From the NCBI GenBank assembly GCA_964518765.1, contig CAZFJC010000012.1:11667-75666 (forward strand): a stretch of DNA of 64,000 nt. The letters are read 5' to 3'. Shown here piece by piece: positions 1 through 64,000 of this stretch. The notes beneath the pieces are model-generated. The model saw only the letters and a list, made by a program, of their open reading frames with translations. It had not been told where the DNA came from and did not search any database. Both the position numbers and the translations under genes were made by a program. Position 1 is the stretch's first letter. Each line of letters starts with the position of its first letter. This DNA comes from an uncultured bacterium. GTDB taxonomy: Bacteria > Edwardsbacteria > AC1 > EtOH8.

Positions 1-438
1 GGCTGTCGATCTCCCTCACCTCCCGGAGCCCGTAGATATAGTGGCCCACCTCCCTGGCCCTGGCCCGCTTCAGGCTGTGGACCACGTCCCTGGCCAGGCA
101 GGATTTCCCGGAATGAAACCTGACCCCCGGCCTCAGGTGGAACCGCCAGGTGAGGTCGTCCGGATTCTCCCAGGATACCGCCAGGGCCGGGGTAATTCTC
201 ATCTGCCCGTCGAAGGCCACCAGAGGTTCGTAGATATTGGACAGCACCGAGTGGGTAACACTGTCGTCGTGGCGGTGCGGATCGAGGGTGATGATGTCGT
301 CCTCCATCGACAGACGGATAGCCCGGCGGCCGTTGCCTCCGTGGCGGCAGGAAAACGACATCAGCAGGCAGAGCAGCAGGATCCCGCCCGCCCTGGCCGA
401 CTTAGCAGAGGTTCTCATGGAATGTGCTCCCAAGCTCG
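1..438 (-). CDS. ABC transporter substrate-binding protein, family 5 (peptide/nickel type), N-terminal part; C-terminus lies beyond the window start
   Basis: Manual minus-strand translation from ATG at 436-438: MRTSAKSARAGGILLLCLLMSFSCRHGG (lipoprotein signal + Cys), then ...SVLSNIYEPLVAFDGQMRITPALAVSWENPDDLTWRFHLRPGVRFHSGK, a typical family-5 SBP N-terminal domain. Paralog of the next two genes. Absent from the ORF track because no stop occurs inside the window. Confidence 0.6.
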
Positions 439-441
439 ACT

Positions 442-1953
442 TCATTTCGGCCGGACCTCCTTTCCCAGGACCATCATGTCCAGGCGCGGCGTCCACACCA
501 ATCCGGCGCTTGACCCGCTTACCTGGTCCTCGATGAAAAGAGGTATTATGGCCACGTCCCGGCAGACCAGCCCCATGGCCTGCTGGATAAGCTCCAGCCG
601 CCTCTCCTGCGAGAAGCAGGTGTCGGAGACTTCGATCAGCCGGTCCACCTCGGGATTGGAATAGCCGCCGTAGTTGTTGACGCCGTAGCCGCCGCTTTGG
701 GAATGAAGAGCCTCGTCCAGAAGGTCCGAGGCGTCGCCCGAGGTGCTGCCGTAGCCGATGTAGAATAGGCTGGCGGTGTCCAGGGACCGGAAGAATTGCT
801 CCCTGGTCATCGGCTTCAGCGTCAGCCTGATCCCGGCAGCCGCCATGTGCTCTTGGAGCCGGCGGCCGACCTCTATCCTCTGTTCCGGTATGGAGAGCGT
901 CAGGTCAAGCCCTTGAGGGAAACCAGCCTCCCGGAGCATCCTGGACGCCCGGGCCGGATCATAGGGCAGCGGGGGCAGCCGGCCGTCGCTTCCGAACACC
1001 GTCGGAGGCACCGGCTGGTTGGCCGGGGAGCCGTACCCGTAGCAGACCGACTTCACCAGGTCCTGCCGTTCCACCGCCAGCTGCAGCGCCTGCCGCACCA
1101 AGGGGTGGCTCAGAGGCTTGGCGCTCCAACGAAAGCCCAGGTAGCGGAGGACCAGGCCCGAGCGGTGATGGATGCGGTATTTTTTCGATCCCGCCCCCTC
1201 CAGCCGCCTGGCAGTGGCCTGGTTCATCATGGGGACGATGACCGAGTTTCCGCCGGATTCGAGCAGCCGGCCGATCTCCTCTTCGTCGTTGACCACCATC
1301 AACTTCATCTCGCCGAAAGCCGGCTTTCGGCCCCAATAACCGGGATACGACCTCAGCACCAGGGGCCCGCCCTGGGGGTATTCCTTCAACAGGTAGGGGC
1401 CGGTGCCCACCGGCGAGCGGCCGAAACCCTCCGGCCCCAGTGCGGTGAAGACCTTCTCGGGGATGATGAATACCGAGACCAGCTTGTACAGCAGCAGGGG
1501 AAAGGGCCGCTTGGTGGCGATGCGCACCGACTGCCCATCCAACGCCTCGATGGACTCTATCTGGACGAAGTTCGCCCGGAGGGAGGAACCCGAATCCTCC
1601 TTGGCTCGTCTCAGGGAGAAGACCACGTCCCCCGCCGTCAGCGGGCTGCCGTCGTGGAAGGTGACGCCGCGGCGCAGCCTGAAGATCCAGGTCTTGGGAT
1701 CTGGCGTCTCCCAGTTCTCCGCCAAAAGCGGCGTCACCCTCATCCTGGAATCGAACTCTACCAGGCTCTCGTAGATATTCGACTGGGCCATGACGGTGAA
1801 GACCTCGGGCATGCCGTGCGGCACCAGGGATATAGGCCACCCCTGCCCGGCCACGATCAAGGTCCCGGTCTGCCCGGTCGGGCCGCCGCAGGAGGCCAGG
1901 GCCCCCGCCAGCATAGCCAGGGCCGCTAGAACTGCCGTCCTGGAACGCCTCAT
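442..1953 (-). CDS. ABC transporter substrate-binding protein, family 5 (DppA/OppA-like)
   Basis: 503 aa. Signal peptide + lipobox (LAGALASCGG). SBP_bac_5-type motifs (NIYESLVEFD, TWIFRLRRGVTFHDGSPLTAGDVVFS, GTGPYLLKEY). Confidence 0.8.
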   Translation of the reverse strand: MRRSRTAVLAALAMLAGALASCGGPTGQTGTLIVAGQGWPISLVPHGMPEVFTVMAQSNIYESLVEFDSRMRVTPLLAENWETPDPKTWIFRLRRGVTFHDGSPLTAGDVVFSLRRAKEDSGSSLRANFVQIESIEALDGQSVRIATKRPFPLLLYKLVSVFIIPEKVFTALGPEGFGRSPVGTGPYLLKEYPQGGPLVLRSYPGYWGRKPAFGEMKLMVVNDEEEIGRLLESGGNSVIVPMMNQATARRLEGAGSKKYRIHHRSGLVLRYLGFRWSAKPLSHPLVRQALQLAVERQDLVKSVCYGYGSPANQPVPPTVFGSDGRLPPLPYDPARASRMLREAGFPQGLDLTLSIPEQRIEVGRRLQEHMAAAGIRLTLKPMTREQFFRSLDTASLFYIGYGSTSGDASDLLDEALHSQSGGYGVNNYGGYSNPEVDRLIEVSDTCFSQERRLELIQQAMGLVCRDVAIIPLFIEDQVSGSSAGLVWTPRLDMMVLGKEVRPK

Positions 1954-2001
1954 CTTTCCACCTCTATTTGCTTTGAATGGCCTTCCCGGCTTTCCGGATG
2001 A

Positions 2002-3552
2002 TCACCTACTGGCCCGTCCGGTCCGGAACTCCTTGGCCAGGACCATCTCGTCGCTTCGCGGCGTCCACAGCAGCCCCGGCCTGACGGCATAGTATGTCCT
2101 CTGGTAATACAGGGGTATCAGGGGCAGGTCCTCGGCGACTATGGCCACCGCCCGCTGCAGCAACTCCTGCCTTTTGGCCTGGTCAAACTCCCCGAAGGCC
2201 GACCTGATGACGGAATCCAGCCTGGGGTTGGAGTACCCGGTGCTGTTCCCGTGCCCCAGCTCGCCCGGGGCGTGGCTGTAGAGCTCGTTGATCCCCTCGC
2301 TGGCATCGCCATAGCTGAAGGCCAGCCCGTACATGTAGAAGGGAACGACCCCCTGCTCGATGCCCCGATAGAGGCTGTCCCAGGATATGGTGTCGGCCCG
2401 GAGCTCGATACCAGCGGCCGCCAGCTGGCCCTCCAGCATCTTCCCCACCCGGTAATTCATGGGTTTGAGCAGCAACTGCAGCTTCAACCCGCTCCCAAAC
2501 CCGGCTTGGGCTAGAAGCCTCCTGGCGGTCGCCGTGTCCCGGAGGATCTCCGGCATCGAGGGGTTATATCCCAGGACCGTGGGAGGGACCATCTGGTTGG
2601 CCGCTTGGCCGTGGCCGTTGAAGGCCTTGTCCACCAGCTCCCTGCGGTCGACGGCCAGCGACACGGCGCGCCGCACCCGAAGGTCGGCCAGGGGATTGCC
2701 GCCCTTTCTTGGTTTCATGTCGCAGCCCAACAGCCAGACGGTGTTGTAGGGCGTCTCCCTGATGGAGACTCGGCTGTCCCTCTCCAGCCCCTGCCGCTGG
2801 TCGCCTTCCAGCATGGCGTCCACGTCTATCTCTCCGGCCATCAGGGCGCGCGCCCGCTCCTGGCCCTGGGGAAGGCACCGGTACTCGGCCATCACGAACT
2901 GCGGGCGCTCACCCCAGTAACCCTCGAAACGGTGCAGGGCTGCGCCCCGCCGCTCCAGGAAACGGACGAAACGGTAGGGCCCGGTGCCTATGGCCGTCTC
3001 CCCGGGTTCTAAATCTCTGGGCATTATGGCCACCGCCGCCAACAGCTTGATCAGCATCGGCCGGGGCCGGTCGGTCTGCACCTCGACCGTCAGGCTGTCC
3101 AACTCGGCTATCCGGCATACTACCGACATGTCTCCGGCAAAAATGGAACTGGGATGCTCCTTAGCCCGCCTCAGGCTGTAGACCACGTCATCGGCCCTTA
3201 CCGGCCGGCCGTCGTGAAAACGGGCCTCGGGCCTCAGGTGGAAGCGCCAGTTGTTGTCGTTCGGGTTGTCGTATCCCCTGGCCAGCATCGGCACCACCTT
3301 CAGGTTGGGGTCCATCCCCACCAGCCCTTCGTAGATGTTGGCCAGGATATTGATGGTGATGAACTCGTCCTGGGTGTGCGGGTCCAGGCTGACCGCCCCG
3401 CCGTTCATGGCCACCACCAGCACCGTCCTCCGCCCCGGCGAGCAGCCGGCCGCCGCCAGACAGGCCAGCAGCAGGGATAGAAAGGCTTGTTTGGTGCGCT
3501 TGCTCCTAACCTGCGGCCTTCGTTCTGGCTTACTGTAAATATATAGTAGCAC
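2002..3552 (-). CDS. ABC transporter substrate-binding protein, family 5 (third tandem paralog)
   Basis: ORF 2002..3600. Lipoprotein signal KQAFLSLLLACLAAAGCS. Motifs ILANIYEGLVGMD, WRFHLRPEARFHDGRPVRADDVVYS, GTGPYRFV. Start probably a GTG near 3552; the track's N-terminal MSSKRR.. extension is doubtful. Confidence 0.7.
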   Translation of the reverse strand: MLLYIYSKPERRPQVRSKRTKQAFLSLLLACLAAAGCSPGRRTVLVVAMNGGAVSLDPHTQDEFITINILANIYEGLVGMDPNLKVVPMLARGYDNPNDNNWRFHLRPEARFHDGRPVRADDVVYSLRRAKEHPSSIFAGDMSVVCRIAELDSLTVEVQTDRPRPMLIKLLAAVAIMPRDLEPGETAIGTGPYRFVRFLERRGAALHRFEGYWGERPQFVMAEYRCLPQGQERARALMAGEIDVDAMLEGDQRQGLERDSRVSIRETPYNTVWLLGCDMKPRKGGNPLADLRVRRAVSLAVDRRELVDKAFNGHGQAANQMVPPTVLGYNPSMPEILRDTATARRLLAQAGFGSGLKLQLLLKPMNYRVGKMLEGQLAAAGIELRADTISWDSLYRGIEQGVVPFYMYGLAFSYGDASEGINELYSHAPGELGHGNSTGYSNPRLDSVIRSAFGEFDQAKRQELLQRAVAIVAEDLPLIPLYYQRTYYAVRPGLLWTPRSDEMVLAKEFRTGRASR

Positions 3553-3632
3553 GATTGATATTATTTGTGTTACGTCTTGATGGCGGCGCTTAGATGACAA
3601 TAAGCAGTTTGGCTGGCGGCCTTCCCGAAAGC

Positions 3633-4946
3633 CTAGGTTTTGAGCGGTTTCTTCTTGGCCGCCGGGAACAGGATATTGTTCAGGATCAGGCGGTAGCCCG
3701 GCGAGTTGCGGTGCAGGCGGAGGTCGGTCTTGGGGTCGCCCACCAGGTGCTGGTAGTCCTCGGGATCGTGGCCGCCCAGGTAGGCAAAGCTGCCCTTGCC
3801 GAACAAACCGTGAAGGTATTTGATCTCGTCGGTGCCAGCCACCTCAGCCAAAAGCACCAAGCCTTGCCTGATCAGGGAGCGCCGAAATCCGGTGTCCTGG
3901 CCTAGGAACTCCCTCACCAGGGCGGTGTGGCACTGGGTCAGCATGCAGGAGACCGGGTCGTACTTGGCCGAGAAGTCGAAGAGGGTGAAGTAGGCCTCCG
4001 CCCCCCGCGAGGCCGGGGCCTCCAACGGCCCGTCCTTTGAGCCGACATCGAAGGTGTTGTTGACGTCGATGTCTGAATGTTCGTAGACCATGGGGCTGAT
4101 TATGACCTTGAAACCGGTGAAGGCAATGGTTTGGCCGTAATCCAGCCTTTCCTGGGCGCGGGGGTCGGCCGGATCGCCGTCGAACTCGGCCGGCACAATG
4201 TCGGTCTGGTGAGCCGCCAGGGCGATGTCCAAGGTGGCCGGGGCCGAGCACATGGCGAACAGGAATCCGCCCTCCTGGAGATATTGCCTAATCTTCTGGG
4301 CTACTGCCAGCTTCAGCTGGGAGACCTTGGCGAAGCCCAGCTTCTGGGCCTCGCGGGTGTTGGCTCGGACTTCGTTGCGGTACCAGTCGGTGTTATGGAA
4401 GCTGGCGTAGAACTTGCCGTACTGCCCGGTGAAGTCCTCGTGGTGCAGGTGCAGCCAGTCGTACTGGGCTAGGGCCCCGGAGAGCACCTCCTCGTCCCAA
4501 AGGGTGGAATAGGGCACCTGGGCGTATTCCAGGGCCAGGCGGACCGCGTCATCCCAGGGATCGTAGGTGGGCGGCACGTAGACCGCCAGCCGGGGCGCCT
4601 TCTCCAGCTCGATGCGCTCCATGTTGGCGGCTTCGATCTCCCCGTAGATCGCGCGCTTGCCTCCCTCGCTGACCGCCTGGCAGGCCACCCCCCGCAGCCG
4701 GCACAGGTCTTCCAGGCTTTTTGAGCCGGGCAGCAGGAACGATCCGCCCCGGTAGTTGAGCAGCCACTCCACCTTGTTCCCCTCCTGCAGCGCCTGGTAG
4801 GCGATGCCGTAGGCCTTGAGGTGGTCGGTCTGTGACAGGTCCATGGGGATGAGCAATCCCTGTCCCCAAAGCGTTGGGCATGGACAGAAGATGGCCAGAA
4901 ATATTGTGGCGGCGAGGCAAATGTTTTTTTTCATTTTTCCCAGCAC
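3633..4946 (-). CDS. Secreted protein of the family often (mis)annotated 'asparagine synthetase B' in Bacteroidota-like genomes; function unknown
   Basis: 437 aa. N-terminal signal peptide (MKKNICLAATIFLAIFCPCPTLWGQ). Conserved N-terminal block LIPMDLSQTDHLKAYGIAYQALQEGNKVEWLLNYRGGSFL recalled from that family. No AsnB catalytic motifs seen. Confidence 0.35.
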   Translation of the reverse strand: MLGKMKKNICLAATIFLAIFCPCPTLWGQGLLIPMDLSQTDHLKAYGIAYQALQEGNKVEWLLNYRGGSFLLPGSKSLEDLCRLRGVACQAVSEGGKRAIYGEIEAANMERIELEKAPRLAVYVPPTYDPWDDAVRLALEYAQVPYSTLWDEEVLSGALAQYDWLHLHHEDFTGQYGKFYASFHNTDWYRNEVRANTREAQKLGFAKVSQLKLAVAQKIRQYLQEGGFLFAMCSAPATLDIALAAHQTDIVPAEFDGDPADPRAQERLDYGQTIAFTGFKVIISPMVYEHSDIDVNNTFDVGSKDGPLEAPASRGAEAYFTLFDFSAKYDPVSCMLTQCHTALVREFLGQDTGFRRSLIRQGLVLLAEVAGTDEIKYLHGLFGKGSFAYLGGHDPEDYQHLVGDPKTDLRLHRNSPGYRLILNNILFPAAKKKPLKT

Positions 4947-5205
4947 CGACGGGCCGCCCCCTATAATAGTTTCGGGCAGCCTAACTCTATGATTAGTTTA
5001 TGATTATTGGGTCTGTTTGTCAAGGGTTTTGTTGAAAATTTATAGTTATTATCTACTATCGCCGGAATGAATATAAAGAAGGCTGGCTGAAGGCTACCTT
5101 CCCTAAAAATGGAGCTTATCTCACCAGAGCCATCTTCCCGGTCTGACCGAACTCTCCTGATTCAAGTGTATTTTTACCTATTGTAATCCAGTTCTCCCCT
5201 GCCTG

Positions 5206-5234
5206 TTGACATCCGTATTTTTATCTGCTAATAT
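5206..5234 (+). promoter_or_regulatory. Sigma70-like promoter (TTGACA-17-TAATAT) upstream of the zinc-ribbon ORF and dnaE
   Basis: TTGACA at 5206-5211, 17-nt spacer, TAATAT at 5229-5234, about 65 nt upstream of the ATG at 5301. Confidence 0.35.
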
Positions 5235-5300
5235 CATCCATCATCCGCGGCGGCTGATAGACCCAAGTTCCATCCACATCTCCGAACCTCAGAACATTCC

Positions 5301-5606
5301 ATGAGACGTTGCCATAAATGCGGCCGGGCGCTCCCCCCGGGGGCCGCCTTCTATAATGTAAGAATCTCGGTGCAGCAGGGCTTCGACGGCGTCATCGAGC
5401 CCGGCCCGGCCGAGGACCTCAAGTCCCTGGTCTCCAAGATCGAGCGGCAGACGGCCGGGGTGCCGGAGCGGCTCTTGGAGGACGAGGTCCACAAGGAGTT
5501 CGACTTCGTGCTCTGCCCCCGCTGCCGCGAGAAGTACTCCGCCAACCCCCTGGACCTCCCCCTGGACTCCAGCCAGATACCCAAGAAGGCCTCCGACCTG
5601 GGCTAA
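5301..5606 (+). CDS. Small zinc-ribbon protein (CxxC ... CxxC), hypothetical
   Basis: 101 aa. MRRCHKCGRALPP.. and ..FVLCPRCREKY give two CxxC pairs. Sits directly upstream of dnaE. Confidence 0.5.
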   Translation: MRRCHKCGRALPPGAAFYNVRISVQQGFDGVIEPGPAEDLKSLVSKIERQTAGVPERLLEDEVHKEFDFVLCPRCREKYSANPLDLPLDSSQIPKKASDLG

Positions 5607-5714
5607 TCCGCCAGTTTCTAGTTGCGTGTTCCGAGTTGGAAGTTGTTGCTATCGAGTGCGCCATCGACATCGCACAATCCGGAACCCGCAACTCCGAACT
5701 CGCAACCTGGTAAA

Positions 5715-8700
5715 ATGAAATCCCCCTTCGTCCACCTACACGTCCACACCGAATACAGCATTCTCGACGGCCTGGCCACGGTCGACGAGCTGGTGCGCCG
5801 GGCCAGGGAGTGCGGCATGGACTCGCTGGCCATCACCGACCACGGCAATATGTTCGGCGCCCTGGATTTCTACACCAGATGCCGCTCCCAAGGCATCAAG
5901 CCGATCGTGGGCTGTGAGGTTTACGTAGCCCCTCGCAGCCGTTTCGAGAAGCAGGGCGGCGAAGGCGAGGACACCTCGTACCACCTGGTGCTGCTGGCCC
6001 GGGACGAGGCGGGCTACCGCAACCTGATGAAGCTTTCTTCGGCCGCCTTTCTGGAGGGCTTCTACTACAAGCCCCGGATAGATAAGGAGCTGCTGGCCGC
6101 CCACTCCGCCGGACTTTTGGCCATGTCCTCCTGTACCAAGGGAGAGATCAGCCAGATGATCCTCAGGGGGCGCGACGACCGGCTGCGGGAGGCAGCCTAC
6201 TTCTATCGGGAGCTGTTTGGAGAGAACTACTTTCTGGAGGTGCAGAACCATGGGCTTGACGAGGAGCGCACCGTTCTTCCGGCCATCGTCAGCCTCTCCC
6301 AACAGTTGGGCATCCCCCTGGCGGCCACCAACGACGTCCACTATCTATCCCCGGACGACGCCAAGGCCCACGCCGTCCAGCTCTGTGTACAGACCGGCGC
6401 CACCCTGGACGACCCGAACCGCTTCCAGTTCGCCAACAACAGTTTCTATTTTCGTACCCCGGCCGAGATGGCCCAGCTTTTCAAGGACCTGCCCGAGGCC
6501 CTGGCCAACACCGCGGCCATTGCCGAACGATGCAACCTGCATCTCTCCGACCTGGGCACCGGCCGGCTCAACCTACCTCACTTCCCGGTGCCGCCAGAAT
6601 ACGAGAGCCAGAACCACTACCTCCGCTACCTGGCCAACTCCGGGCTAGCCAGGCGCTACCCCAAGGTCACCCCGGGGCTCCAGGAGAGGTTGGACAAAGA
6701 GCTGTCCATCATCGAACGTATGGGCTTCGCTGGCTATTTTCTGGTGGTCAAGGACTTCATCGACTTCGCCCGCAGGAGCGGGGTGCCGGTGGGGCCGGGC
6801 CGTGGCTCGGCCGTGGGCAGCCTGGTGCTCTACAGCCTGGGCATTACCGATGTCGATCCCATCCGCTACGGCCTGCTATTCGAGCGCTTCCTTAACCCGG
6901 AGCGGGCCAGCATGCCTGATATCGACATCGACTTCGGCGACCTTAAGCGGGAGCTGGTGATCGACTACGTCAAGTCCAAGTACGGCCAGGACAGCGTCTC
7001 CCAGATAATCACCTTCGGCACCATGAAGGCCAGACAGGCGGTGCGCGACGTGGCCCGGGTCTTCAAGCTCTCCTACCCCGAGGCCGACCGCATCGCCAAG
7101 CTCATCCCCTTCAACCAGACCATCGCCGAGGCCCTAAAGAAGGTGCCCGATCTGGCCAAGTTGGTGTCCTCCGATCCCCGCTACCAGGAGGTGGCCGGCA
7201 TCGCCCAGCGCCTGGAGGGACGCATCCGCAACGCCTCCACCCATGCCGCTGGCGTCGTCATCACCCCGGGCTCCCTCACCGACTACCTGCCGCTCTTCCG
7301 CAACCAAAAGGGCGGTGAAATCTCCACCCAGTACGAGATGGGCTGGCTGGAGAAGTGCGGCCTTCTGAAGATGGACTTCCTGGGCCTGCGTAACCTGACC
7401 ATCATCGAGGAGACGGTGGAGCTGGCCCGGGCCGGCGGGGCCCAGGTGGACATGGCCGCCATCCCCCCCGACGACCCCAAAACCTTCGAGCTGCTGCGCT
7501 CCGGCGACACCGTCGGCATCTTCCAGCTGGAGGGCTCGGGGATGCGCGATTTGACCATCAAGTTCCAGACCTCGTCCATCGACGACATCATCGCCATCAT
7601 CTCCCTCTACCGCCCCGGCCCCATGGACCTCATCCCCGACTTCCTGGCCCGGAAGAACGGCCGGCAGCGGATCGAGTACGAGCACCCCCTGCTGGAGGGC
7701 ATCTGCCGCGATACCTACGGCATCCTCATCTACCAGGAGCAGGTGATGCAGGCGGTGCAGGCCCTGGCCGGCTGGAGCCTGGGGGCCGGCTACCTGCTGA
7801 TCAAGGCCATCTCCAAGAAGAATCCGGAGGTGGTCGAACAGCAGCGCCCGGCCTTCATCAAGGGCTGCTGGGAGACGAACAAGATCCCCAAGGAGAAGGC
7901 CGAGAGGATCTTCGACCTGCTGGCCAAGTTCGCCGGCTACGGCTTCAACAAGTCGCACGCCGCCGGCTACGCCATGCTGGCCTACCAGACCGCCTACCTC
8001 AAGGCCCATTTCCCGGCCGAGTACATGTCCGCCCTGCTTTCCAGCGTCATGGGCGACGCCGACAAGACCAACTCCTTCTTGGCCGACTGCCGGGAGAAGG
8101 GCCTGCGCATCCTGCCGCCGGACATCAACGCCAGCGTCTACCGCTACCGTCCCGAGGGCAACTCCATCCGCATCGGGCTGGGCGCGGTCAAGAACGTGGG
8201 CCAGCAGGCCATCGAGGGACTGGTGGCCGTCCGCGCCACCCTGGGGCGTTTCTCCTCCGTGGCCCATATGCTGGAAAACGCCGATCCCAGGCTGGTCAAC
8301 CGCAAGGTGGCCGAGAGCCTGATCAAGGCCGGCTGCTTCGATTCGGTGGACCCTGACCGCCAGGCCCTGCTGGACGCCCTGGACGACTTCATGGACCAGG
8401 CCTCGGAGAAAAGGCAGAGGCGGGAGCAGGGCCAGACGTCCTTCTTCGACGACGAACCTCTTCCCGCCGCCCCCGCGGCCAGGACAGGCAAGGTGGATCC
8501 CAAGGCCTTTCTCCCGTTCGAGAAGGAATCCTTGGGCTTCTACCTCTCGGGCCACCCGCTGGAGAGGTTCAAGGTGGAACTGCGCTCCTTTGCCACCCAC
8601 TCCATCGGCCAGCTGGGCGAGCTGGAGGACAACCAGCCGGTGATCGTCGGCGGCTCGGTTTCGGCCGTCAAGCAGACGCCCCAGCGCAACGGCAAGCCCA

Positions 8701-9185
8701 TGGCCTTCGTCACCCTGGAGGGCCTGTCCGGGACCTGCGAGGTGCTGATCTTCTCGGATCTTCTGGAGACCAAGCGACAGCTTCTGGAGGTTGACTCCAT
8801 GCTGCTGGTGGCCGGCTCGGTCTCCACCCGGGAGGAGGAGAGCCCCAAGATCGTGGCCAACGACCTCTTCCCCTTGGCCCAATGCCGCCATCAGCTGGTG
8901 GAACATGTGGAGGTGGTGCTGGCCCAGGCCCAGATGGATGATAATTCCATAGAGCGCCTCACAAGGATACTGGAGAAATACCCTGGCGCCTGCCCGGTGG
9001 TCTTCCTGGTGGAGAGCCCGGGGGAGCGGCCCATCAAGATCCGTTCCCAGCGTCTGCGGGTCAGCCCCGAGCCCGAGCTCTTCCAGGAGCTGGGCCAGGT
9101 CCTGGGCTCGCAGTCCTTCCGATTCTGCGGCCGCTGGCAGCCGCAGAACGGGAGAAGGCAGGGAAGCTTCAGGCGAAGGGAATGA
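5715..9185 (+). CDS. dnaE: DNA polymerase III alpha subunit
   Basis: PHP domain start MKSPFVHLHVHTEYSILDGL..ITDHGNMFG, polymerase core and OB fold. The track ORF starts at 5622, but the conserved N-terminus begins at the Met at 5715. Confidence 0.95.
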   Translation: MKSPFVHLHVHTEYSILDGLATVDELVRRARECGMDSLAITDHGNMFGALDFYTRCRSQGIKPIVGCEVYVAPRSRFEKQGGEGEDTSYHLVLLARDEAGYRNLMKLSSAAFLEGFYYKPRIDKELLAAHSAGLLAMSSCTKGEISQMILRGRDDRLREAAYFYRELFGENYFLEVQNHGLDEERTVLPAIVSLSQQLGIPLAATNDVHYLSPDDAKAHAVQLCVQTGATLDDPNRFQFANNSFYFRTPAEMAQLFKDLPEALANTAAIAERCNLHLSDLGTGRLNLPHFPVPPEYESQNHYLRYLANSGLARRYPKVTPGLQERLDKELSIIERMGFAGYFLVVKDFIDFARRSGVPVGPGRGSAVGSLVLYSLGITDVDPIRYGLLFERFLNPERASMPDIDIDFGDLKRELVIDYVKSKYGQDSVSQIITFGTMKARQAVRDVARVFKLSYPEADRIAKLIPFNQTIAEALKKVPDLAKLVSSDPRYQEVAGIAQRLEGRIRNASTHAAGVVITPGSLTDYLPLFRNQKGGEISTQYEMGWLEKCGLLKMDFLGLRNLTIIEETVELARAGGAQVDMAAIPPDDPKTFELLRSGDTVGIFQLEGSGMRDLTIKFQTSSIDDIIAIISLYRPGPMDLIPDFLARKNGRQRIEYEHPLLEGICRDTYGILIYQEQVMQAVQALAGWSLGAGYLLIKAISKKNPEVVEQQRPAFIKGCWETNKIPKEKAERIFDLLAKFAGYGFNKSHAAGYAMLAYQTAYLKAHFPAEYMSALLSSVMGDADKTNSFLADCREKGLRILPPDINASVYRYRPEGNSIRIGLGAVKNVGQQAIEGLVAVRATLGRFSSVAHMLENADPRLVNRKVAESLIKAGCFDSVDPDRQALLDALDDFMDQASEKRQRREQGQTSFFDDEPLPAAPAARTGKVDPKAFLPFEKESLGFYLSGHPLERFKVELRSFATHSIGQLGELEDNQPVIVGGSVSAVKQTPQRNGKPMAFVTLEGLSGTCEVLIFSDLLETKRQLLEVDSMLLVAGSVSTREEESPKIVANDLFPLAQCRHQLVEHVEVVLAQAQMDDNSIERLTRILEKYPGACPVVFLVESPGERPIKIRSQRLRVSPEPELFQELGQVLGSQSFRFCGRWQPQNGRRQGSFRRRE

Positions 9186-9198
9186 TATTTTAATCCGA

Positions 9199-9232
9199 AA
9201 AGGGCATCGCTCTCCGCGATGCCCTTTTTATA
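9199..9232 (+). terminator. Rho-independent terminator after dnaE
   Basis: aaaagGGCATCGCtctccGCGATGCCCttttta: GC stem followed by a T-run. Confidence 0.6.
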
Positions 9233-9305
9233 CAACATATTGTAGCCGCAGGATATCGGAGGCCAACAACAGCAGTAAAAAATGTTTAAATATATATAAA
9301 TAATG

Positions 9306-9334
9306 CTTGAAATATTTAACTATATGTTATATAA
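9306..9334 (+). promoter_or_regulatory. Near-consensus sigma70 promoter (TTGAAA-17-TATAAT) in an AT-rich tract
   Basis: TTGAAA 9306-9311, 17-nt spacer, TATAAT 9329-9334. GGAGG at 9351-9355 then ATG at 9361. Confidence 0.4.
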
Positions 9335-9360
9335 TTACAAAAATATCTCTGGAGGCTGGC

Positions 9361-10110
9361 ATGAAGCTCCTATACTATTTTTCCATAGTAATGCTTTTAT
9401 CCACCCAGGCGGCCCCGGCCATCCAATTCGGCGAGATGGTGGACTTCCCCACCGCCGGCACCATGGGCCGAGGCGCATACGCCATCGACATGCGGATGCA
9501 GCCGGTGGGCGGACTGCTGCTGGGGCTTTCCTTCGGCATGTTCGATCGCTTGAACCTAGGGGTCACCTACGGCGGCGACAACATCATCGGCTACGGCCGC
9601 CCCAATTGGAACCCTTCTCCGGGGGTCCAGATTAAATACCGCTTCTGGGACGAGAGCTATTGGTTTCCGGCCATGGCCGTCGGCTTCAATAACCAGGGTT
9701 ACGGGCCCTGGTACGGTAGTCGCTACCTCACCAGATCCCCGGGGTTCTATGCCGTGGCCTCGAAAAACTACCGCTTCCTGGGGACGCTCGGGTTCCACGG
9801 CGGCGCCAACTACAGCATCGAGGACCGAGACAACCCAGATAACTCGGTCAGTTTCTTCGGCGGCATCGAGAAGTCGCTTAATCCCGAGCTGTGGCTGGTG
9901 GCCGAGTACGACCTGGCCCTCAACGACAATTTGGAGGACCAGCAGTTCGGCGAGGGCTACGGCTACCTCAACGGGGGACTGCGCTGGCTCTTCAGCAAGC
10001 GGCTTCTTTTGGAGTTCGACCTGAAGAACATCCTGCGCAACGGCTACGGGGAGCAGCCCTCGGCCCGCATCGGCCGCACGGTGAAGATATCCTACTATGA
10101 TTCTTTCTGA
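9361..10110 (+). CDS. Outer-membrane beta-barrel protein, hypothetical
   Basis: 250 aa from MKLLYYFSIVMLLSTQAAPA (signal peptide). Alternating amphipathic strands, Gly/Tyr-rich. C-terminal ..ISYYDSF ends in Phe, typical of OMP beta-barrels. Confidence 0.5.
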   Translation: MKLLYYFSIVMLLSTQAAPAIQFGEMVDFPTAGTMGRGAYAIDMRMQPVGGLLLGLSFGMFDRLNLGVTYGGDNIIGYGRPNWNPSPGVQIKYRFWDESYWFPAMAVGFNNQGYGPWYGSRYLTRSPGFYAVASKNYRFLGTLGFHGGANYSIEDRDNPDNSVSFFGGIEKSLNPELWLVAEYDLALNDNLEDQQFGEGYGYLNGGLRWLFSKRLLLEFDLKNILRNGYGEQPSARIGRTVKISYYDSF

Positions 10111-10142
10111 TCGGGCTTAGTCACCAGTCCCCGCTTGAAGCC

Positions 10143-10177
10143 GAAGCCGCTCCCTTCCGAGAGCGGCTTCTCTTTAT
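10143..10177 (+). terminator. Rho-independent terminator after the OMP gene
   Basis: GAAGCCGCTCccttccgaGAGCGGCTTC followed by tctttat. Confidence 0.5.
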
Positions 10178-10256
10178 CCCCTCTTGAGAGGGGAACGAGG
10201 GGTGTGTTATACTGTTTTCAGCATTTCACACACCCCCGACCCCTCTCCCAGAGGGG
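10178..10256. repeat. Composite nested palindrome of the CCCCTC/GAGGGG hairpin-repeat family (MITE/REP-like)
   Basis: cccctcttgagagggg-aacga-ggggtgtg ... cacacacccc-cga-cccctctcccagagggg. Two self-complementary G/C hairpins in inverted orientation around a 20-nt AT-rich core. Confidence 0.45.
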
Positions 10257-10279
10257 ACAAGTGAAATCGAGTTCAACCA

Positions 10280-11317
10280 GTGACGTTCGCAGACAAACCC
10301 TCCATCCTGGGCCTCTCCCCGGAGCAGCTGACCGAGGCGGCCAAGCCCGAGCTGCTGCGCTCCTACCAGGCCCGGCAGATAATGGCCTGGATTTACCAGC
10401 GGGGCATTGCCGATTTTTCGGCCATGACCGACCTTGGGTCGCCTTTGCGAAAACGCCTGTCGGAGCGTTTCTCCATAACCAGGCTTTCCGTTAAACGGAT
10501 GGAGGTATCAGCCGATGGCACCAGGAAACTGCTCCTGACCGCCCCCGACGGCCAAAGCTTCGAGTGTGTGCTCATCCCCGGCCGAAACCGGCTGACCGCC
10601 TGCCTTTCCTCCCAGGCCGGTTGCCGGCTGGGCTGCGCCTTCTGCGCCACCGGGGCCATAGGTTTCGGTCGGAACCTGACCGTGGCCGAGATGGCCGAAC
10701 AGCTGCTCCGGCTGAAGGCCCTGGCGAATACGCCAGTGACCAACGCCGTCTTCATGGGCATGGGCGAGCCCCTTGACAATTACCATAACGTGCTGGCGGC
10801 CGCCCGGCTGATCAACTCGCCCCAGGGCTTTGGGCTGGGGGCTCGGCATATCACCATCTCGACCGCCGGCTTGGTGCCGGGCATCGGGCGGCTGGCCGAA
10901 GAGCCGGAGCAATTCAAGTTGGCTGTCTCGCTCAATGCCGCCGACGACGCCGTCCGGAACCGGCTGATGCCGGTGAACAGAAAGTATCCCCTCGGCGATC
11001 TCCTGAAGGCCGTCAAGAGATACGTATCAAGGACCGGAAAGCTGGTCACCTTCGAATATGTGCTGATCTCGGGGATCAACGACCGCCAGGTGGACGCCCG
11101 GAACCTGGGCCGGCTGCTGAAAAGAACTCCTTCCAAGGTGAATCTGATCCCCTACAACGGCCCTCCGTCCGGGATTTTCGCGCCCCCGCCCCCGGATTCG
11201 GTCCGCAAGTTCCACCGAACGCTCTCCCAGCTCCACCCCAAGGTGACCATCAGGGCCAGCAAGGGACGGGACATCTCCGCCGCTTGCGGGATGTTGAAAG
11301 CATCCTGCTCCATCTAG
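10280..11317 (+). CDS. rlmN: 23S rRNA (adenine2503-C2)-methyltransferase, radical SAM
   Basis: 345 aa. CRLGCAFCATG radical-SAM Cys triad. Conserved RlmN N-terminus (LSPEQLTEAAKPELLRSYQARQIMAWIYQRG) and C-terminal ..SAACGMLK. Confidence 0.9.
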   Translation: MTFADKPSILGLSPEQLTEAAKPELLRSYQARQIMAWIYQRGIADFSAMTDLGSPLRKRLSERFSITRLSVKRMEVSADGTRKLLLTAPDGQSFECVLIPGRNRLTACLSSQAGCRLGCAFCATGAIGFGRNLTVAEMAEQLLRLKALANTPVTNAVFMGMGEPLDNYHNVLAAARLINSPQGFGLGARHITISTAGLVPGIGRLAEEPEQFKLAVSLNAADDAVRNRLMPVNRKYPLGDLLKAVKRYVSRTGKLVTFEYVLISGINDRQVDARNLGRLLKRTPSKVNLIPYNGPPSGIFAPPPPDSVRKFHRTLSQLHPKVTIRASKGRDISAACGMLKASCSI

Positions 11318-11629
11318 TCCCGCTCGCCAGCCACCGCCACCTTCCTGGCGAAGGCTGTGGCGAGCATAGCCTGCCGTGGACAGGATACCTGAATCTTCGA
11401 CAATTTAACTTTAAGGCTCTTCTGGGTTTGGTGTGGGAATAATTGGTGCATTAGAGGGGCATAACTCTAAGGTTTATAGATTGTTACAAGTCATCAGAGA
11501 TTGTTAAAATTCAACTACTTTCCCGCTTTCTCTTCAAAAGAGAAAGCTCCAAAGAGAACTGTCGCTGCACCGCTGCTCTGATGCCCCAATGCCGGCCGTC
11601 TAAAAGCATTGATCACGACCTCCCCGATT

Positions 11630-11666
11630 GTCCCCTCCTTGGTAAGGAGGGGATACAGGGGTGGTC
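11630..11666. repeat. Solo copy of the nested-hairpin repeat (TCCCCTCCTTggtaAGGAGGGGA..AGGGGTGGTC)
   Basis: gtcccctccttggtaaggaggggatacaggggtggtc. Same unit as the tandem copies at 25.7-26.4 kb. Confidence 0.6.
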
Positions 11667-11872
11667 AGCGCCAGCCTTCCCAGCGCAGCAGCGCTGATGC
11701 GACACAGAGCCCCGCCGTCAGCGGTGCGGCCTGGCTTCAGCGCCGAAGAAGCACTCATTGGGTGTTATGCCGCCTGCAGGTTCTGGTTCAATGAGTGCCG
11801 GCGCGGATGCTTGGCCCGCCGCAGCGCTGGGCCTCGGCCTGAGCTCGGCCGAACGGCGGAAAGACTTCTTTG

Positions 11873-11900
11873 GTTACTTTCTTGGTCACAAGAAAGTAAC
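11873..11900. other. Perfect 12-bp stem-loop (GTTACTTTCTTG gtca CAAGAAAGTAAC) in a 720-bp non-coding region
   Basis: Seen directly. No convincing ORF spans it. Confidence 0.4.
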
Positions 11901-11960
11901 ATGGGAGAAAGATCATTTGTTATACTACTTGTGCTTACCCATTATAAACCCCGAAGATCC

Positions 11961-12010
11961 AACTTTAAAAACAAGAGCGGAGGCGATCCCTGTCCCGCCT
12001 CCGCTCTTGT
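11961..12010 (-). terminator. Rho-independent terminator downstream of the 12042..12641 lipoprotein gene
   Basis: ACAAGAGCGGAGGCG atccctgtc CGCCTCCGCTCTTGT. On the minus strand it is followed by TTTTTAAAG. Confidence 0.55.
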
Positions 12011-12041
12011 TTCTGGTGCTCCCTATAAAACCGGGGTGCCT

Positions 12042-12641
12042 TCAAAACTCCACCACCCTGCGGTTCCTCAGGGCCGGAATAGAGTAGGTCGTCAGTAGGA
12101 CTATTTTAGGCTTGGAGACCTTTAATAGCTCGACCCTCAGCCGAACTTCGCGGTCGCTGGGCAGGTCGATCTGCCGGCCGGTGGTTGCGTCTCGAAAACT
12201 TCTGGTGGCCGTGTCCGGAGGAGCCACCGTCCGGGGCAGGGTCAGCTCCCTGATCCCGCCCTCCCTCATCCCGGCCACGCAGGTAAAGAAATATTGCGGC
12301 GCCACCCCCGAGGGCACCATCACCGGGATGAAACGGTCCGGCAGCCTGTCCCGGTCCACCGGAGGCCAGAGGACGGCGATCGTTTCCTTATCCTCAAGCC
12401 TGCCCCCCTCGTCCAGCACGCTGACCTCCATCAGCAGCCGGCGGCCGTACTGGGCGACCCGGCCCTTCCCCAGCCTTATGTCCAAAGTCGGAAACGATGG
12501 CGGCCCCTCCAGGTCGCAGGCCATCAACCGGGCCTGGCGGGGATCTAAATCGGCGACGTCCGGCCAGAGGCCTCGGTCTACGCTGCACCCCGCAGCCGCC
12601 GCCACCAGGCAAGCGGTGCCGGCTATACGGCGCAGCTTCAT
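12042..12641 (-). CDS. Lipoprotein, hypothetical (weak FKBP-like C-terminal motif)
   Basis: 199 aa. Lipobox LVAAAAGCS. GMREGGIRELTLP loosely resembles the FKBP PPIase core. Otherwise no assignable family. Confidence 0.5.
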   Translation of the reverse strand: MKLRRIAGTACLVAAAAGCSVDRGLWPDVADLDPRQARLMACDLEGPPSFPTLDIRLGKGRVAQYGRRLLMEVSVLDEGGRLEDKETIAVLWPPVDRDRLPDRFIPVMVPSGVAPQYFFTCVAGMREGGIRELTLPRTVAPPDTATRSFRDATTGRQIDLPSDREVRLRVELLKVSKPKIVLLTTYSIPALRNRRVVEF

Positions 12642-12666
12642 ATTACTATATTATCATAGGATAGCA

Positions 12667-13134
12667 TCATGGGGACAGGCTCCGGATGGCCAGGTTCATG
12701 ATCACCTGCCCCTGCTCCGTCTCCAGCGGCAGGACCACCGTCTCCAGGGTGGTGTTGAAGACGTTCATCTCGCGGCCGGAGAATAATGTGGGAGAGGTGA
12801 TGTTGAAGCGGTGCCCGCGGTTGACCAGGTCCGACACCGCTCGGCCGGCGATGATGTTGGCCAGCTCGTTGACCGTGGCCGGGACCAGCTCCTCCTCCTC
12901 GCCCATCTCCTGGCGGTTCATCAGCGAGGCCAGGCGCCTGGCCGTCTCCCGACTCATGTCCAGGAGCATCCTTCCCTCGGCCTCGCCGAAGATGCCCACC
13001 AAGCTGGCGATGCCCTGGGTGGTAACCAGCGAGGTCTTCAGCATGGCCTGGCCCCGGGAGACATGGCCGCCGGTGACCTCGGCCAGCACCTTGGCGGCCG
13101 AGTCCACGAACGGATGGATGTACTCGCTCTTCAT
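12667..13134 (-). CDS. cheX: CheX/CheC-family chemotaxis phosphatase-like protein
   Basis: 155 aa. E-x2-N signature (ATVNELANIIAG). Size and pattern match CheX. Confidence 0.65.
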   Translation of the reverse strand: MKSEYIHPFVDSAAKVLAEVTGGHVSRGQAMLKTSLVTTQGIASLVGIFGEAEGRMLLDMSRETARRLASLMNRQEMGEEEELVPATVNELANIIAGRAVSDLVNRGHRFNITSPTLFSGREMNVFNTTLETVVLPLETEQGQVIMNLAIRSLSP

Positions 13135-13242
13135 AGGTATTCCATTTCTCCTGCCGCTGATTTGCCCGGATTTTCACCGATGCCGGTCAGCTTGGAAATC
13201 TACAATGTGGCAATCCGTGTTTATCCGTGGCCAAAAGGCTTC

Positions 13243-14721
13243 TCAGATCTCCCCCACCATGCCCATCAGCCCCTCCACCACCTGGGGATCGAACTGGCTG
13301 CCGCTCAGCTGCCTGATCTCGTCGACGATGGCCGGCAGAGGCATAGGCTGTCGATAGACCCGGGGCGAGGCCATGGCATCGAAGGCATCGGCCACCGCGA
13401 TCACCCTGGCCCTCATCGGTATGTCGTCGCCCTTGAGCCCGTCGGGGTAGCCGCCCCCGTCCCAGCGCTCGTGATGGTGCCTGATATCGTCGGCGATTCC
13501 GTGCAGCCGGCCGATGTTGGCCACGATCTCGGCTCCCAGGTTCGGATGGCGTCGTATCAGATTCCATTCGGACTCGGACAGCTGGTGCCTCTGGTTGAGG
13601 ACGCTGTCCGGCACCCCCAGTTTGCCGATGTCGTGAAGCAGGCAGGCCATCTCCAGCTCGCCGGCGTCCATCACCCCCCGCGACATCAGGTAGGCCTGGT
13701 TCATGTGGCCCACGATGCGTTTGGCCCGCGAGGCCACCCGCTCCGAATGGCCGCGGACGTAAGGGTCGCCGATCTCCACCGCCTTGACTAGGATTTTAAT
13801 CATCTGGGCGCTAACGCCTGACAGCTCGTCCTCCAGGTGGAGGATCCGGTTGAGTTCGTCCGACATCTCTTGATGAAGACGCTTGATCTCGGTTTCGTAG
13901 GAGACCCGGAGCTGGCTGGTGAAGAAGGTCTTGGCCTGCTGGTAGTTCCTCAAGCCGCGCTCGATGGCCGGCGCCAGCTCCTGGGGGGCCTTGGCCCGCG
14001 TCACCAGGTCGCTGACCCCCAGTCTCCAGAAGTCCATGATCCGGGCCGCGGCCGCCTCCTCGGCCAACAGGATCACTGGCCGCATCGGGTTGTGGCGCTG
14101 CAGCTCCTCCACCGTCCGCTTGAGCTCGCCCATCTCCCTCTCCTGGGGCACCGACAGCAGCACCGCGTCCGGCCTCTCCACCTGCACTGCCTTCGGTACA
14201 TCGCGCAAACTCTCCACCGTTTTGACGACGAAGGAGCCTGGAGCCAGCAGGCTCTGGGCCTGCCCGGGGAAAGCAAAATGCGGGCCGCAGGCCAGCACCC
14301 GGGGCGGCCGGCTTTTGACGCCGGCCGCCTTGGCCCGGCCATCATGTCGGGATACCGCCTCGGCCAGCTCGTCGACGATCTTGCCGGCCAGCACCTCGAA
14401 GTCCAATGGTTTCTCCAGGTACTGAGAGGCCCCCATGGCCTTCAGCCTTTCCTCTATCTCGTTGGTGCCGAAGGCGGTGGTCAAAATCACCGGTGTGTCG
14501 GGATGGAACTCCCTGAGGTAGGAAAGCAGCTCGAACCCGTCCATCTGCGGCATCTTGATGTCGGTGACCACCAGGTCAACCGGGTGGGTGCGCAGGTGCT
14601 CCACCGCCTGTCTGCCGTTTTCGGCTGTGGACACCAAGAAATCATGGCGGTAGGCCTTGAAACCCTCCTCCAGCAGGGCCAGGAATGACTTTTCGTCATC
14701 GACGATCAGTACATGCTTCAT
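13243..14721 (-). CDS. Response regulator with HD-GYP phosphodiesterase output domain
   Basis: N-terminal receiver (LIVDDE..DLVVTDIKMPQMDG), a second receiver-like module, and a C-terminal HD-GYP domain (HHERWDGGGYPDG; LLHDIGKLGVPD). Confidence 0.85.
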   Translation of the reverse strand: MKHVLIVDDEKSFLALLEEGFKAYRHDFLVSTAENGRQAVEHLRTHPVDLVVTDIKMPQMDGFELLSYLREFHPDTPVILTTAFGTNEIEERLKAMGASQYLEKPLDFEVLAGKIVDELAEAVSRHDGRAKAAGVKSRPPRVLACGPHFAFPGQAQSLLAPGSFVVKTVESLRDVPKAVQVERPDAVLLSVPQEREMGELKRTVEELQRHNPMRPVILLAEEAAAARIMDFWRLGVSDLVTRAKAPQELAPAIERGLRNYQQAKTFFTSQLRVSYETEIKRLHQEMSDELNRILHLEDELSGVSAQMIKILVKAVEIGDPYVRGHSERVASRAKRIVGHMNQAYLMSRGVMDAGELEMACLLHDIGKLGVPDSVLNQRHQLSESEWNLIRRHPNLGAEIVANIGRLHGIADDIRHHHERWDGGGYPDGLKGDDIPMRARVIAVADAFDAMASPRVYRQPMPLPAIVDEIRQLSGSQFDPQVVEGLMGMVGEI

Positions 14722-14773
14722 CTGTATTTCCTCGATATTGATTCCAATCTTCGCCCCGAGGGCGCTCCGGACA

Positions 14774-17700
14774 TCAGCCGGCGGCCGCCGGCAGCCTGAG
14801 GGCGACCTTGGTGCCCCTCCCTCTTTCGCTCACCACCTCGATCTCCCCGTTCATTTTTACCATTATGTTCTTGGTGATCACCAGGCCCAGGCCGGTGCCC
14901 GAGGGTTTGGAGGTGTAGAATGGCTTGAATAGGTTTCTCTGCTGCTCCCGGCCGATGCCGCAGCCGTTGTCCTCCACGGCTATCTCCAGCATCTCGCCGT
15001 CCTTGGTCGAAGAGATGATTATCCTGGCGTCCTCCCTGCCCTGCAGGGCGTCGGCCGAGTTGGCCAGCAGGTTGAGGAGCACCTGCTGCAGAGCCCGGGG
15101 ATCCAGCCAGGCTACGATCTCCCCGGATTGCAGCCTGGCCTCGATGGAGATTCCCCGCTTTTTGAAATCCTCCCCGGCCAGCAGCCGGATTTTGTCCAGA
15201 AACTGGTTGATCTCCACCCTCTCCGGCTTCAGGCTCTCGTACATACTGAAGTTCTTCAACGACCTCAGCAGGTCCTCCATCCGGGAAACCTCCTTTGAGG
15301 CCATCTCGACAACCTTGATGATCGTCTCCTTGGGATAGGATTCCAGGTTCTTGGAGAGGATCCCTATGGCCATCTTGATGGAGGTCAGGGCGTTGCCTAT
15401 CTCGTGGCGTATGCCGCTGAAGACGTAGCCGATGTTCTCCATGGTGTTGACCGCCTCGGCGATGGAGCGTAGCCTTCGCTGTTCGGTGACGTCCCTGACG
15501 GCCGTCACGTGGGCCGCCGTGCCGTCGGGTCCGGTCACCGGCGATAGGGTGGCCTCGGCCTCGAATTCGGTGCCGTCCGCCCGGGACATGGTGAACTGCC
15601 CGTGCCAGGGCCTTCCCCGCTCCAGAAGCCGGGCGATCTCCCGGCGGTAGGCCAGTTGGAATTCGCCGCCCAGCACCTCTCCCCGGTCCCGTCCCAACAG
15701 CTCCTCTCGGCTACGGCCCGACATCTCCTGGAAGGCCGGGTTGATATAGCGGATGGCCCCCTGGGGATCGGTGATGACCACCCCCTCGGCCGCCTGCTCT
15801 ATGGCCGCCACCAGATGCTTCCGCTCCTCCTCGGCGCTCTTTCTCTCCATAGCCAGGGCGATCTGATGGGAGACGAAGGTCAACACCTCCTTATCCCGCT
15901 CGCCGTAGGACTGACTCTCCTGGTAGCTGTGGACCACCAGCGCCCCGAAGGCCTTCTCCCCCCGTTTCAGCGGTACCCCCAGCCAGCAAGAGTCGGGCGT
16001 GCCGTGATAGGTGATCAATCCGGCCGACACCATGTTGCGGATGGAATTGCCGGTGGCCAGCAGCGGCTGGCCGGTGGTGATAACGTGCTCGGTGATCCCG
16101 TTGCCGAATGGCCGGGGGGCCGGTTTGGGGTCCCGCTCGTCCACATAGTAAGGGAACTGAAGCGTTTTGGTTGCCGGATCGACCAAGGCGATGTAGAAGT
16201 TCCGGGCGTACATCAACTGGCTGATGACACCGTGAACCGAGCGATAGAACTCCTGGATGTCCCGGCTGGTGCCGGTGGTCTCCGCCAGCTTGTAGAGGGC
16301 GGCCTCCAACAGACGGGCGTGGCGCTGTTCGGTGATGTCCTCCACCGTCCCTTCGTAATAGACGGTCTTGCCCGTTTGGTCCCTGATGGCGATGGCGTTC
16401 TCCCGGACATAGATGGTGCTGCCGTCCTTGCGGCGCCACTCGGATTCCAGGGCCCGGACCATGCCCTCCCTCTCGATCAGTTCCCGGAAGCGGGCCCGGC
16501 TGAGGCCGGGGCCGTAGATGTCCTCCTTCTCCAGGTTGACCCTCTGCAGCTCCTGGAGGCTGTCGTAGCCCAACATCCTCACCAGGAAGGGATTGGCCAT
16601 CAGCACCTGGCCCTCGGGGTTGGTGCGGTAGACGCCGATGGGCATGTTCTCGAACAGGTTGCGGTAATGCTCCTCCTTCTCCCATAGCGCCCGCTCTGCC
16701 CTCTTGCGGTCGGTGATATCGACCACGAAGCCCTCCAATGCCAGGGCCTGGCCCTCCGAGGAATAGACCCAGCGTCCCTGCTCCCAGACCCATCGCTCCT
16801 CGCCCGAGGCGTCCCGGATGCGGTATATTATCTGGAAGGGCTGGCGGCTGGCGGCCGCGTTTTGATGCTCGGCCTCCACCAGCATCCGGTCCTCCTCGAA
16901 CACCAGCGAATCGTAGGATACCGCCCCCTCGCCCAACAGCTGGTCCGGCCGGTATCCGGTTAGCTCCAGGCATCCCTGGCTGGCGAACTCCATGATATTT
17001 CCCCCCTGGCCGCCCCTGCGGTAGGCCATGCCGGGCAGGTTGGAGAGCAGCGTGCTCAGGGCCCGCTGGCTTTCGGACATCCGATCCTCGGCCAGCTTAT
17101 ACTCGGTGCGGTCGCGGGAGACCACTACCACATGGGTGATGATCCCTTGGTGATTTCGGTAGGGGTAATAGGCCACGTCGAAGAAGCGGCGCCCCAGGGC
17201 GGCGAACTCGAACCACTTTTGGTAGTGCACCTCCTCCCCCCGGAAGCCCTGCTCCAAATATTGGCCGATGATCTTGGCCGCCTCCGGCCCCCAGACCTCC
17301 TCCACCGTTCGTCCGACTATCTCCTCCCGGGCCTTGCGGTGAGCCTGGCAATAGGCCTCGTTGGCCGCCTCGTACACCTGGTCGCTGCGGATCAAGGTCA
17401 TCAGGTCCTTGGAGGCGTTGACGGCGAACTCATACTTCATCCGGGCCTCGTCTGACTGGGTGCGGTCGGTGATGTCCATTCCCGAGATGAGTATGCTGGC
17501 CGGCTGGCCCTCCTCGGCAATCATCACGTTCTTCTGGGAGAAGAGGATGGTGCGGAGCGAGCCGTCCCTGGACAGCACCCCCACCTGGAGCTCCGGGGTG
17601 CTCTCCCCCCTGAAGTTCCTCTCCAGGTCGGCCAACACCGCCTCCCGCTGCTCGAAGACCACGAATTTTAGCACCGGCATCCCCACCACCTCCTCCCGTC

Positions 17701-19174
17701 GGTAGCCCAGCCTCTCCAAGGCTACCCGATTGACATCCTGGATTGTCCCGTTGGCTCCAATGATGATGTTGATGGTCGGGCTTTCCTCATAGAGGAAGCG
17801 GTATTTCTCCTCTGACTTGCGCAGGGCGGTTTCGGTCCACTGCCGTTCGGCTATCTCCACCTTGAGGGCTTCGTTGGCCTCGGCCAGCTCCCGGGTCCGC
17901 TGTTCGACCTTCTCCTCCAGCACCAGGGCGGAGCGCTGTAACTCCTGCTCCATCCGACGCCGGTCGGTGACGTCCTCGGCGATGGAAAGAGTGCCCCAGG
18001 GTGTGGGGTAAACCCAGGTGTAAAAATATCGGCCTCCCTTTTCCTCCTCCATTTGCTGGGGCTGCCCGTCGGACATGGCCCTTTGGAAGGCCTGATGGAT
18101 CGAGGTCCCCTCGAATCCCTGAAGGACCTCTAAGATACTCCTGCCCTCCACCGCCTGGGGGCTCAATCCTAAAAGTTCGGCGTAGGCCTGGTTGCAGTAA
18201 TTGACCGTCATGTCGCGGCGCACCGAAAGTATCGGCGCCCTGATGCAGTCCAGCAGGGTGCGGTGCTTCAGCTCGCTCTCCCGCAGCAGCTCTACGGTTC
18301 TTTTCTTCTCCAGGGCGGCGGCGATGTGCTGGGAGACGAAGGACATGATCTCCTGCTCCGGCTCGCTCAAGCGGCAGCCGGGATCGTAGCTCTGGATGGC
18401 TAGTACTCCGAAGATACGCTCCTCGCTCTTCAAGGGCACCCCCAGCCAGTCGACCGCGGGTGTGCCGTAGCCGCTAATCCCTAGTTTTTCTAGCTCCGCC
18501 CGCCTTTCATGAACCATCAAAAGGGGCCGGCCGCTGCGGATGACATATTCGGTGAGGTTGTTGCCCAGAGGCCGCTCCCGGGGCGGTGAATCCTTTTCGT
18601 CCGAGTAATAGGGAAAGCTCAGGGTGTTGCGGATCGGATCGTGGAGGGCGATGTAGAGGTTGTTCACCGGTATCAGGGTCTTCACCACCTGGTGGATGTC
18701 CTGGTAGAATTTGGCCATGTCGGCGGTCGATCCGGAGAGCTCGGAGATACGATAGAGCGCTTCCCGGATCATCTCGCTCCGCCTGCGTTCGCTCCGCTCC
18801 TGGACCTCGCGCAGGGCCCGCAGGATGGCCGGCGTCAGCCTTCCCAGTTTGTCCTTGATGACGTAGTCGGTGGCTCCGCTTTTAAGAGCCTCCACCGCCA
18901 GCTCCTCCCCCATCACCCCGGAGACGAAGATGAAGGGCACCTCGGGTCGCTTCCGGCGGGTCACCGCCAGGGCCGCCAGCCCGTCGAACCCAGGGACCTT
19001 GTAGTCCGCCAGGATGATGTCCGGCCGGTGGTACTCCAGCCCGGCCAAAAAGTCCTGCTCGGTGGTTACCACCCTGGAGGAATGGGCCAGGTTTGACCGC
19101 TGCAGCTCCTGCTCGATCAGCTTGGCGTCAACCTCGTCGTCCTCTAGGATCAATATCCTTAGTTCCCTGCTCAT
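14774..19174 (-). CDS. Multi-sensor hybrid histidine kinase (N-terminal receiver, GAF, multiple PAS/PAC, HisKA + HATPase_c)
   Basis: 1466 aa. Receiver at the N-terminus (ILILEDDEVDAKL..DIILADYKVPGFDG). Repeated PAS blocks. Two GAF-like segments. C-terminal kinase with H-box (IRHEIGNALTSIKM) and G-boxes (GCGIG..GTGLGLVITKNI). Confidence 0.85.
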   Translation of the reverse strand: MSRELRILILEDDEVDAKLIEQELQRSNLAHSSRVVTTEQDFLAGLEYHRPDIILADYKVPGFDGLAALAVTRRKRPEVPFIFVSGVMGEELAVEALKSGATDYVIKDKLGRLTPAILRALREVQERSERRRSEMIREALYRISELSGSTADMAKFYQDIHQVVKTLIPVNNLYIALHDPIRNTLSFPYYSDEKDSPPRERPLGNNLTEYVIRSGRPLLMVHERRAELEKLGISGYGTPAVDWLGVPLKSEERIFGVLAIQSYDPGCRLSEPEQEIMSFVSQHIAAALEKKRTVELLRESELKHRTLLDCIRAPILSVRRDMTVNYCNQAYAELLGLSPQAVEGRSILEVLQGFEGTSIHQAFQRAMSDGQPQQMEEEKGGRYFYTWVYPTPWGTLSIAEDVTDRRRMEQELQRSALVLEEKVEQRTRELAEANEALKVEIAERQWTETALRKSEEKYRFLYEESPTINIIIGANGTIQDVNRVALERLGYRREEVVGMPVLKFVVFEQREAVLADLERNFRGESTPELQVGVLSRDGSLRTILFSQKNVMIAEEGQPASILISGMDITDRTQSDEARMKYEFAVNASKDLMTLIRSDQVYEAANEAYCQAHRKAREEIVGRTVEEVWGPEAAKIIGQYLEQGFRGEEVHYQKWFEFAALGRRFFDVAYYPYRNHQGIITHVVVVSRDRTEYKLAEDRMSESQRALSTLLSNLPGMAYRRGGQGGNIMEFASQGCLELTGYRPDQLLGEGAVSYDSLVFEEDRMLVEAEHQNAAASRQPFQIIYRIRDASGEERWVWEQGRWVYSSEGQALALEGFVVDITDRKRAERALWEKEEHYRNLFENMPIGVYRTNPEGQVLMANPFLVRMLGYDSLQELQRVNLEKEDIYGPGLSRARFRELIEREGMVRALESEWRRKDGSTIYVRENAIAIRDQTGKTVYYEGTVEDITEQRHARLLEAALYKLAETTGTSRDIQEFYRSVHGVISQLMYARNFYIALVDPATKTLQFPYYVDERDPKPAPRPFGNGITEHVITTGQPLLATGNSIRNMVSAGLITYHGTPDSCWLGVPLKRGEKAFGALVVHSYQESQSYGERDKEVLTFVSHQIALAMERKSAEEERKHLVAAIEQAAEGVVITDPQGAIRYINPAFQEMSGRSREELLGRDRGEVLGGEFQLAYRREIARLLERGRPWHGQFTMSRADGTEFEAEATLSPVTGPDGTAAHVTAVRDVTEQRRLRSIAEAVNTMENIGYVFSGIRHEIGNALTSIKMAIGILSKNLESYPKETIIKVVEMASKEVSRMEDLLRSLKNFSMYESLKPERVEINQFLDKIRLLAGEDFKKRGISIEARLQSGEIVAWLDPRALQQVLLNLLANSADALQGREDARIIISSTKDGEMLEIAVEDNGCGIGREQQRNLFKPFYTSKPSGTGLGLVITKNIMVKMNGEIEVVSERGRGTKVALRLPAAAG

Positions 19175-19338
19175 GGCCCCCTCCTCCGGTTATTGGGGAT
19201 CCTGCCCAGCGTAAGTTTGCCTCCGTCGTTGTCATCCTGAAATGGACTCCTGCCTCGCAAGTTGTCGGATCGCCATTGTCATCCTGGGATGGCTTCCTGC
19301 CTGGCATTTTGAAGGATGACCGCCTCGGGGTGACAGGC

Positions 19339-20445
19339 CTAAAAGAACTTGGCGATGGCCTCGACCACCTGGTCCTGCTGGGCTGGGGTAATCTCAGGGT
19401 ATATCGGCAGCGAGAAGACCTGGCTGGCCGCCTCCTCGGCCACCGGGTAGGAGCCCTTCCCCTTGCCCAGGAACGAGAAGGCCGGCTGCAGGTGCAGGGG
19501 GATGGGATAATGCACGGCGTTGGGCACGCCATTTTTATTCAGGTGCTCGATCATAGCATCCCGCCTTCCGGTGCGCAGGGTGTATTGGTGGTAGATCATC
19601 TCATTGTAGGGCCTGACCTGGGGCGTCCTGATGTCCCCCACCCCCTTGAAGGCCCGGTCGTAGTAGGCCGCCTTCTCCCGTCGCGCCTGGTTCCACTGGT
19701 CGAGATATTTCAGCTTGACGCCCAGCACCGCGGCCTGGAGCGCGTCCAGCCTGGAGTTGACCCCGATCCTGACATGGTGGTACTTCCTGTCCGAGCCGTG
19801 CTGGCGCAGCACCTTGCATTCCCTCTGCATGGCCTCGTCCGAGGTCAGGATCATGCCTCCGTCGCCGTAGGCCCCCAGGTTCTTGCTGGGGAAGAAGGAC
19901 AGTCCGGCGATGTGGCCCATGGAGCCGGTCTGCCGGCCCCGGTATCTGGCCCCCAGGCTCTGGGCGCAGTCCTCGATCACCTTGAGGTTGTGCTTTTGGG
20001 CAATGGCCATTACCTCGTCCATGTCGGCCGCCTGGCCGTAGATGTGCACCGGCATGATGGCCTTGGTCTTGGAGGTGATGGCCGCCTCGATCTTGGTCGG
20101 ATCGATGTTGAGGGTGTCCGGGCAGACGTCCACGAACACCGGCCTGGCCGGGATCCAGGTGACCACCTCGGCGGTGGCGATGAAGGTGAAGGGGGTGGTG
20201 ATGACTTCGTCTCCCTCAGAGACCCCGGCGGCCTTGAGCGCCAGGTAGAGGGCGTCGGTGCCCGAGTTGACCCCTATCCCGTATTTGACCCCGACGTATT
20301 GGGCCACTGCCGCTTCGAACTCCTCGACCGTCTTCCCCAGGATGAAGCCTCCGGAAGAGACCACCTTCTCGATGGCGGCGTCGATTTCGGGCTTGATGGT
20401 GCGGTACTGGGCCGTTAGGTCCAGCAGGTAGAGTTTTTCTGCCAT
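19339..20445 (-). CDS. DegT/DnrJ/EryC1/StrS-family PLP-dependent sugar aminotransferase
   Basis: 368 aa. LDLTAQYRTIKPEIDAAI..GGFILGKTVEEFE..GVNSGTDALYLAL..DEVITTPFTFIATAE is the canonical family pattern. Confidence 0.85.
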   Translation of the reverse strand: MAEKLYLLDLTAQYRTIKPEIDAAIEKVVSSGGFILGKTVEEFEAAVAQYVGVKYGIGVNSGTDALYLALKAAGVSEGDEVITTPFTFIATAEVVTWIPARPVFVDVCPDTLNIDPTKIEAAITSKTKAIMPVHIYGQAADMDEVMAIAQKHNLKVIEDCAQSLGARYRGRQTGSMGHIAGLSFFPSKNLGAYGDGGMILTSDEAMQRECKVLRQHGSDRKYHHVRIGVNSRLDALQAAVLGVKLKYLDQWNQARREKAAYYDRAFKGVGDIRTPQVRPYNEMIYHQYTLRTGRRDAMIEHLNKNGVPNAVHYPIPLHLQPAFSFLGKGKGSYPVAEEAASQVFSLPIYPEITPAQQDQVVEAIAKFF

Positions 20446-20571
20446 GGTGTTGGTTCCTTTATGGATTTATGTGTAAGTTTTAACGTTTAAGGGTTTGCGA
20501 AACGGGCGTAGCCGGTTTAAGTGACGACCACAATAAAGAATAATGTGAAACTGCTGACGCAAACCCGTTTG

Positions 20572-21309
20572 TTATGTGAAGTGGTTTAATTCATACTTAC
20601 TTAGCTTTGTTTTTATTTTATTAGATACACAAGTATTATATTTTAAGTTTATAATGTAATCGGTTACTTTATACTCAAATTCTTTTATTGGCATACCAAA
20701 TGTATCAAAAAAACAACGAACAAAATCTTTTTTTATATTCTTGTAAAATGTTTTGAATTTTGAAACACCAAAACGAGTTATTATCTGGTCAATAAAAACG
20801 CCAGCTATAGGATATGTTACATAATCTTGGTGTTTGTTGAATTCTTGATTTTGGGCTAACTTTGTTATACCAGGATAAGCGTTATTTTTAAGGTAATATT
20901 GAGTCCACGCTTCATTCGGGATTCCCCACCAAACTTTATCAAAGTACATTGCCAGACCTTCGCGTAACAATTTCTGATTTGGTCTTGATAAGGTGTTAGA
21001 AGAGATTAAATGCACGTCCTCGTGAAAACCAATACATTTAATTCTTCTATTGTATACAGCATATATTTTATCTGGACGTATAGCAAGACCATTGGTAGGT
21101 TCATTATTACCATATAGTTTGCCAATTTCATGTGGTGATTTACATAAATAATAATGTATTCTTATATTAGGCTTGACTTTTAGAATATCACAAATATATA
21201 CATAGCAACTTTCTTGAAGTGAGATTATCTTTCCGATTTGTTTTTCCGCAAGAGAGTTGCTGTGATAATAAAAGTCATAGTGTGCTGTTTTTTTGATGTT
21301 CCAATTCAT
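20572..21309 (-). CDS. Hypothetical protein carrying an HExxH motif (FHEDVH), in an AT-rich island (~30% GC vs ~65% flanking); possibly a WbqC-like polysaccharide-locus protein
   Basis: 245 aa, Asn/Lys/Tyr/Ile-rich as expected from low-GC DNA. Single HEDVH motif. No signal peptide or TM segment. Directly adjacent to the DegT aminotransferase. Confidence 0.55.
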   Translation of the reverse strand: MNWNIKKTAHYDFYYHSNSLAEKQIGKIISLQESCYVYICDILKVKPNIRIHYYLCKSPHEIGKLYGNNEPTNGLAIRPDKIYAVYNRRIKCIGFHEDVHLISSNTLSRPNQKLLREGLAMYFDKVWWGIPNEAWTQYYLKNNAYPGITKLAQNQEFNKHQDYVTYPIAGVFIDQIITRFGVSKFKTFYKNIKKDFVRCFFDTFGMPIKEFEYKVTDYIINLKYNTCVSNKIKTKLSKYELNHFT

Positions 21310-21532
21310 AAAATTAGAAAATTGTGTGTTTATTTATAGCCATTTCACATAACTACTGGCTTTGCGACATTACGTCGTGAAGCCGACCACCAGTGGCTGG
21401 ATATGCGCACTGTTTCGTATATTTCCTCAATGGCTTTTACCCGTTCAACACTGCCTATAGCCCCTTACCCGACGTTGCCTTACTTTGACCGATCGTAAAC
21501 ACTCCCCGCGCCGCTGTATATATACCTTATCC

Positions 21533-23290
21533 TCACGTCCCCTCCACCGAACAGGTCAGGGCCAGGTCCGGGAACAGCCCGATGACGAACTCGGCCAGCA
21601 CCGCCCGGGCCTTCTCGGCGCTCTCGGCCTCCATGGCCTTGGCCGCCACCCGACGGCACTGATCCAGCCTTAGGCTGAGGATCATCCGCTTGACCTCGGG
21701 TACGGCTATCGGATTCATGCTGAACTCGTCCAGGCCCAGCCCCAAAAGCAGCGGCACCGCCAGCGGATCGGCGCACATCTCGCCGCACATGCCCACCCAG
21801 ATACCGGCCCGGTGCCCGGCCTCGATCACCTCCCTCACCAGCCTCAGCACCGCCGGGTTGAAGGGATCGTACATCCGGGCCACCTTCTGGTTGGTGCGGT
21901 CCACCGCCAAGGTGTACTGGGTGAGATCGTTGGAGCCGATGCTGAAGAAGTCGGCCTCGGCCGCCAGCGCCTGGGCCGACAATGCGGCCGCCGGCGTCTC
22001 GATCATAATGCCCACCGGACACTTCTCGTCGAACCTGGCCTTGGATTTCTTCAGCTCCTCCCTGGCCTCCTCGACCAGGACCCTGGCCCGCCTCAGTTCC
22101 TCCAGGCAGCAGATCATGGGAAACATCATCTTGACCTGGCCGTGGGCCGAGGCCTTGAGGATGGCCCGTATCTGTGACTTGAACATCTCGGGCCGGTCCA
22201 GGCAGAAGCGGATGGCCCTCCAGCCCAGGAAGGGGTTGGCCTCGGGCTCGGGCGCCTGGCCGCCGATCTTGTCCCCGCCCAGGTCGAAGGTCCTGATGAT
22301 GACCGGATCCGGGGCCAGCTTCTCGACCACTCGCCGGTAGATGGCGTACTGCTCGTCCTCGGACGGCAGCCGGTCCGAGGTCAGGAAGAGGAACTCGGTG
22401 CGGAAAAGGCCCACCCCCTTGGCCCCGTGCGACAACACCGAGGCGACCTCCTCGGGCAGCTCGATGTTGGCCGACAGCTCCACCTGATGTCCGTCCCGGG
22501 TAATGGCCTTGGAGCGCCTCAGCTTCTTGAGGTCGGCCACGTGCTTCAGGTAGGCCTTTTGCTGTTTGCGGTAGCTCTCCAGGGTGGCCGGGGCCGGGTT
22601 GAGGATGACCATCCCCCGGTTGCCGTCGACCACAGCCCAGTCTCCCTGCGAGGCCTGGATCAGTACACCCTTGACGCCCACCACCGTCGGTATCTCCAGA
22701 CTGCGGGCGATGATGGCGGTATGGGAGGTCTTACCTCCCAGCTCGGTGACCATCCCCAAGGTCCTCTGGGCGGACAGAAAAGCGGCGTCGCCAGGGGAAA
22801 GCTCGTGTGCCAGCACGATGGACTCTTTGGGGATGCTCGGCGCCTGGCCCTGCTCGCGGACGTGCTTGACCACCCGCCAGGAGATATCCTTGATGTCGAC
22901 CACCCTCTCCTTGAGGTACTGGCTGTCCGATGACTCCAGCTGGGCCGCCACCTGCTCCATCACCTCGTGGAAGGCCGAGGCCGCGTCCTGTCCCTCGCGG
23001 CGGATCCTCTCCTTGGTGCGCTCGGCGGCAGTGTCGTCGGAGAGCATCATCAGCTGGGCATCCCACAGCCGGGACTCATCCTGGCCAAGCCGCTCCACCA
23101 CCAGGCTTCGCAGCTCATCCAACTCGGCCCGGGCCCGCTCCACCGCCTCGACGAACCTCTGGACCTCGGACTCGGCGTCGGCCACCTTCTGCCTGGTCAC
23201 CGCCCCAGTGCCCTTGCGGTAGATGGCGATCCGCCCGATGCCGATGCCGGGCGAGGCGGCTATCCCTTGAAGCCTGATCTCCTTCAGCAT
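21533..23290 (-). CDS. ptsI: Phosphoenolpyruvate-protein phosphotransferase (PTS enzyme I)
   Basis: 585 aa. MLKEIRLQGIAASPGIGIGR.. N-terminus. His-domain, PEP-utilising domain (GGKTSHTAIIARSLEIP) and C-terminal TIM barrel. Confidence 0.9.
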   Translation of the reverse strand: MLKEIRLQGIAASPGIGIGRIAIYRKGTGAVTRQKVADAESEVQRFVEAVERARAELDELRSLVVERLGQDESRLWDAQLMMLSDDTAAERTKERIRREGQDAASAFHEVMEQVAAQLESSDSQYLKERVVDIKDISWRVVKHVREQGQAPSIPKESIVLAHELSPGDAAFLSAQRTLGMVTELGGKTSHTAIIARSLEIPTVVGVKGVLIQASQGDWAVVDGNRGMVILNPAPATLESYRKQQKAYLKHVADLKKLRRSKAITRDGHQVELSANIELPEEVASVLSHGAKGVGLFRTEFLFLTSDRLPSEDEQYAIYRRVVEKLAPDPVIIRTFDLGGDKIGGQAPEPEANPFLGWRAIRFCLDRPEMFKSQIRAILKASAHGQVKMMFPMICCLEELRRARVLVEEAREELKKSKARFDEKCPVGIMIETPAAALSAQALAAEADFFSIGSNDLTQYTLAVDRTNQKVARMYDPFNPAVLRLVREVIEAGHRAGIWVGMCGEMCADPLAVPLLLGLGLDEFSMNPIAVPEVKRMILSLRLDQCRRVAAKAMEAESAEKARAVLAEFVIGLFPDLALTCSVEGT

Positions 23291-23291
23291 C

Positions 23292-23558
23292 TCAATCCTC
23301 GTTGAATTTGTCGGCCACCAGCCGGGCCAGGGCCTCCAAGGCCTCGTCCTCGTCCGGACCCTGGGCCCTGATGTGGAGGCTGGAGCCGGGCTGGGCCGCC
23401 AGCATCATCACCCCCATAATGCTCTTGCCGTTGACCTCCAGGTCGTCCTTGCGTATCCATATCTGGGAGCGATAGCGGTCAGCAGTCTTCACCATCAGGG
23501 CCGCCGGCCGGGCATGCATCCCCAGCCGGTTGACGATGGTCACCGAGATCTCCTTCAT
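23292..23558 (-). CDS. ptsH: Phosphocarrier protein HPr
   Basis: Conserved MKEISVTIVNRLGMHARPAALMV (His15 motif) ..GKSIMGVMML..EDEALEALARL. The track ORF (to 23702) has a spurious N-terminal extension; the true ATG is at 23558 and overlaps the GH57 stop (ATGA). Confidence 0.85.
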   Translation of the reverse strand: MKEISVTIVNRLGMHARPAALMVKTADRYRSQIWIRKDDLEVNGKSIMGVMMLAAQPGSSLHIRAQGPDEDEALEALARLVADKFNED

Positions 23559-25639
23559 GGCCTCACCTCTATCGTCAGCTCCAGCGATTCGGCCCCGCCC
23601 GGATCCAGCCGCATCGGCTTGGTCCAGACCAGGCAGGAGCACTGGTAGTTCCGTTCCAGACCGGACTCGGACTGGGAGACCGTCTCCACCGGGTAGCGCC
23701 ATAGGTCCCAGGGCCGGTCGAACCTGAAGCGGACAGCGATCCCCCGAAAATCGTCGTCAACCGAAAAATCTGTCAGCCCCCGCTCCTCGGCCGCCAGGTC
23801 CAGCCGGGCTGACGACAGCTCCCGGCTTCCGGATGAGCAATGCCTCCCTTCGCCGGCCGACAACAGCCCCAGGTTGAACTCGATCCCGGCCACCACCTCC
23901 AGAGCCTCCGCCCCCCGGTTCGTCCACCGATAGCTCGCCCGCAGCGCGGCCTTCGAGGCCAGGGATAGGTTTTTTTCTATAACTATATTATTATAGTAAC
24001 CAACCAATCCCACGCCATCATATTTCCCCTCGGCCTTCATCTCCCAGCGGGTGGCCAGCACCCCCTGGTAGGCCGGGAGCCGAGACCAGCGCAGCGCCTC
24101 CAGGCCGGCCCCGGGCGGCAGCAGGTGGTCGGCCAGGGCCATCCTGGGGCAGGGATCGTAGGCCAGCAGCTTCTCCAGCCCCGCCTCCTTGGCCGACATC
24201 ATCTCGTGGATGCTCCTGCCCGCCGTCGCTTCTCCGGCCTGGTGCTCGGCGATCCGGCGGTGGTAGCTCTCGGGGCGACGGGAGAGGTTGTCCAGGAGGT
24301 TTACCCCCTTCCGCTTCAGGTCCCACTCGTATATGGCCCCGCCCCAATCCGGCTTGAGATAGAGGTTCATCTTCGCATTGGAGAGCTTGATCTCCGCCCG
24401 CCCGTCGCCGTCAAAATCACGACGCTCAACCGCTCGCTGCCCAGCCTGCCTTTCCGCCAGGTGCTCGGCCCTGATCAGGTGCTGGTACAAAGCCGAGCGT
24501 AGATGCGGCAGGTAGAGCCCCCCGAAGATGCCGTGCCAATAGCCGCAGTTGCACTGTCCGCGGTAGAGCTCTTTTTGTACCTCGGCCCCGGCTTGCGCCG
24601 AACTATGTCGAGGCGCCTTGGCCGCCATCTCCGAGACCTCGAGCATCTTGCGGTAGATAAAGTTCGATTCCGGGTACTTGGCCAAGAAGTTCTTCCAGAT
24701 GCCGCCCCGGACGAACGGGGCGTAGCGATCGTAGCTGCCCTCGTGCTTCAGACGATCGACCAGCTCCCGATAGACGGCCTCGGACTCAGGCTCCAGCACC
24801 CATTCGCCCATCTCGGTATAGGAGCCGGTTGGCAGGTAGATCCTCCCTAGGGGGCCGAGCCTTTCGGCCGCCTGGGCAAAGGTCAGCATCTCTATCCGCT
24901 CATGGTTGGCCTGCAGCGCCTCGAGAAACCTGGCCAGCCAGCCGTTGTTATATACGTGCTGGTGGGTGCCCGGCCAGACCCCGAACTTCTCCCCGTCGTC
25001 GGCCAGGATGGCCATCTCCCCGGGCCGGTATTCGCCGACCAGGTGTCCGATGACCTCCTCCACGTCGTGGAAGGGCACCAGGTACCGCAGCCTCTGGCTT
25101 ATGGGGAAGGCCTTGATGCCCAGTCCCTGGTCCTCGGTGAAATAGTAGCCCTTGAGCCTCTCCTGGGGAAGGCCGGCCGCCTTGAAGTGGGCGTCGTCCA
25201 GCGCCGTGCACTCGATGCCGGCCCGGGCCAGGGTCGACGGCAGTGATGGCTCCCAGACCCGCTCGGCCACCCAGGCTCCTTTGGGGCTTTGGCCGAAATT
25301 GGACTTCAGGAATTCCGACATCATGGCCAGCTGGCCGGCGCGGTCGGGCTCCGGGATAGCCGGCAGTATGGGCTCGTAGAACCCTCCGCCCCACAGCTCC
25401 ACCTGTCCGCGGTCGCAAAGCGTCTTGACCATAGCCAGGTACTCGGAATGATGCTCGGCCAGCCACTCCCAGAGGCAGCCGCTATTGTGCAGGGTGAAGC
25501 GGAACCAGGGGCGGTCCAAGACCATCTCCAGGAACGGACGGTAGGCATTCTGGTAAGCCTCCTCGAACACGAAGTCGAAGTTGCCCACCGGCTGGTGGTT
25601 GTGGACGCCGAAGAGGAAGTATGTTTTGTTGGAGTCCAT
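23555..25639 (-). CDS. Glycoside hydrolase family 57 protein (4-alpha-glucanotransferase/amylopullulanase-like)
   Basis: 694 aa. GH57 N-terminal signature YFLFGVHNHQPVGNF..AYQNAYRPFLE..WFRFTLHNSGCLWEWL. Confidence 0.85.
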   Translation of the reverse strand: MDSNKTYFLFGVHNHQPVGNFDFVFEEAYQNAYRPFLEMVLDRPWFRFTLHNSGCLWEWLAEHHSEYLAMVKTLCDRGQVELWGGGFYEPILPAIPEPDRAGQLAMMSEFLKSNFGQSPKGAWVAERVWEPSLPSTLARAGIECTALDDAHFKAAGLPQERLKGYYFTEDQGLGIKAFPISQRLRYLVPFHDVEEVIGHLVGEYRPGEMAILADDGEKFGVWPGTHQHVYNNGWLARFLEALQANHERIEMLTFAQAAERLGPLGRIYLPTGSYTEMGEWVLEPESEAVYRELVDRLKHEGSYDRYAPFVRGGIWKNFLAKYPESNFIYRKMLEVSEMAAKAPRHSSAQAGAEVQKELYRGQCNCGYWHGIFGGLYLPHLRSALYQHLIRAEHLAERQAGQRAVERRDFDGDGRAEIKLSNAKMNLYLKPDWGGAIYEWDLKRKGVNLLDNLSRRPESYHRRIAEHQAGEATAGRSIHEMMSAKEAGLEKLLAYDPCPRMALADHLLPPGAGLEALRWSRLPAYQGVLATRWEMKAEGKYDGVGLVGYYNNIVIEKNLSLASKAALRASYRWTNRGAEALEVVAGIEFNLGLLSAGEGRHCSSGSRELSSARLDLAAEERGLTDFSVDDDFRGIAVRFRFDRPWDLWRYPVETVSQSESGLERNYQCSCLVWTKPMRLDPGGAESLELTIEVRP

Positions 25640-25692
25640 TCGGTCAAAATGCGATTAATATTTCATCCATACAGACGCAAGCCCCTGGCCTT

Positions 25693-25908
25693 CGGCCGCC
25701 CCTCGCTCCCCTCCTTGGTAAGGAGGGGATTTAGGGGTGGTTGGTTCGCCGCACCCCTCGCTCCCCTCCTTGGTAAAGAGGGGATTTAGGGGTGGTTGGT
25801 TCGCCGCCTCTCTTGTTCCCCTCCTTGGTAAGGAGGGGACTCAGGGGTGGTTGGTTCGCCGCGCCCCTCGCTCCCCTCCTTGGTAAGGAGGGGATTTAGG
25901 GGTGGTCA
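25693..25908. repeat. Tandem array of four 55-nt nested-hairpin repeat units
   Basis: Unit cgccgcNcccctcgctcccctccttggtaaggaggggatttaggggtggttggtt. Outer stem CCACCCCT/AGGGGTGG, inner stem TCCCCTCCTT/AAGGAGGGGA. The array directly abuts the stop of the DUF559 gene. Confidence 0.8.
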
Positions 25909-26262
25909 GTCCCTTGCATTTAGTATAGCTTTCAACACACCTTCCATGTTCGCTAAAACATCGTCATTGTTGAAGCGAAGCACTTTGATGCCCAACCCCT
26001 CTATGTAATCTTGTTTCTTCTTGTCCCGCACCCCTTGCCTTGGGCTTCCATGCACGCTCCCGTCTAATTCAATGGCGATTCGAGCAGAGGGACAATAGAA
26101 ATCGACGATATATTTACCGATGCTGTGCTGACGCCGGAACTTCATCCCGTTAAGTTGGCTTCTTTGCAGCCTTTTCCAAAGCAGTATCTCGGCCATTGTC
26201 GAATTGTTGCGCAGGCTCCTTCGAATGCTTTTCAATCCTGGACGGTTATGAACTCGGGCCAT
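25906..26262 (-). CDS. DUF559 (Vsr/restriction-endonuclease-like fold) endonuclease-domain protein
   Basis: MARVHNRPGLKSIRRSLRNNSTMAEILLWKRLQRSQLNGMKFRRQHSIGKYIVDFYCPSARIAIELDGSVH. Lower GC (~47%). The track ORF extends to a GTG at 26292 inside the adjacent repeat; ATG at 26262 preferred. Confidence 0.75.
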   Translation of the reverse strand: MARVHNRPGLKSIRRSLRNNSTMAEILLWKRLQRSQLNGMKFRRQHSIGKYIVDFYCPSARIAIELDGSVHGSPRQGVRDKKKQDYIEGLGIKVLRFNNDDVLANMEGVLKAILNARD

Positions 26263-26287
26263 TTCAGTAATACCCTGTTTGCTCTCG

Positions 26288-26430
26288 ACCACCCCTCGCT
26301 CCCCTCCTTGGTAAGGAGGGGATTTAGGGGTGGTTGGTTCGCCGCGCTCCCTCGCTCCCCTCCTTGGTAAGGAGGGGATTTAGGGGTGGTTGGTTCGCCG
26401 CGTCCCCCTCCCCCGGGGGAGGGGGACGGG
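26288..26430. repeat. Two further nested-hairpin units plus a perfect 28-nt GC palindrome (GTCCCCCTCCCCCGGGGGAGGGGGAC)
   Basis: Same unit as 25693-25908, immediately upstream of the DUF559 start. Palindrome at 26402-26429. Confidence 0.75.
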
Positions 26431-26482
26431 GTAGGGTCAACCCGAAAAGTGTAAAAGTGTAAAAGGGTATAGCGTAAACATT

Positions 26483-26734
26483 TTACTTTGCGAGACGAAA
26501 GCCTACGCCGCTGCTGCGGTTGTCCGGGTTGTCGTTGCCCCGGTAGGCAGTGCGGCAGTAGTTACCGCTGTTGATGAAACTGCCGCCGCGGATGACGCGG
26601 GCCGTTCCGGACGACGGGCCGGTAGGGTTGTCGCGAGATCCGCCGGAGGCGTGGCTGGAGGGCGAACTGCCGTAGTAATTTTTGTGTGTGCTTAAAAAGC
26701 CACAAACCGTAATCATACGCTTTCGTAAAAACAA
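26483..26734 (-). pseudogene. Truncated 3' fragment of a formylglycine-generating-enzyme (SUMF1) family gene; partial duplicate of the C-terminus of the adjacent 26801..28720 gene
   Basis: ..[65 protein letters not shown] aligns with the neighbour's C-terminus [58 protein letters not shown]. No upstream domains. The N-terminal 18 aa of the ORF are not homologous. Confidence 0.55.
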
Positions 26735-26752
26735 TCAGCTCGTTGGCGCTCA

Positions 26753-26795
26753 TAATTTTCCAGATTTTCAGATTACCAGATTTTCAGATATTCAG
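26753..26795. repeat. Short tandem repeat, ~8-nt unit (CAGATTTT/CAGATTAC/CAGATTTT/CAGATATT)
   Basis: ttttccagattttcagattaccagattttcagatattcag, between the gene fragment and the full-length gene. Confidence 0.6.
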
Positions 26796-26800
26796 TGTAT

Positions 26801-28720
26801 TTACTGGGCGACACGGAAGCCGATGTTGTCGTTCCTGATGCCCGGGTAGTTCCTGCCGCGGTAGGCGGAACGGCAGTTGCTTGCAATGTTGTCCCAGCTT
26901 CCGCCGCGCAGCACCCGGAGGTCGCCAAAGGACGGGCCGGTAGGGTTATTGGAGGGCGAACTGCCGTAGTAATTTTCGCCATACCAGTCGTTGCACCACT
27001 CCCAAACATTGCCGGCCATGTCGTGGCACCCATAGGGCGAAACGCCGGAGGGAAAACTGCCCACCGGGGAGGTGTTAGTATAGTCTCCGTCTTCATAACT
27101 ATTGCATTTGCCGGCATCCCAAGTGTTGCCCCATGGGTATTTTCTTCCATCAGTCCCCCGGGCCGCCTTCTCCCATTCGGCCTCGGTGGGCAGGCGCAGG
27201 CCTGCCCAGTCGCAGTAGGCTTTGGCATCGTGCCAGGTTACATTCACCACCGGGTGGTCGTTCCTATTATTCCAAGAGGGCTGTTCCGGCATGGTCCTGC
27301 CCGTGGCATTGCAGAACTTTCGGAACTGCCCCACCGTCACCTCGTATTTGCCTATGTAGTATTTGTCCAAGTAAACCGTGTGCACCGGCTTTTCGTCACC
27401 GTCGCCGTCATCAGAGCCCATGGTGAAGCTGCCGGCCGGGATCTCTATCAGCACCGAGCCGTCCTTTTCGTTCACTATCTCTCGGCCTTTCGCAGCTTGA
27501 CCACCCCTCGTCTCCCCTCCTTGCCCAAGGAGGGGACTAAGGGGTGGTTGGGTGGTCTTCAGCACCACATTCCGCGCCACGCTCTGCCCCGGCCCCACGC
27601 TTACGCTCACCTGCCCCACCTGGTAGCCGTTCTTTTCCACCTTAACATTGTATGTCCCCGGTTCCAGCCCGGTAACACTGCAGGGGGTGATGCCCCGCGG
27701 CGTTCCGTCAACGTTAACGCTGGCCCCGCTGGGCGTGCTGGTTATCACTATCGAGCCCGGCTTGGGGGAAAGCACCGCATTCAACGTGTTTCCCTCCCCG
27801 CTTTCTATGGTCATCTCCACCTCGTAGGTCGCATAGCCGGTTTTGCTCACCCTTATCTTATGGACACCGATCCCCAGCCCGGCAACCTTCAAACCTGTCG
27901 AACCTGCCCCGAGCGAAGTCGAGGGGCCTGTCAAACCTTTTCTGACGCCATCTATGTAAACAGTAGAGTTTGCCGGCTCCGAGGTTACGGTCAGCGTTCC
28001 GTATTCTTTGGTCAGAACCGCATTGACCGAGGCGGTGATATTCTTGGCCACATTCACCGTTTTGGAGACGCTGCTGTAGCCGTCCTTGACTATGACTATG
28101 TTGTGCTCTCCTATTTCTATTTTGGATATAAGCCCCGGGGTGGCCCCGACGTCAGCCCCGTCCAGAAAGATCCGGGCGCCAGGCGGCGTGGAACTAACCT
28201 TTATACTGCCGTATTCGGATTTTGTCTCGGCTATGGGCGTGGCCGTCGGCTTCGGCTTCCATCTGGAGAACTCGGCCGCCGCCTCCTTCATGGCATCAAG
28301 GAGATTGGAGATGTCGCCCGTGTATTTCTTGGAGAAGGCCATGTCTATCTCGCCGGTCTTGACGTCGATCATCCGCAGCTCCACGGCGAAGACCGCCCCG
28401 AACTTGCCGATGGTTCCGCCGAACATCTTCTGCACCCCCAGGTACTGCCCGGCCTCCACCAGGCAGGAGGTGGCGTCGCAGGCCCCGCTCTGCTGGAATC
28501 CCTGCTCGCGGAGGATCTCGTCGCGCTTGGAGCGCTCGATTACCTTGTAGGCCCCCTGGCCGACGAACTCGTTCAAGAGCTTGTCGGTCAGCATCACCAC
28601 CTCCTTGGCCGACAGACCCTCGGTGACGTTGAGGTCCATCACCGAGACCGTCAGCTTCTGGGCGGCGGCCAGGCCTGCCAGCAGAAGTGTGGCGATTGTT
28701 ATCTTAACCAGCCTATCCAT
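26801..28720 (-). CDS. Lipoprotein with three PEGA domains and a C-terminal formylglycine-generating enzyme (SUMF1/FGE-sulfatase) domain
   Basis: 639 aa. Signal peptide [25 protein letters not shown]-like repeats ([12 protein letters not shown].., [12 protein letters not shown].., [12 protein letters not shown]..). FGE domain ([51 protein letters not shown]). Confidence 0.8.
27498..27557. repeat. Copy of the nested-hairpin repeat embedded in-frame inside the PEGA/FGE coding sequence (linker region)
   Basis: gaccacccctcgtctcccctccttgcccaaggaggggactaaggggtggttgggtggtc is 60 nt (20 codons). Translated on the minus strand it gives ..[20 protein letters not shown].. between the last PEGA repeat and the FGE domain. 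Confidence 0.65.
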
Positions 28721-28770
28721 CCAATCTGGCCTTTCTTCTGATTTCCGCCTTCTGCTTTCCGTCTCAAGAT

Positions 28771-29739
28771 TTATTCGATGTCGTCATCCTCGCCGTACTG
28801 GGCCGATTCGAACTTCTTCTGGATGGAGTCCAGAAGCCTCCTGTTGAACTCCTCGGCCGAGCGGTAGCCGCAGAGCTTGAGCAGGTGGTTCATGGCGATC
28901 ACCTCGGAGATGACGCTGATGTTCTTGCCCGGGACCACCGGCACCGTCACCAGCGGTATCCGCACCCCCAGGATCTCGGTGGGCTTCTCATCCAGTCCGG
29001 TGCGCTCGTAGTCCTCGTCGTCCGACCAGCGCTTGAGGCGAACCTCCACCTCCACCCGCTTGCGCATCCGCACCGCCCGGATGCCGAAGATGGCCGTCAG
29101 GTCGATGATGCCCACCCCGCGGATCTCCATGTGGTGCTGCAGGGTCTGGTTGCCGTAGCCGATGAGCATGCCGGCGCCGCGGCGCTTGATCATCACCACG
29201 TCGTCGGCCACCAGCCGGTGCCCCCGCTCCACCAGGTCCAGGGCGCACTCGCTCTTGCCGATCCCGGAGTCCCCGGTGTAGAGCAGCCCCACCCCATAGA
29301 CGTCCACCAGGGTGCCGTGGACCGAGACCACCGGCGCCAGCCGGTTGTCGATGTAGGCCGAGAGCTTGTGGATGAAATCGGTGGTGTCCATGTCGGTGCG
29401 GAAGAGCGGCACCCCGTGCTTCCTGGTCTGCGACAGCAGCTCGGGGTGGACCTCCAGCTTCTTGGTGACCACGATGCAGGGTATTTGGTAGGACAGGATC
29501 CGGTCCAGGGCCTCCACCCTGGCCGGCGGCGTCAGGGTCTCCAGGTAGCCGGTCTCGGTGATGCCGATGATCTGGACGCGCTCCCACAGGAAGTAGCCCA
29601 TGTAGCCGGTCAGGGCCAGCCCGGGCCGGTTGGTGTCGGCGATGACTATCTTCCTCTCCAGCTGGCCCTGGTTGAGGACCTCCAGCCGCAGGGCCTCCCG
29701 GCGGTCCTCCAGCATCTCCTTGACCGTGATCTCCCTCAT
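28771..29739 (-). CDS. hprK: HPr kinase/phosphorylase
   Basis: Walker [10 protein letters not shown]. HprK signature [12 protein letters not shown]-terminal domain. Start taken at MREITVKEM; the track ORF to 29808 adds 23 aa. Confidence 0.9.
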
Positions 29740-29842
29740 TCCCTCCTCGCATCCCCCGGCTCGCCCGCCCCAGCCGGCCGCTGGGCGCCCGGGGCGAAAC
29801 CGCGGCAATCTGTGTTTGTTTTTCTGGTCCGGGGCTCCGGCT

Positions 29843-30157
29843 TTAGATCCTGGTGCTCACCCGTTTGCGGTCCTGACGCTTCTCCTTGAACTTCTTGACC
29901 TGGGATTCTATCTTCTTGGCCGCCATGTCGACGGCGCTCTCCATGCTGGTGGAGACCTCCTTGGCCGTCAGCCTCTTGCCCCGGGGCAGGTGCACGGCCA
30001 CCTCGGCCTGGTGCCGGTGCTTCTCCCCGGTGAGGATGACCCTGGCCTCCAGGATGCGATCGAAGAAGTGCTCCAGCTTGGCCATCCTCTCCTCGACCTC
30101 GGCCCTCAGGGCGTCGGTCATCTCCGGGTAATGCCGGGTGGTGATGTTCAGTTTCAT
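29843..30157 (-). CDS. hpf: Ribosome hibernation promoting factor / sigma-54 modulation protein
   Basis: 104 aa. MKLNITTRHYPEMTDALRAEVEERMAKLEHFFDRILEARVILT is the canonical YfiA/HPF family N-terminus. Confidence 0.85.
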   Translation of the reverse strand: MKLNITTRHYPEMTDALRAEVEERMAKLEHFFDRILEARVILTGEKHRHQAEVAVHLPRGKRLTAKEVSTSMESAVDMAAKKIESQVKKFKEKRQDRKRVSTRI

Positions 30158-31077
30158 GTTGTTCGCTCCTTATGTTGGCTGATGTTGTATTCCGTTTTCG
30201 ACGTTATCTCTTCATAGAGCTCGGCCGCCCGGTAGGAGCTCCTGACCAGGGGCCCGGCGCATACCGCCATCCCCAGCTTCCGGCCGTGACTCTCCAAATC
30301 CTGGAATTCCTCCCACCCCCAGAATCTGGTTATCGGCCGGTGAGAGGATGAAGGAGCCAGATACTGGCCGACGGTGGCCGCTCTGCATCCGGCCTTGGCC
30401 AGATCCTCCAGCGCCGCCGACACCTCCGAATGATCCTCTCCCAGGCCCACCATCAGGCCGGACTTGGTGGCCAGACCCGATTCCGCAGCCTCCTGGATTA
30501 TCCCCAAAGAACGCTGGTAATCGGCTGCTGGCCTGACCTCGGGGTAGAGGCGGGGCACGGTCTCCAGGTTGTGGTTGAGGACGTCTGGCCGCGACTCCAG
30601 TATCCTGGCCAAAGCCGACCGATCGCCCTGCAGGTCTGGTATCAGCACCTCGATCCTGGCCCCGGGGCTGCCGGAGCGAATGGCGGCTACAGTGGCCGCG
30701 ATGTGTGCGGCGCCGCCGTCAGGCAGGTCGTCGCGGGTGACCGAGGTGACCACGGCATAGGACAGCCCCAGCATCGCCACCGCCTTGGCCACCGCCTGCG
30801 GCTCGCCTGGATCGAGCTTCTTCGGCTGTCCCTTGGGCACGGCGCAGAAGGTGCAGCGGCGGGTGCAGGCCGGTCCCATCACCAGGAAGGTGGCGGTGCC
30901 TTCGGAGAAACACCGGTTGCAGTTGGGGCACTTGGCCGAGCGGCAGACCGTCTCCAGACCCAGGCCTTCCAGCGTCGCCCCCACCCGGTGCCGGGCCGGA
31001 TTCATCCTCAGCTCCTGTTTGAAATCGGCTGAAAGACGGATTCTGTTTGCGTTATCGGTCGCCATGGCTGCCATCAA
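30154..31077 (-). CDS. lipA: Lipoyl synthase
   Basis: CPNCNRC (auxiliary cluster) and CTRRCTFCAV (radical-SAM CxxxCxxC). Confidence 0.9.
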   Translation of the reverse strand: MMAAMATDNANRIRLSADFKQELRMNPARHRVGATLEGLGLETVCRSAKCPNCNRCFSEGTATFLVMGPACTRRCTFCAVPKGQPKKLDPGEPQAVAKAVAMLGLSYAVVTSVTRDDLPDGGAAHIAATVAAIRSGSPGARIEVLIPDLQGDRSALARILESRPDVLNHNLETVPRLYPEVRPAADYQRSLGIIQEAAESGLATKSGLMVGLGEDHSEVSAALEDLAKAGCRAATVGQYLAPSSSHRPITRFWGWEEFQDLESHGRKLGMAVCAGPLVRSSYRAAELYEEITSKTEYNISQHKERTT

Positions 31078-31134
31078 AAGGTTATGCGTTTAGGCGGCAC
31101 GGGCTATGGCTGGTCGAGGGGACGGTCGAAAGGA

Positions 31135-32523
31135 CTAGCGTTTCCGCCTGAGCCGGGTGGGCAAGATTTTTTCCTCCTCCCGGTACTTGGCCACCGTCCT
31201 TCGGGCGATGTTGATTCCCTTCTGCTTGAGAAGCTTGGCTATCTGTCCGTCGGTCAAAGGCTTTTTGGGATCCTCGCCGGTCACCAGCTCGGCGATGGTG
31301 GCCCTCACCCCGCGCGACGAGTCCAGGCCGCTTTCGGTCTTCAGCCCCCCGCAGAACAGGGAGCGCAGGGCCACCACCCCGTGCGGGGTCAGGGCGTACT
31401 TGTTCTGCACCGCCCGGCTGACGGTGGACTCGTGCATCCCGATGTCCTGGGCCACCTGCCCCATGGTCATCGGTCTGATGGCCTTGGCCCCGCTCTCCAG
31501 AAAGCCCCTCTGCCTGGCCACCACCGCCTCCAGGATCCGGCCGATGGTCCGCCGCCGCTGCTCTATCATCCTGACGATGAAGCGGGCCGCCTCAATCCTT
31601 TTGGCCACGTAGGCCCGGTCCTCGGGGCTGGAAGCCTTGGCCTGCCTCAGGATCTGCTTGTATCCGGCGGCCAGCCTCACCCGGGGCACCACCCCGTCGT
31701 TGGTGATCACCTGATAGCCCTCTCCCACCCTCTCGATGATGACGTCGGGATAGATGTAGCAAGCCTCCTCGCTGTCCAGGCCAAAGCCCGGGCGAGGGGA
31801 GAGCCCGGCGATCATCCGTTGGGCCCTGACCACCTCGGCCGTGGTGGTCTTCAGGGCCCGGGCGATGGCCGGGATCCTCTGGCGCTCCAGCAGATCGAAG
31901 TGAGAGGAGACTATCCGCCAGGCCAGCGTCCCCTCCTTGCCCTGCCTGGCCATCTGGATCAGCAGGCATTCCCTGATGTTCCGGGCCCCGATCCCCGGCG
32001 GGTCCAGGCCCTGGACCAAGGCCAGCGCCCGCTCGGCCTGCTCCAGCCCGCAGCCGGCCTGCTGGGCGATCTCGTCCAGGGGGACCTTGAGCAGGCCGTC
32101 GCTGTCCAGGTTGCCGATGATGGCCTCGCCCAACGCCAGGTCCTCCCCGTTGTCCGAGGCGATGCGAAGCTGGCTTTTCAGGCTCTCCTGCAGGTTCTCC
32201 CGGCAGGCGATGACCGGAAATCCGGTGACCTCGGGCGTGGTCTCGCAGGACTGTGGGACGGATTCCATCTCCTCCTGAAGATAGTCCTGCCAGTCGATTT
32301 TATCATCGGCCTCCTGGGGCTCAACCTCCGGCTCCTCTCCCTCCTTCTCCCCTGGCTCCTCGCCCTCGGCCACCTCCTCCAGCATGGGGTTGACCTCCAG
32401 CTCCTGCCTCACCAGCTGCTGCAGCTCCAGGGTGGGTAGCTGAAGGAGCTTTAGAAGCTGCAGCATCTCCGGGGCCAGTACCTGCCTCAGCTCGCCGCGC
32501 AGCTCCATCCTCGGCGGCGTCAT
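31135..32523 (-). CDS. rpoN: RNA polymerase sigma-54 factor
   Basis: Conserved N-terminus MTPPRMELRGELRQVLAPEMLQLLKLLQLPTLELQQLVRQELEVNPMLEE. C-terminal RpoN box ARRTVAKYRE. The track ORF (701 aa, to 33240) has a 239-aa out-of-context extension; ATG at 32523 overlaps the upstream stop (ATGA). Confidence 0.9.
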   Translation of the reverse strand: MTPPRMELRGELRQVLAPEMLQLLKLLQLPTLELQQLVRQELEVNPMLEEVAEGEEPGEKEGEEPEVEPQEADDKIDWQDYLQEEMESVPQSCETTPEVTGFPVIACRENLQESLKSQLRIASDNGEDLALGEAIIGNLDSDGLLKVPLDEIAQQAGCGLEQAERALALVQGLDPPGIGARNIRECLLIQMARQGKEGTLAWRIVSSHFDLLERQRIPAIARALKTTTAEVVRAQRMIAGLSPRPGFGLDSEEACYIYPDVIIERVGEGYQVITNDGVVPRVRLAAGYKQILRQAKASSPEDRAYVAKRIEAARFIVRMIEQRRRTIGRILEAVVARQRGFLESGAKAIRPMTMGQVAQDIGMHESTVSRAVQNKYALTPHGVVALRSLFCGGLKTESGLDSSRGVRATIAELVTGEDPKKPLTDGQIAKLLKQKGINIARRTVAKYREEEKILPTRLRRKR

Positions 32524-33611
32524 AGGCCCTCCTCCCCGAAGAAGGCGCCCTTGGCCTCGGCCGGGATTTTGATCCTGGACAGCCGGCCCTCGGTGAAATA
32601 GAACTCCATCACCCGGCTCTGGACCATGTTGCGGCCGCGCTTCCCCCCTTTCTCGTACTGGTGGTAGAGGCTCCACACCCGGCCGGACGTTCTCGCCCGG
32701 GCTATCCGGCCGTCCCGGAACTCGGCCCACAGGCTGTCGCAGCGTATCAGGTCGGTGTCGCCGGCCGAGGCGGCGAACTGGCGCAGGGCCACCGAGTCGA
32801 AGGCCTCCAGCCCCTTGACGGTATCCCCTTCGAAGGACAGGGTTATCAACCCGGCCCGCATGTCGGTGTTGGGCTGCCACACCCGGGGCGACCCCTCCAT
32901 AACCAGCCTCCCCTGTTCCCGGTAGTAGGCGGCCCGTTCGCACCAGGCCTGGAGCGTGTCCTGGACGTAGTGCACCTGTCCGCTGGCTACGGCCATGCTC
33001 CCCTGGCGGTAGACCTCCATCCTCTCCGAGGTGACTGTCCTCGTCCGATCGCTTCCCCGGTCCTTGACCTCCAGCCTGGGCCGGCCGGTGAGCAGGCCGT
33101 AGCCCTGCTGGTGCCAGTACTGGCCGAAGTCGGCCAGGGCCTGCTGGAGGCCGGAGCTGTCGGCGATCCGCACCCGGCCGTAGGCCTCGCTGCGCGCCGC
33201 CTCCCGGAAGTAGGCCAAGGAGTCGGCCGACAAAGTCCACTGAGGGTCGCGGGCCACTGGCTGGCCGTGCATCACCGCCTTGCTCAGCTCCTTATAGTAG
33301 CAGGCCCGACTTCCCGTCATCTGGATGTCCCGGTCGGTGAGCGACACCCTACCCCAGACCTCGGCCTGCTGCCTGAGGGTGGAGACCCAGGCGCTGTCGC
33401 CGCGGAGCACGGTCGAGCCGTGGACGATCTCCACCTGCCCCAGGAGCCGGGTCACCTTGTCCTTGCCCAGCAGCTGGGCCTTCATGGTGTTGGCCGACAT
33501 CAGATAGGGCTGGGAGGTGTCGGGCCGGTGCTGTCGCCAGTCCGGTCGCGGGGCCGAGCCGTTCCCGGGAGGCGATGCCATGACGGCCAGCACCATGGTC
33601 AATATGATCAT
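32520..33611 (-). CDS. LptA/OstA-like periplasmic protein (LPS transport)
   Basis: 363 aa from MIILTMVLAVMASPPG (signal/anchor). Repeated OstA-like beta-jellyroll segments. Sits in the lptC - lptA - rpoN position. The track ORF extends to 34118 in a frame overlapping lptC; rejected. Confidence 0.55.
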   Translation of the reverse strand: MIILTMVLAVMASPPGNGSAPRPDWRQHRPDTSQPYLMSANTMKAQLLGKDKVTRLLGQVEIVHGSTVLRGDSAWVSTLRQQAEVWGRVSLTDRDIQMTGSRACYYKELSKAVMHGQPVARDPQWTLSADSLAYFREAARSEAYGRVRIADSSGLQQALADFGQYWHQQGYGLLTGRPRLEVKDRGSDRTRTVTSERMEVYRQGSMAVASGQVHYVQDTLQAWCERAAYYREQGRLVMEGSPRVWQPNTDMRAGLITLSFEGDTVKGLEAFDSVALRQFAASAGDTDLIRCDSLWAEFRDGRIARARTSGRVWSLYHQYEKGGKRGRNMVQSRVMEFYFTEGRLSRIKIPAEAKGAFFGEEGL

Positions 33612-34168
33612 CGGAACTCGCCCAGATCGTTCAACAGCTCCTTCTGGCCCTGGACGTTGCGCTTGAGCTCGATCTCCTTGAGGTCCGGGCTGGCCTCCAA
33701 GCCCTCGCCCGTCAGCCAGTCGCCCCCCCGCTCCAGCCTGACGGCGGCCTCGGTGTAAAGCCGCCGGGCGGCGTTGTTCCATCGGATGTAGCTGGTGGTC
33801 AGCACCAGGCTGTCCCGGCCGGCGATGACCACGTTGTGGCGCGCCTCCATGTCGCGGCTGGCGGTGTTGACCATGCCGCGGTCGGCCGTCAGGGTGGCGC
33901 TGATGCTGTCGCCGGCCTCGCGGTAGAAGTCGATCTTCAGCTTGGCCAGGTCCACCTCCTGCCGCTGGCTGAAGCTGTTGGCCTCCTCGGCCGTCATCAC
34001 CCACACCTTTTTCCCCAGCAGGGTCTCGGTCAGCCGGAAGCCGGCGATGGTCTGCGAGGGGATGGTGTCCCTGGCCGCCAGACCCCGGTCCTCGGCCGGC
34101 CCCTTCTTCCCCGGACATCCCGACAGCGGCAGGGCCGCCAGCAATAATACTATATATTTATAGTTCAT
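33608..34168 (-). CDS. lptC: Lipopolysaccharide export system protein LptC-like
   Basis: 186 aa. N-terminal anchor MNYKYIVLLLAALPLSGC. LptC-like beta-jellyroll. Position immediately upstream of the lptA-like gene and rpoN. Confidence 0.6.
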   Translation of the reverse strand: MNYKYIVLLLAALPLSGCPGKKGPAEDRGLAARDTIPSQTIAGFRLTETLLGKKVWVMTAEEANSFSQRQEVDLAKLKIDFYREAGDSISATLTADRGMVNTASRDMEARHNVVIAGRDSLVLTTSYIRWNNAARRLYTEAAVRLERGGDWLTGEGLEASPDLKEIELKRNVQGQKELLNDLGEFR

Positions 34169-34239
34169 GTATCCTTGCGGCTATAAACCTTCCCTTTTCC
34201 CCTTTAACCTTGGCCCTGGTCCCTGGCCCTCGTCCCCGG

Positions 34240-35148
34240 TCACCAGGGTTTCTCCGTCCATCTCAGGTGCATCCAGGCCCATTGTCTGACGTCCCATTCT
34301 ATCAGCCGCTCGACGGCCGCTGTCTGTCGCCGCACCTCCTCCAGGATCTGAAGTTCCTTGTCGCCCTGCGGGGAGCGATCTATCTCCGGAAGGATGGTTA
34401 TCCGATGGCGGCCGTCGGGCAGCCTGTGGACGGCCAGGGGCACCACCGCGGCCCCGGTCTTGAGGGCCAAGGCGGCGGCGCCGGTCGGCGTTTTGGCCGG
34501 GTGCCCCATAAATTGGACCTCGACGCTGGCCACCCGGGTGTCCTGGTCGATAAGTATCCCCAGCGCCTGGCCCTGGCGAAGCGACCGGATCGCCTCCCTG
34601 GCCCCCTGGTCCCGGTCGATGACCCTCACCCCCCATCTGGAACGGGCGGAGTTCAACAGCCTGTCAAGCCTGGGATCGTAGACCTTCCGGCCGATGACGC
34701 TGATCCGATAGCCGCGCTGCGAAAACCAGGCCGGTATCAGCTCCCAGCAGCCGATGTGGCCGGTGACCGCTACCACCCCCCGTCCGCGGCGGTAAGCCCG
34801 GTCGAAATGCTCCAGGCCGGAGACAACGACCATCGATTCGACCTGCGTTCCTGACTGCCTGGGAAGGCGGATGGCGTCTACCGCATTCAGGGCCAACTGG
34901 CGGAAGACCTCCCGACCTAGAACCAAGCGGTCGGACCTTTCCGGAAAGACCAGCCTCAGGTTGAAAAGGACCTTGTCCCTCTCTTTAGGCAACAGTCTCC
35001 AAGCCAGTTTCGAGAGGAACCCGGCCAAGGCAAGGCACCAGGCTTTCGGCAATAATTGGAAAAAGAGCAAAAGGGTAAAGATCAGGATGTATTGTAACTG
35101 GCGCCGCCAAAAACGCACAGCAAAAAACATACTTACCATTTTCATCAT
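34240..35148 (-). CDS. Lipid A biosynthesis lauroyl/myristoyl acyltransferase (LpxL/HtrB family)
   Basis: 302 aa. N-terminal TM segment. LPLAT/HtrB pattern (NLRLVFPERSDRL..VVAVTGHIGCWE..). Confidence 0.75.
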   Translation of the reverse strand: MMKMVSMFFAVRFWRRQLQYILIFTLLLFFQLLPKAWCLALAGFLSKLAWRLLPKERDKVLFNLRLVFPERSDRLVLGREVFRQLALNAVDAIRLPRQSGTQVESMVVVSGLEHFDRAYRRGRGVVAVTGHIGCWELIPAWFSQRGYRISVIGRKVYDPRLDRLLNSARSRWGVRVIDRDQGAREAIRSLRQGQALGILIDQDTRVASVEVQFMGHPAKTPTGAAALALKTGAAVVPLAVHRLPDGRHRITILPEIDRSPQGDKELQILEEVRRQTAAVERLIEWDVRQWAWMHLRWTEKPW

Positions 35149-35181
35149 ATAAATTTATCACAGGAAAATGGCCTTTGCAAG

Positions 35182-35214
35182 AGAAAAATGCCCCAAACTT
35201 TATTTCGGGGCATT
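35182..35214 (-). terminator. Rho-independent terminator downstream of kdsD
   Basis: AATGCCCC aaactttatttc GGGGCATT, then a T-run on the minus strand. Confidence 0.5.
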
Positions 35215-35279
35215 CGTAATGCTTTACTTAACAAAACGTTAATGCAAATTATGCAAAATATGTGCCATTAAAATACTAT

Positions 35280-36251
35280 CTATATTACCCCAGCCTTCAT
35301 GATGTCGTGCAGATGGATGATGCCCGCCGGCCTCCTCTCCCTGTCCACCACCAGCAGCGATGTCACCCGGTGGTCCTCCATCAGCTGGGCCGCCTTCACT
35401 GCCAGGCTTTCTCGGTCGATGATCTTGGGGTTTTTATTCATGACCTCGGCCACCTTCAGGCTCATGATGTCGTCGGTCTTGGCCAGCAGCCGCTTGAGGT
35501 CCCCGTCGGTGATCACCCCGGCCAGCTTGCCACCCTCGTCCACCACCGAGGTCACCCCACGCTTGGCCGTCATCTCCAGGATGGCCTGTTTCATGGTGCT
35601 GTCGAGCTTGACGACCGGGACGTCCGCGCCCGATAGCATCAGATCGGAGACCTTGAGCAGCAGCTTCTTGCCCAAGCCGCCCCCGGGATGCAGGCCGGCG
35701 AAGTCCTCGGGGGTGAAGCCCCGCTGTTCCAGCAGGGCGATGGCCAAAGCGTCGCCCATGGCCAGGGCGGCGGTGGTGCTGGTGGTCGGCACCAGGTCGT
35801 GGGGGCAGGCCTCCTCCTTGACCGAGACGTCCAGCACCACGTCGGCGTGGGCCGCCAGGGGCGCATCCGGCTTTCCCAGCAGGGCCACGATCCTCACCCC
35901 CCGGCGCTTGAGCATGGACAGCAGGGCGTAGAGCTCGTCGGTCTCGCCGCTCTTGGAGATGATGACGGCCGCGTCCCCTTTGCGCACCAGCCCCAGGTCG
36001 CCGTGGAGGGCGTCGGTGGGGTGCAGGAAGAAGGCCGGGGTGCCGGTGGAGGTCAGGGTGGCCGCTATCTTCTGTCCGATGAGACCTGACTTCCCCACCC
36101 CGGTGACCACTACCTTGTTCCTGGCCGCCAGGAGCAGGTCCACCGCCTCGGCGAATTTCTTATCCAGTCTTGCAGCCAGTTCCCCCAGTTCCCTGGCCTC
36201 GGCCCGGATGGCCTTCTTCCCCAGGGCTACGATTTTCCTCGAGTTGTTCAT
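35280..36251 (-). CDS. kdsD: Arabinose-5-phosphate isomerase (SIS + tandem CBS domains), KdsD/KpsF
   Basis: 323 aa from MNNSRKIV. SIS motif VVVTGVGKSGLIGQKIAATL. Two C-terminal CBS domains. The track ORF to 36452 has a 67-aa N-terminal extension. Confidence 0.85.
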   Translation of the reverse strand: MNNSRKIVALGKKAIRAEARELGELAARLDKKFAEAVDLLLAARNKVVVTGVGKSGLIGQKIAATLTSTGTPAFFLHPTDALHGDLGLVRKGDAAVIISKSGETDELYALLSMLKRRGVRIVALLGKPDAPLAAHADVVLDVSVKEEACPHDLVPTTSTTAALAMGDALAIALLEQRGFTPEDFAGLHPGGGLGKKLLLKVSDLMLSGADVPVVKLDSTMKQAILEMTAKRGVTSVVDEGGKLAGVITDGDLKRLLAKTDDIMSLKVAEVMNKNPKIIDRESLAVKAAQLMEDHRVTSLLVVDRERRPAGIIHLHDIMKAGVI

Positions 36252-36358
36252 GCTTACTTCTATAATACTAGAATCCGTCACTCCTGCATAGGCAGGAGTC
36301 CATATAACTAACCTGGATCCCCGCTTTTGCGGGAATGACCGGGTAAGTGCGGGAATAT

Positions 36359-38047
36359 CTAAAACCCGCTGACCGCTATCCCCCGCGGGTACTCCACCTG
36401 GTACTCCAGGGCCATCTCCTGCTCCTGCTGCGGGGCTAGCCGCATCTTCCACTCGATGATCCCGTTCGGCCTTTCCTTAATCCCCCACTCCTCTTTCTCG
36501 TCATCGAACTTCGGAGATATCAATTTGACCTTGATCTGGTCGTTTTTCGACACCGGGTACTGCTCATAGACTGTGATTAGCTCGTCGTCCTTCTTCAGGT
36601 TCTTCACCTTGATCGAGTAGGCATAGGTCTTTTTTACCCTCTTCCCGTCCTCGGTCAGATCTTTCAGTTTCTTCCGGGTGATCTTGATCCCCTCGTCCAC
36701 CCCCAGCGAGGCGTCGAACTTCTCCGACGGAATGACCGTTCCTATGGCCGAGCCCCCCACGAAGTTGTTCCCGAAGAAGACGTTGATGTCGCCGGCCATG
36801 AACGGGTATTCGGTGGTGTTGGTCACCTTGGCCCGCAGGTAGGCGTGAGGTTTTAACCTGGGCACCGCTGTGTACTCGAACTGCGCCTCCAGCTTCTCGA
36901 AGGCGATCGGTATCTTGTGCGGCTCCCCGTCGGACGGAATGTCGTTCATCCCCGGGGTAGCGAAAACGTACGAGGTGCCCATGGCCTCAACCTCCGAGGC
37001 GGCTATCCCGATGTCCTCTCCACGGCCGCCGCGCGCCTCCAGGGTTGTTTGCTCCATGTCCACCGGCATAGGCTCCTGGGCTAGGTTCATCTGCATCTTT
37101 GTCTGGGCCACGTTTTGCCTGGCCTGCAGCTCAGCCGTTCCCTTGCGGTAGGCCTGTCTGGCGATGTCCAGGTACCAGGCGGAGACGGTCGGCATCTCGC
37201 CGGACACCGAGGGCCGGGCGGTGGACAGCACCACCTTGACGTCCTTCCAATCCTCCCCGGTCCTCTGGTAGATGACACCGTAGTAGGAGAACTCCACCTC
37301 CTTGCCCTCGGGGCTGACCCTGATGTCGTACACCGGGTGCCAGGCCGCGCCCATCATCATGTAGGAGACCTCCAGCTCCAGGGTCCCGGCCCGCTCAACC
37401 GTCAGATTGACTGCGATCGTTTTCCGTGTCGTCTGCCCGCCCGAGGAGATGCGAGCCAGCCGCTTCTGGACCGCTTCCATCCTTTGCTCCAGGGATTTCC
37501 TGGACTTCTCCAGCGCCCGCACCTCCCTGTTCAGCGCCTCGTACTTGGAGTCGTAGAACCCGAATAGGCTCATCCACTGGTTGACCGAGGGCATGGGCGC
37601 CTTGTCCTGCTCACGGGAGCGTGAGTCCGAGGTGCTTGCAGTTTTGATCCTCTCCAGGAAGTCGGTCTCCTTGTTGATCAGGTCGAGCCGGTCGTTCATC
37701 GACTGCACCTGCTCCCGCAGCTGGCTGAGAGTGTCCTCCAGCGCCTTGTAGGCCCTATTGGTCAGGGTGTCCAGGTACTGGGTCTCCACCTTGACCCCGG
37801 AGATCTTGGCCTCGGCTGAGCCCGAGCCCGAGGCCCGCACCGAGTTGTCGAAAAGCCCGGCCGGCAGGTCGGTGAACTTCACCAGGTGCTCGCCCGGCCC
37901 GTAGGATTGCTTGTGGACCCGGGTGATCTCGCAGCGGTCGTTATAGACCACCGCCTGGCCGATCCTGGCCCTCTGCTCAATGACCTGGACGCCGAAGGCG
38001 CCGGCCGCCATAGCCAGCAGGGCCAGGGGCAAAGCGATTCTCTTCAT
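36359..38047 (-). CDS. DUF4139/DUF4140-family secreted protein (mucoidy-inhibitor MuiA-like family)
   Basis: 562 aa. Signal peptide MKRIALPLALLAMAAGAFG. Central coiled-coil region. Conserved C-terminal part typical of the TIGR02231-like family (recalled, not computed). Confidence 0.5.
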   Translation of the reverse strand: MKRIALPLALLAMAAGAFGVQVIEQRARIGQAVVYNDRCEITRVHKQSYGPGEHLVKFTDLPAGLFDNSVRASGSGSAEAKISGVKVETQYLDTLTNRAYKALEDTLSQLREQVQSMNDRLDLINKETDFLERIKTASTSDSRSREQDKAPMPSVNQWMSLFGFYDSKYEALNREVRALEKSRKSLEQRMEAVQKRLARISSGGQTTRKTIAVNLTVERAGTLELEVSYMMMGAAWHPVYDIRVSPEGKEVEFSYYGVIYQRTGEDWKDVKVVLSTARPSVSGEMPTVSAWYLDIARQAYRKGTAELQARQNVAQTKMQMNLAQEPMPVDMEQTTLEARGGRGEDIGIAASEVEAMGTSYVFATPGMNDIPSDGEPHKIPIAFEKLEAQFEYTAVPRLKPHAYLRAKVTNTTEYPFMAGDINVFFGNNFVGGSAIGTVIPSEKFDASLGVDEGIKITRKKLKDLTEDGKRVKKTYAYSIKVKNLKKDDELITVYEQYPVSKNDQIKVKLISPKFDDEKEEWGIKERPNGIIEWKMRLAPQQEQEMALEYQVEYPRGIAVSGF

Positions 38048-38130
38048 TCTCCTCCTCTCGTTGTCATGCCGGCGAAGGCAGGCAACCAGAGAAAAGCCAT
38101 GGATTGCCTCCTCCGGAGAAATGACACTGT

Positions 38131-38961
38131 TTATTGTATATATCGCTTGGCTATTTCGTTTATTTCAATCAAGCTCTCCAGCAGCCGCTCCAGCCTTTCT
38201 AGCGGCAGCATGCTGGCCGCGTCGCACTTGGCCTGGCACGGGTTGGGATGGGTCTCGATGAAGATGGCCTCGCAGCCGGCCGCCGCTCCGGCCCGGGCCA
38301 GCGGCTCGATGAACTCGGGCGACCCGCCGGCCGGGTCGGATGACGGTTTGCCGTACTTCCTGATTGTATGAGTGACGTCGAAAACCACCGGGTAGCCGAA
38401 ACCTCGCATAATCGGCAGGGATTTGAAGTCCACCACCAGGTTATGATAGCCGAAACAGGTGCCACGTTCGGTCAGCAGGATGCGGTCGTTGCCCGCCGCC
38501 TCGATCTTTTTGACGATGTGCCCCACATCCTCGGGAGCCAGGAACTGGCCCTTTTTGACGTTGACCACTTTGCCGCTCCTGGCGACCTTGAGGGTCAGCT
38601 CGGTCTGCATGCACAAATAGGCCGGTATCTGGATGACGTCCAGCACCTCGGCCGCCGGCCCCACCTCCTCAGGGTAGTGCACGTCCGACAGAACCGGCAC
38701 ATCAAAGGTATGTTTAACCTTTGCCAACATCTTCAAACCTTCGTCGAGCCCCGGCCCTTGGTAGGACTTGGCCGAGGAGCGGTTGTCTTTCCTGTACGAG
38801 GCCTTGAAGATGAAGGGCATCTTCAGCTTATCGGCTATCCTCTTGACCTCCTCGGCCGTCTTCAGGACCACCGATTCATCCTCCAGCACGCAGGGCCCGG
38901 CGATGAGGGCCAGGGGTGAGTTCCCACCGACGTTTATCTTACCGATCTCAAGCGTTTTCAT
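38131..38961 (-). CDS. kdsA: 3-deoxy-8-phosphooctulonate synthase (KDO-8-P synthase)
   Basis: 276 aa. LIAGPCVLE..FIFKASYRKDNRSS..GYPVVFDVTHT is canonical KdsA. Confidence 0.9.
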   Translation of the reverse strand: MKTLEIGKINVGGNSPLALIAGPCVLEDESVVLKTAEEVKRIADKLKMPFIFKASYRKDNRSSAKSYQGPGLDEGLKMLAKVKHTFDVPVLSDVHYPEEVGPAAEVLDVIQIPAYLCMQTELTLKVARSGKVVNVKKGQFLAPEDVGHIVKKIEAAGNDRILLTERGTCFGYHNLVVDFKSLPIMRGFGYPVVFDVTHTIRKYGKPSSDPAGGSPEFIEPLARAGAAAGCEAIFIETHPNPCQAKCDAASMLPLERLERLLESLIEINEIAKRYIQ

Positions 38962-40474
38962 TATTCCGCTTATACCTTTCGCCTATTTTCGACGATTTCT
39001 CTGGGAAATACCCTGCCTTCAGCTCATCCAACCTCTCCCGGTATTCCACCTTTCCCGACCTCTCCCACAGACCCTTGAACAGCCGTAACGACTCTTCCTT
39101 CCTGGCTTGGTCACGGGTCAGCCGGAATATCTGAAAGCTCACTTCAGCTTTTTCTTTGTCGCCCTCCTGCTCCCGCAGCATTTTCTCCAGGCCGGCGGCG
39201 GCCGCCTCCCTGTCGCTCTCTCCGAGAATTCTCAGCCTTAGCAGCTCGGCTTGGAAGATGATCTCCCGGCGTCCCAACTCCCGGGCCACCCGGCCGGCGC
39301 GTTCTAGATACCGAGAGGCTTCCCCGTTCCTGCCCAGTCGGTGCTTGAGCTCGGCCATCAGCCAGCAGTTCTGGCTCAAGTGATAGTTATTATCTATGCT
39401 CTCGGCAATCTCTATCCCGCGCTCCAGCAGCCCTTCGGCCTCGGCCAGCTCGCCCGTCCTCAGGCGCAGCTTGGCGAAGTTGCCGCACAGCCGGGCGATG
39501 TCCTCGACGTTGTCCAGCTCCTCGGCCATACGCATGGCCCGCTCGAAATGCAGTCGGCTTTCCTCCCAGCGCCCCCGGGCCAAAGCGGCCATCCCCATGT
39601 CGTCCAGGGCCACGATCATCCCGGGCTTGTCGTCCAGCTCCTCGGTTATCTCCAGGTATCGCCGGAAGGACTCCTCGGCCCGGTCGGTCTCGTCCAGCTC
39701 GAACAGGATGGAGCCGATGTTGCCCACCGCGTAGCTGATCACCTGCCGGTTGCCCAACCGCTGGGCCAGCTCCAAGTAGCGGCGCCCGAAGTCCAGGGCC
39801 TCGGGGTATCTGCCCTGCTCTTGGTGGATCATGCCAATGTTGCCGGTGGCGATGGCTTCGGTCTCCAGGTCCCCGGTCTCCCGTGCCAGCCTGGCCGCCT
39901 CCTGGTAGTGTTCGATGGCCCCGGAGAAGTCCCCCCGCTCGTAGCAGATGATGCCGATGTTGCCCACCGCCCGGCTGACGCTCTGCCGGTTACCAGATTC
40001 CCTGGCGATCTCCAGCGCCTGCCTCAGCGATTCCAGGGCCTGGTCGTACTCGCCCCGGTTGTGCTGGATGTTAGCCAGGTTGCTCAGCACCCTTCCCAGG
40101 CCCGGCCGGTCCCCCAGCACCCGATAGAGCTTTTCCGCCCTTTGCAGATATCCCTCTGCCTCCGGATAGCGCCCCCGATTGACCTCCAGGCTGCCCAGAC
40201 GATTGAGGGCATCGGCCAGCAGAGCCTGGTCGTCCGCGGCGCTGAATCGATCCCTGAAGCCTAGAAGCACCCTTTCGGCCTCATTCCATAGCCCCACCGT
40301 CTCCAGGATGTCCAACCGCTTCTCCTGGACGGCATAGGGAAGGTAGCCACCTCCCCTCCCTGGGGCCGGAATCTGCAGCCATAGCATCCTCGGTCGATAG
40401 CGGTGCCGGCGTCCTTCATCGCCGAGAATTACCCCTTGGTCCATTTCTTCAAAGAACTGCTGGCCGTCAGCCAA
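38948..40474 (-). CDS. Tetratricopeptide-repeat protein
   Basis: 508 aa. About ten 34-aa TPR units (..YAVGNIGSIL.., ..ATGNIGMIHQEQGRYPEAL..). Confidence 0.75.
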   Translation of the reverse strand: MADGQQFFEEMDQGVILGDEGRRHRYRPRMLWLQIPAPGRGGGYLPYAVQEKRLDILETVGLWNEAERVLLGFRDRFSAADDQALLADALNRLGSLEVNRGRYPEAEGYLQRAEKLYRVLGDRPGLGRVLSNLANIQHNRGEYDQALESLRQALEIARESGNRQSVSRAVGNIGIICYERGDFSGAIEHYQEAARLARETGDLETEAIATGNIGMIHQEQGRYPEALDFGRRYLELAQRLGNRQVISYAVGNIGSILFELDETDRAEESFRRYLEITEELDDKPGMIVALDDMGMAALARGRWEESRLHFERAMRMAEELDNVEDIARLCGNFAKLRLRTGELAEAEGLLERGIEIAESIDNNYHLSQNCWLMAELKHRLGRNGEASRYLERAGRVARELGRREIIFQAELLRLRILGESDREAAAAGLEKMLREQEGDKEKAEVSFQIFRLTRDQARKEESLRLFKGLWERSGKVEYRERLDELKAGYFPEKSSKIGERYKRNNENA

Positions 40475-42839
40475 GCATCAGATACATCAACCCCAGGCTC
40501 ATGGCCAGGAACAGCAGAGCGGTGGCCAGCTTGACCCCGGCCACCGAGGCCTGGGCCCAGGCGGCGATGCGCTTCGAGGACACGCCCCAAAAGGCGATGA
40601 CGAAGGTGATGATCATCGGCACTTCGAACATCAGATTGTAAAGAAGCAGATACCCGAAGGCCTGCATCCGGTAGGTGGAGATCTGGCTGACGAAGGCGAT
40701 GGTCGGCAGGTAAACCTGCCCGGTGCAGGCGAACTCCAACAGCGAGGTGATCAGCCCCACCCCGAAGGCCCCGCCGATCAGCCCGCCCGCCCCCATCCTT
40801 TCCCGGATGATCCGGTGGATCCTCTGCTTGGTCGCGGTGGAGAGCTGGAGATCCATGCCCGAAAGCTCGCCCCGGCGTGCTTTGAGGTAATCCCGAAGAT
40901 TGTAGAAGGCCAGCACCAGCCCGGCGATGATGGCCAGCCAGTAGAAAATCTTGCTTATCAGCGGCAGGGCCTTGAGCGTCATCAGAAACGACAGCCCGCC
41001 CACTCCGATCAGGAAGTAGACCAGGAAGTCGGCCAGGGTGTAGGTGGCCCCCACCGCCAGGATCTCCCAGCGCTGGCGGCCCACGAAGGCCAGATAGGAG
41101 ATGAAAAAAACCAGCACCGCCAGGGAGCAGGGATTGACGCCGTCCAAGAGGCCGGCCCCGATCACCCCCCACAGGCCGAATGATCGAAAACGCTCCAACA
41201 TGCTCTGCCTGGCCTGAGGAAGTTTATGCCCTGCCTCCAGCCAGGGGATTATGCCGCTGCCGTTCCTGTACTTTTCCAGCAGCCTGCCCAGTTGGCTGTC
41301 GTTCACCTGGTCGCCTGTCAGGTAATCCTGTCCCACAAAAGCCGAGGGGGCTATCATCCGTTGGGATTCCGGCACCTGATACAACAGGCCCAAGGCTTCC
41401 GCCAATAATTTTGATGAATCGGAGGATATCTCTATCTTTTTAATCGAGAGATTGGGATACCGCGCTTTGAGCGCCCGGAGCATATACTCAGCCCGATCGC
41501 ACTTGGGGCAGCGGGCGTCGGTGACCAGGGCCAGGTAAATGGAATCAACCTCTGAGTTCTCGGGTAACGGCCCGGCGGACGTGTCCCTGCCCGCCTGCGG
41601 AGGTTTTTGGATATCGGGCTTACTCTTGGCCGACGCCGCCTTGGCCACCTCGGCCCTCAAATGCTTCTCGATCTCCTCCACCCCGCCCAGTATCCGCCGG
41701 CCGATGACCGCGGCCGGGATCTGGTTGTTGCGGTCGCCCCAGCGTTCCTCGATGTCCAGCAGCCTGCGGTATTCCAGGGGATCGTCCACGCTTCGGTAGG
41801 TGATCTTTAGCCTTCCCGGGTAATCCCTGACCAGGGCGGTCAACAGGCCCTCCTTGAGCTTCTCGCAGTCCGGGCAGTCCGGGGCGAAGAAGACGTCCAC
41901 CGCGATATCACCGTAGCCCTGGACCCTGACCGCGGCGTGGCCTCTGGGGATGTAGGTCCCAACGATGGCGGTGATGTCCGGATCGTCCGGAAGGTCCGAG
42001 TTTATGCCCAGAAGCTTGGAGGATCTTAAGCGCCACCGTCCGTCCTGGAGCTCCATCCAAGCCTGGGTGAGCCAGGCAGCCTTGGAGCCGGCCTCTATGA
42101 TGGGAACGCCGTGGGACCGGTCCGCCTCCCTGATCTCGTTCTGGGTATGCCCCCCGATTATCAGGTCCAGCTCGGGGAATTCTGAGGCTATCTCCTGCTC
42201 CTTCTCGTATCCCAGATGGGAGAGCAGGATGATGGCATCTGCCTTGGGCCTGACCTCGGAGACAAGAGACCTCAGGACCGAATCGGGGTCCAGGATCTCC
42301 AGCTCCCGGGACACCTCGGCCGGATAGTACTTGAACACCTGCTGGCCCATAAGTCCGATGGCGGCCACCCTGATACCCCCGACTGCGAAAATGCGGTATC
42401 CGCCGACCAGCTCCTTGCCCCTGTGCCTGAGGTTGGCCGCCAGAAAATTCACCCTGAACTTAGAGGAGAGCTCCTGGAAATAGTCCACCCCCCTGGAGAG
42501 CTCCTGGTCGCCTAGGGCCACCGCCTGATAGCCCATGGCCTGGTAGGCGGCCAACACCAGGGAGTCGGTTTTCCTGTCCGAGTCCAGCCCCCAGATGTCC
42601 CCGGAGTCGAATAGCAGGTGGCCCGGGTGACCTCCTGTTATCTGTTTGATGAGCGAGTAACGCTTGGCCAGCCCGCCCTTGGGCTCGCTGGGGCACTTGC
42701 AGGGATAGAGATATCCGTTATTGGCGTTGGTCTGCAGGATCAAGAGCTGATGCGGTCCGGCCTGGGCCCGGGCGTTGGAAGCCAGCATCATGGCTGCCGT
42801 CATCAGCAGCCACCATATGTGATATTTTCTCCGGGTCAT
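40467..42839 (-). CDS. Tripartite fusion: calcineurin-like/5'-nucleotidase-like phosphoesterase domain (degenerate metal ligands) + thioredoxin-like domain(s) + C-terminal DsbD/CcdA-type transmembrane domain
   Basis: 790 aa. Signal peptide. N-terminal LILQTNANNGYLYPCKCP..DSGDIWG..IIGGHTQNE (5'-nucleotidase-like fold; canonical His/Asp replaced by Gln/Asn/Ala). Middle FFAPDCPDCEKLKE (thioredoxin CxxC). C-terminal multi-TM with GVNPCSLAVL.. and EFACTGQVYLPT (DsbD_2/CcdA-like). Confidence 0.65.
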   Translation of the reverse strand: MTRRKYHIWWLLMTAAMMLASNARAQAGPHQLLILQTNANNGYLYPCKCPSEPKGGLAKRYSLIKQITGGHPGHLLFDSGDIWGLDSDRKTDSLVLAAYQAMGYQAVALGDQELSRGVDYFQELSSKFRVNFLAANLRHRGKELVGGYRIFAVGGIRVAAIGLMGQQVFKYYPAEVSRELEILDPDSVLRSLVSEVRPKADAIILLSHLGYEKEQEIASEFPELDLIIGGHTQNEIREADRSHGVPIIEAGSKAAWLTQAWMELQDGRWRLRSSKLLGINSDLPDDPDITAIVGTYIPRGHAAVRVQGYGDIAVDVFFAPDCPDCEKLKEGLLTALVRDYPGRLKITYRSVDDPLEYRRLLDIEERWGDRNNQIPAAVIGRRILGGVEEIEKHLRAEVAKAASAKSKPDIQKPPQAGRDTSAGPLPENSEVDSIYLALVTDARCPKCDRAEYMLRALKARYPNLSIKKIEISSDSSKLLAEALGLLYQVPESQRMIAPSAFVGQDYLTGDQVNDSQLGRLLEKYRNGSGIIPWLEAGHKLPQARQSMLERFRSFGLWGVIGAGLLDGVNPCSLAVLVFFISYLAFVGRQRWEILAVGATYTLADFLVYFLIGVGGLSFLMTLKALPLISKIFYWLAIIAGLVLAFYNLRDYLKARRGELSGMDLQLSTATKQRIHRIIRERMGAGGLIGGAFGVGLITSLLEFACTGQVYLPTIAFVSQISTYRMQAFGYLLLYNLMFEVPMIITFVIAFWGVSSKRIAAWAQASVAGVKLATALLFLAMSLGLMYLMLG

Positions 42840-43729
42840 TTTTCCTGAACTATGGTCTCGGTGTCCCCCTCGCGGTCTATGTCCTCCAAGAGCCTGGCCA
42901 GATCACGGGCCATCCCGGCCAGCGCCCTCCAGCCTAGATAGCGGTCCAGGGCCCGCAGCATCTCGCCGGCCGAACGATAGCGTTCGGCGGCCCTGGTCCG
43001 CAACGACCGCCTGATGATGGCGGCCATCCCCCAGTCGTGGTAGGGTGAACGCCAGAAGGCCGAGGGGTATTTCCCGCGACAGATAGCAGCCGTCACCCCT
43101 TGTCCGTCGCCGCCGGTGAAGGGTTTCCTGCCGGTGACCATCTCGTAGAGCAGTATCCCCAGGGAGAACAGGTCCGAGGAGAAGGTGACGGTGCCCCCCG
43201 AGGCCTGCTCCGGCGACATATAGTAAGGGGTCCCCACCACCACCCCGGCCGTGGTCAGGTCCGATCCGGAAACCTCCCGGGCAACCCCGAAATCGGTGAG
43301 CTTGACCAGCCCCTCCCTCGAGATGAGGATGTTCCTGGGCTTGATGTCGCGGTGGATGACGCCGCGGCGGTGGGCGCACTCCAAGGCGGCGCACACCTGC
43401 CGGGCAATGCCGGCTGCCGTCCTCGGGGGCAGAGGCGCCTGGCGCTCGATGACGGTGGCCAGGTCCAGGCCGTCCACGAACTCCATCACCAGGTAGCCCG
43501 AGCCGCCGTGGCGGAAATAATCGAAGACCTCGATGATGTTGGGGTGCTGCAGGCCGGCGGCGATGGCCGCCTCCTTATCGGCCCTTTCAAGGTCGCCCTC
43601 TCCGGGCGAGGTCCTCTTGATCACCACCAGGCGGTCGAGCGAGCTCTGGACCGCGGTGAAGATCCGTCCCATGCCGCCCCGGCCCAGTTCGTCCACTATC
43701 CGGTAGCCGCGCGGAAAGTTCTTATCCAT
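42836..43729 (-). CDS. Serine/threonine protein kinase (kinase domain only)
   Basis: 297 aa. GRGGMGRIF..VVIK (gly-rich loop + Lys), HRDIKPRNIL (catalytic loop), DFG, SPE. Confidence 0.85.
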   Translation of the reverse strand: MDKNFPRGYRIVDELGRGGMGRIFTAVQSSLDRLVVIKRTSPGEGDLERADKEAAIAAGLQHPNIIEVFDYFRHGGSGYLVMEFVDGLDLATVIERQAPLPPRTAAGIARQVCAALECAHRRGVIHRDIKPRNILISREGLVKLTDFGVAREVSGSDLTTAGVVVGTPYYMSPEQASGGTVTFSSDLFSLGILLYEMVTGRKPFTGGDGQGVTAAICRGKYPSAFWRSPYHDWGMAAIIRRSLRTRAAERYRSAGEMLRALDRYLGWRALAGMARDLARLLEDIDREGDTETIVQEK

Positions 43730-44696
43730 CGGACGTAGCCACCCGGTTCCGCCCCTCGGCCTTGGCCCGGTAGACCGCGGCGTCGGCGCGACGCACCAGG
43801 TCCTGCCAGCCTTTATCCTTGGGACGCCGGCAGGCCACCCCCAGGCTGGCCGTCACCGAGAAACCGGTCAGCTCCCGGCTGCGCCCTTCCAACAGCTTCC
43901 TGATGGACTCGGCGGCAGAGGCGGCGTCCCCGGCCTCCATCCCGGGAAAGGCGGCTACGAACTCCTCGCCTCCATAGCGGGCCACCAGATCGTCGCGGCG
44001 GCAGACGGAGCGGATCAGCCTGGCGGCCGCCCTCAAGGCCCGGTCCCCGGCCTGGTGCCCGCGGCCGTCGTTGATCCGTTTGAAATGGTCCAGGTCGATG
44101 AACACCAGCGACAGCGGGCTTCGGTTACGGACCGACTGCCTCCATAAAAGATCCATCTCCTGTTCGAAGTGCCGGCGGTTGTGCAGGCCGGTGAGCCGGT
44201 CGCGCCGGGCCATATCCTTGAGTTTCCGGCGGCTGCGTTCGGCCGTCAGCCTGAGCCGCAGCAGGTCGCGGGCCTCCCCCCGGCCGCCCAGCTTGCGGCC
44301 TAGTTCCATAAATTGGAGTCGCAGCCCCACCGTCTCCTGCCCCAACCTTTCAGCGCAGGTGGCCTCGTCGGAAAGGTTCAGCCCCCGCCCGTCATCGTAG
44401 ATCAGAGTGGTGGAGCCCAGCCCCAACTCGTCGCCGTGCTTCAGGGGTCGGCTCTTTGTCCTGGCCCCGTTGACGAGGAGCCCGTTGGTGCTGTCCAGGT
44501 CCTCGACGTGCCATCTTCCCCCGGAGAGGTATATCCGGGCATGCTGGCGCGACACCAGCTTGTCGCCCAAGACCAGGTCGCAGCCAGAACTGCGTCCCAG
44601 CAGGCGGTCCCGCCCGTCGAGCTCCAGCCTCTTGATCAGGACCCCGTCGTCCACCAGGTTGAGGGAGGGGACGCCCTTTTCCGATGAGTCAGTCAA
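43722..44696 (-). CDS. FHA domain-containing diguanylate cyclase (FHA-GGDEF)
   Basis: 324 aa. N-terminal FHA (LGRSSGCDLVLGD..VSRQHARI..STNGLLVNG). C-terminal GGDEF (RYGGEEFV). Overlaps the kinase gene start by 8 nt. Confidence 0.85.
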   Translation of the reverse strand: MTDSSEKGVPSLNLVDDGVLIKRLELDGRDRLLGRSSGCDLVLGDKLVSRQHARIYLSGGRWHVEDLDSTNGLLVNGARTKSRPLKHGDELGLGSTTLIYDDGRGLNLSDEATCAERLGQETVGLRLQFMELGRKLGGRGEARDLLRLRLTAERSRRKLKDMARRDRLTGLHNRRHFEQEMDLLWRQSVRNRSPLSLVFIDLDHFKRINDGRGHQAGDRALRAAARLIRSVCRRDDLVARYGGEEFVAAFPGMEAGDAASAAESIRKLLEGRSRELTGFSVTASLGVACRRPKDKGWQDLVRRADAAVYRAKAEGRNRVATSDG

Positions 44697-44736
44697 GTCG
44701 CCTCAACTGCAGCGCCTCAACGCCTCTATGACAAAA

Positions 44737-45225
44737 TTAGAGGCTGCCTATCCCGATCACCTTCGGCGTCTTGATGGTTTGGTGCCCCTCGGGAACCATG
44801 ATCGACACCGGCGCCGGCATGCCGTTCACCTCCGGCTTCTTGGCCAGCCAGACCTTGTAGACCTTTCCCTTGATGGCGCTGGCACCGTAGCCGTCGCCGT
44901 TGGATTTGCGGACGTTGACCCGGGTGATCTTGGCCGGCTGCTGGTAGAACTTGATGTTGTTGAAGTCCTTCTTCAGGGAGAAGTCCAGCAGGTCCCGGCC
45001 CAGGGCGTCGCCCTCCTCGTTAACCAGGCCGCCGCCGGCGATGGACAGGAAGAGCACGGCGCAGGAGTCCAGATCCGGGGCGTTGAGGGCCTGGACGTAC
45101 CGGTCCAGCACCGCCTTGACCTCCTTGGGCAGCTTTGAGACCGGGATGTCGTCCCGCTTGGACTGGGCAGATAGTCCTGTGCCAACCATCAGCACCACTG
45201 CAACTAGAACAAGGATATTCCTCAT
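44737..45225 (-). CDS. Secreted hypothetical protein
   Basis: 162 aa. Signal peptide MRNILVLVAVVLMVGTGLSAQ. Confidence 0.45.
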   Translation of the reverse strand: MRNILVLVAVVLMVGTGLSAQSKRDDIPVSKLPKEVKAVLDRYVQALNAPDLDSCAVLFLSIAGGGLVNEEGDALGRDLLDFSLKKDFNNIKFYQQPAKITRVNVRKSNGDGYGASAIKGKVYKVWLAKKPEVNGMPAPVSIMVPEGHQTIKTPKVIGIGSL

Positions 45226-45356
45226 GAGTTCCTCAGTTTATAGCGTGTCTGGATCTCTTTGGGGAACAAAGCGCCGCACTATATAATTATAGGCGGCGTC
45301 CTTCGTTGCTAATTATTCATGCATGACACCAAACATGTTTTATTCGGTTGATGGAG

Positions 45357-45752
45357 TCAATGTTCACGAATGTTTTCATAAGCCGTCTCGATTTCGGCAA
45401 TCACTTTCCCGATGTCGTTCAGCACCTCCTCGTTCCTGAACCTCATAACCCTTATGTCCCGCCGCTTCATGACATCCTCGCGGTGCCGATCGTATTCCTT
45501 TTGCCTGTCGTGTATTTCACCATCCAGCTCTACCGCCAAGCGCATCTTATTACAGTAGAAATCGGCGATGAAGCCGTCGATCACCTGCTGCCGCCTGAAC
45601 TGCAGGCCCATCACCTTGTTGTTCCGAACCGCGTTCCAGAAGACACGTTCGGCCTTGGTCATGTTGCGGCGCAGATGCTTGGCCAGTGCGTGTTTTCCCG
45701 GGCTTATCCTCTGGCCGGTGCATACTCCGGGCAGGCGCTTTCTCTCAGCCAT
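45357..45752 (-). CDS. DUF559 endonuclease-domain protein (second paralog)
   Basis: 131 aa. ..MTKAERVFWNAVRNNKVMGLQFRRQQVIDGFIADFYCNKMRLAVELDGEIH.., same family as 25906..26262. GC ~52%, below background. Confidence 0.75.
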   Translation of the reverse strand: MAERKRLPGVCTGQRISPGKHALAKHLRRNMTKAERVFWNAVRNNKVMGLQFRRQQVIDGFIADFYCNKMRLAVELDGEIHDRQKEYDRHREDVMKRRDIRVMRFRNEEVLNDIGKVIAEIETAYENIREH

Positions 45753-45764
45753 TTCGCTATTGAC

Positions 45765-45811
45765 CCCACCCCGCCCTCCTCGAAGGCTTTCGGGGAGGGT
45801 ACCGGGAGGGG
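45765..45811. repeat. GC-rich imperfect hairpin with CCCTCC/GGAGGG arms filling the gap-DUF559 intergenic space; a looser relative of the nested-hairpin family (no extended sequence identity)
   Basis: ccccaccccgCCCTCCtcgaaggctttcggGGAGGGtaccgggagggg. Confidence 0.5.
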
Positions 45812-46978
<1,167 letters not shown>

Positions 46979-47027
46979 TCAGATATTCAGGCAAAGACGC
47001 CTTCTCAGGGTGACCGCAGTCCCTTGT

Positions 47028-47675
47028 TCACACCAGCTTGGCAGCCTCCCGTATCAACCCCACCGCCTGCCCGATGGAGAAGAGCCCGGTGTTGACCACC
47101 AGGTGGTAGTGGGCAGGATCGGCCCAGTCCTTGCCGTAGAAATCGCGGATGTAGGCCGCCCGGGCCTTGTCCTTCTTGTGGATCCGCTCCCTGGCCTCCT
47201 TCTCGCCCAGCTCCTGCCGCTCCATCACCCTTCTGACGCGGTGCTCCAGGGGCGCCACCAGCTTGATGTGCAAGCAGCCCGGCTTCCCGGCCAGCAGGTA
47301 CTGGCTCCCCCGGCCCACCAGCACCACCTCGCCCTTCTGGTAGAGGCTCTCGATGACCGCCTGGGTGAACCTGAGGTACTGCTCGGCGTCGAAGAAGTCG
47401 CCTCCGGCCGGCAATGGCCCGGCCATGGGCATCTCGAAGCCCATCACCGAGTACAGCGAGGGGTTGGCCAGAAACAGGTTCGACAGGTACTTGGAAAGCG
47501 GCGAGTACTCCTCCTGATCGAACTTCTCCACCCGCTCCGAGGCCACCTTGGCCTGCTGGGCCACCTTGATGATCACCGCCTTGTCGGCCAGCTCGTAGCC
47601 CAGGGCCCGGGCCAGCTCCCGGGCTATCTCCCGACCCCCGGCCCCGTGCTCCTTGGATATGGTTATTACCGCCAT
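47028..47675 (-). CDS. Cytidylate-kinase-like family P-loop protein
   Basis: MAVITISKEHGAGGREIARELARALGYELADKAVI.. (Walker A-like GAGG). Cytidylate_kin2-like layout. An alternative upstream start at 47699 is possible. Confidence 0.55.
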   Translation of the reverse strand: MAVITISKEHGAGGREIARELARALGYELADKAVIIKVAQQAKVASERVEKFDQEEYSPLSKYLSNLFLANPSLYSVMGFEMPMAGPLPAGGDFFDAEQYLRFTQAVIESLYQKGEVVLVGRGSQYLLAGKPGCLHIKLVAPLEHRVRRVMERQELGEKEARERIHKKDKARAAYIRDFYGKDWADPAHYHLVVNTGLFSIGQAVGLIREAAKLV

Positions 47676-48070
47676 ACTAAATTCCCTCTCAGATAACAAC
47701 TAACGGATAACGAACGTTAACCGCGGCCTTTCTCTATCGTACTGTAAAGCAGCCCTCCCATCTTCTCCACGTCTTGGAACAGCTCTTCGTGTGTCTCGGC
47801 GTCGAGATCCCCGGTGTCGCGCAGGAGATCGAGCCGACCGCCTCCGCCATATTGACGCCTATCGAGGTTCCCGATTTCAGAAGTCGCCTTGACCTCGCTT
47901 TTTCGACTTTTTCATCATTAACTTGTATTTTTTACTATCTTTACTGCAAAGGCATAATCCTTGGTAAATATAGAATGCTTTTATCCGCGCCCCCGATATT
48001 TCCCTTTACCTTTGCCGATGGTATACTATTGACTTGCTGTTAGCTGTTATCTGTTTGTTGTTAGTCGAAA

Positions 48071-49228
48071 TCACCGGCTGCGCAGCAGCGCCCCCACCCC
48101 CTGGTACCTGTCCAGCTCGGACTTGCCGGAATAGAACTCCACCTTGGCGCCGCTCCTGACGGCCAGCTCCACCAGCTCCTCCTTCATGTCGGCGGCCTCG
48201 GTCACCTCCTGGCTCTGGCAGAAGGGGCAGTTCCTGGCCTTTCCTCCGCTCCCCATCTGCATGCAGCTGGCGCACTTCCATCCGCGGCCGGCGTACTGGT
48301 CGGAAACCACCAGCAGCTCGGCCTGCCCGCTCTGAAGCGCGTTGAGGGTGGCCTCGGTGCCCACCACCGCCCGGCCGCCCTTGCCGGTCCCCCATACCAC
48401 CGCCTCCCGGGCCGCCCTCATCGAGCCCTCGTTCTCCGCCCTCTTGAATATGGCCAGCGTTTCGGAAAGCATCCGGTGGCGCGGGGTTCTTATGTCCATG
48501 GCGCCGCCCTCGATGGTCATGGCCTTCAGGGCCGGAGGCATCTGCCTCTTGAACTCGGCCTGGACGCCGTTGTCGGCCATCAGGATGACGGCATCCACCC
48601 GCCCGCCGAGAAAGAACCTGACGGCCTTCTGCAGGACGGCCTTGGCGTGTTTGGATACCTGTTCCATCAAATGCCGGCGGTAGCGTTCGTCCGAGTGTCC
48701 CAGGCGGCCCTTCTTGGTCTCGTAACCCTTGCTGGCCACGGCCTCGACATCGCTGACGATGTCCATCTCCTCCTCGACCTCGCCCAGGTTAACCCGTATC
48801 AGCCTGGCCCTCTTCTCGTCGCTCATGATGACGCCATAGGCGGAGAAGTCGTCGGCCATCTTCACCAGGGGATAGATATAGGGCAGACGGGAGACGATGA
48901 CGTGATTCTCGAAAGGCTGGGCCGTCTGGACCGCGGTGAAGACCTTCTTGCCCTGTGATATAAAGAGCGCCAGCCCCCGGGCGCGGCTGTTCACCTCCTC
49001 CTTCAGGTAGCGGTTGATCTCCCTGATGTCGGCCATCAGGTAGCCGTCAAGCGGGGAGCGCTGGGCGTACTGCTTCTCCAGCTCGGAGAACCTCTTCTTG
49101 AGGAAGGTCTGGTAGTGCCGCTGCCCCTTGGGGTCGGGCCGCAGGTCCAGGTAGAGGCTCATGATCAGGCCCTCGTCCAGCCTGATCTTGGCCAGTTGAC
49201 GGATAGTGCTGTTAATGTCGGTGCCCAT
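48071..49228 (-). CDS. eRF1/Pelota-superfamily protein (bacterial eRF1-like, 'baeRF' type) with a C-terminal zinc-ribbon insert; no GGQ motif
   Basis: 385 aa. C-terminal eRF1 domain-3-like block GTEATLNALQSGQAELLVVSD followed by WKCASCMQ..NCPFCQ (Zn ribbon). N-terminal LYLDLRPD.. and a central domain without GGQ. RBS GGGAGGA 9 nt upstream of the ATG. Confidence 0.55.
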   Translation of the reverse strand: MGTDINSTIRQLAKIRLDEGLIMSLYLDLRPDPKGQRHYQTFLKKRFSELEKQYAQRSPLDGYLMADIREINRYLKEEVNSRARGLALFISQGKKVFTAVQTAQPFENHVIVSRLPYIYPLVKMADDFSAYGVIMSDEKRARLIRVNLGEVEEEMDIVSDVEAVASKGYETKKGRLGHSDERYRRHLMEQVSKHAKAVLQKAVRFFLGGRVDAVILMADNGVQAEFKRQMPPALKAMTIEGGAMDIRTPRHRMLSETLAIFKRAENEGSMRAAREAVVWGTGKGGRAVVGTEATLNALQSGQAELLVVSDQYAGRGWKCASCMQMGSGGKARNCPFCQSQEVTEAADMKEELVELAVRSGAKVEFYSGKSELDRYQGVGALLRSR

Positions 49229-49319
49229 GTTTGCATTCCTCCCGTCAAATAGATTTATCTTTATTCCAGCGTTGCCAGGCCTGCGGCCATCAAAATGGCC
49301 GCAGGCCCGGCTCTTTTGC

Positions 49320-50243
49320 TCAGGCCTTGCCGGCGCAGCCGAACAGCCGCACCTTGCCCTTGACCACCTCCCGGACCGCGTCCCGGCCCGGGCCCAGGTA
49401 CTTGCGGGGGTCGAACTCCGACGGATTCTCGGCGAAGACCTTGCGGATGGCCCCGGTCAGGGCGATCCTCAGGTCGGTGTCCACGTTGATCTTGCAGACG
49501 GCCATCTTGGCCGCCCGGGCCAGGAACTCCTCGGGCACCCCCCGGGTCCCCGGCAGCTTGCCGCCGTACTTGTTGCAGACCTCCACCAGCTCGGGCGGGA
49601 CCGACGAGGCCCCGTGGAGCACGATGGGAAAGCCGGGCAGCAGCTTCTGTATCTTCTCCAATCTATCGAAATCAAGGGTCGGCTCGCCCTTGAACTTGTA
49701 GGCCCCGTGCGAAGTGCCGATGGAGACGGCCAGGGAGTCGCATCCGGTGAGCTCCACGAACTTCTTGGCCTGCTCGGGGTCGGTATAGACAGATTCCTTG
49801 GCCCCGGGCTCGTCCGAGGTCGAGGTCAGCTTGCCCAGCTCGGCCTCCACCGGCACCCCCTTGGCGTGGGCGTATTCCACTACCTCTTTGGTTATCTTGA
49901 CGTTGACCTCGAAGTCCTCGTGCGAGGCGTCGATCATCACCGATGAGAAACCGTCGTCCACGCAGGCCTTGCACAGCTCGAAGCTGTCCCCGTGGTCCAG
50001 GTGCAGAGCGATGGGCAGGTCGGGGTAGGTCTCCACCGCCGCCTTGACCAGGTGGGTGAGGTACTCCCGCCGCGCATATTTGCGGGCCCCGGATGACACC
50101 TGCAGGATGAGGGGCGCCCTCTCGGCCGCCCCGGCGTCGACGATGGCCTGCAGCAGCTCCATGTTGTTGACGTTGAAGGCGCCGATGGCGTATCCTCCTT
50201 GATAGGCCTTCTGGAACATCTCTTTGGTGCCGACCAGTGGCAT
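49320..50243 (-). CDS. fba: Fructose-bisphosphate aldolase, class II
   Basis: 307 aa. YAIGAFNVNNMEL..LHLDHG..IDASHE..HGASS. Confidence 0.9.
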   Translation of the reverse strand: MPLVGTKEMFQKAYQGGYAIGAFNVNNMELLQAIVDAGAAERAPLILQVSSGARKYARREYLTHLVKAAVETYPDLPIALHLDHGDSFELCKACVDDGFSSVMIDASHEDFEVNVKITKEVVEYAHAKGVPVEAELGKLTSTSDEPGAKESVYTDPEQAKKFVELTGCDSLAVSIGTSHGAYKFKGEPTLDFDRLEKIQKLLPGFPIVLHGASSVPPELVEVCNKYGGKLPGTRGVPEEFLARAAKMAVCKINVDTDLRIALTGAIRKVFAENPSEFDPRKYLGPGRDAVREVVKGKVRLFGCAGKA

Positions 50244-50312
50244 GGCTTTCCTCCATGTTTAATATGGTGCTAATTATATATAGTAATATCTAAACTGCCC
50301 GCTACCCGGCTG

Positions 50313-50717
50313 TCACTCCGCCCCCTCCTCCCCGCCCCCCGGCTTGAGCTCGAAGCGTTCCTCCAGGTCGTCCGCGGTGCCCGGCAACCGGTCCGGTCCG
50401 TCGCTCTTGATGGTGAAATGGTCGCTGGCCAGCTCCAGCCGGTAGGGCTGGTCGAAATAGTCCCGGTCCGACTGCTTGCCCTGGATTTTGACATGCTGCC
50501 GAAGCCAGCCGCTGAAGTCTGAGGCATCTGGCAGGTCGCCGCTGCAGCGGTAATTAGCTGCGATGGCCATGCCGGTGTTTCGCATCTCCGTCTGACTCAT
50601 GAAGGCATGATAGGTGTCCTTGACCGCCTGCATGGTCCGGCCCAGCCTGAACCCGCTCAGACGAAGGCCCAAGGCTACTATGGCCAGGAAGAGCACTTTG
50701 ACGAATATCTTAGGCAT
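50313..50717 (-). CDS. Small membrane-anchored hypothetical protein
   Basis: 134 aa from MPKIFVKVLFLAIVALGL (N-terminal hydrophobic anchor). The upstream 83 aa of the track ORF are rejected (Trp/Arg-rich, other frame of the neighbour). Confidence 0.4.
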   Translation of the reverse strand: MPKIFVKVLFLAIVALGLRLSGFRLGRTMQAVKDTYHAFMSQTEMRNTGMAIAANYRCSGDLPDASDFSGWLRQHVKIQGKQSDRDYFDQPYRLELASDHFTIKSDGPDRLPGTADDLEERFELKPGGGEEGAE

Positions 50718-52761
50718 GGGGCGGCGCCCCCAGCTGGGCCAGCCGTCCGCTGCCCAACCTCTCCAGCTTCTCCCCCAGCGACAGGTGCTGCGAGAAGAAC
50801 TGGTTAAAGTCATCTTTGGACAGGCAGAGCAGGCTGCCGTCAGTTCTGGCCACCACCGTGGCCGTTCTGGGGACATTGGCCAGCAGGGCAATCTCGCCGA
50901 AGGGATCTCCCTGGCGCAGGGTGGCCACCGGCGTCTTGTCGTCCGGCCCCAGCACCTCCAGCTCACCCTCCAGGGTCACATAAAAGAACTCCCCGACCTC
51001 GCCCCGCCTGATCACCGGCTGGTCCCTCTTCATGGGGATCCGTCGCACCCGCCGCAGCAGGCTAGCCATGGCCTCTGGCTCCAGTTCGGCGAACAGTGGC
51101 GAGGATTTGAGCACGTTGGCCCCGCGTATCAGCGACACCAGGTCGGCCCCGGACTGGCCTTCGGCCGCGGCCTGGAACGAGGCCCGGTCGATCACTATGG
51201 CCTCGCAGGGCTCCAGTGCCCTGACCGTGGCCGTCCTCGGCACCGATTCGATCAGGGCCACCTCGCCGAAGCAGTCTCCCGGCCCCAGGCGGGCCACTCT
51301 GGCTACCGCCCCGGTAACATCCTCCACCAGGACCTCGGCCCGGCCCTTGGTCAGCACGAAAAATTCTTCTCCTATATCGCCCTGCCGGATCAGCACCGCA
51401 CCCCGGGCGTGCCAGGTCCGCTTGGCCCGCTCCGCGATTTCCCTAACGACCTCGCCCGTCTGCCCGCTGAATATCGGGATGCCTTTCAGGACCTCGGCCA
51501 CCTGATCCGGCTCGGCCGCCTTCTGCGCCTTCCTCCTGGCCGTCCTGAACCTGGGGAACAGCGAGGCGACGGCCCCGGCCATGATGGCCAGCAGCCCGAT
51601 GGCTGCCGAGAAAAGGGACAGGCCCAGCGCGATGATGAAGAACCAGGATATGACGGCTAGGGCCGGGCTGGGGCGGCTGAATAACTGGCGCGAAAGCGGC
51701 AACAGGTTGCCCTCGGCCAATCGTTCCGCGAGGTAGAGGGCGGTAAAGAGCCAGGCCAGCAGCCAGACGCTGTACATGGCCATGGCCGGCTCGCCGCTGA
51801 AGCCCTTGGGGCTGGCCAAGCCCCTGAGGTATCTCCTGGTCAGGTAGGTCAGCGAGGAGCTGAGCGGCTGCCCTCCGGGTATCAGCGAAATGAAAAGCTC
51901 GTGGGCGCCTGTCCTGCCCACTGGGCACAAATCCATGAAGGCGGCCCCCAGCATTACCGCCACTATCAAGTTCATGGCTGCTGCAGCGCCATAACCTTTG
52001 AGCAGGACAATGGTCACCAGCCGAAGTATCGCGGCCATCAGGATCAGCCCCGCTAGGGCTTGGCCATGGGCCATCAATCTGATATTACGCGGGGCCCTCA
52101 CCAGGCACCTGGCGCCTGGATCGAAGTTGAGCAGTCCTGCTGTCAGCCGAAGGGCAAATCCGCTTGTCGGCATCCTGGCGGTCCTTAGGGTCGAGGCAAT
52201 TAAAAGCGACCGTAGGCTCAACGCCAGGGACGCTGCCAGGTATATGGTCGCCAAGCCCAGGGTGCTGCTGCCGCCTGGAAGCATCAGCTGCCAGATCCGG
52301 GGCAGGCCCAGAAAAGCCAGAATAATTATTCCGCAAATGGCCATTATTGCCGCGGGCCATAAACTGACGCTCTTTACGGACTTTGGTTCCGGATTCCGCC
52401 CACTGCCAAAACGAACGAGAATTATATCCTGCAGTTTATCAAGCCATCGGGGCCGACGGCACTGGCCCGCAGAAAGCAGCTCCCGGGCTATCTGATCATC
52501 CTCCAGCAACCCGGCTTTTGCCATCCGGAGGCAGATCGATTTGAGCTTCTGGAACGGAATATGGCCGTGGAACAGGTAGGCCTGGTAGGCGATGTCCTTC
52601 AGGGTCTGGCCAGTGAACAGCTTGGCCAGCCTGGCCTCCAGGTCATCCAGCACCAGGCTGTGCCGGCAGTCAGGGTAGCCAGCTACCCAGCTGCCATCGC
52701 CTCGGTCCCAGACCTGGCATCCCACTTTAAGTTTGACCTTGAAGTCCTCTAGTTCTGACAC
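50710..52761 (-). CDS. Polytopic membrane protein with two C-terminal cyclic-nucleotide-binding (cNMP/CAP_ED) domains
   Basis: About 680 aa. N-terminal soluble region, then ~8 predicted TM helices, then two cNMP-binding domains (..GDCFGEVALIESVPRTATVRA.. and ..GDPFGEIALLANVPRTATVVA..). Start set at the GTG at 52761 (AGGGA RBS); the track ATG at 52878 would overlap the upstream gene by 77 nt. Confidence 0.65.
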   Translation of the reverse strand: MSELEDFKVKLKVGCQVWDRGDGSWVAGYPDCRHSLVLDDLEARLAKLFTGQTLKDIAYQAYLFHGHIPFQKLKSICLRMAKAGLLEDDQIARELLSAGQCRRPRWLDKLQDIILVRFGSGRNPEPKSVKSVSLWPAAIMAICGIIILAFLGLPRIWQLMLPGGSSTLGLATIYLAASLALSLRSLLIASTLRTARMPTSGFALRLTAGLLNFDPGARCLVRAPRNIRLMAHGQALAGLILMAAILRLVTIVLLKGYGAAAAMNLIVAVMLGAAFMDLCPVGRTGAHELFISLIPGGQPLSSSLTYLTRRYLRGLASPKGFSGEPAMAMYSVWLLAWLFTALYLAERLAEGNLLPLSRQLFSRPSPALAVISWFFIIALGLSLFSAAIGLLAIMAGAVASLFPRFRTARRKAQKAAEPDQVAEVLKGIPIFSGQTGEVVREIAERAKRTWHARGAVLIRQGDIGEEFFVLTKGRAEVLVEDVTGAVARVARLGPGDCFGEVALIESVPRTATVRALEPCEAIVIDRASFQAAAEGQSGADLVSLIRGANVLKSSPLFAELEPEAMASLLRRVRRIPMKRDQPVIRRGEVGEFFYVTLEGELEVLGPDDKTPVATLRQGDPFGEIALLANVPRTATVVARTDGSLLCLSKDDFNQFFSQHLSLGEKLERLGSGRLAQLGAPPHA

Positions 52762-52801
52762 TGAGATTCCCTGCTGATTCGTCTTCTGTCTCTGTCCTTT
52801 C

Positions 52802-54904
52802 TCAGGAACCTGATTTTCCCTTTTGAGCCTCCTGCTCCTCCATCCGTTTGATGCACAGCTTGCAAAGGTGCTCCTCAATCGGGCCGTGCTCGGCGATGAA
52901 CTCTAAAAAGCCCTGCTTCTCCAACATCAGGAGCTGGCATTCGGTCTTGGCCACCACCGTGGCCGTCCGCGGCGAGTCGGTCAGCAGGGCGATCTCGCCG
53001 AAGGCGTCCCCCTTCCCTAAGGTGGCTATGACCGTCCGGTCGTCCGGACCCAGCACCTCCAGCTCGCCCTCGATCACCACGTAAAAGGCCCGCCCCTCCT
53101 CGCCGCGGCGGATGACCACCCAGCCCATGTCCACCGACATATGCTGGCCCACCTCTATGAACCTGGCCATTTCCTCCAGGGAAAGGCTGTCCAGGAATGA
53201 CGGATCCTTTAACAGATTGGTGCCGGCTAGGGTCCGGGCCAGGCTCTGGCCGTACTCCAGCTCCAGCACCTTGGTGCGGCGGTCGCAGACCTCGGAGGGC
53301 CCGTAGTATTGTATCGGCCCGGGATAGAGGTATTCGTTGTTCAGGGCCCAGCGCTCCCGGTTCTTGGCGAACTCCAGGAAGGGGCGGCTTTCAAGGTCGA
53401 CCAGGGCCTTGCGGATGACCGGAACCTCCCTGCCCTTTCTCCTCTCCAGCGCCATCATCGAAGCTAGGGGCACCCCTCCCGGAGCCCACTGATCGGCCGG
53501 CCGGGCCAGGTTGCGCACCACCGCCATATAGCCGGTGCGGCCCGAGGCCAGCAGGGCGGCGGCGGTGTAGCCCAGGCTGTAGGCATAGTCGGCGTCGAAG
53601 TTGGAGGGGGGAGCGCAGCGCCCCTCATAGCCGAAGAAATGGTACTGGGCCGAGAACTTCCCTTTATACATTCCCTTCCGGGCCAGTTCGCGCAGACGAT
53701 CGCCCACCATGTCCCCCAGCAGTTTCTCGGTCTCTATTTTGGAGACCTGGACGTTGCCGTGCGGGTCCCTGTCCTCCAGCAGTTGGCTGCGGATGCTCTG
53801 GGGCAGGACGGAGAAGGTCTGGGCCGATTCAGCCGAAAGCTTTCTCGCTAAAAACTGCTGCCTGTCCTCGTCGGTGGGAAGCGCCTGGTACTGGTCCCGA
53901 TCCCGGGCCAGGATGTCGTTGAGCTCGGCGATCAGCTTCTTGATCTCGGGGATGAACTCTACCAAGCCTTCGGGGATGACCGCTACCCCGAAGTCCATTC
54001 CCAGCTCCGAACGGTTGCGCACCACGCCGGCCAGGTAGTCGCAGAGCTCGACCAACCTGATGCTCCGGGCGGCCACCTCCTCGGAGATGATGGCGATGTT
54101 GGGCCGGCATTGCAGGGCGCACTCCAGGGCGATATGGGAGGCCGAACGCCCCATCACCCGGATGAAGTGCCAGTACTTGCGGGCCGAGTCAGCATCGCGT
54201 TCGATGTTTCCCACAAGCTCCGAGTAGATCTTGGTGGCGGTGTCAAACCCGAAGGAGCTCTCCATCCGTTCGTTCTTTAGGTCTCCGTCAATGGTCTTAG
54301 GCACCCCGACCACTTTGACGGGGATCCCTTCCCGAAGGAAGAACTCAGCCAGCAGACAGGCATTGGTGTTGGAATCGTCGCCGCCGATAACCACCAAAGA
54401 ATCAACGCCCAAGCTCTGGCAGGTTTCGGCCACCCGGCGAAACTGTTCTTCTTCTTCCAGCTTGGTGCGGCCCGATTGGATCATGTCGAAGCCGCCAGTG
54501 TTTCGGTAGCGGTCGACCGTCTCCCGGTCAAGCAGCCGGTGCCGGTTCTCCAGGATGCCGCCGGGGCCGCCCAAAAAGCCGAACAGCTTTGAGCCGGGGT
54601 CGGACGCCTGCAAGGCGTCGAACAGGCCGGCGATGACGTTGTGTCCACCCGGGGCCTGGCCCCCGGAAAGGACTACCCCGCAGACCAGGGGCTTGCTCAG
54701 CCTCCTCCCGGGTTCGGCCCCGAAGCTAACCAGGGGCAGGGAGCCGGTCCTGGGGAACTGCTTAGCCAAAGCGGCTCCGTCGCCGGAGGTCTCAGGCACC
54801 AGGCCCTCCATGGCCCGGACCGACATCCCGTGCTCGGAAAAGAGCGGAGGAAGTTTCGGTTTGTACCCCAGCCTGTTCTTCTGCAGAGCGGAGATATTCT
54901 CCAT
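52802..54904 (-). CDS. pfp: Pyrophosphate-dependent phosphofructokinase (long type) fused to a C-terminal cyclic-nucleotide-binding domain
   Basis: 700 aa. PFK core with GGDDS and PKTIDGD (PPi-type substitutions vs ATP-PFK GGDGS/PGTIDND), MGR motif. The C-terminal ~120 aa form a cNMP-binding domain (..GKGDAFGEIALLTDSPRTATVVAKT..). Confidence 0.8.
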   Translation of the reverse strand: MENISALQKNRLGYKPKLPPLFSEHGMSVRAMEGLVPETSGDGAALAKQFPRTGSLPLVSFGAEPGRRLSKPLVCGVVLSGGQAPGGHNVIAGLFDALQASDPGSKLFGFLGGPGGILENRHRLLDRETVDRYRNTGGFDMIQSGRTKLEEEEQFRRVAETCQSLGVDSLVVIGGDDSNTNACLLAEFFLREGIPVKVVGVPKTIDGDLKNERMESSFGFDTATKIYSELVGNIERDADSARKYWHFIRVMGRSASHIALECALQCRPNIAIISEEVAARSIRLVELCDYLAGVVRNRSELGMDFGVAVIPEGLVEFIPEIKKLIAELNDILARDRDQYQALPTDEDRQQFLARKLSAESAQTFSVLPQSIRSQLLEDRDPHGNVQVSKIETEKLLGDMVGDRLRELARKGMYKGKFSAQYHFFGYEGRCAPPSNFDADYAYSLGYTAAALLASGRTGYMAVVRNLARPADQWAPGGVPLASMMALERRKGREVPVIRKALVDLESRPFLEFAKNRERWALNNEYLYPGPIQYYGPSEVCDRRTKVLELEYGQSLARTLAGTNLLKDPSFLDSLSLEEMARFIEVGQHMSVDMGWVVIRRGEEGRAFYVVIEGELEVLGPDDRTVIATLGKGDAFGEIALLTDSPRTATVVAKTECQLLMLEKQGFLEFIAEHGPIEEHLCKLCIKRMEEQEAQKGKSGS

Positions 54905-55003
54905 GCTTGTCCTCTTTGGTTTTTCACCCGGTTTCCAGCTGTTGCCGGCGATACCCCCCTGCCGGCTTTGGAACTTGAGGCACGTCCTATGGAAAAAACT
55001 CTA

Positions 55004-55798
55004 TCAGTCCAGCGGGGCTGCGGCCGCAGCCAGGGCCAGCACCTCCAAGGCCCCGGCCTCCAACAGGGCCCGGGCGCAGGAGCCGATGGTGGCCCCGGTG
55101 GTCAGCACGTCGTCCACCAGTATCACCCGGCGGCCGCGTACCCGGGATGGATCCTTGACCTGGAAGATGTTCCGGACATTCTCCAGCCTTTGTTTCCGGT
55201 TGAGCCTGGTCTGGGTGGGATTGTGTCTGACCCGGCGCACGGCCTTGGGATCGGCCGGAATGCCGGTCATCCTGGAGAGCTCGTCGGCCAGCAGCTGGGC
55301 CTGGTTGTAGCCGCGTTCCCTGAGACGTGCGCTATGCAACGGCACGGCGACGATCAGGTCGGACTTAAGGTAGCAATCGTCCGTGCCCAGACAGCCGCGC
55401 ATCAGCGCCGCCAGACGCCGGGCGATGCTGCGCCTCTCCGAGTATTTCAATAGATGGATGGCCTCGGCCACGGTCCCGGCGAAGGGCCCAGGCGTCCTGA
55501 TATCGGAGCAATCCCACCCCTCGATGCGGCAGGAGTAGCACAGCCGTGGCACGGTCCCGGCTGGCAGCCCCGCCCCGCAGCGTTGACAGGCGCCTCCTCT
55601 GTCCCAGGTGATCGCCCGCCGCCAGCATTCCCGGCACACTGGCTCCCTCTGTCCGTCCGGCATCCGTTCGTGGCAGCAAGCACAGTACGGCGGAAAGGCG
55701 AAGTCGGCCAGAATGCCGGCCAGCCACCCCAGGAATTTCAGTGGACTTGCTTTGATCCACTGATTGACACGAGAATAGGCCGGAACATCCGTGTTCAT
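55004..55798 (-). CDS. ComF-family protein (double zinc ribbon + phosphoribosyltransferase domain)
   Basis: 264 aa. PPYCACCHE..CRECW..CQRCG..CYSCR (two Zn ribbons). PRTase motif VILVDDVLTTGAT. Confidence 0.7.
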   Translation of the reverse strand: MNTDVPAYSRVNQWIKASPLKFLGWLAGILADFAFPPYCACCHERMPDGQREPVCRECWRRAITWDRGGACQRCGAGLPAGTVPRLCYSCRIEGWDCSDIRTPGPFAGTVAEAIHLLKYSERRSIARRLAALMRGCLGTDDCYLKSDLIVAVPLHSARLRERGYNQAQLLADELSRMTGIPADPKAVRRVRHNPTQTRLNRKQRLENVRNIFQVKDPSRVRGRRVILVDDVLTTGATIGSCARALLEAGALEVLALAAAAAPLD

Positions 55799-55822
55799 CA
55801 GCGCCTGTTGGTGGAAGGGGGA

Positions 55823-57127
55823 TCAGAACTTGAACTTGACCGCCAGCCGAGGGGAGAACTTCTCCACCGCCTTGTAGTAAGGCTCGATCAGATTGCCAGC
55901 CTGGTCCCTGTCCTGGGTGCGGCGCTCATAGGTTCTAAGGTAGCTCAGGTAGAGCATGACGTGCGAATATACCTCGTACCCTCCCTCGACGGTGACCAGG
56001 AAGTTCTCGTCCTGCTTGCCCATGTCGCCGAACTCGCCGATGCCCTTGTGGTCGTAGGCCGCGGCCAGCTCCACCTTGGGGATCAGGTCGGGCAGCTTGG
56101 TGCCCAGGTGGAGGACGCCGCTCTTGGGCACCTGGTAGGTGTACTGATAGGAGCCCAGGATGTCCATCTTGCCAACCAAGGTGGCCGCCAGCTCTCCGTA
56201 GGTGCCGTTGTTGGCGGTGCTGTCCAGGCCCACCAGATATTTTTTACGGACGGGAAATGGCCCGGGAAGATAGCGCTCGACCTCGTAGAACCGGTCGAAG
56301 TACTGGGCCGCGAAGCGCTTGCCCAGGAAGCGCTGCTCCAGCTTGGCGGACAAGGTCAGCAGGTTGCCGGGAAAGCGGAGGTCGGCCCCCACCCCCACCA
56401 CGTTGCCGTGGCCTAGTTCCTTGATCTTCCCAAAGTCGTAGTAGAGGCCGGTGTACAGCAGGCTGGTGTTAATCAGCGGCAGGCCCAAGTCGAAACCGTA
56501 GGCGGTGACCCCGTCTTCGGTGTCCCGGCTCTGGTCCGGATCAACGTCCCCGGCCACCGTGGCCCCCAGCTCGAATCCCTTGATTATCGGAAGGCCGGTT
56601 CCCCTGAGCGGGCGGACGTATCCCCGGCCCCCGTAGATCTCGGAGCGGCCGAAGTTGGAGACCACCGTCTCCAGCCCCAGCAGGCCGAAGTCCATATCCA
56701 GCTCCATGCCCAGCTTGCGGTCGGCGTCATTGGCCGCCTGGTTGGCGTAGCGGTACATGATGAAGCCGTGACCCAGGGTGGCCGCGTCCAGGGCTCCCAC
56801 CCTGGCGTAGAATCGGTCGCGCTTCTGTCCCCAGCGCAGATAGCGGATCACCCGTACCCAGCGGCTCCTGGGGTTCCAGTCCTCCTTACGGATCCCGTCC
56901 TGGTTAAACAGTATGTCACCGTCCAGGCCGAGGCCGAACTTGTAGATCGAGATCTCCGGTATCAGCTGAACCCGGTAGTAGAGCTTGCCGTCCACGGTGG
57001 TGATACCCAGACCACCCATCATCTGAGCCCCAAAGGCTTGGACCACCGAAGCCGAATCCTGGGCGGCGGCCTTCGCCGGCAATAGGACAGCGGCTGCCAG
57101 CGCCATCAGAATGGAGAACCTTTTCAT
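55823..57127 (-). CDS. Outer-membrane beta-barrel protein, hypothetical
   Basis: 434 aa. Signal peptide MKRFSILMALAAAVLLPAKAAAQ. Tyr/Gly-rich alternating strands. C-terminal ..LAVKFKF ends in Phe. Confidence 0.55.
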   Translation of the reverse strand: MKRFSILMALAAAVLLPAKAAAQDSASVVQAFGAQMMGGLGITTVDGKLYYRVQLIPEISIYKFGLGLDGDILFNQDGIRKEDWNPRSRWVRVIRYLRWGQKRDRFYARVGALDAATLGHGFIMYRYANQAANDADRKLGMELDMDFGLLGLETVVSNFGRSEIYGGRGYVRPLRGTGLPIIKGFELGATVAGDVDPDQSRDTEDGVTAYGFDLGLPLINTSLLYTGLYYDFGKIKELGHGNVVGVGADLRFPGNLLTLSAKLEQRFLGKRFAAQYFDRFYEVERYLPGPFPVRKKYLVGLDSTANNGTYGELAATLVGKMDILGSYQYTYQVPKSGVLHLGTKLPDLIPKVELAAAYDHKGIGEFGDMGKQDENFLVTVEGGYEVYSHVMLYLSYLRTYERRTQDRDQAGNLIEPYYKAVEKFSPRLAVKFKF

Positions 57128-57183
57128 TCTGCCTCCTATTGTATGTTCTTGCCTTTTATTATACTATCAGGGGTGGAAGCTGT

Positions 57184-57212
57184 CAATCGAAAAAACCAGG
57201 CAAAGCCTGGTT
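57184..57212 (-). terminator. Rho-independent terminator (bidirectional-looking) between the OMP gene and the V4R operon
   Basis: aaaaaaCCAGGCaaaGCCTGGtttt. Confidence 0.5.
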
Positions 57213-57213
57213 T

Positions 57214-57486
57214 TCATCCCCCCACATCCCCGGCCCGGGAGATCATCTGTCGGATAACCCCGGTGACAAACTTGGCCTTCCAATCCTCGGTGAAGCACGA
57301 CAGCTCCTCCCGCATGCAATTCAGGAATTCCCCGGCGTTGTTCACGTCTAGCTGCTCCAGAGGGATGCCGCTGCGCGCGGAGATGCGCTGGATGCAATCC
57401 TCGGGCGCGTCCGGCACGTAGCGCCGGAAGATGTCGCGGACGATGTCCGGGATCCTTTCCCTGATGTCGCCTTGGGACAAAATCAT
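57214..57486 (-). CDS. Small hypothetical protein co-transcribed with the V4R-domain protein
   Basis: 90 aa from MILSQGDIRERIPDIV... The start abuts the upstream stop. The track ORF's 46-aa N-terminal extension overlaps the upstream gene and is rejected. Confidence 0.4.
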   Translation of the reverse strand: MILSQGDIRERIPDIVRDIFRRYVPDAPEDCIQRISARSGIPLEQLDVNNAGEFLNCMREELSCFTEDWKAKFVTGVIRQMISRAGDVGG

Positions 57487-58127
57487 TTCCCGCCTGACAG
57501 GTACTGTTTGACCCTCTCCTCCAGCCTCCGGGACGGCGCCATTACGAAGCGACATTGGGGATCGCCCCTGGCGATACACCTGACCTCCCGGGCGTCCAGA
57601 TCCAACCCGAAGCTGTAGGAGCACCAGCCGGCCGAATATCCGGCCGAGAACAGGCAGGCCGGCTTCGGGCTTTTAGCACCCCTGGCCATATAGCCGGCGG
57701 ACTCGAAAGTGTTGGGATGGTCGTAGACCAGCAGGTAGTTCTGGTCCGGACTGGGGCGGCTCTCGGGCAGGATGTCTACGAAGGCCCAGCCGGTGTGCGA
57801 GAAGTGGACCGGTCCGGCCGACAGCTTGTGGATGGGGTCGGACAGCCCCAGCTTCTCGGCGAACCTTGCGGCATCCCCGTGTCCCACGGTCTTGGCCAGG
57901 ATGTAGAGAAAGGACTCGGCCACGTCCTCCCCGAAATCGGCCGTCATCTTCTCTCTCAGCACCGAAAAGATGGACTCGCCTCGAACCAGGATGTAGCGGT
58001 CGCCGGCGATGTTGATGATGCCCCGGGATGGGTCCCGCTCCATGCTTTCGAAGAAACGTCCTACCATCCTTTCGGCCTCGGCGAAGATCGGCTCGAACTG
58101 CGGCGGAACTTTGACGGTTGTGACCAT
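57483..58127 (-). CDS. XylR-N-like + V4R (4-vinyl reductase) domain protein (small-molecule-binding)
   Basis: 214 aa. C-terminal V4R-like Cys pattern ACLFSAGYSAGWCSYSFGLDLDAREVRCIARGDPQCRFVM. Confidence 0.55.
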   Translation of the reverse strand: MVTTVKVPPQFEPIFAEAERMVGRFFESMERDPSRGIINIAGDRYILVRGESIFSVLREKMTADFGEDVAESFLYILAKTVGHGDAARFAEKLGLSDPIHKLSAGPVHFSHTGWAFVDILPESRPSPDQNYLLVYDHPNTFESAGYMARGAKSPKPACLFSAGYSAGWCSYSFGLDLDAREVRCIARGDPQCRFVMAPSRRLEERVKQYLSGGK

Positions 58128-58290
58128 GGATTCTTCTCCCTATTGTTGTTTCGCCCGGCGCCCCGCGCTCAAAAACTAGCAGGTGCCCCCGGGCGATCTG
58201 GTACCGGGAGCACCTGCTCAGGCCTCGTCACTTGTTACCTTTAATGCACGGCAGAGAACGCATGTTCCTGCCCTTCCCATAATTATTCAA

Positions 58291-58356
58291 TGGTGCCACG
58301 GGACAGAGTCGAACTGCCGACGCCCCCGATTTCATCGGGGCGCTCTACCACCTAAG
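58291..58356 (-). pseudogene. Partial tRNA-Phe(GAA) copy (anticodon arm + T arm + acceptor 3' strand + CCA; 5' acceptor and D stem lost)
   Basis: Reverse complement ..GGTGGTAGAGCG CCCCG ATGAAAT CGGGG GCGTCGGCAGTTCGACTCTGTCCCGTGGCACCA. The last 33 nt are identical to the full tRNA-Phe 300 bp away. The anticodon stem differs by compensatory changes (AGGGA/TCCCT -> CCCCG/CGGGG). Confidence 0.5.
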
Positions 58357-58631
58357 AATCGATCCACTATTTCCTGTAATGCCGAATGGCTTTTGAGCGA
58401 TTTGAGATATCGCTCGCGTGCTTGTGCCAGCTCTTTGGTGTCGAATCTCTCGGAATGGGCCAGGATCAATGGCCTCCGGTTTTTGGTGGAATCAACAGCT
58501 CCCGCATTGTGCCTTCTTATCCGTGCCTCGAGATCGCCGGTGCTTCCGATGTAGAACCTGCCGTCCTTCAGGCTTTTCAACACGTAGGTGAAATACGGCA
58601 ATGTCGTGGAAGCAAAATTCAATGGTGCCAC
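58332..58631 (-). CDS. GIY-YIG nuclease-family small protein
   Basis: LPYFTYVLKSLKDGRFYIGSTGDLEARIRRHNAG has the GIY...YIG spacing plus conserved Arg/His/Asn. The track start is a GTG overlapping the tRNA-Phe 3' end; a TTG near 58602 (MPYFTYVL..) may be the real start. Confidence 0.65.
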   Translation of the reverse strand: MAPLNFASTTLPYFTYVLKSLKDGRFYIGSTGDLEARIRRHNAGAVDSTKNRRPLILAHSERFDTKELAQARERYLKSLKSHSALQEIVDRFLGGRAPR

Positions 58632-58698
58632 GGGACAGAGTCGAACTGCCGACGCAGGGATTTTCAGTCCCTCGCTCTACCACCTGAGCTACCGTGGC
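58623..58698 (-). tRNA. tRNA-Phe (anticodon GAA)
   Basis: GCCACGG TA GCTC AGGTGGTA GAGC G AGGGA CTGAAAA TCCCT GCGTC GGCAG TTCGACT CTGTC CCGTGGC A CCA. Perfect cloverleaf, encoded CCA. Confidence 0.85.
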
Positions 58699-58732
58699 AT
58701 AGGCGGATTATATCAAATACCCCGGAGCGCTG

Positions 58733-59338
58733 TCAACTCTTGCCGTTCTTGGCCCCGCTCCTGATCTTCATGATCTCGTCGATAATGCCGTATTCCTTGG
58801 CCTCCTCGGCCGACATCCAGAAGTTGCGGTCGGTGTCGCGGGCGATCTTGTCCACCGGCTGCCCGGTGTGCTCCGAGAGGATAGCGTTCAGCCGCTCCCT
58901 GATGAGCAGGATCTCCCTGGCGTGTATCTCGATATCGGCCGCCTGGCCCGAGACCCCGCCCAGGGGCTGGTGGATCATGATGCGCGAGTTGGGCAGGGCG
59001 TAGCGCTTGCCCCGGGTGCCGCAGGCTAAAAGCAACGCCCCCAGCGAGGCGGCCATCCCCATGCAGATGGTGACCACGCCGGGCCGGATGTACTGGATGG
59101 TGTCGTAGATGGCCAACCCCGAGGTCACCGAGCCGCCCGGGGTGTTGATGTACAGCTGAATGTCCTTCTCCGGGTCGTCGGCCTCCAGGAACAGCAGCTG
59201 GGCGATGATCAGGTTGGCGATGTTGTCGTCCACCGGCGAGCCGATGAAGATGATGCGCTCCTTGAGCAGTCGGGAGTAGATGTCGTAGGCCCGCTCCCCC
59301 CGGCCGCTCTGCTCGATGACGAATGGTATCAGGCTCAT
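58733..59338 (-). CDS. clpP: ATP-dependent Clp protease proteolytic subunit
   Basis: 201 aa from [10 protein letters not shown]... Catalytic Ser motif [11 protein letters not shown], His in IMIHQP. The track ORF to 59605 carries a Gly/Pro-rich spurious extension. Confidence 0.9.
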
Positions 59339-59355
59339 GGTTCCCTCCGATGCTG

Positions 59356-60660
59356 TCAGTCTATGCTCTCGATCTTGAGCTCCGCCCAGCGGCCCAGCAT
59401 CTCGCTGGCCTTGGCGGTGACGATGCGGTGGCGTATGTCCTCCAGCCTCTCGGGTTGGGCCTCCAGGGCGGACATCAGCTGGGCCGGGTCCACCCGTTGG
59501 CGGCGGGCCAGGTCCCTGACGGCCGCCTCCACCTCCTGGGGTTCGGCCTCGATCTTCTCCAGAGCGGCCAGGTGGGATAGGAACAGGTCCTGCTTGATCC
59601 GCCATTCGGCCACCGGCCGCAGCTCCCTGGACATCTTCTCCTCATCCAGGGCGCACTGGTCGCAGGTGGCCCCGTCGCCGTGCCGGTGCGACAGCTGGTG
59701 GCGCTCCCGGGCCTGGCCGATCATCCTCTCCAGGTTTTCCTTGACCAACGATTCCGGAAGCTCCATGGGATTTTCGGTAATGATGGTGTTCATCACCTGA
59801 AGGTTCACCTGCTCCATGGCTTCGGACTCGGCCCTAGCCTCCAGGCCGGCCCGGATCTTGTCGCCAAGCTCGGCCAGTGTCTGGTACTCGCTGACCTTCC
59901 TGGCGAACTCGTCGTCCAAAGGAGGCAGCCTCCGCTCCTGGACGTCCTTCACGACGACCCTGAAGCCTATCTTCCGGCCGGCCGCCTCCGGTGATGGATG
60001 GTCGTCCGGATACTGGACCGTTATCTCCTTCTGGTCCCCCGGCCTAACCCCCACCAGGTCCCGGTTGAACTCGGCCAGGACCTGGGGCGCGCCCAGGTCC
60101 ACGGCATAATCCTGTCCCCGGAACTTCTGGGCCCCGGGAAACTCGGTCAGAGGGCTGTAGTCTATAATCACCCGGTCGCCCTCGGCCGAGGGGCGGCCGG
60201 CCGGGAAGAACTCGGCATACAGGCTCCGGAGAAAGTCTACCTCCCGATCGACGTCGGCCTGGGTCACCCGGCAAAGCCTCTTGACCGCCGGGATGCCTTT
60301 GTAGCGTTTGATCTCGACCTTGGGCAACACCTCGAAGGTGGCCTTGAACCTGAGGATCTGGTCCGAGGACAGCTCCAGGTCCGAAATCTGTGCCCGGTTC
60401 ACCGGCACCAGCCGATGCTCGTCCAGAGCCCTCGCAAAGCTCTCCGGCACCAGCTTTTCGACGGCCTCGGCCTCGATGCCCTTGCCGAAGCGGGCCTCCA
60501 GGATGGCCCGGGGCACCTTGCCCGGCCGAAACCCCGGTATCTTGGCCTTGAGCCCGTACTCTCGGTACAGCTCCTCCATGGCCTCCCGCACCTGGTCGCT
60601 GGGGACCTCGACCTCGAAGACCCTCTGGCAGGCCTTGGGCGCCTTCAGTTCCGTCTTCAC
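59356..60660 (-). CDS. tig: Trigger factor
   Basis: 434 aa. N-terminal ribosome-binding domain (GFRPGKVPR signature), FKBP-like middle domain, C-terminal domain. Lies upstream of clpP as in the canonical tig-clpP arrangement. Confidence 0.9.
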
Positions 60661-60716
60661 CCCGCTCCTGTTATTACTATTTTAATATGGCATAATAAAA
60701 CATCGCGGGCCGCGGT

Positions 60717-60801
60717 TGGTGCGAGAGGGGGGAGTTGAACCCCCACGCCTTGCGGCACCAGATCCTAAGTCTGGCGCGTCTGCCAGTTCCGCCACCCTCG
60801 C
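60717..60801 (-). tRNA. tRNA-Leu (anticodon TAG), type II with long variable arm
   Basis: GCGAGGG TG GCG GAACTGGCAGA CGC G CCAGA CTTAGGA TCTGG TGCCGCAAGGCGT GGGGG TTCAACT CCCCC CTCTCGC A CCA (one G-U pair in the acceptor stem). Confidence 0.8.
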
Positions 60802-60858
60802 CAGCCGGGCCCTGACGTCGGCTCACTGGTTTAATTATATCAAATGCCGTCCTGAGCG

Positions 60859-62289
60859 TCAAGGCTGAGGGCGGCTGAGCAGGCGGGCGGCCTCATCCAG
60901 AAGCTTCTCCCGAGTGTTGCGCCTGGGATCGTCCAACACCTGTTCCAAAAGCTGCTCCAATAACCAGCCGATCTCCGGGCCGGAAGGCAGCCTGAACTCG
61001 GCCATCAGGTCCCGGCCGTCCACCGCTAGGTCACGCAGGGTGAAGGGGGGATGGTGATGGATCTCCTCGGTGACCGCCTGCTCCAAATGCTCCAGGGCCG
61101 GGTCCCCCGCCTCCTGGTCGCGGCCCTGGGCTCTGATGTCGGCCCGCCTCAGTTCGATGAGATCATATATCCGTTCCACCCCCACCTTGGAGATCAGGCG
61201 TCTTAGTCCCCGCTCCGTCTCCGGAATGGCGAACATGTGGCGCCGCACCAACAGGCAGACCTCATCGGTCAGATCTCGGGGGTACCTCAGCCTCTCCAGC
61301 ACCGACCGGGCTGCCTGCTCCCCCACCCTCTCGTGGCCGTAGAAGGTGGCCGCCCCGCCCGCCATCTGGCGGCATCTCGGTTTGGAAACGTCGTGCAACA
61401 GGGCTGCCAAACGCAGGGCCAAGCACTGGGGGTGCGTCCTGGGAATAAAGTCGACGGCCCTGATGGAATGCTCGAAGACGGAGTAGCGGTGGAAGCCGCC
61501 CGGCTGGGAGCAGCCCACCCCCTCCTCCAGCTCCGGCAGAAGAAGCTTCAAAAGCCCGCTCCTCTGCATCAGCCACAGGCCCACCGATGGCCGCTCGGCC
61601 TTGAGCAGCATCTTATCCAGTTCCATCCGCACCCTCTCCGGGCTGACGGCGGATATCAGGCCGGCATGCCTGCTGATGGCCTGGTAGGTTCCTTCCTCCA
61701 GGGCGTACTCGAAGCGGGCGGCGAACTGGCAGGCCCGCAGCATCCGCAGCGGATCCTCCTCGAAGGCCTTCGGGCCCACCATCCGTACCAGCCGGGCGCG
61801 GATGTCGGCCATCCCGCCATGGGGATCTATGATGTCCAACAGTTTCTCGTGGGCATAGAGCGGCCGGGCCATGGCGTTGACGGTGAAGTCGCGCCGCCCC
61901 AGGTCCTGCTCTATCGGCAGCTCGGGATCGTAGTCTATCTCGAAATCCCGGTGGCCGATGCCGGTGCTGCGCTCCCGTCGCGGCAGGGCCAGGTCCACCA
62001 GCCTCGCCTGGCGATCCGAAACCTCCACCCGGAATTTGACCACCCCGAAGCTTTTTCCCACCAACTCGGTGCGGCCAAAAATGGAGAGGATGTCTATCAG
62101 TTCCTCCATGGGCATGCCGGTGGCCAGGTAGTCGGTCTCCTCGGGTGTGTAAGACCAGAACCGGCCGGGATCCAGCCGGCCGGTATGCGGGTCCATCCCG
62201 TAGCGGATGCGGTCGCGGACCGCTCCCCCCACCTCGTAAAGCTGTCCTCTGGCGTTGATGGCCTCTATGACCTTGCCCGGTAGCTGCAT
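60859..62289 (-). CDS. cca: CCA-adding tRNA nucleotidyltransferase (Pol-beta head + HD domain)
   Basis: 476 aa. VGGAVRD..GKSFGV.. RRDFTVNAM head-domain motifs. HD motif LAALLHDVSKP. Confidence 0.85.
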   Translation of the reverse strand: MQLPGKVIEAINARGQLYEVGGAVRDRIRYGMDPHTGRLDPGRFWSYTPEETDYLATGMPMEELIDILSIFGRTELVGKSFGVVKFRVEVSDRQARLVDLALPRRERSTGIGHRDFEIDYDPELPIEQDLGRRDFTVNAMARPLYAHEKLLDIIDPHGGMADIRARLVRMVGPKAFEEDPLRMLRACQFAARFEYALEEGTYQAISRHAGLISAVSPERVRMELDKMLLKAERPSVGLWLMQRSGLLKLLLPELEEGVGCSQPGGFHRYSVFEHSIRAVDFIPRTHPQCLALRLAALLHDVSKPRCRQMAGGAATFYGHERVGEQAARSVLERLRYPRDLTDEVCLLVRRHMFAIPETERGLRRLISKVGVERIYDLIELRRADIRAQGRDQEAGDPALEHLEQAVTEEIHHHPPFTLRDLAVDGRDLMAEFRLPSGPEIGWLLEQLLEQVLDDPRRNTREKLLDEAARLLSRPQP

Positions 62290-62313
62290 CTTTCGGTTCT
62301 TAAGCGCCTGAAA

Positions 62314-64000
62314 TTAAAAGGTGATCTGCCGGCACTTGGCCGCTTTATGGTCCAACCCCAGCTCCTGGTAGATGGCCAATGCCCTCTCCTTGAGCTTTTC
62401 GGCCAGGCCGTCCCTATCCCGGCCCGATTCCTTGAGCATGCCGGCATAGGACAGGCAGATGTCGGCCTCCATTCTCCTCTGCCCCGATTTCTCGAACACC
62501 CCCAGGGCCTTCAAGTAGTGCTCCTCCGACGACTGATAGTCCCCCTCGATAGATCTAAGGCTGGCGAAGGTCCACTCCACCTGTCCCAGCCTAGATTCGG
62601 AGCCGATCTCCGACGCCAGGCCCCTGGCCTTGTCCGCCAGCCCGAAGGCCTCGGCCAGACACCCTTTTTCCTCCCCCTTCAGGTCCGCCCAGCCGATGTA
62701 AAGCTCGCAAAGGGAGGCCCGGTCGCCTATCTCGACGAACAGCGGCTCTATCTCCTTGAAGATCTCCTCCGCCCTACGCCTCTCTCCCATCAAATGATGG
62801 ACGTTCGCCAGGTTCAGCCCGGCGATGGCCACCCCCTGCTTGTTTCCTATCTCCCGGGCCGTGTCCCGGTAGTTGGTGAAGAGGTCTATGGCTTTGGCAT
62901 AATCGCCGCGGGATTTGTAGACCAGGCCCAGGTTGCCGAAGTTCTGGGCCACCGCCATTCTGTCCCCCATCTCCTGGTTGATCTCCAGGGCCTTTTGGTG
63001 GAGATCGAGGGCTTTATCGTACTCCCCCAAATCCTGATAGACGATGGCCATGTTGCCGTAGGCCGTCCCCAGCGCATTTTTATCCCCTATTCTTTGGCCC
63101 AACTCCAGGAACGCTCCGTAGTATTCCAACGCCTTGGCCAGGTCCCCCTTGTCGTAATACATGATGCCCAGATTGCAGGTCGCCGCCACCAGGGACGGCA
63201 TCAATCCGTTCTGGCGGCATATGTCGGCGCAGGCCTTGAACAACCTGATGGCCCGATCGAACTCCCCCTGGGTGTAGTAGACGCCGCCCAGGCTGTTCAA
63301 AAGCTGCGCCTTGGTCTTCGCCAGGCTTTTCCGTTCATCATCCGAAGTCGCCGCCAGGTCGGCCTCGAGTATCCTCAGGGCGGTCTCGCCCTGGCGCACC
63401 GCCTCCCCTATCTCCCCCTGCTTTCGTAATATCCAGCACCTCAGGATGTGGATCTCGGCCTGTTCCTGCAGCTCGGACGGCCTCTTGGCTGCCAGGTCCG
63501 ACTCCGACGCCTTCAATATATCCATGGCCTCGTCGAACCTTCCCTGACGCTGGGCGATGTCGGCCTGCATCCTCCTGGCCCTGGCCTTGAGCGCCTTGTC
63601 CTCTCCGGCGTGCTGTTCCATCCTGCGGAACCATGAGTTGGCCACCTCGAAGTCCGAGGCCAGGACATAGAGCTCGCCGAGGTTGCCGCAGTTCTCGCAA
63701 AGGTTTCTTTCGCGCTCCGGCAGCCGCTCGAGGATGTCGGCCAGCTTTTCGCAGAAGGCGATGGCCTCCTGGTTGGCGTAGCGATCCCTGGCCTTGCGTC
63801 CGGCCCGGCCCAGCCATTCGATGGCCTTGGCCTCGTCGTCGCTGTTGGCGTAGTGGTGGGCCAGGATCTCGGCGAAATCATCCAGCCTGGAGGCATAGGT
63901 CCGCTCGATGGCCTGTCCCGCCAGCCGGTGCAGCTCCCGGCGCCGCTTTTTGAGCAGGCCCTGGTAGGCCACCTCCTGAGACAACGGGTGGCGGAAGGAG
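62314..64000 (-). CDS. TPR-repeat protein, C-terminal part of a larger signal-transduction protein (N-terminus beyond the window end)
   Basis: Continuous minus-strand ORF running off the window. At least ten TPR units (..LGTAYGNMAIVYQDLGEYDKALDLHQKALEI..). The N-proximal segment ..ELHRLAGQAIERTYASRLDDFAEILAHHYANSDD.. resembles the linker of large ATPase/cyclase-TPR regulators. Confidence 0.7.
   Translation of the reverse strand, partial: SFRHPLSQEVAYQGLLKKRRRELHRLAGQAIERTYASRLDDFAEILAHHYANSDDEAKAIEWLGRAGRKARDRYANQEAIAFCEKLADILERLPERERNLCENCGNLGELYVLASDFEVANSWFRRMEQHAGEDKALKARARRMQADIAQRQGRFDEAMDILKASESDLAAKRPSELQEQAEIHILRCWILRKQGEIGEAVRQGETALRILEADLAATSDDERKSLAKTKAQLLNSLGGVYYTQGEFDRAIRLFKACADICRQNGLMPSLVAATCNLGIMYYDKGDLAKALEYYGAFLELGQRIGDKNALGTAYGNMAIVYQDLGEYDKALDLHQKALEINQEMGDRMAVAQNFGNLGLVYKSRGDYAKAIDLFTNYRDTAREIGNKQGVAIAGLNLANVHHLMGERRRAEEIFKEIEPLFVEIGDRASLCELYIGWADLKGEEKGCLAEAFGLADKARGLASEIGSESRLGQVEWTFASLRSIEGDYQSSEEHYLKALGVFEKSGQRRMEADICLSYAGMLKESGRDRDGLAEKLKERALAIYQELGLDHKAAKCRQITF

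Follow-up and report, generated by a model that had tools for sequence, protein, structure and literature searches.

A probable integron-type gene cassette, found outside any recognised integron and carrying a predicted gluzincin peptidase, between ptsI and degT of a Zixibacteria-related genome

The question raised by this locus is how a short, strongly AT-rich island with a single gene came to lie between two GC-rich core genes of an uncultivated bacterium, and what kind of protein that gene encodes. The window, that is the whole stretch of DNA analysed (64 kb), has an overall GC of 0.619. Between about 20400 and 21450 the GC is 0.27-0.36, compared with 0.61-0.69 on both sides (300-nt windows). 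The lowest 1-kb window (GC 0.336) is about 6.7 SD under the mean of all 1-kb windows, and in a scan of the 64 kb every window with GC below 0.53 overlaps the AT-rich locus. The abrupt drop over about 1 kb reported in the initial annotation is confirmed by windowed GC and the composition is not uniform; its description of a single gene inside the island also holds.

Composition of the island and the same site in relatives

The island and its surroundings are made up of the following segments (relatives' loci are designated by L numbers).

19339-20445 (minus strand): DegT/DnrJ/EryC1-family aminotransferase, core gene, downstream border of the hotspot
20446-20483 (minus strand): native ptsI-degT spacer and degT leader (TTAAAACTTACACATAAATCCATAAAGGAACCAACACC), aligning with the L174 leader at 33/36 positions
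20484-21352 (minus strand): proposed gene cassette, 869 bp, GC 0.31, with G|TT crossover points 21353|21352 and 20484|20483
20572-21309 (minus strand): 245-aa ORF, predicted stand-alone cytoplasmic gluzincin metallopeptidase (motifs, model and fold search), HEDVH at 96-100 and Glu117
21353-21425 (minus strand): conserved left element, ending ...TAATGTCGCAAAGCC-AGTA-G, common to four loci with different cargo
21426-21532 (minus strand): stretch from the ptsI stop to the left element, also non-native, GC 0.50
21533-23290 (minus strand): ptsI (PTS enzyme I), core gene, upstream border of the hotspot

The ORF at 20572-21309 is the only one of at least 60 aa within the island. Its GC is 0.299 and its GC3 0.25; the GC3 of the other 45 ORFs picked in the window is 0.62-0.95, and that of the flanking genes 0.75-0.95.

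It is important to compare this arrangement with the same site in relatives. The ptsI-degT gap is empty, with a length of 43 bp in L163 and 37 bp in L164/L165 (PtsI 92% in both cases), 55 bp in L166-168 (PtsI 87%) and 50 bp in L084 (PtsI 62%; DegT 78% identical), and the downstream synteny is unchanged in these relatives. The segment 20446-20483 resembles their 37-55 bp spacers, and the left element is absent from the empty sites. Other relatives carry different cargo at this spot: a type II restriction-modification (R-M) system in L169, a type III R-M system in L170-173, a type II methyltransferase with a C5 methyltransferase and a NOV_C protein in L174, and an orphan gene of 160 aa with a type I REase after it in L083. 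The relatives' cargos match R-M models (PADLOC). In L175 an AT-rich lipoprotein-like ORF is found. The R-M systems of L169 and L170 are accompanied neither by the left element nor by an attC-like element. A scan of genome contigs with PtsI gave only relatives of 46% identity or less.

The peptidase gene is absent in situ from all of the distinct relative loci whose sequence extends past ptsI (8/8). A gene conserved in place at low GC, which would have spoken for an ancient, lineage-specific origin, is disfavoured by this comparison and was rejected. The closest relatives have an empty site and the composition of the island is unameliorated, two findings that support recent horizontal acquisition as first proposed. 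Since the source is a metagenome-assembled genome, a chimera of assembly or binning was also considered; the source organism is the only one from which this exact protein is known (a cluster of one member), which would suit a chimera or an ancient gene. However, identical junctions are present in the separately produced Logan assembly of run ERR4534291 (L001), possibly built from the same reads, and conserved synteny continues on both flanks. Because these junctions agree and follow the precise logic of a recombination site described below, a chimera was rejected. Taken together, chimera and ancient gene are regarded as extremely improbable.

The attC-like site and the junctions of the proposed cassette

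The mechanism of insertion can be approached from the two ends of the island. An inverted repeat had been noted at one edge; the repeat exists, as GGGTTTGCG at 20491-20499 and CGCAAACCC at 20558-20566, and only its coordinates were two bases off. Rather than only marking a boundary, the repeat forms the L box of an attC-like recombination site. The parts of this site, and the opposite end of the cassette, are listed below.

20484-20578 (minus strand): attC-like site, R''-spacer-L''-variable region-L'-spacer-G|TT
20571-20578 (minus strand): R'' CACATAAC, overlapping the stop codon
20567-20570 (minus strand): spacer AAAC
20558-20566 (minus strand): L'' GGGTTTGCG
20500-20557 (minus strand): variable region, 58 nt
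20491-20499 (minus strand): L' CGCAAACCC
20485-20490 (minus strand): spacer TTAAAC
20484 (minus strand): G of R'
21310-21352 (minus strand): cassette 5' leader, beginning TTATGTGAAATGG, complementary to the R'' arm of its own attC-like site

In integron attC sites the R box has the consensus RYYYAAC / GTTRRRY, the unpaired central spacers measure about 5-6 nt on each arm, the total length is 57-141 bp, the terminal structure is variable and extrahelical bases lie near L'' on the bottom strand (PMC5027507). The reconstituted site of the window, about 101 nt, folds with a 10-bp R box, an unpaired spacer of 4/6 nt, a 9-bp L box and a variable terminal structure. Its R'' is ACATAAC, which agrees with RYYYAAC at 6/7 positions, and its R' reads G|TTAAAA in situ and G|TTATGT in the reconstituted form. 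All 9 bp of the L stem pair without mismatch. A canonical pair of extrahelical bases is not clearly seen in the folds of this site; in one alternative fold a G is bulged next to the L box, on the bottom strand at the L'' side.

The same architecture occurs at the 3' end of three different cargos, those of the window, L083 and L174. The R boxes of the last two are GTATAAC/GTTAGGC and GCCCAAC/GTTATCA, respectively. The L boxes differ in sequence and stay complementary, namely GGGTTTGCG/CGCAAACCC in the window, GGTTTGC/GCAAAGC in L083 and CAATGCGG/CCGCATTG in L174, a covariation based on three complete examples. The unpaired spacers of L083 measure 5/7 nt, and those of L174 4/7 nt by hand or 3/6 for the one-base-longer stem found by scan. 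The L083 site is about 100 nt long and that of L174 about 170 nt, beyond the canonical range.

The proposed explanation is that a single foreign cassette of about 870 bp, with about 180 bp of accompanying non-native sequence, lies inserted between ptsI and degT. It contains a single ORF, which lacks a recognised promoter, points the same way as the operon around it and is followed by an attC-like imperfect palindrome. A tyrosine recombinase of the integron type, encoded elsewhere, would have opened a circular cassette at G|TT, and the R'' arm should therefore pair with the first bases of the cassette (TTRRRY...). For the window this pairing was observed at 13/14 positions in register; L083 has 10/14 and L174 9/14. 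In a cross-comparison the own pairing is the best in each row, while mismatched pairings score 4-9. The junction of the circular form would read ...CCCTTAAACG|TTATGTGAAATGG, and precise excision would join ...GCCAGTAG to TTAAAACTTACAC.

The limits of similarity between loci are equally sharp. At the left G|TT the similarity to L174 is 35/40 upstream with none downstream. At the right G|TT it resumes after the crossover point for L174 (33/36) and is found only before it for L083 (28/38). The similarity between loci therefore starts and stops exactly at G|TT.

The ends of the island could be explained in another way, as the terminal inverted repeats of a non-autonomous, MITE-like transposon with a passenger gene. 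A repeat search found a 30-nt inverted repeat, 80% complementary, which flanks the ORF (20555-20584 with 21340-21369). However, no target-site duplication lies outside this repeat, no transposase was detected, and a further conserved L'-R' half extends beyond the right arm. In addition, the left arm is shared with L174 over its outer 19 nt alone, as far as GTAG|TT, and not at all further in, so that the breakpoint falls inside the supposed terminal repeat and not at its outer edge. A transposon was rejected on these grounds and is considered very unlikely.

Ordinary horizontal transfer is another explanation. In this explanation the insert entered a recombination-prone hotspot by illegitimate recombination, or by homologous recombination via ptsI and degT, and the repeat is a mere hairpin or terminator. 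Homologous flanks would spread any insert among strains, and the R-M systems of L169 and L170, found without either conserved element, might have arrived in this manner. The generic AAC-stem-GTT pattern is not rare and occurs at about chance density (two distinct sites in the window; about 4 strand-hits in shuffles). It is also consistent with ordinary transfer that no integrase was detected nearby: an IntI-like ORF was not found in the 64-kb window or the relatives' loci (tblastn with an IntI1 query), nor an integrase domain among about 22 of the window's ORFs (Pfam scans). However, ordinary transfer leaves unexplained the 13/14 complementarity between the start of the insert and the R'' arm, the recurrence of this rule with different sequences in L174 and L083, and the breakpoints located exactly at G|TT. 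The terminator reading of the hairpin was rejected, as no T-tract terminator is predicted. Ordinary transfer is considered unlikely.

Searches for other signals gave little. Rfam, at gathering and permissive thresholds, gave no known RNA in the island, no tRNA lies near it, and the scans for promoters and terminators did no better than shuffled sequence. In the window and 160+ relatives' loci, further copies of the conserved elements are present only at the ptsI-degT hotspot. Exact-motif scans of viral contigs for both elements gave only chance matches in unrelated coding sequence.

The 3' half of the left element is similar to the L'-R' part (L'-spacer-G|TT) of the attC-like site in the window. 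In RNAalifold and single-strand folds the element has no attC-like R/L-box hairpin, only a small GGCTT/AAGCC hairpin. It may be an attI-like site or a degenerate attC, and it is the candidate for the second attC within a few kb that a CALIN would need.

These observations allow us to propose that the island is probably an isolated integron-type cassette, similar to those termed SALIN or CALIN, in the ptsI-degT spacer. We infer that its insertion was mediated by an integrase. The peptidase gene is probably transcribed by read-through from ptsHI into degT.

The cargo protein

The protein is rich in Lys, Ile, Tyr and Asn, contains one FHEDVH motif and has no hydrophobic stretch (maximum KD19 1.13), in agreement with the Asn/Lys/Tyr-rich protein without transmembrane segments described at first. 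The residues His96, Glu97, Asp98, His100, Arg116 and Glu117 are invariant across 73 homologues. Glu117 follows His100 by 17 residues and is located on a predicted helix, 113-123. Clan MA gluzincins use as third zinc ligand a Glu that lies on a helix some 18-25 residues further along, an arrangement with which the spacing of 17 is in line. The AF2 model has a pLDDT of 95.6 and a pTM of 0.91. Its top Foldseek matches in the PDB are the M9 collagenases G and H, M30 lugdulysin, and the M1 enzymes IRAP, LTA4H and APN, with a probability of 1.0, TMq of 0.5-0.62 and identity to the solved structures of only 8-13%.

The model and the motifs thus identify the cargo as a predicted 245-aa cytoplasmic zinc metallopeptidase with the gluzincin (clan MA) fold. 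The reading of HExxH as a metallohydrolase active site, at first given as the alternative, is supported because the protein is a gluzincin.

Sequence searches place the protein far from the described families. No Pfam-A family matches it at E ≤ 1, PADLOC-DB 2.0 gave no family at E ≤ 1, NCBIfam and PHROGs searches gave nothing usable, and PDB searches with the protein and with the family profile gave noise only. The only family that recurs among the 73 homologues is PF13485 (Peptidase_MA_2), which is matched by 15 of them (best E 2e-5) and not by the peptidase itself. The family comprises 3050 cluster representatives (50% identity) at E ≤ 1e-3 and 110 at E ≤ 1e-30. The homologues are found mainly in low-GC Firmicutes, to which the family is mostly native. 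The tblastn search of phage and plasmid collections gave no match. A scan of IMG/VR with the family alignment gave one locus, beside metal-efflux genes in a genome of 29% GC.

Like the clan MA gluzincins (PF13485; MEROPS M1, M9 and M30), the predicted peptidase carries its HExxH on a helix, with the Glu ligand following the second His by 17 residues, and combines a β-sheet subdomain at the N-terminus with a helical one at the C-terminus. Unlike the known gluzincins it is only 245 aa long, has no accessory domains and no signal peptide, lies below every Pfam threshold and forms a family of its own.

The initial annotation had suggested, from size and the adjacent DegT enzyme, that the gene fits the WbqC-like family (PF08889). 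In such a reading the gene would encode a WbqC-like or other glycan-modifying enzyme, the partner of DegT in a low-GC locus of the O-antigen type. Glycan loci are often low in GC, and a DegT aminotransferase does adjoin the gene (PF01041, E 3e-127). However, the protein has no match to PF08889 or any other Pfam family, PF08889 is absent among the families matched by any of the 73 homologues, and in both fold and motifs the protein is a gluzincin peptidase. The GC of degT is 0.63, which is host-like, and in relatives that lack the gene degT comes straight after ptsI. Since degT is a conserved core neighbour of ptsI without the island, its adjacency marks where the cassette landed. In Clostridium celatum the neighbours of the homologue are an M24 gene of the methionine-aminopeptidase type on one side and an HD hydrolase gene on the other, which is not a glycan locus. 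The assignment to WbqC or a glycan locus is refuted by profile searches, fold and motifs, and relatives' synteny, and has next to no probability.

Relation to known cassette systems

The proposed cassette belongs to a known kind, and integron-type cassettes outside integrons have already been described. A SALIN is a single attC without integron-integrase, and cassettes may be inserted by the integrase outside att sites, at genomic attG positions (bioRxiv 10.1101/2022.09.11.507474). Isolated cassettes of the SALIN and small CALIN types (bioRxiv 10.1101/2022.09.11.507474; IntegronFinder 2, PMC9024848) were used as the comparison class, CALIN being defined by at least two attC sites without an integrase. 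The window cassette likewise has one ORF without a recognised promoter, followed by an attC-like imperfect AAC...GTT hairpin, a crossover at G|TT, no integrase detected nearby, and an intergenic position in the chromosome, downstream of a resident operon; the cargo of its sister cassettes includes R-M genes. It differs in that extrahelical bases are not evident in its attC-like site, in its host, an uncultivated Zixibacteria-related lineage with a GC about 30 points above that of the cassette, and in the conserved non-native left element, which stands ahead of four different cargos. This last feature suggests a reused landing site and not independent attG hits.

Sedentary chromosomal integron arrays have lineage-specific attC types and carry defence genes (bioRxiv 10.1101/2024.07.02.601686; PMC5027507). 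The attC-like sites of the window and L083 have conserved ends and a variable centre in common, as attC sites within a single chromosomal integron do, and the sister cargos are compact restriction or defence genes. Unlike these arrays, no complete integron (intI, attI and Pc promoter) is found here: neither intI, a recognised attI, a Pc promoter nor a long array was detected, ptsI lies directly upstream of the cassette region, and at most one or two cassettes per genome occur at the ptsI-degT spot.

A third comparison concerns the defence islands and integration hotspots between core genes that are known from E. coli and Pseudomonas. The ptsI-degT spot is likewise empty in some strains and occupied by type I, II or III R-M genes in others. 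However, at least part of its traffic appears to use site-specific recombination of the attC type, and some of its cargo, namely the peptidase and the lipoprotein-like ORF, cannot be recognised as defence genes. A full-text search for literature naming both integrons and Zixibacteria gave passing mentions only, and none on integrons in this lineage.

A more far-reaching interpretation can be put forward, which we regard as speculative and improbable. The left element might be a lineage-specific attI-like landing pad in the ptsHI-degT operon, served by an integrase encoded elsewhere. The locus would then be a satellite, integrase-less platform that swaps low-GC, mostly defence cassettes, and the gluzincin might be a new single-gene anti-phage effector, a protease of the abortive-infection type, in place of a housekeeping enzyme.

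As an isolated integron-type cassette, which we consider the likely explanation, the locus is a natural example of such a cassette outside any integron in an uncultivated phylum, with empty, alternative and occupied alleles of one site available for comparison. A plausible but wrong annotation lead, the WbqC or glycan locus, is corrected, and an uncharacterised family of small cytoplasmic gluzincins, numbering about 3000 cluster representatives, is flagged as mobile cargo. The locus is relevant to how cassettes come to spread outside integrons, and to their connection with defence hotspots.

Composition and gene content of the island

The abrupt fall in GC content described in the initial annotation is borne out by windowed analysis at two scales. 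In 300-nt windows the GC content is 0.27-0.36 over approximately 20400-21450 and 0.61-0.69 in both flanks, while the lowest 1-kb window (GC 0.336) lies about 6.7 SD under the mean of the 1-kb windows. The whole window has a GC content of 0.619, and all windows with GC below 0.53 overlap the island between ptsI and degT. The island is thus a genuine compositional feature with sharp edges. The separately produced Logan assembly of ERR4534291, possibly built from the same reads, contains an identical island sequence with identical junctions.

Genes in and around the island:
19339..20445, DegT-family aminotransferase (PF01041, E 3e-127)
20572..21309, minus strand, 245-aa protein, the sole ORF inside the island
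21533..23290, ptsI, flanking the island

Beyond ptsI are the HPr gene and a GH57 gene. The island ORF has a GC content of 0.299 and a GC3 of 0.25. For 45 further ORFs picked in the window GC3 ranges over 0.62-0.95, and for the flanking genes over 0.75-0.95. Its product is rich in Lys, Ile, Tyr and Asn and contains no transmembrane stretch. The foreign GC content and the lack of the gene in situ in relatives support the horizontal acquisition proposed earlier. The inverted repeat noted at the island edge is also present, at 20491-20499 and 20558-20566.

The ptsI-degT spacer in relatives

PtsI served as the anchor for the in-situ comparison. A PtsI scan of GTDB representative genomes gave solely relatives of at most 46% identity; close relatives came from scanning metagenomes and searching proteins with PtsI. 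One close relative (83%) is labelled candidate division Zixibacteria, and the remoter ones Edwardsbacteria or TA06. The syntenic block in these relatives comprises lptC, rpoN, hprK, GH57, ptsH, ptsI, degT, a 1466-aa sensor kinase, an HD-GYP regulator and CheX.

State of the spacer in ptsI-anchored loci of relatives (L numbers; PtsI identity in brackets):
L163 (92%): empty, 43 bp
L164/L165 (92%): empty, 37 bp
L166-168 (87%): empty, 55 bp
L084 (62%; DegT 78% identical): empty, 50 bp
L169 (86%): Type II restriction-modification, N6_N4 methyltransferase and MvaI/BcnI (PADLOC REase_II 1e-85), GC ~0.35
L170-173 (83%): Type III Mod and Res (PADLOC REase_III)
L174 (83%): Type II methyltransferase, C5 methyltransferase and NOV_C protein
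L083 (FWPV01009732.1; 79%): island of 30% GC with another orphan gene, encoding 160 aa; a type I REase gene comes next (PADLOC 3.5e-32)
L175 (87%): AT-rich lipoprotein-like ORF, followed by the contig end
L177 (71%): 207-bp spacer, zero genes
L178 (71%): PtsI protein identical to that of L177; departs just before the degT ribosome-binding site

This comparison shows the spacer to be a hotspot that varies between strains, and most of its recognisable cargo is restriction-modification. Since the spacers of relatives are empty or differently filled, the island gene is not conserved in situ with the same low GC, the alternative that the initial annotation had raised. L177 (9759-9965) and L178 (2132-2448) have the first ~190 nt of the spacer in common and then diverge, a further strain-level state of the hotspot. 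The cassette-like insert of L083 (7760-8530, 30% GC) encodes the 160-aa orphan, in which a PD-(D/E)xK-like motif, DIVI...EIK, was seen by eye; this protein has zero Pfam match and a weak PADLOC match to HEC-02B (E 1.8e-4).

The same conserved block contains a second strain-specific insertion, located at 25640-28770 between the GH57 gene and hprK, where relatives have ~70-190 nt only:
25906..26292, minus strand, DUF559/REase_MTES_1575 Vsr-like endonuclease ORF, in a GC 0.50 dip
26483..26734, minus strand, FGE-sulfatase fragment, 83 aa
26801..28720, minus strand, CsgG/PEGA/FGE-sulfatase protein, 639 aa

Elsewhere in the window, a 385-aa protein with a baeRF_family10/acVLRF1 release-factor-like domain (E 4e-22) is encoded at 48071-49228 (minus strand), adjoining a fructose-bisphosphate aldolase gene.

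The island protein as a putative metallopeptidase

The initial annotation favoured a WbqC-like protein of a glycan locus. This reading is refuted, as the 245-aa protein has no match to PF08889 and none to any Pfam, NCBIfam or PADLOC entry at E <= 1. A search of 5.8 billion proteins gave 246 homologues, of which the best non-self one is 62% identical and the majority 40-55%. The named homologues belong to low-GC Firmicutes (Tissierella, Clostridium, Paraclostridium, Romboutsia and Paraliobacillus), and several carry the UniRef label 'Peptidase MA-like'. Residues His96, Glu97, Asp98, His100, Arg116 and Glu117 are invariant in an alignment of 73 members and thus form the HExxH...E signature of gluzincins; 15 of the 73 reach PF13485 Peptidase_MA_2 (best E 2e-5). 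The AlphaFold2 model built from this alignment has a pLDDT of 95.6 and a pTM of 0.91. Its top PDB matches in Foldseek are all clan MA catalytic domains (probability 1.0, query TM-score 0.5-0.62), namely collagenases G and H (M9), lugdulysin (M30), and IRAP, LTA4H and aminopeptidase N (M1). Among 1.84 billion cluster representatives, a profile search gave 3050 members at E <= 1e-3, 110 of them at E <= 1e-30, mostly stand-alone proteins of 230-260 aa.

The motifs and predicted fold of the protein are those of a gluzincin, in favour of the earlier suggestion that HExxH marks a metallohydrolase active site. The protein is cytoplasmic and of foreign origin. Together, the fold, motif and family matches point to a small cytoplasmic zinc metallopeptidase of an uncharacterised family, probably active and perhaps aminopeptidase-like or oligopeptidase-like. 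The genome hosting the closest homologue, P0002, has 39% GC and the sole IMG/VR homologue lies on a 29% GC contig, so that the island composition fits the usual hosts of the family.

The Clostridium celatum homologue has a single fixed chromosomal context (6/6 places shown, from 24 contigs read), flanked by an M24 (SEC-C) methionine-aminopeptidase-type gene and an HD-domain gene. This stable, housekeeping-like setting, the lack of a PADLOC match and the near absence of the family from phage collections all speak against a defence gene, which would suit the restriction-modification companions in the hotspot and the defence genes reported in chromosomal integron cassettes (bioRxiv 10.1101/2024.07.02.601686). 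We consider a defence role of the peptidase improbable.

Proposed cassette boundaries and the attC-like site

Past the island ORF, in minus-strand direction, 126 nt align with the 136 nt past the unrelated L083 orphan gene, with conserved ends and a variable centre. The window element is laid out like an integron attC site, for which PMC5027507 was taken as reference.

Parts of the attC-like site (window, minus strand) and its counterparts:
R'' arm, CACATAAC, overlapping the ORF stop codon
R''-L'' spacer, AAAC, 4 nt
20558-20566, L'' arm, GGGTTTGCG
variable region, 58 nt
20491-20499, L' arm, CGCAAACCC
L'-R' spacer, TTAAAC, 6 nt
right end, G|TTAAAA, proposed crossover
L083 site, homologous to that of the window, GTATAAC-AAACA-GGTTTGC...GCAAAGC-TGCAAAC-GTTAGGC
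L174 site, GCCCAAC-AAAC-CAATGCGG...CCGCATTG-GTCACAC-GTTATCA

The L box of L174 is wholly different in sequence, with complementarity kept. A 30-nt inverted repeat surrounds the window ORF (20555-20584 with 21340-21369, 80% complementary). The start of the insert, G|TTATGTGAAATGG (G = 21353), agrees in register at 13/14 positions with the R'' arm's complement; the corresponding values are 10/14 for L083 and 9/14 for L174, against 4-9 for mismatched pairings. Such complementarity is the classical mark left when a circular cassette is opened at G|TT. When the right end is joined to the cassette's own 5' bases, the resulting ~101-nt site is predicted to fold with an R box of 10 bp and an L box of 9 bp on either side of an unpaired spacer, and with a variable terminal structure.

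The window and L174 are 35/40 identical before the left G|TT and unalignable beyond it; at the right G|TT they are unrelated before and 33/36 identical after, in the native degT leader. Similarity of the window to L083 is confined to upstream of the right G|TT (28/38). These three pairwise breakpoint comparisons delimit a putative cassette of 869 bp (21352..20484, minus strand, GC 0.31). The attC-like element of L174 (14403-14574), located after the methyltransferase/NOV_C cargo, contains a near-consensus TTGACA-17-TACAAT promoter-like sequence directed into degT.

The cassette is separated from the ptsI stop by non-native sequence of ~180 nt, with a GC content of 0.50. Its last ~70 nt, ...CACTGG..CGGCTT..TAATGTCGCAAAGCC-AGTA-G|TT, form a left element (21353..21425, minus strand) common to the window, L174, L175 and L083, with four different cargos, and absent from the empty ptsI-degT sites. 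In its 3' half the left element is similar to the L'-R' half of the window attC-like site. In predicted folds it consistently forms just a small GGCTT/AAGCC hairpin, in which L083 shows one compensatory change; R/L-box closure is not seen. It could be an attC that has degenerated, or a landing site of the attI type. Neither this element nor the attC-like one is present in L169 and L170, so not all hotspot traffic needs the cassette route. At the left element of L175, the AT-rich ORF (9794-10222) carries the signal LLTLLSC, of lipoprotein type, and matches no Pfam family; the contig stops within it. The ~107 nt directly past the ptsI stop (21426-21532, GC 0.50) show no more than weak similarity to L083 and are missing from the empty sites.

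Taken alone, the AAC-stem-GTT pattern is not a rare one, with 2 distinct sites in the window and ~4 strand-hits per shuffle. The sole other AAC-spacer-stem...stem-spacer-GTT site, at 10698-10920 within an RlmN-like radical SAM gene, exemplifies this chance background. The case for an integron origin draws on where the elements lie, on their homology, and on the junction complementarity and breakpoints, in three complete examples only. The window site lacks clear extrahelical bases and has spacers of 4 and 6 nt, compared with 5-6 nt per arm in attC; the length of the L174 site, ~170 nt, is a further caveat. Rfam gave no match in the island region. Integrase was not found by tblastn with an approximate IntI1 query in the window or hotspot loci, and a Pfam scan of ~22 window ORFs gave housekeeping domains only and no integrase domain.

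The best reading of these features is that of an isolated integron-type cassette carrying an uncharacterised gluzincin, inserted at the ptsI-degT hotspot in a genome related to Zixibacteria. The island fits the published categories SALIN (a single attC lacking integron-integrase) or small CALIN (at least two attC sites without integrase) (bioRxiv 10.1101/2022.09.11.507474; PMC9024848). It also agrees with integrase-driven insertion of cassettes at genomic sites outside integrons, which has been shown experimentally and after which a resident promoter can express them (same references). The cassette reads in the same direction as ptsI and degT, terminator prediction gave none between these genes, and the gap between them in empty alleles is 37-55 bp, so that transcription of the cassette by read-through along ptsI to degT is plausible.

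Follow-up and report, generated by a model that had tools for sequence, protein, structure and literature searches.

The gene analysed here occupies positions 26801..28720 on the minus strand of a stretch of 64,000 nucleotides from an uncultured bacterium, which we refer to as the window. Its product combines a signal peptide, a CsgG-like N-terminal domain, three PEGA repeats and an FGE-sulfatase domain of the C-type-lectin fold with a hypervariable C-terminus; the initial annotation called it a lipoprotein, but the signal peptide contains no lipobox cysteine. By Pfam, residues 349-388 form the last PEGA/CarboxypepD_reg match and residues 424-638 the FGE-sulfatase domain, which bears out the earlier placement of a linker between the two. 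The lineage-specific part of this linker is encoded at 27488..27556 on the minus strand (69 nt, 23 codons, residues 389-411), and is bordered by a conserved ...VVLK before it and a conserved 11-residue stretch after it; it is in frame, as originally described, but longer than the 20 codons assigned to it. In an AlphaFold2 model that was built on a 9-sequence alignment and is weak overall (mean pLDDT 58), residues 389-413 have no secondary structure (pLDDT 24-33); because the FGE domain is poorly modelled too, the low linker values are not specific evidence of disorder.

The hairpin in the linker

The flagged element lies in frame in this gene and spans 27499..27557, that is, 59 nt rather than the 60 first reported, position 27498 being an added T outside the string (hairpin features are given without strand throughout). 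It consists of a nested palindromic repeat copy and an extra GGGTGGTC at 27550-27557 that duplicates the right outer arm. Stem pairing and comparison with the intergenic copies delimit the nested core at 27500..27548: a 9-bp inverted repeat forms the outer stem (ACCACCCCT, 27500-27508, and AGGGGTGGT, 27540-27548) and encloses a 10-bp inner stem (TCCCCTCCTT, 27513-27522, and AAGGAGGGGA, 27527-27536) that is closed by the loop GCCC (27523-27526). All 19 stem pairs are perfect. The hairpin folds strongly both as gene-strand RNA (−41.4 kcal/mol, z −3.65, a value equalled by none of 200 shuffles) and as DNA (z −4.3), and its right arm includes a perfect Shine-Dalgarno-like AAGGAGG. On both strands, the inner palindrome has a pyrimidine-only 5' arm and a purine-only 3' arm, which excludes TAA, TAG and TGA from the arms in all six frames. 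No direct repeat that would indicate a target-site duplication is evident next to the linker hairpin, and a scan of 25500-27700 against Rfam returned only sub-threshold models of eukaryotic miRNA hairpins, which we take as chance matches.

A repeat family in the window and in other phyla

The linker hairpin belongs to a repeat family, D2, with a core of about 47-51 nt and eight copies at three loci in the window, the genic copy included. A solitary intergenic copy (11618..11668) lies in a spacer of about 720 nt, four tandem copies with a period of 55 nt (25694..25909) abut the 3' end of a gene for a DUF559 endonuclease, and two further tandem copies (26287..26397) abut the 5' end of the same gene. 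The inner stem TCCCCTCCTT/AAGGAGGGGA, with its loop of 3-4 nt, is exact in six of the intergenic copies and has a single mismatch in the seventh, and the linker copy differs from the intergenic copies only in the loop and the spacers. The linker copy and the copy at 26287 share the (+) orientation, which runs antisense to the host gene, and agree at 50 of 59 positions when aligned that way; an inverted genic copy was considered and rejected, as the flipped alignment gives 43 identities. A pyrimidine-arm/purine-arm hairpin of a second family, CGTCCCCCTCCCCCGGGGGAGGGGGACG, is located at 26401..26428. Only one of the ten hairpins of this general type in the window lies within a gene, a share that fits selection against genic copies.

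The match of the stems to the intergenic family, together with the absence of the inner palindrome from 100 shuffled sequences, upholds the original identification of a hairpin-repeat copy within the reading frame. That an ancestral linker became palindromic by coincidence, or that the hairpin is a sequencing or assembly artefact, is hardly credible: Pro/Gly-rich linkers are indeed GC-rich and can be weakly self-complementary, but the perfectly paired stems are the same as in the intergenic copies and the 23-codon segment is common to no ortholog. The initial annotation had named a shared ancestral segment and an assembly error as outcomes that would speak against a repeat; neither was seen, and an independent assembly (Logan ERR4549765, locus L132) contains the same gene with the hairpin at 99.9% identity, which rules out assembly error. 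L132 also shows a solo-hairpin allele as opposed to the hairpin-DUF559-hairpin allele of the window.

The family extends far beyond this genome, with Hymenobacter aranciens and Salegentibacter holothuriorum among the complete genomes that contain it. The inner palindrome TCCCCTCCTT-N3-4-AAGGAGGGGA recurs base for base at no fewer than 120 loci, at least, in more than 15 phyla. Outer arms of the form ACC[A/T]CCCC(T) / (A)GGGG[T/A]GGT, at a distance of a few bases from the inner stem, are present in 107 of 135 copies from other genomes (79%, compared with about 1% expected); the A/T position does not covary, and we accordingly do not claim a selected outer helix. In these other phyla, 16 of the 135 copies lie in reading frames that extend uninterrupted for at least 60 codons to either side, which contradicts the earlier view that in-frame insertions are rare, and at least seven of the 16 are in recognisable host genes. 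The genes concerned are unrelated (BirA, GT2, U32 peptidase, PpiD and helicases), and the BirA copy falls within a 36-residue insertion that is missing from the solved structure 1WNL. Nor does a length divisible by three appear informative on constraints on element size, as had been suggested, given that the arms are free of stops and that loop and spacer lengths vary between copies. Phage-borne spread was considered and rejected, as merely 12 matching stretches were found in 2.9 million viral contigs.

Proposed replacement of hairpins at the PEGA-FGE junction

The initial annotation proposed that orthologs be examined for absence of the segment, but a strong hairpin is present at the PEGA-FGE junction in all eight full-length orthologs (51-77% identical), with stem sequences of five unrelated types. 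Partial orthologs have a hairpin-type linker at this junction as well, and three of the four stop at a contig edge within the hairpin, as expected of repeated sequence. We found no empty-site allele of the PEGA/FGE gene among the orthologs, and a metagenome scan for further orthologs yielded only three new loci, none with an empty site. Ordinary linkers are confined to more distant homologs, namely P0024, P0012 and paralogs without PEGA repeats. The hairpin-free linkers of P0024 and P0012 do not fold appreciably (z −1.1 and +0.7, respectively), and those of the paralogs retain a native lead-in to the FGE domain, GLTYLxxNxQGYKEY.

Because all orthologs have a hairpin, the site appears to have been occupied already, and the window copy would be a lineage-specific replacement. 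On this comparison of sequences, the element did not simply insert into an empty site; the earlier proposal of a tolerated insertion exapted as a linker thus holds insofar as a dispersed repeat is translated as a linker, but not with regard to its mode of arrival. At the DNA level, linkers that share a type have 86-94% identity compared with 63-81% in the flanks, whereas linkers of different types are only 48-63% identical compared with 72-85% in the flanks. The linker type tracks neither the upstream nor the downstream module, and the other types found in orthologs are dispersed families, too. This hot-spot pattern points to repeated replacement at the junction and is compatible with the earlier suggestion that such elements target linker-encoding DNA. 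The junction thereby offers a natural system in which to ask whether domain shuffling is promoted by such repeats, or whether they target one another.

The universal presence of a hairpin in the orthologs, along with DNA conservation above that of the flanks, could alternatively reflect selection for structure. The hairpin would then be a cis-element that acts either as an mRNA structure with an internal AAGGAGG that pauses translation between the domains or as a DNA cruciform on which some local process depends, for example diversification of the FGE domain. Taken together, these versions appear improbable to us. Apart from the ortholog hairpins, the conserved same-type linkers and the perfect AAGGAGG in the right arm, such selection would accord with the remains of a diversity-generating retroelement (DGR) that adjoin the host gene. 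However, the stems are common to intergenic repeats in the window and in other phyla, P0024, P0012 and the paralogs do without any hairpin, and the stems of two loci, L130 and L131, are visibly decaying. Furthermore, the variable C-terminus lies about 700 nt downstream of the hairpin, and neither an active template repeat nor a reverse transcriptase is found nearby. An active DGR for the downstream FGE fragment was rejected: the 49 mismatches in the test of template and variable regions are not adenine-specific (C 16, A 14, G 12, T 7), and there is no reverse-transcriptase ORF in 19000-26000. The position of the hairpin, upstream of the FGE domain, is also unlike that of the DGR hairpin, which follows the variable region.

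Another explanation, which we consider unlikely, is that the hairpin is a recombination joint, at which microhomology between linker palindromes would allow the FGE module to move from scaffold to scaffold, leaving the copy behind as a scar. The protein family is mosaic, with N-terminal domains only 26-30% identical between clades and FGE domains 72-88% identical; P0012 has the same PEGA scaffold fused to TonB_C exactly at the junction, and loci L129, L130 and L131 from a single metagenome show recombinant combinations. Nevertheless, much of this apparent mosaicism could result if the domains evolve at unequal rates, a hairpin is missing from the P0012 junction, and a joint of this kind is difficult to reconcile with a linker type that co-segregates with neither of the adjoining modules.

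Taking these lines of evidence together, we conclude that the element is a copy of a dispersed, non-coding, nested palindromic repeat that now lies at the PEGA-FGE junction and is probably passively read through by the ribosome. Three features might make it tolerable there, namely, arms that are free of stops in all six frames, the flexible hydrophilic peptide that these arms would encode (Pro/Ser/Leu followed by Gly/Glu/Lys/Arg), and a location between folded domains. Under this model, the junction would be a long-standing hot spot that already held a hairpin element in the ancestor of the orthologs, and in each lineage the older hairpin would have been overwritten by a hairpin family present in that genome, which in the window genome would be the family around the neighbouring DUF559 gene. 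The copy may have arrived by transposition or by short-patch gene conversion from a genomic copy, possibly with the involvement of a DUF559 enzyme, and the linker peptide would have no function beyond that of a spacer. The design rule of pyrimidine-only and purine-only arms, which leaves the element open in every reading frame, would make such repeats a general and cheap source of new linker peptides, and they would also repeatedly give rise to spurious ORFs, broken contigs and unusual Pro/Gly segments in metagenome-derived proteins.

Association with DUF559 endonucleases

The DUF559 gene next to the tandem copies (25906..26262, minus strand) encodes a Vsr-like PD-(D/E)XK endonuclease and is bracketed by AGGGGTGGTC (25899-25908) and GACCACCCCT (26287-26296). 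A second DUF559 gene (45357..45752, minus strand), the product of which is 38% identical to that of the first, lies immediately downstream of a diverged nested pyrimidine-arm/purine-arm hairpin at 45761..45814 (DNA z −4.9), such that both DUF559 genes of the window adjoin hairpins of this kind. Among the neighbour genes of the 120 copies, DUF559 is the sole enriched gene, and no transposase was seen adjoining these copies. We therefore infer that DUF559 is a candidate partner enzyme of the repeat. Pairing of particular DUF559 clades with cognate hairpin types is only weakly supported, loci L072 and L111 being exceptions. The solved structure nearest to the window DUF559 protein, 3HRL, is of unknown function, and we know of no activity for this subfamily. 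A literature search for DUF559 in combination with palindromic repeats, for the stem sequences and for the element itself gave no match.

Tentatively, the palindromes and the DUF559 genes they bracket might constitute an undescribed repeat-plus-nuclease system that is spread across most bacterial phyla. Such a system, an equally tentative reading, could resemble REP-RAYT or else a homing endonuclease that is free-standing and has dispersed palindromes as its target. If so, solo palindromes, being free of stops in six frames, would colonise intergenic DNA as well as protein linkers and loops, giving rise to new linker peptides, replacement hot spots and, perhaps, domain shuffling. The link would also provide a large family of uncharacterised nucleases, Escherichia coli YcjD among them, with a testable function.

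Relationship to known elements

By analogy, the closest known counterpart of the element is the Rickettsia palindromic element, RPE (Ogata et al. 2000 Science 290:347; 2002 Genome Res 12:808; summarised in PMC10969869). RPEs, too, are multi-copy palindromes found in intergenic and protein-coding sequences, with genic copies that are in frame and translated, and with several related families coexisting (PMC10969869). RPEs occupy fold-tolerant positions (PMC10969869); the corresponding indications here are the site between Pfam domains, the weak AlphaFold2 model and the BirA insertion relative to 1WNL. In contrast, the window element is about 50 nt long compared with 100-150 nt for RPEs, more than 15 phyla, and not just a single genus, share its core base for base, its strictly pyrimidine-only and purine-only arms leave it open in all frames where RPEs have one conserved ORF, and its association with a nuclease gene of the DUF559 type sets it apart as well. 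By their descriptions, RPE-1 to RPE-10 are set apart from it by size and by host, which in this case is related to TA06/Edwardsbacteria and is not Rickettsia; the element also appears unrelated to RPEs in sequence, with no significant match in Rfam or elsewhere. What we observe is thus RPE-like behaviour in a far shorter element with an identical core across phyla.

The element resembles REP and BIME sequences in being a short imperfect palindrome that is both dispersed and clustered in tandem (REP classes, PMC3733652), and REPIN-RAYT systems in that copies lie on both sides of a small nuclease-type gene, here DUF559, and in that the adjacent palindrome variant differs from one DUF559 paralog to another (window copies 1 and 2; locus L004). 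However, the window copies lack a GTAG or CGTC tag, they flank a gene for a PD-(D/E)XK DUF559 protein and not for an HUH Y1 transposase, and REPs are extragenic by definition, whereas the linker copy and at least seven others are inside genes. A RAYT as the mobilising enzyme in the window was rejected: a tblastn search of the window with the Y1_Tnp protein of locus L005 gave a best E-value of 0.13 and hence no Y1 homolog, and the RAYT-like genes of L005 and L134 have different small REPs.

As in MITEs such as Correia/NEMIS, ERIC, BOX and Nezha, which are small and non-autonomous, have inverted-repeat ends and at times form in-frame fusions with host ORFs (PMC10969869), the outer arms of the window element form a terminal 9-bp inverted repeat. 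The element is, however, much shorter than typical MITEs and comes with no identified target-site duplication or parent insertion sequence. With regard to homing endonucleases, the fold family of the neighbouring DUF559 gene includes a proven mobile-element nuclease, the group I intron endonuclease of PDB 3R3P, which belongs to the Vsr clade and is grouped with DUF559 (PMC3424549). Unlike typical homing systems, the window has no intron or intein, and intact palindromes flank the DUF559 gene on both sides.

A further potential relative is the E. coli repeat BoxC (about 56 bp, roughly 22-32 copies; PMC2267715), which the element resembles by composition, motif and position alone: BoxC is rich in pyrimidine and purine runs (CCCTCTCCCC...GGGGCGAGGGG), and the orthologs L001 and L006 have its motif ACCCTAACCC in their linker hairpin. 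Given that the E. coli copies fold no better than shuffles (z −0.6 and −1.6), we keep family membership as a lead only. The median E. coli genome has BoxC-type repeats at 16 places. In E. coli, the DUF559 gene ycjD is directly followed by a repeat in the fabI-ycjD spacer that, judging by its copy number, is probably BoxC.

A translated copy of a dispersed repeat

The palindromic element inside the PEGA/FGE gene (26801-28720, minus strand) is a perfect two-tier hairpin, with an outer stem formed by ACCACCCCT (27500-27508) and AGGGGTGGT (27540-27548) and an inner stem formed by TCCCCTCCTT (27513-27522) and AAGGAGGGGA (27527-27536) around a GCCC loop. The string quoted in the initial annotation is present in the window, but spans 59 nt (27499-27557) rather than 60. 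On the gene strand, the RNA folds at -41.4 kcal/mol (z -3.65; equalled by none of 200 shuffles); as DNA, the element folds with a z of -4.3, and the chance expectation for the inner palindrome in shuffled sequence is zero. The same gene with the same hairpin is found at 99.9% identity in an independent assembly of the same population (L132, Logan ERR4549765), which rules out the assembly artefact that had been raised as a concern; a coincidental palindrome is likewise excluded.

A repeat finder grouped this copy with seven others in the window: a solitary one (11618-11668) in a spacer of ~720 nt, four in tandem (25694-25909) with a period of 55 nt, and two in tandem (26287-26397). All 19 stem pairs of the genic copy are those of the intergenic copies, with differences only in the loop and in the two spacers, and the best alignment (50 of 59 positions) is in the same (+) orientation, so that the genic copy is antisense to its host gene. 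Among the 10 hairpins in the 64 kb with a pyrimidine-only 5' arm of at least 8 paired bases, it is the only one inside a gene.

None of TAA, TAG and TGA can be spelt with C and T alone or with A and G alone, so arms of either composition are stop-free, as are their reverse complements; stops are therefore possible only in the loop and spacers. Each copy has one or two open frames per strand, and the arms translate into Pro/Ser/Leu followed by Gly/Glu/Lys/Arg. The host protein has 639 residues, and its best named homologs belong to candidate division TA06 and Candidatus Edwardsbacteria. A signal peptide precedes a CsgG-like N-terminal domain, three PEGA domains and an FGE-sulfatase domain; the earlier description of the protein as a lipoprotein is unsupported because the lipobox cysteine is absent. 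The last PEGA match in Pfam stops at residue 388, the hairpin encodes residues ~391-407, and the FGE-sulfatase domain occupies residues 424-638. Residues 389-411 (nt 27488-27556), flanked by a conserved ...VVLK and a conserved 11-residue stretch, have no counterpart in any relative. In an AlphaFold2 model that is weak throughout (mean pLDDT 58, 9-sequence alignment, FGE domain poorly modelled), beta structure extends to residue 386 and residues 389-413 have no secondary structure (pLDDT 24-33). Three properties probably explain why the element is tolerated: freedom from stops, the flexibility of the peptide that it encodes and a position between domains. A further 9-bp perfect palindrome, TGGGCAGGC-GCAG-GCCTGCCCA (27187-27208), lies within the FGE domain, where it codes for the invariant WAGLRLPT motif and is probably a coincidence of that conserved peptide.

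The PEGA-FGE junction in orthologs

The initial annotation had predicted that orthologs lack the 20 codons; the sequence of the element is indeed absent from them, but the junction is not empty. Each of the 8 full-length orthologs (51-77% identical) has a similarly long linker there, whose DNA forms a strong hairpin; five unrelated stem sequences occur at the junction: CCCCCTTCCCCC/GGGGGAAGGGGG in L001 and L006, with a matching peptide in P0008; TCCCTCCCCT/AGGGGAGGGA with a second small hairpin in L002, L003 and L004, and in the partial P0028 and P0037; CCCTCTCCAAA/TTTGGAGAGGG in L005; CCCCTCT/AGAGGGG in L007; and, as the fifth type, that of the window gene. The pyrimidine-arm/purine-arm design, with its stop-free rule, is common to all five, and most have AACC...GGTT-like outer arms. 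Three of the types also occur in unrelated genomes included in the analysis, and none in shuffled sequence.

Linkers of the same type are 86-94% identical in DNA compared with 63-81% in their flanks (300 nt on each side), whereas linkers of different types are 48-63% identical compared with 72-85% in the flanks. Neither a single clean insertion nor gradual divergence of an ancestral linker fits these identities and the ortholog hairpin states, which together point to punctuated replacement at a persistent hot spot. The account that we consider likely is that a dispersed palindromic repeat is read here as protein, at a junction that has held such elements since before the orthologs diverged and has been overwritten repeatedly. 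Membership of the family, the position of the copy, the states of the orthologs, the wide occurrence of in-frame copies and the link with DUF559 are established by the observations. We infer that a genomic copy was the source, through transposition or short-patch conversion, and that the event may have been directed at a palindrome already in place; REPs, which are known insertion-sequence targets (PMC1525189), provide a precedent for such targeting.

The hairpin might instead be a selected mRNA or DNA structure, given its universality among the orthologs and its high conservation. This reading appears quite improbable, however, because hairpin-free homologs exist, the stems are decaying (the left arm has begun to do so in the relatives L130 and L131) and the element is identical with intergenic repeats. 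The linker of P0024 is an ordinary one of 15 residues (fold z -1.1), and in P0012, where the junction is likewise hairpin-free (z +0.7), this PEGA scaffold carries a fused TonB_C domain. Ordinary linkers are also found in paralogs that lack PEGA domains, in which the native lead-in GLTYLxxNxQGYKEY still precedes the FGE domain.

The PEGA/FGE family is mosaic, N-terminal domains being 26-30% and FGE domains 72-88% identical between clades (P0001-P0009, P0012, L129-L131), and several recombinant combinations occur within one metagenome, Ga0272448. Both this mosaicism and the P0012 fusion would suit a hairpin that serves as a recombination joint for domain shuffling, but the linker type does not go with the N-terminal clade or with the FGE domain, and we regard this explanation, too, as unlikely, if slightly less so than a selected structure. 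Three of the four partial orthologs (P0015, P0037 and L129 at 3210-3217) stop at a contig edge within the linker hairpin, as expected for repeated sequence; such repeats apparently cause breaks inside genes in short-read assemblies.

The family across phyla

An exact scan for TCCCCTCCTT-N3-4-AAGGAGGGGA, with one genome per species, found the inner palindrome in at least 120 loci. The matches listed include Bacteroidota (among them cultured Hymenobacter, Salegentibacter and Rhodohalobacter), Nitrospinota, Nitrospirota, anammox Planctomycetota, Ignavibacteria, many Patescibacteria, Acidobacteriota, Zixibacteria, Omnitrophota, Elusimicrobia, Chloroflexi and several classes of Proteobacteria; 79% of the copies among them have at least one outer arm (ACC[A/T]CCCC or GGGG[T/A]GGT), against ~1% expected. 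Between the two outer arms, the middle base shows no covariation. The 20-nt inner palindrome and the outer arms are kept base for base in more than 15 phyla (L008-L127, e.g. L016 343, L103 3284, L106 3736), and the DUF559 proteins associated with them are only 32-76% identical. The arms resemble the Shine-Dalgarno and anti-Shine-Dalgarno sequences (AAGGAGG/CCTCCTT).

Among the matches listed, 16 of 135 copies lie within ORFs open for at least 60 codons on each side, and at least seven of these are recognisable genes. Pfam confirms four hosts: a GT2 glycosyltransferase, BirA, a U32 peptidase with three hairpin peptides and a PpiD-like chaperone. The BirA copy lies within a 36-residue insertion whose bordering residues are adjacent in the solved Pyrococcus enzyme (1WNL). 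Viral contigs are almost devoid of the element (12 stretches in 2.9 million contigs).

Rfam holds no family for this element, and we found no description of it in the literature. As a palindromic repeat read in frame within a gene, the flagged element behaves like Rickettsia palindromic elements (Ogata 2000, 2002, via PMC10969869), but it is no member by size, sequence or host. With REP-RAYT systems, the window family shares tandem clusters and a nuclease gene flanked by cognate palindromes, but it has neither the GTAG/CGTC tag nor a Y1 transposase; with MITEs it shares inverted ends, but neither a target duplication nor a parent insertion sequence was found for it. A Y1 (RAYT-like) transposase does occupy the intergenic slot downstream of the PEGA gene in L005 (7250-8280) and L134 (2050-3050), amid numerous small hairpins whose loops are GTAG or CTGAAG; these form a repeat system different from that of the window.

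DUF559 nuclease genes beside the palindromes

The tandem copies in the window (25694-26397) bracket a gene for a DUF559 (Vsr-like PD-(D/E)XK) nuclease (25906-26262, minus strand), bordered precisely by AGGGGTGGTC and GACCACCCCT. The window contains another DUF559 gene (45357-45752, minus strand), which is 38% identical to the first and flanked by genes for GAPDH and a small secreted protein; immediately upstream it has a nested hairpin of its own, GACCCCACCCC...GGGAGGGGTCAG, in diverged form (fold z -4.9; locus 45357-45814). Among the matches listed, DUF559 is the sole gene family enriched beside the cross-phylum copies, in five loci and every time within 0-54 nt. Peptides encoded by hairpin arms (TTP.SPPSQGGD, PLLRKEGK) end 33 of the best 120 DUF559 homologs, whereas the controls gave 2 with such peptides at the N-terminus, none with internal ones and 2 in shuffles. 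Two homologs chosen for their tail-less proteins still have the palindrome on both sides, in the order inner hairpin, GGGG[A/T]GGT, gene, ACCACCCC, inner hairpin. DUF559 genes likewise abut hairpins in the ortholog loci L002 (5834-6260), L003 (12550-12787) and L004 (6573-7049), the last with a different family on both sides; L135 (1400-1950) and L136 (1400-1970) are further such loci. Palindrome-bracketed DUF559 genes occur in TA06-like, Bacteroidales-like, gammaproteobacterial, CPR and other genomes, and we found no description of them in the searchable literature.

The nuclease might have a role in the arrival of copies. A proven homing endonuclease belongs to the DUF559 clade (PMC3424549), and the nearest solved structure, 3HRL, is of no known function. 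That DUF559 and the palindromes form one system spread across phyla is a tentative proposal, which we hold to be possible rather than probable. L132 has a single hairpin unit (2560-2720), compared with two copies, the DUF559 gene and four copies in the window, and the window's DUF559 protein is recorded from the NCBI assembly only; either the DUF559 cassette is polymorphic for presence and absence, or an assembler has collapsed the sequence across the repeat.

In E. coli K-12 (L149, NC_000913.3), repeats rich in pyrimidine and purine runs directly follow ycjD, the model DUF559 gene, in the fabI-ycjD spacer (5186-5250, 5390-5430). These repeats, which we take to be BoxC-like, are found at 16 places in the median E. 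coli genome; the spacer copies do not fold significantly, so that the link to ycjD stays a lead. Small 'intervening sequence'-like cassette genes (23S_rRNA_IVP four-helix-bundle, PDDEXK_3) are found in the DUF559 neighbourhoods of L002 (6737-7102), L003 (13295-13627) and L004 (3298-3672).

Just past the host gene lies a degenerate DGR cassette (26483-26753, minus strand), which joins a 25-residue fragment matching the N-terminus of the L003 bAvd protein (44% identity) to an AAC-rich duplicate of the FGE domain's 3' end that shares 77% identity with the gene. Its mismatches are not adenine-specific, and no reverse transcriptase lies nearby. The C-termini of the orthologs are hypervariable, and L003 has an intact bAvd gene and a 17-bp hairpin immediately past the gene.

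Follow-up and report, generated by a model that had tools for sequence, protein, structure and literature searches.

A probable Balon-type ribosome hibernation factor encoded among glycolytic genes of an uncultured bacterium

The locus analysed here raises the question of what an eRF1-related protein without the catalytic GGQ motif does in a bacterium, and what its gene has to do with the genes of glycolysis that surround it. The gene lies in a stretch of 64,000 nucleotides, which is called the window below. Balon-type factors, which keep idle ribosomes out of use under stress, were first recognised in 2024, and cryo-EM of hibernating ribosomes has shown four diverged relatives (MSMEG_1130, Rv2629, Psychrobacter Balon and a Synechocystis homolog) in the A site (PMC10901736; bioRxiv 10.64898/2026.07.03.736309); a hibernation-linked role of baeRF-1 proteins had been predicted earlier via their linkage to HPF (PMC6514570). 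The preliminary description of this DNA had called the bacterial eRF1-like (baeRF) family poorly characterised, which these structures contradict. Judged by its fold, its family, the state of its motifs and its solved relatives, the gene product is probably a Balon-type ribosome hibernation factor, i.e. a bacterial descendant of aRF1/eRF1.

The gene, its family and its fold

The gene and the domains of its product are as follows.

48071..49228, minus strand: Balon-like (baeRF family 10) gene of 385 amino acids, an ATG open reading frame with its stop codon at 48071-48073
49237..49243, minus strand: Shine-Dalgarno-like GGGAGGA, 8 nt 5' of the ATG, read from the sequence
48839..49228, minus strand: N-terminal domain, aa ~1-130, collinear with the N domains of MSMEG_1130, Rv2629 and 8rd8_B
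48443..48838, minus strand: middle domain, aa ~131-262, the RNase-H-like equivalent of eRF1 domain 2, from the baeRF_family10 model match and the alignment with the eRF1 M domain
48074..48442, minus strand: C-terminal domain, aa ~263-385, the equivalent of eRF1 domain 3 or the Pelota domain, from matches to eRF1_3 and to the aRF1 C domain 3ir9_A

The 385-aa reading frame, the eRF1 domain-3-like block TLNALQSGQAELLVVSD within it and a ribosome-binding site of its own had all been noted before, and all three are present. The ATG start is common to all close homologs, and relatives retain a purine-rich GAGG/AAGG core at the Shine-Dalgarno-like site. Compared with a 90%-identical homolog, the gene has a dN/dS of ~0.15 (similar to the 0.11 of fba, the aldolase gene upstream); it is thus under purifying selection.

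In the Pfam search the protein passed the cutoff of PF18854, baeRF_family10 (79.5 bits vs 27.1, E=3.9e-22), with a match at aa 116-260 that covers profile positions 1-141 of 143, and eRF1_3 gave a sub-threshold match at aa 284-383 (E=2.5e-4). The close homologs carry the same precomputed Pfam assignment, and MSMEG_1130 itself belongs to baeRF_family10 with 124.6 bits. NCBIfam names three ribosome-hibernation-factor (RHF) families of the Balon kind, and the best NCBIfam matches of the protein were to the hibernation factors of the MSMEG_1130 and Rv2629 families, over their full length. The scores against the RHF equivalogs were 69.4 bits vs a cutoff of 480 for NF052288 (MSMEG_1130), 59.1 vs 320 for NF052289 (Rv2629) and 26.4 vs 330 for NF052287 (AOC03_06830); because all three lie below the curated cutoffs, the protein falls outside the three named subfamilies, and it represents a separate subfamily that is ~20% identical to the solved proteins. 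A profile of its homologs could be aligned over the full length both with MSMEG_1130 (E=1.6e-28) and with Rv2629 (E=3e-14). The model of the aRF1/eRF1 release factors, TIGR03676, was not reached (40 bits vs 234.7).

Structure prediction and comparison, which the preliminary description had proposed as a check, led to the ribosome-bound Balons. The AlphaFold (AF2) model (pLDDT 88, pTM 0.83) had its best Foldseek matches in 8v9j_z/8v9l_z (E=2e-23, TM 0.73-0.77) and 8rdw_B (E=2e-18), and aRF1 and eRF1 ranked below the Balons (TM 0.5 or lower). At 385 aa, the protein is predicted to have the three-domain aeRF1-like fold of 360-420 aa by which Balons are defined (PMC10901736). The family is large, with 8032 representatives at E<=1e-3. 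Searching genome loci with the close-clade alignment yielded only two, from an uncultured 'binchicken' MAG and UBP2_UBA4780; metagenome loci were searched with a degenerate DNA pattern for GGWSQxR[YF]QRH. The protein is therefore a baeRF member of the aeRF1 superfamily, as had been proposed, and in this respect an unremarkable addition to a family already known.

Motifs at the sites that face the ribosome

A motif scan found no NIKS in the protein or its close homologs, and the Pfam search of the protein gave no eRF1_1 match even at E<=1. The N domain carries at aa 28-38 the loop DLRPDPKGQRH, in which D32, K34, G35, Q36 and R37 are invariant in 10 homologs. This loop aligns, without a difference in length, with the REHPAND loop of Psychrobacter Balon (THREHPANDQD in 8rd8_B). 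It contains no literal His-Pro as in the 'HP motif', and neither do MSMEG_1130 (DPTQ) and Rv2629 (SHDT) there. From this alignment we infer that the DPKGQRH loop may be the equivalent of the decoding-centre-binding HP motif, which is described without residue numbers in the text of PMC10901736.

Two further sites lie in the middle and C-terminal domains.

48671..48742, minus strand: equivalent of the GGQ loop, aa 163-186, KG-YETKKGRL-GHSDERYRRH in the alignments
48218..48274, minus strand: zinc ribbon C319-x2-C322 ... C334-P-x-C337, i.e. CASC...(11)...CPFC, aa 319-337

The motif scan found no GGQ anywhere in the protein, as the preliminary description had stated. In the alignments GRGGQS of eRF1 corresponds to G174-R-L-G-H178-S, so that LGH stands for GGQ at the catalytic position, after an 8-residue insertion specific to the clade of close homologs. 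Across the whole clade the position of the GGQ glutamine is His or Trp, and in nine full-length close homologs GGQ occurs only at scattered, non-catalytic positions (208, 299, 328, 341) or not at all. Most relatives outside the clade carry GGWSQ (one, P0029, an actual GGQ); the glutamine of this GGWSQ is replaced by Asp in our protein, and that Asp is invariant in the clade, within the strongly conserved loop LG[HW]SDE[RK][YH]. In the structure model, pLDDT falls below 50 at aa 163-177. Because LGH replaces GGQ and the GGWSQ glutamine is missing in the clade as well, a non-catalytic blocker of the A site is the best reading of this region. The GGWSQ of the nearest large group resembles the proposed catalytic GGxSQ of VLRF-1, and so the ancestral activity of the branch is uncertain (PMC6514570).

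Of 163 homologs, 125 have the ribbon at this site. Its strands (316-319, 325-327 and 342-345) have high pLDDT in the model, its second knuckle (NCPxC) has an aligned counterpart in M. mazei aRF1, and its position corresponds to a cysteine-free segment in alignments of mycobacterial Balon. The C domain of Balon has a beta-hairpin insertion that contacts EF-Tu(GDP), and the insertion at the same site of our protein is the four-cysteine ribbon; Burroughs and Aravind considered the two-strand insert a probable degenerate ribbon (PMC6514570). A CxxC...CxxC ribbon in the domain-3 equivalent had been described correctly, but as an insert; judged from the alignments and from PMC6514570, it is the ancestral aRF1 ribbon, which was retained.

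The glycolytic neighbourhood

The genes and elements around the Balon-like gene are listed below.

52802..54904, minus strand: PPi-dependent phosphofructokinase (PPi-PFK) fused to a C-terminal cNMP-binding domain (TIGR02477, 758 bits; PF00027)
49320..50243, minus strand: class II fructose-bisphosphate aldolase gene (fba), directly upstream (Pfam E=6e-106; TIGR01859, 369.6 bits vs 343)
49274..49311, minus strand: hairpin with a 17-bp stem in full (fold and shuffles)
47694..48063, minus strand: spacer with a decayed 23S_rRNA_IVP (PF05635) gene and 18-nt flanking inverted repeats
47028..47675, minus strand: Cytidylate_kin2 (PF13189) kinase-like gene, 215 aa (Pfam E=8e-50)
45812..46876, minus strand: type I GAPDH gene (gap), downstream (TIGR01534, 430.5 bits vs 367)

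As first described, the gene follows fba and is co-oriented with glycolytic genes, with GAPDH downstream; the PPi-PFK gene heads this conserved cluster, and its fusion to the cNMP domain is kept in relatives.

The hairpin between fba and the Balon-like gene contains a perfect 13-bp stem with a 4-nt loop at 49278-49307, i.e. real but one base away from the 49279-49308 given before. Such a stem had no match in 100 shuffles, and the fold gives -45.9 kcal/mol (z = -5.4). The absence of a U-run, also noted previously, holds for the coding (minus) strand; on the plus strand the stem is followed by CTCTTTT. Both arms are kept in two relatives (L133 and L135), with a compensatory change from C:G to T:A and with 55-150 nt inserted between them, and neither the hairpin nor these longer inserts had a match in Rfam. 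An intrinsic terminator of fba was considered and rejected, as the A/T run is missing on the coding strand; other hairpins of the window (9198-9228, AAAAGGGCATCGC...GCGATGCCCTTTT) have A/T runs on both sides. A stabilising or processing function, or a place at the base of a palindromic element, is more likely for the hairpin than termination. Since a scan of the interval from fba to the Balon-like gene for one promoter type found no sigma-70-like promoter on the minus strand, read-through from fba is favoured.

Downstream, the P-loop kinase-like gene that had been placed about 370 bp away is indeed there, 371 nt from the Balon-like gene when counted to a TTG start and 395 nt when counted to the ATG at 47675, from which a 215-aa product is made as in all relatives. 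The inverted repeats said to bound the intergenic region are real (47694-47711 and 48046-48063, 18 nt, 89% complementary), but what lies between them is a decayed 23S-rRNA-IVP gene cassette: intact IVP genes of 83-86 aa occupy this position in three relatives (L001, L133 and L134), and a DNA alignment reveals a deletion of ~73 bp in the window. The kinase-like gene is syntenic with the Balon-like gene in seven distinct close relatives. Linkage to the kinase-like gene, fba and gap is limited to an uncultured UBP2-like lineage and was absent from all 120 homolog loci outside it, and the kinase-like gene is missing at L009-L011; the co-occurrence that had been suggested as a check is thus seen within the close lineage but not beyond it. 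As the synteny covers the entire PFK-FBA-GAPDH block, it reflects shared descent.

No partner gene was conserved across the wider family among 70 same-strand neighbour ORFs of homologs, which were heterogeneous (Sua5 3, Ku 3, aconitase 2, DsbA 2); these ORFs were called greedily by longest ORF, a crude procedure that weak associations could escape. Balons tend to lie in stress operons with RaiA, Hsp20 or Usp (PMC10901736), whereas here PPi-PFK, FBA, Cytidylate_kin2 and GAPDH adjoin, and an unsystematic scan of proteins in the 64-kb window noted no RaiA/HPF gene. A distant homolog, P0013, adjoins Usp and CBS genes.

Proposed role, alternatives and known systems

By analogy with the solved relatives, we propose that the Balon-like protein would enter 70S ribosomes that are vacant or paused, at their A site. 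The N domain would touch the decoding centre and leave the mRNA unread, with the conserved DPKGQRH loop at the place of REHPAND, while the middle domain would set the extended, basic and flexible loop KGYETKKGRLGHSDERYRRH beside the peptidyl-transferase centre. Since this loop has neither the GGQ nor the GGWSQ glutamine, peptidyl-tRNA would not be hydrolysed and the site would simply be blocked. The C domain with its retained zinc ribbon would face the GTPase-associated region and presumably EF-Tu, and the outcome would be a reversible shut-down of translation in which ribosomes are protected. Co-expression with fba, by read-through of the hairpin that lacks a U tract, might couple production of the factor to the glycolytic cluster. 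A more specific version, which we offer tentatively and regard as rather doubtful, is that the factor is built into this cluster (cNMP-fused PPi-PFK, FBA, factor, GAPDH) such that carbon flux or cyclic-nucleotide signalling, and not a classical stress regulon, directly sets hibernation, and that the basic 8-residue insertion and the zinc ribbon let it engage the peptidyl-transferase centre and EF-Tu in a mode of its own, which would stand between those of aRF1 and mycobacterial Balon.

The preliminary description had seen a Pelota/Dom34-like state in the protein, which could then be a non-catalytic rescue factor that recognises stalled ribosomes and, together with a GTPase or ATPase, promotes the separation of their subunits or their recycling, without any storage of ribosomes. 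Pelota belongs to the same superfamily, Dom34 likewise lacks the catalytic glutamine, Burroughs and Aravind give this function as one option for baeRF-1 proteins (PMC6514570), and the Synechocystis preprint raises a possible parallel between Balon and RRF/Pelota (10.64898/2026.07.03.736309). The likeness holds in the non-catalytic sense; the fold, however, is nearest to Balon and then to aRF1/eRF1, with Pelota far behind both in Foldseek (E ~1e-9, TM 0.2-0.4), no Pelota-type N domain was matched, and no pelota appeared among the NCBIfam matches listed at E<=1. Moreover, no NTPase partner, whether of the ABCE1, the Hbs1 or another kind, has a conserved place beside the gene, the sole P-loop-like neighbour being the lineage-specific Cytidylate_kin2 beyond a mobile-looking cassette, and all solved bacterial relatives are hibernation factors, so that we hold a rescue function of this kind to be unlikely. 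It appears very unlikely to us that the protein is an active enzyme of the VLRF-1/Vms1 type, be it a peptidyl-tRNA hydrolase or a rescue enzyme that acts on tRNA, with an unconventional catalytic loop. The acVLRF1 models were approached but not reached (Pfam 26.6 bits vs 27.1; NCBIfam 19.8 vs 125), family 10 has been singled out as keeping a conserved glutamine and being possibly active (PMC6514570), and the GGWSQ of most relatives, the GGQ of P0029 and the conservation of the clade's own loop would fit such an enzyme. Yet both candidate glutamines are lost in the clade (H/W at GGQ, the invariant D at SQ), the 8-residue insertion alters a loop length that is narrowly fixed in active families (PMC6514570), and a protein of the same Pfam family, MSMEG_1130, has no catalytic function on the ribosome (PMC10901736).

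A module of conflict or defence, or a two-gene system with the kinase-like neighbour, could be suspected from the conflict context in which baeRF-1 proteins have been discussed (PMC6514570) and from the Cytidylate_kin2 synteny in the close relatives. The link to conflict systems drawn in the preliminary description found no support, as neither protein had a match in PADLOC-DB 2.0 at E<=0.01; also, the flanking genes are housekeeping genes of glycolysis, the kinase-like gene is missing from the wider set of homolog loci, and the ~400 nt between the two genes hold an IVP cassette that was gained and lost independently. We regard this explanation as extremely improbable.

Taken as a Balon-type factor, the window homolog adds to the family a zinc-ribbon-retaining Balon-like subfamily from a candidate phylum. 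The family is already known; what is unusual is the location in a glycolysis gene cluster, and this conserved placement is a small hint at a possible coupling of hibernation with carbon metabolism in the lineage. For annotation, putative Balon-like ribosome hibernation factor would be preferable to release factor.

Among the known systems, MSMEG_1130 of Mycolicibacterium smegmatis (8v9j/8v9l; NF052288) is of the same Pfam family and is the best structural match, and both proteins are without NIKS and GGQ. The two are only ~20% identical, their loops on the side of the peptidyl-transferase centre are unrelated in sequence, and MSMEG_1130 aligns a cysteine-free segment with the four ribbon cysteines of our protein; it is reported to be induced by hypoxia (PMC10901736), whereas the window gene lies in a glycolytic cluster. 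The Balon of Psychrobacter urativorans (8rd8/8rdv/8rdw; NF052287) shares the three-domain aeRF1-like architecture (Foldseek E=2e-18, TM 0.61-0.67), but with 14% identity and a weak profile match (E=4.7e-4); its bL27 trap and lasso loop are not identifiable by sequence in our protein, and no RaiA gene is adjacent. In aRF1/eRF1 (4af1, 3ir9, 1dt9) the M and C domains are homologous (E ~1e-11) and the basic helix after the loop is shared (RYRRH in the window protein, RFARLR in aRF1/eRF1), but GGQ has become LGH after the 8-residue insertion, and the domain arrangement fits Balon better. The nearest relatives outside the clade are the GGWSQ-type zinc-ribbon proteins of baeRF family 10, which make up most of the 150 nearest representatives (25-35% identity) and have the same length, zinc ribbon and downstream R[YF]QRH; they differ in their short G-G-W-S-Q loop, where the window clade has G-(YETKKGRL)-G-[HW]-S-D, and in their heterogeneous gene contexts without glycolysis and kinase-like genes. 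The sequences found thus form a graded series, from aRF1 (GGQ and ribbon) through these relatives (GG[Q/W/M]SQ and ribbon) and the window clade (expanded loop, no glutamine, ribbon) to mycobacterial Balon (no motif, no ribbon cysteines). Experiments on the conversion of a release factor into a hibernation factor could take this series as their guide, as could tests of whether the ribbon represents the ancestral contact to EF-Tu or the stalk.

Gene neighbourhood and intergenic elements

The gene under study encodes a 385-aa eRF1-like (Balon-like) protein in a block of glycolytic genes, with the following features.

42836-44696, reverse: FHA-GGDEF diguanylate cyclase adjoining a Ser/Thr protein kinase
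45357-45752, reverse: DUF559 gene (endonuclease-like, PF04480), an insertion separating GAPDH from the conserved gene that comes next
47028-47675, reverse: Cytidylate_kin2 (kinase-like) gene, PF13189, E=8e-50; 215-aa form common to all relatives, start 47675
48071-49228, reverse: Balon-like ORF, ATG start, 385 aa
49278-49307: hairpin, perfect 13-bp stem with 4-nt loop, extending to 17 bp at 49274-49311
49320-50243, reverse: class II fructose-bisphosphate aldolase (FBA) gene fba, Pfam E=6e-106, TIGR01859 above cutoff
50710-52878, reverse: 722-aa ORF with two cNMP-binding domains, after the PFK-cNMP fusion gene
52802-54904, reverse: PPi-dependent phosphofructokinase (PFK) with C-terminal cyclic-nucleotide-binding domain, TIGR02477, 758 bits

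Apart from small coordinate corrections, the locus is as given in the preliminary description. The eRF1-like ORF lies 91 nt downstream of fba, GGGAGGA can be read 8 nt 5' of its ATG, and its start methionine is common to all close homologs. Purifying selection acts on the gene, with a dN/dS of 0.15 in comparison with a homolog of 90% identity (fba 0.11, kinase-like gene 0.17).

Seven distinct relatives (62-90% identical) were found in metagenomes or MAGs, one of them labelled candidate phylum UBP2, and all share the order ComF-like, PPi-PFK/cNMP-binding fusion, variable genes, FBA, Balon-like, spacer, Cytidylate_kin2, GAPDH. The kinase-like neighbour noticed earlier is real and, across a spacer of 395 nt to the 215-aa start, conserved in this lineage; at 120 metagenome loci with wider relatives (GGWSQ-type homologs), however, same-strand neighbours are heterogeneous and no kinase-like, FBA or GAPDH relative occurs. 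We therefore attribute the link to shared descent of the whole glycolytic block rather than to a two-gene system. Three more distant homologs lie beside TrkA_C, beside Usp/CBS/Zn_ribbon_8, and on a contig too short for annotated neighbours. As the Cytidylate_kin2 protein carries GAGGRE in place of the canonical Walker A GxGK[ST], its status as an active kinase is uncertain.

In more distant relatives (loci L001-L008 against the window) the Balon-like protein, at 63-69% identity, diverges much faster than its neighbours (FBA and GAPDH 91-94% each, kinase-like 84-86%, PFK 83%). The PFK-cNMP fusion is kept in all relatives, which suggests that cyclic nucleotides may directly control glycolysis. 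The FHA-GGDEF/Ser/Thr kinase pair is retained downstream of the block in L001 and L002, a signalling-rich context, and the DUF559 gene is absent from its position in the relatives examined.

The hairpin between fba and the Balon-like gene was not reproduced by any shuffle of the window, and for the intergenic RNA of 102 nt the computed folding energy is -45.9 kcal/mol (z = -5.4). The perfect 13-bp stem described before stands, one base away from its original coordinates, as does the lack of a U-run after it on the coding strand; on the opposite strand CTCTTTT follows. Two relatives, of 90% and 71% identity, keep the hairpin arms; a C:G pair is replaced by T:A in compensation, and 55-150 nt of extra palindromic sequence lies between the arms (L133 5857-6000; L135 5782-6000). 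More distant relatives do not carry the element and Rfam gave no match for it; it may belong with nested palindromes or MITE-like elements, or else represent a structured RNA of no known class. No sigma-70-like promoter was found on the coding strand from fba to the Balon-like gene, so that co-transcription by read-through would be the simplest inference.

The spacer on the other side of the gene holds, in three relatives (L001, L133, L134), an intact gene of 83-86 aa for a 23S_rRNA_IVP four-helix-bundle protein (PF05635); in L004, L135 and L136 gene calling gave none. The window spacer (47694-48063) aligns with this gene, with a deletion of ~73 bp and broken frames, and retains flanking 18-nt inverted repeats. 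Judged by this alignment it is a decayed IVP gene, which explains the inverted repeats reported at this place; the gene looks like a small cassette gained and lost at the site.

Family and motifs of the Balon-like protein

Profile searches bear out the proposed baeRF placement: residues 116-260 match baeRF_family10 (PF18854) with 79.5 bits (gathering score 27.1), while acVLRF1 and eRF1_3 matches are below threshold and eRF1_1 gives none in Pfam. Three NCBIfam 'ribosome hibernation factor' equivalogs match full-length, far below cutoff: the families of MSMEG_1130 (69 bits; cutoff 480), Rv2629 (59; 320) and AOC03_06830 (26; 330), compared with 40 bits for aRF1_eRF1 (234.7). Because the protein stays below all three curated cutoffs, we speak of a 'Balon-like' protein and assign no subfamily. 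A PDB search with the single sequence returned 8v9j_z, 'Ribosome hibernation factor Balon (MSMEG_1130)' (E=7e-6). A 14-homolog profile aligned end-to-end with MSMEG_1130 (E=1.6e-28) and Rv2629 (E=3e-14), and reached ~1e-11 with eRF1 M domains and 4.7e-4 with Psychrobacter Balon (8rd8_B). An exhaustive representative search gave 8032 cluster representatives at E<=1e-3, of which 1455 also passed E<=1e-30.

In the catalytic loop, eRF1 KKHGRGGQSALRFARLR stands opposite KKGRLGHSDERYRRH of the window. A 164-sequence alignment gives G-G-W-S-Q-x-R-[YF]-Q-R-H as consensus of the family, with W in 122 and Q in 105 sequences. In the window clade (close homologs of the same lineage) eight residues (YETKKGRL) are inserted between the two glycines, His or Trp occupies the position of the GGQ glutamine, and an invariant Asp replaces the relatives' SQ glutamine. 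The clade thus has neither of the two candidate catalytic glutamines, in keeping with the earlier remark that GGQ is missing; within the clade the loop is strongly conserved (LG[HW]SDE[RK][YH]). The N-domain loop DLRPDPKGQRH (D32, K34, G35, Q36 and R37 invariant in the clade) aligns at equal length with THREHPANDQD of Psychrobacter Balon, presumably the 'HP motif' of PMC10901736, a text without residue numbers; literal His-Pro is missing from the Balon-like loop, as from MSMEG_1130 and Rv2629.

A zinc ribbon is indeed present, but it is not peculiar to this gene: CxxC...CxxC occurs at the same C-domain site in 125 of 163 homologs, and the C domain of Methanosarcina mazei aRF1 has NCPKC opposite the second knuckle (NCPFC). 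Hence the ribbon is ancestral and widespread. Many baeRF families have a two-strand insert at the aeRF1 zinc-ribbon site, 'conceivably a degenerate ZnR' (Burroughs and Aravind 2019, PMC6514570); the baeRF-1 clade goes back to the same study, which also pointed out its linkage to HPF.

Six homologs (P0029, at L138 6001-7101, P0028, P0031, P0037, P0012 and P0020) have a loop, HKKGG[W/M/C/Q]SQMRFQRL, almost identical to that of eRF1, and P0029 combines a literal GGQ with a zinc ribbon. This subgroup scores 95-122 bits with aRF1_eRF1 (cutoff 234.7), above its hibernation-factor scores. Its members may be transitional forms linking aRF1 with Balon, and are possibly archaeal and possibly catalytically active.

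Predicted structure and function

The AlphaFold2 prediction made from the homolog alignment reached a mean pLDDT of 88 and pTM of 0.83, falling below 50 (pLDDT) only at residues 163-177. Foldseek against the PDB ranked ribosome-bound MSMEG_1130 first (8v9j_z, E=2.1e-23, TM 0.73/0.77; 8v9l_z, E=1e-22), followed in order by Psychrobacter Balon (8rdw_B, E=2e-18), aRF1 (4af1, E=4e-18, TM ~0.5), eRF1 (E ~1e-16) and Rv2629 (E=1e-14, TM 0.65). The predicted fold, and even the predicted inter-domain arrangement, is that of ribosome-bound Balon.

With family, fold and motif states of the protein established, together with the selection on its gene and the synteny, we consider it to be probably a ribosome-storing factor of the Balon type, blocking the A site without catalysis. 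It would bind the ribosome and EF-Tu, its zinc ribbon would have a role in this action, and its gene would be co-regulated with glycolysis. The 'Pelota/Dom34-like' label given previously holds for the non-catalytic state, yet not for structure: Pelota/Dom34 reaches only E 1e-9 to 1e-6 (TM 0.2-0.4), far below Balon, aRF1 and eRF1, and a partner NTPase is lacking, which makes a Pelota-like splitting factor unlikely. Family 10 was singled out as possibly catalytic for its retained conserved glutamine (PMC6514570); an unconventional VLRF-1-type hydrolase is nevertheless very unlikely here, with both glutamines lost and the loop length altered. A conflict module with the kinase, in line with the link to conflict systems mentioned in the preliminary description, appears highly improbable, given the neighbourhood survey and the fact that PADLOC recognized neither the Balon-like nor the kinase-like protein.

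Nor is the family as poorly characterised as had been stated. Balon, MSMEG_1130 and Rv2629, with EF-Tu(GDP) and independently of mRNA, sit in the A site of ribosomes that are either vacant or translating, and differ from aeRF1 in lacking NIKS and GGQ, in the N-domain 'HP motif', in a lasso loop and bL27 trap, and in a C-domain beta-hairpin insertion contacting EF-Tu; homologs occur in ~20% of representative bacteria (Helena-Bueno et al., Nature 2024, PMC10901736). Native Synechocystis Balon was seen on hibernating ribosomes (2026 preprint, 10.64898/2026.07.03.736309). Two features are of mild interest, the loop insertion specific to the clade and the conserved place within a glycolytic cluster in an uncultured lineage; the remaining features are expected for a family found in a fifth of bacteria. 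When sequences rebuilt from the profile alignments were scanned against Pfam, Rv2629 fell into family 2 and MSMEG_1130 into baeRF_family10 (124.6 bits). This structurally proven hibernation factor thus passes the same family model as the Balon-like protein, but in the alignment has a cysteine-free segment where the latter carries its zinc ribbon.
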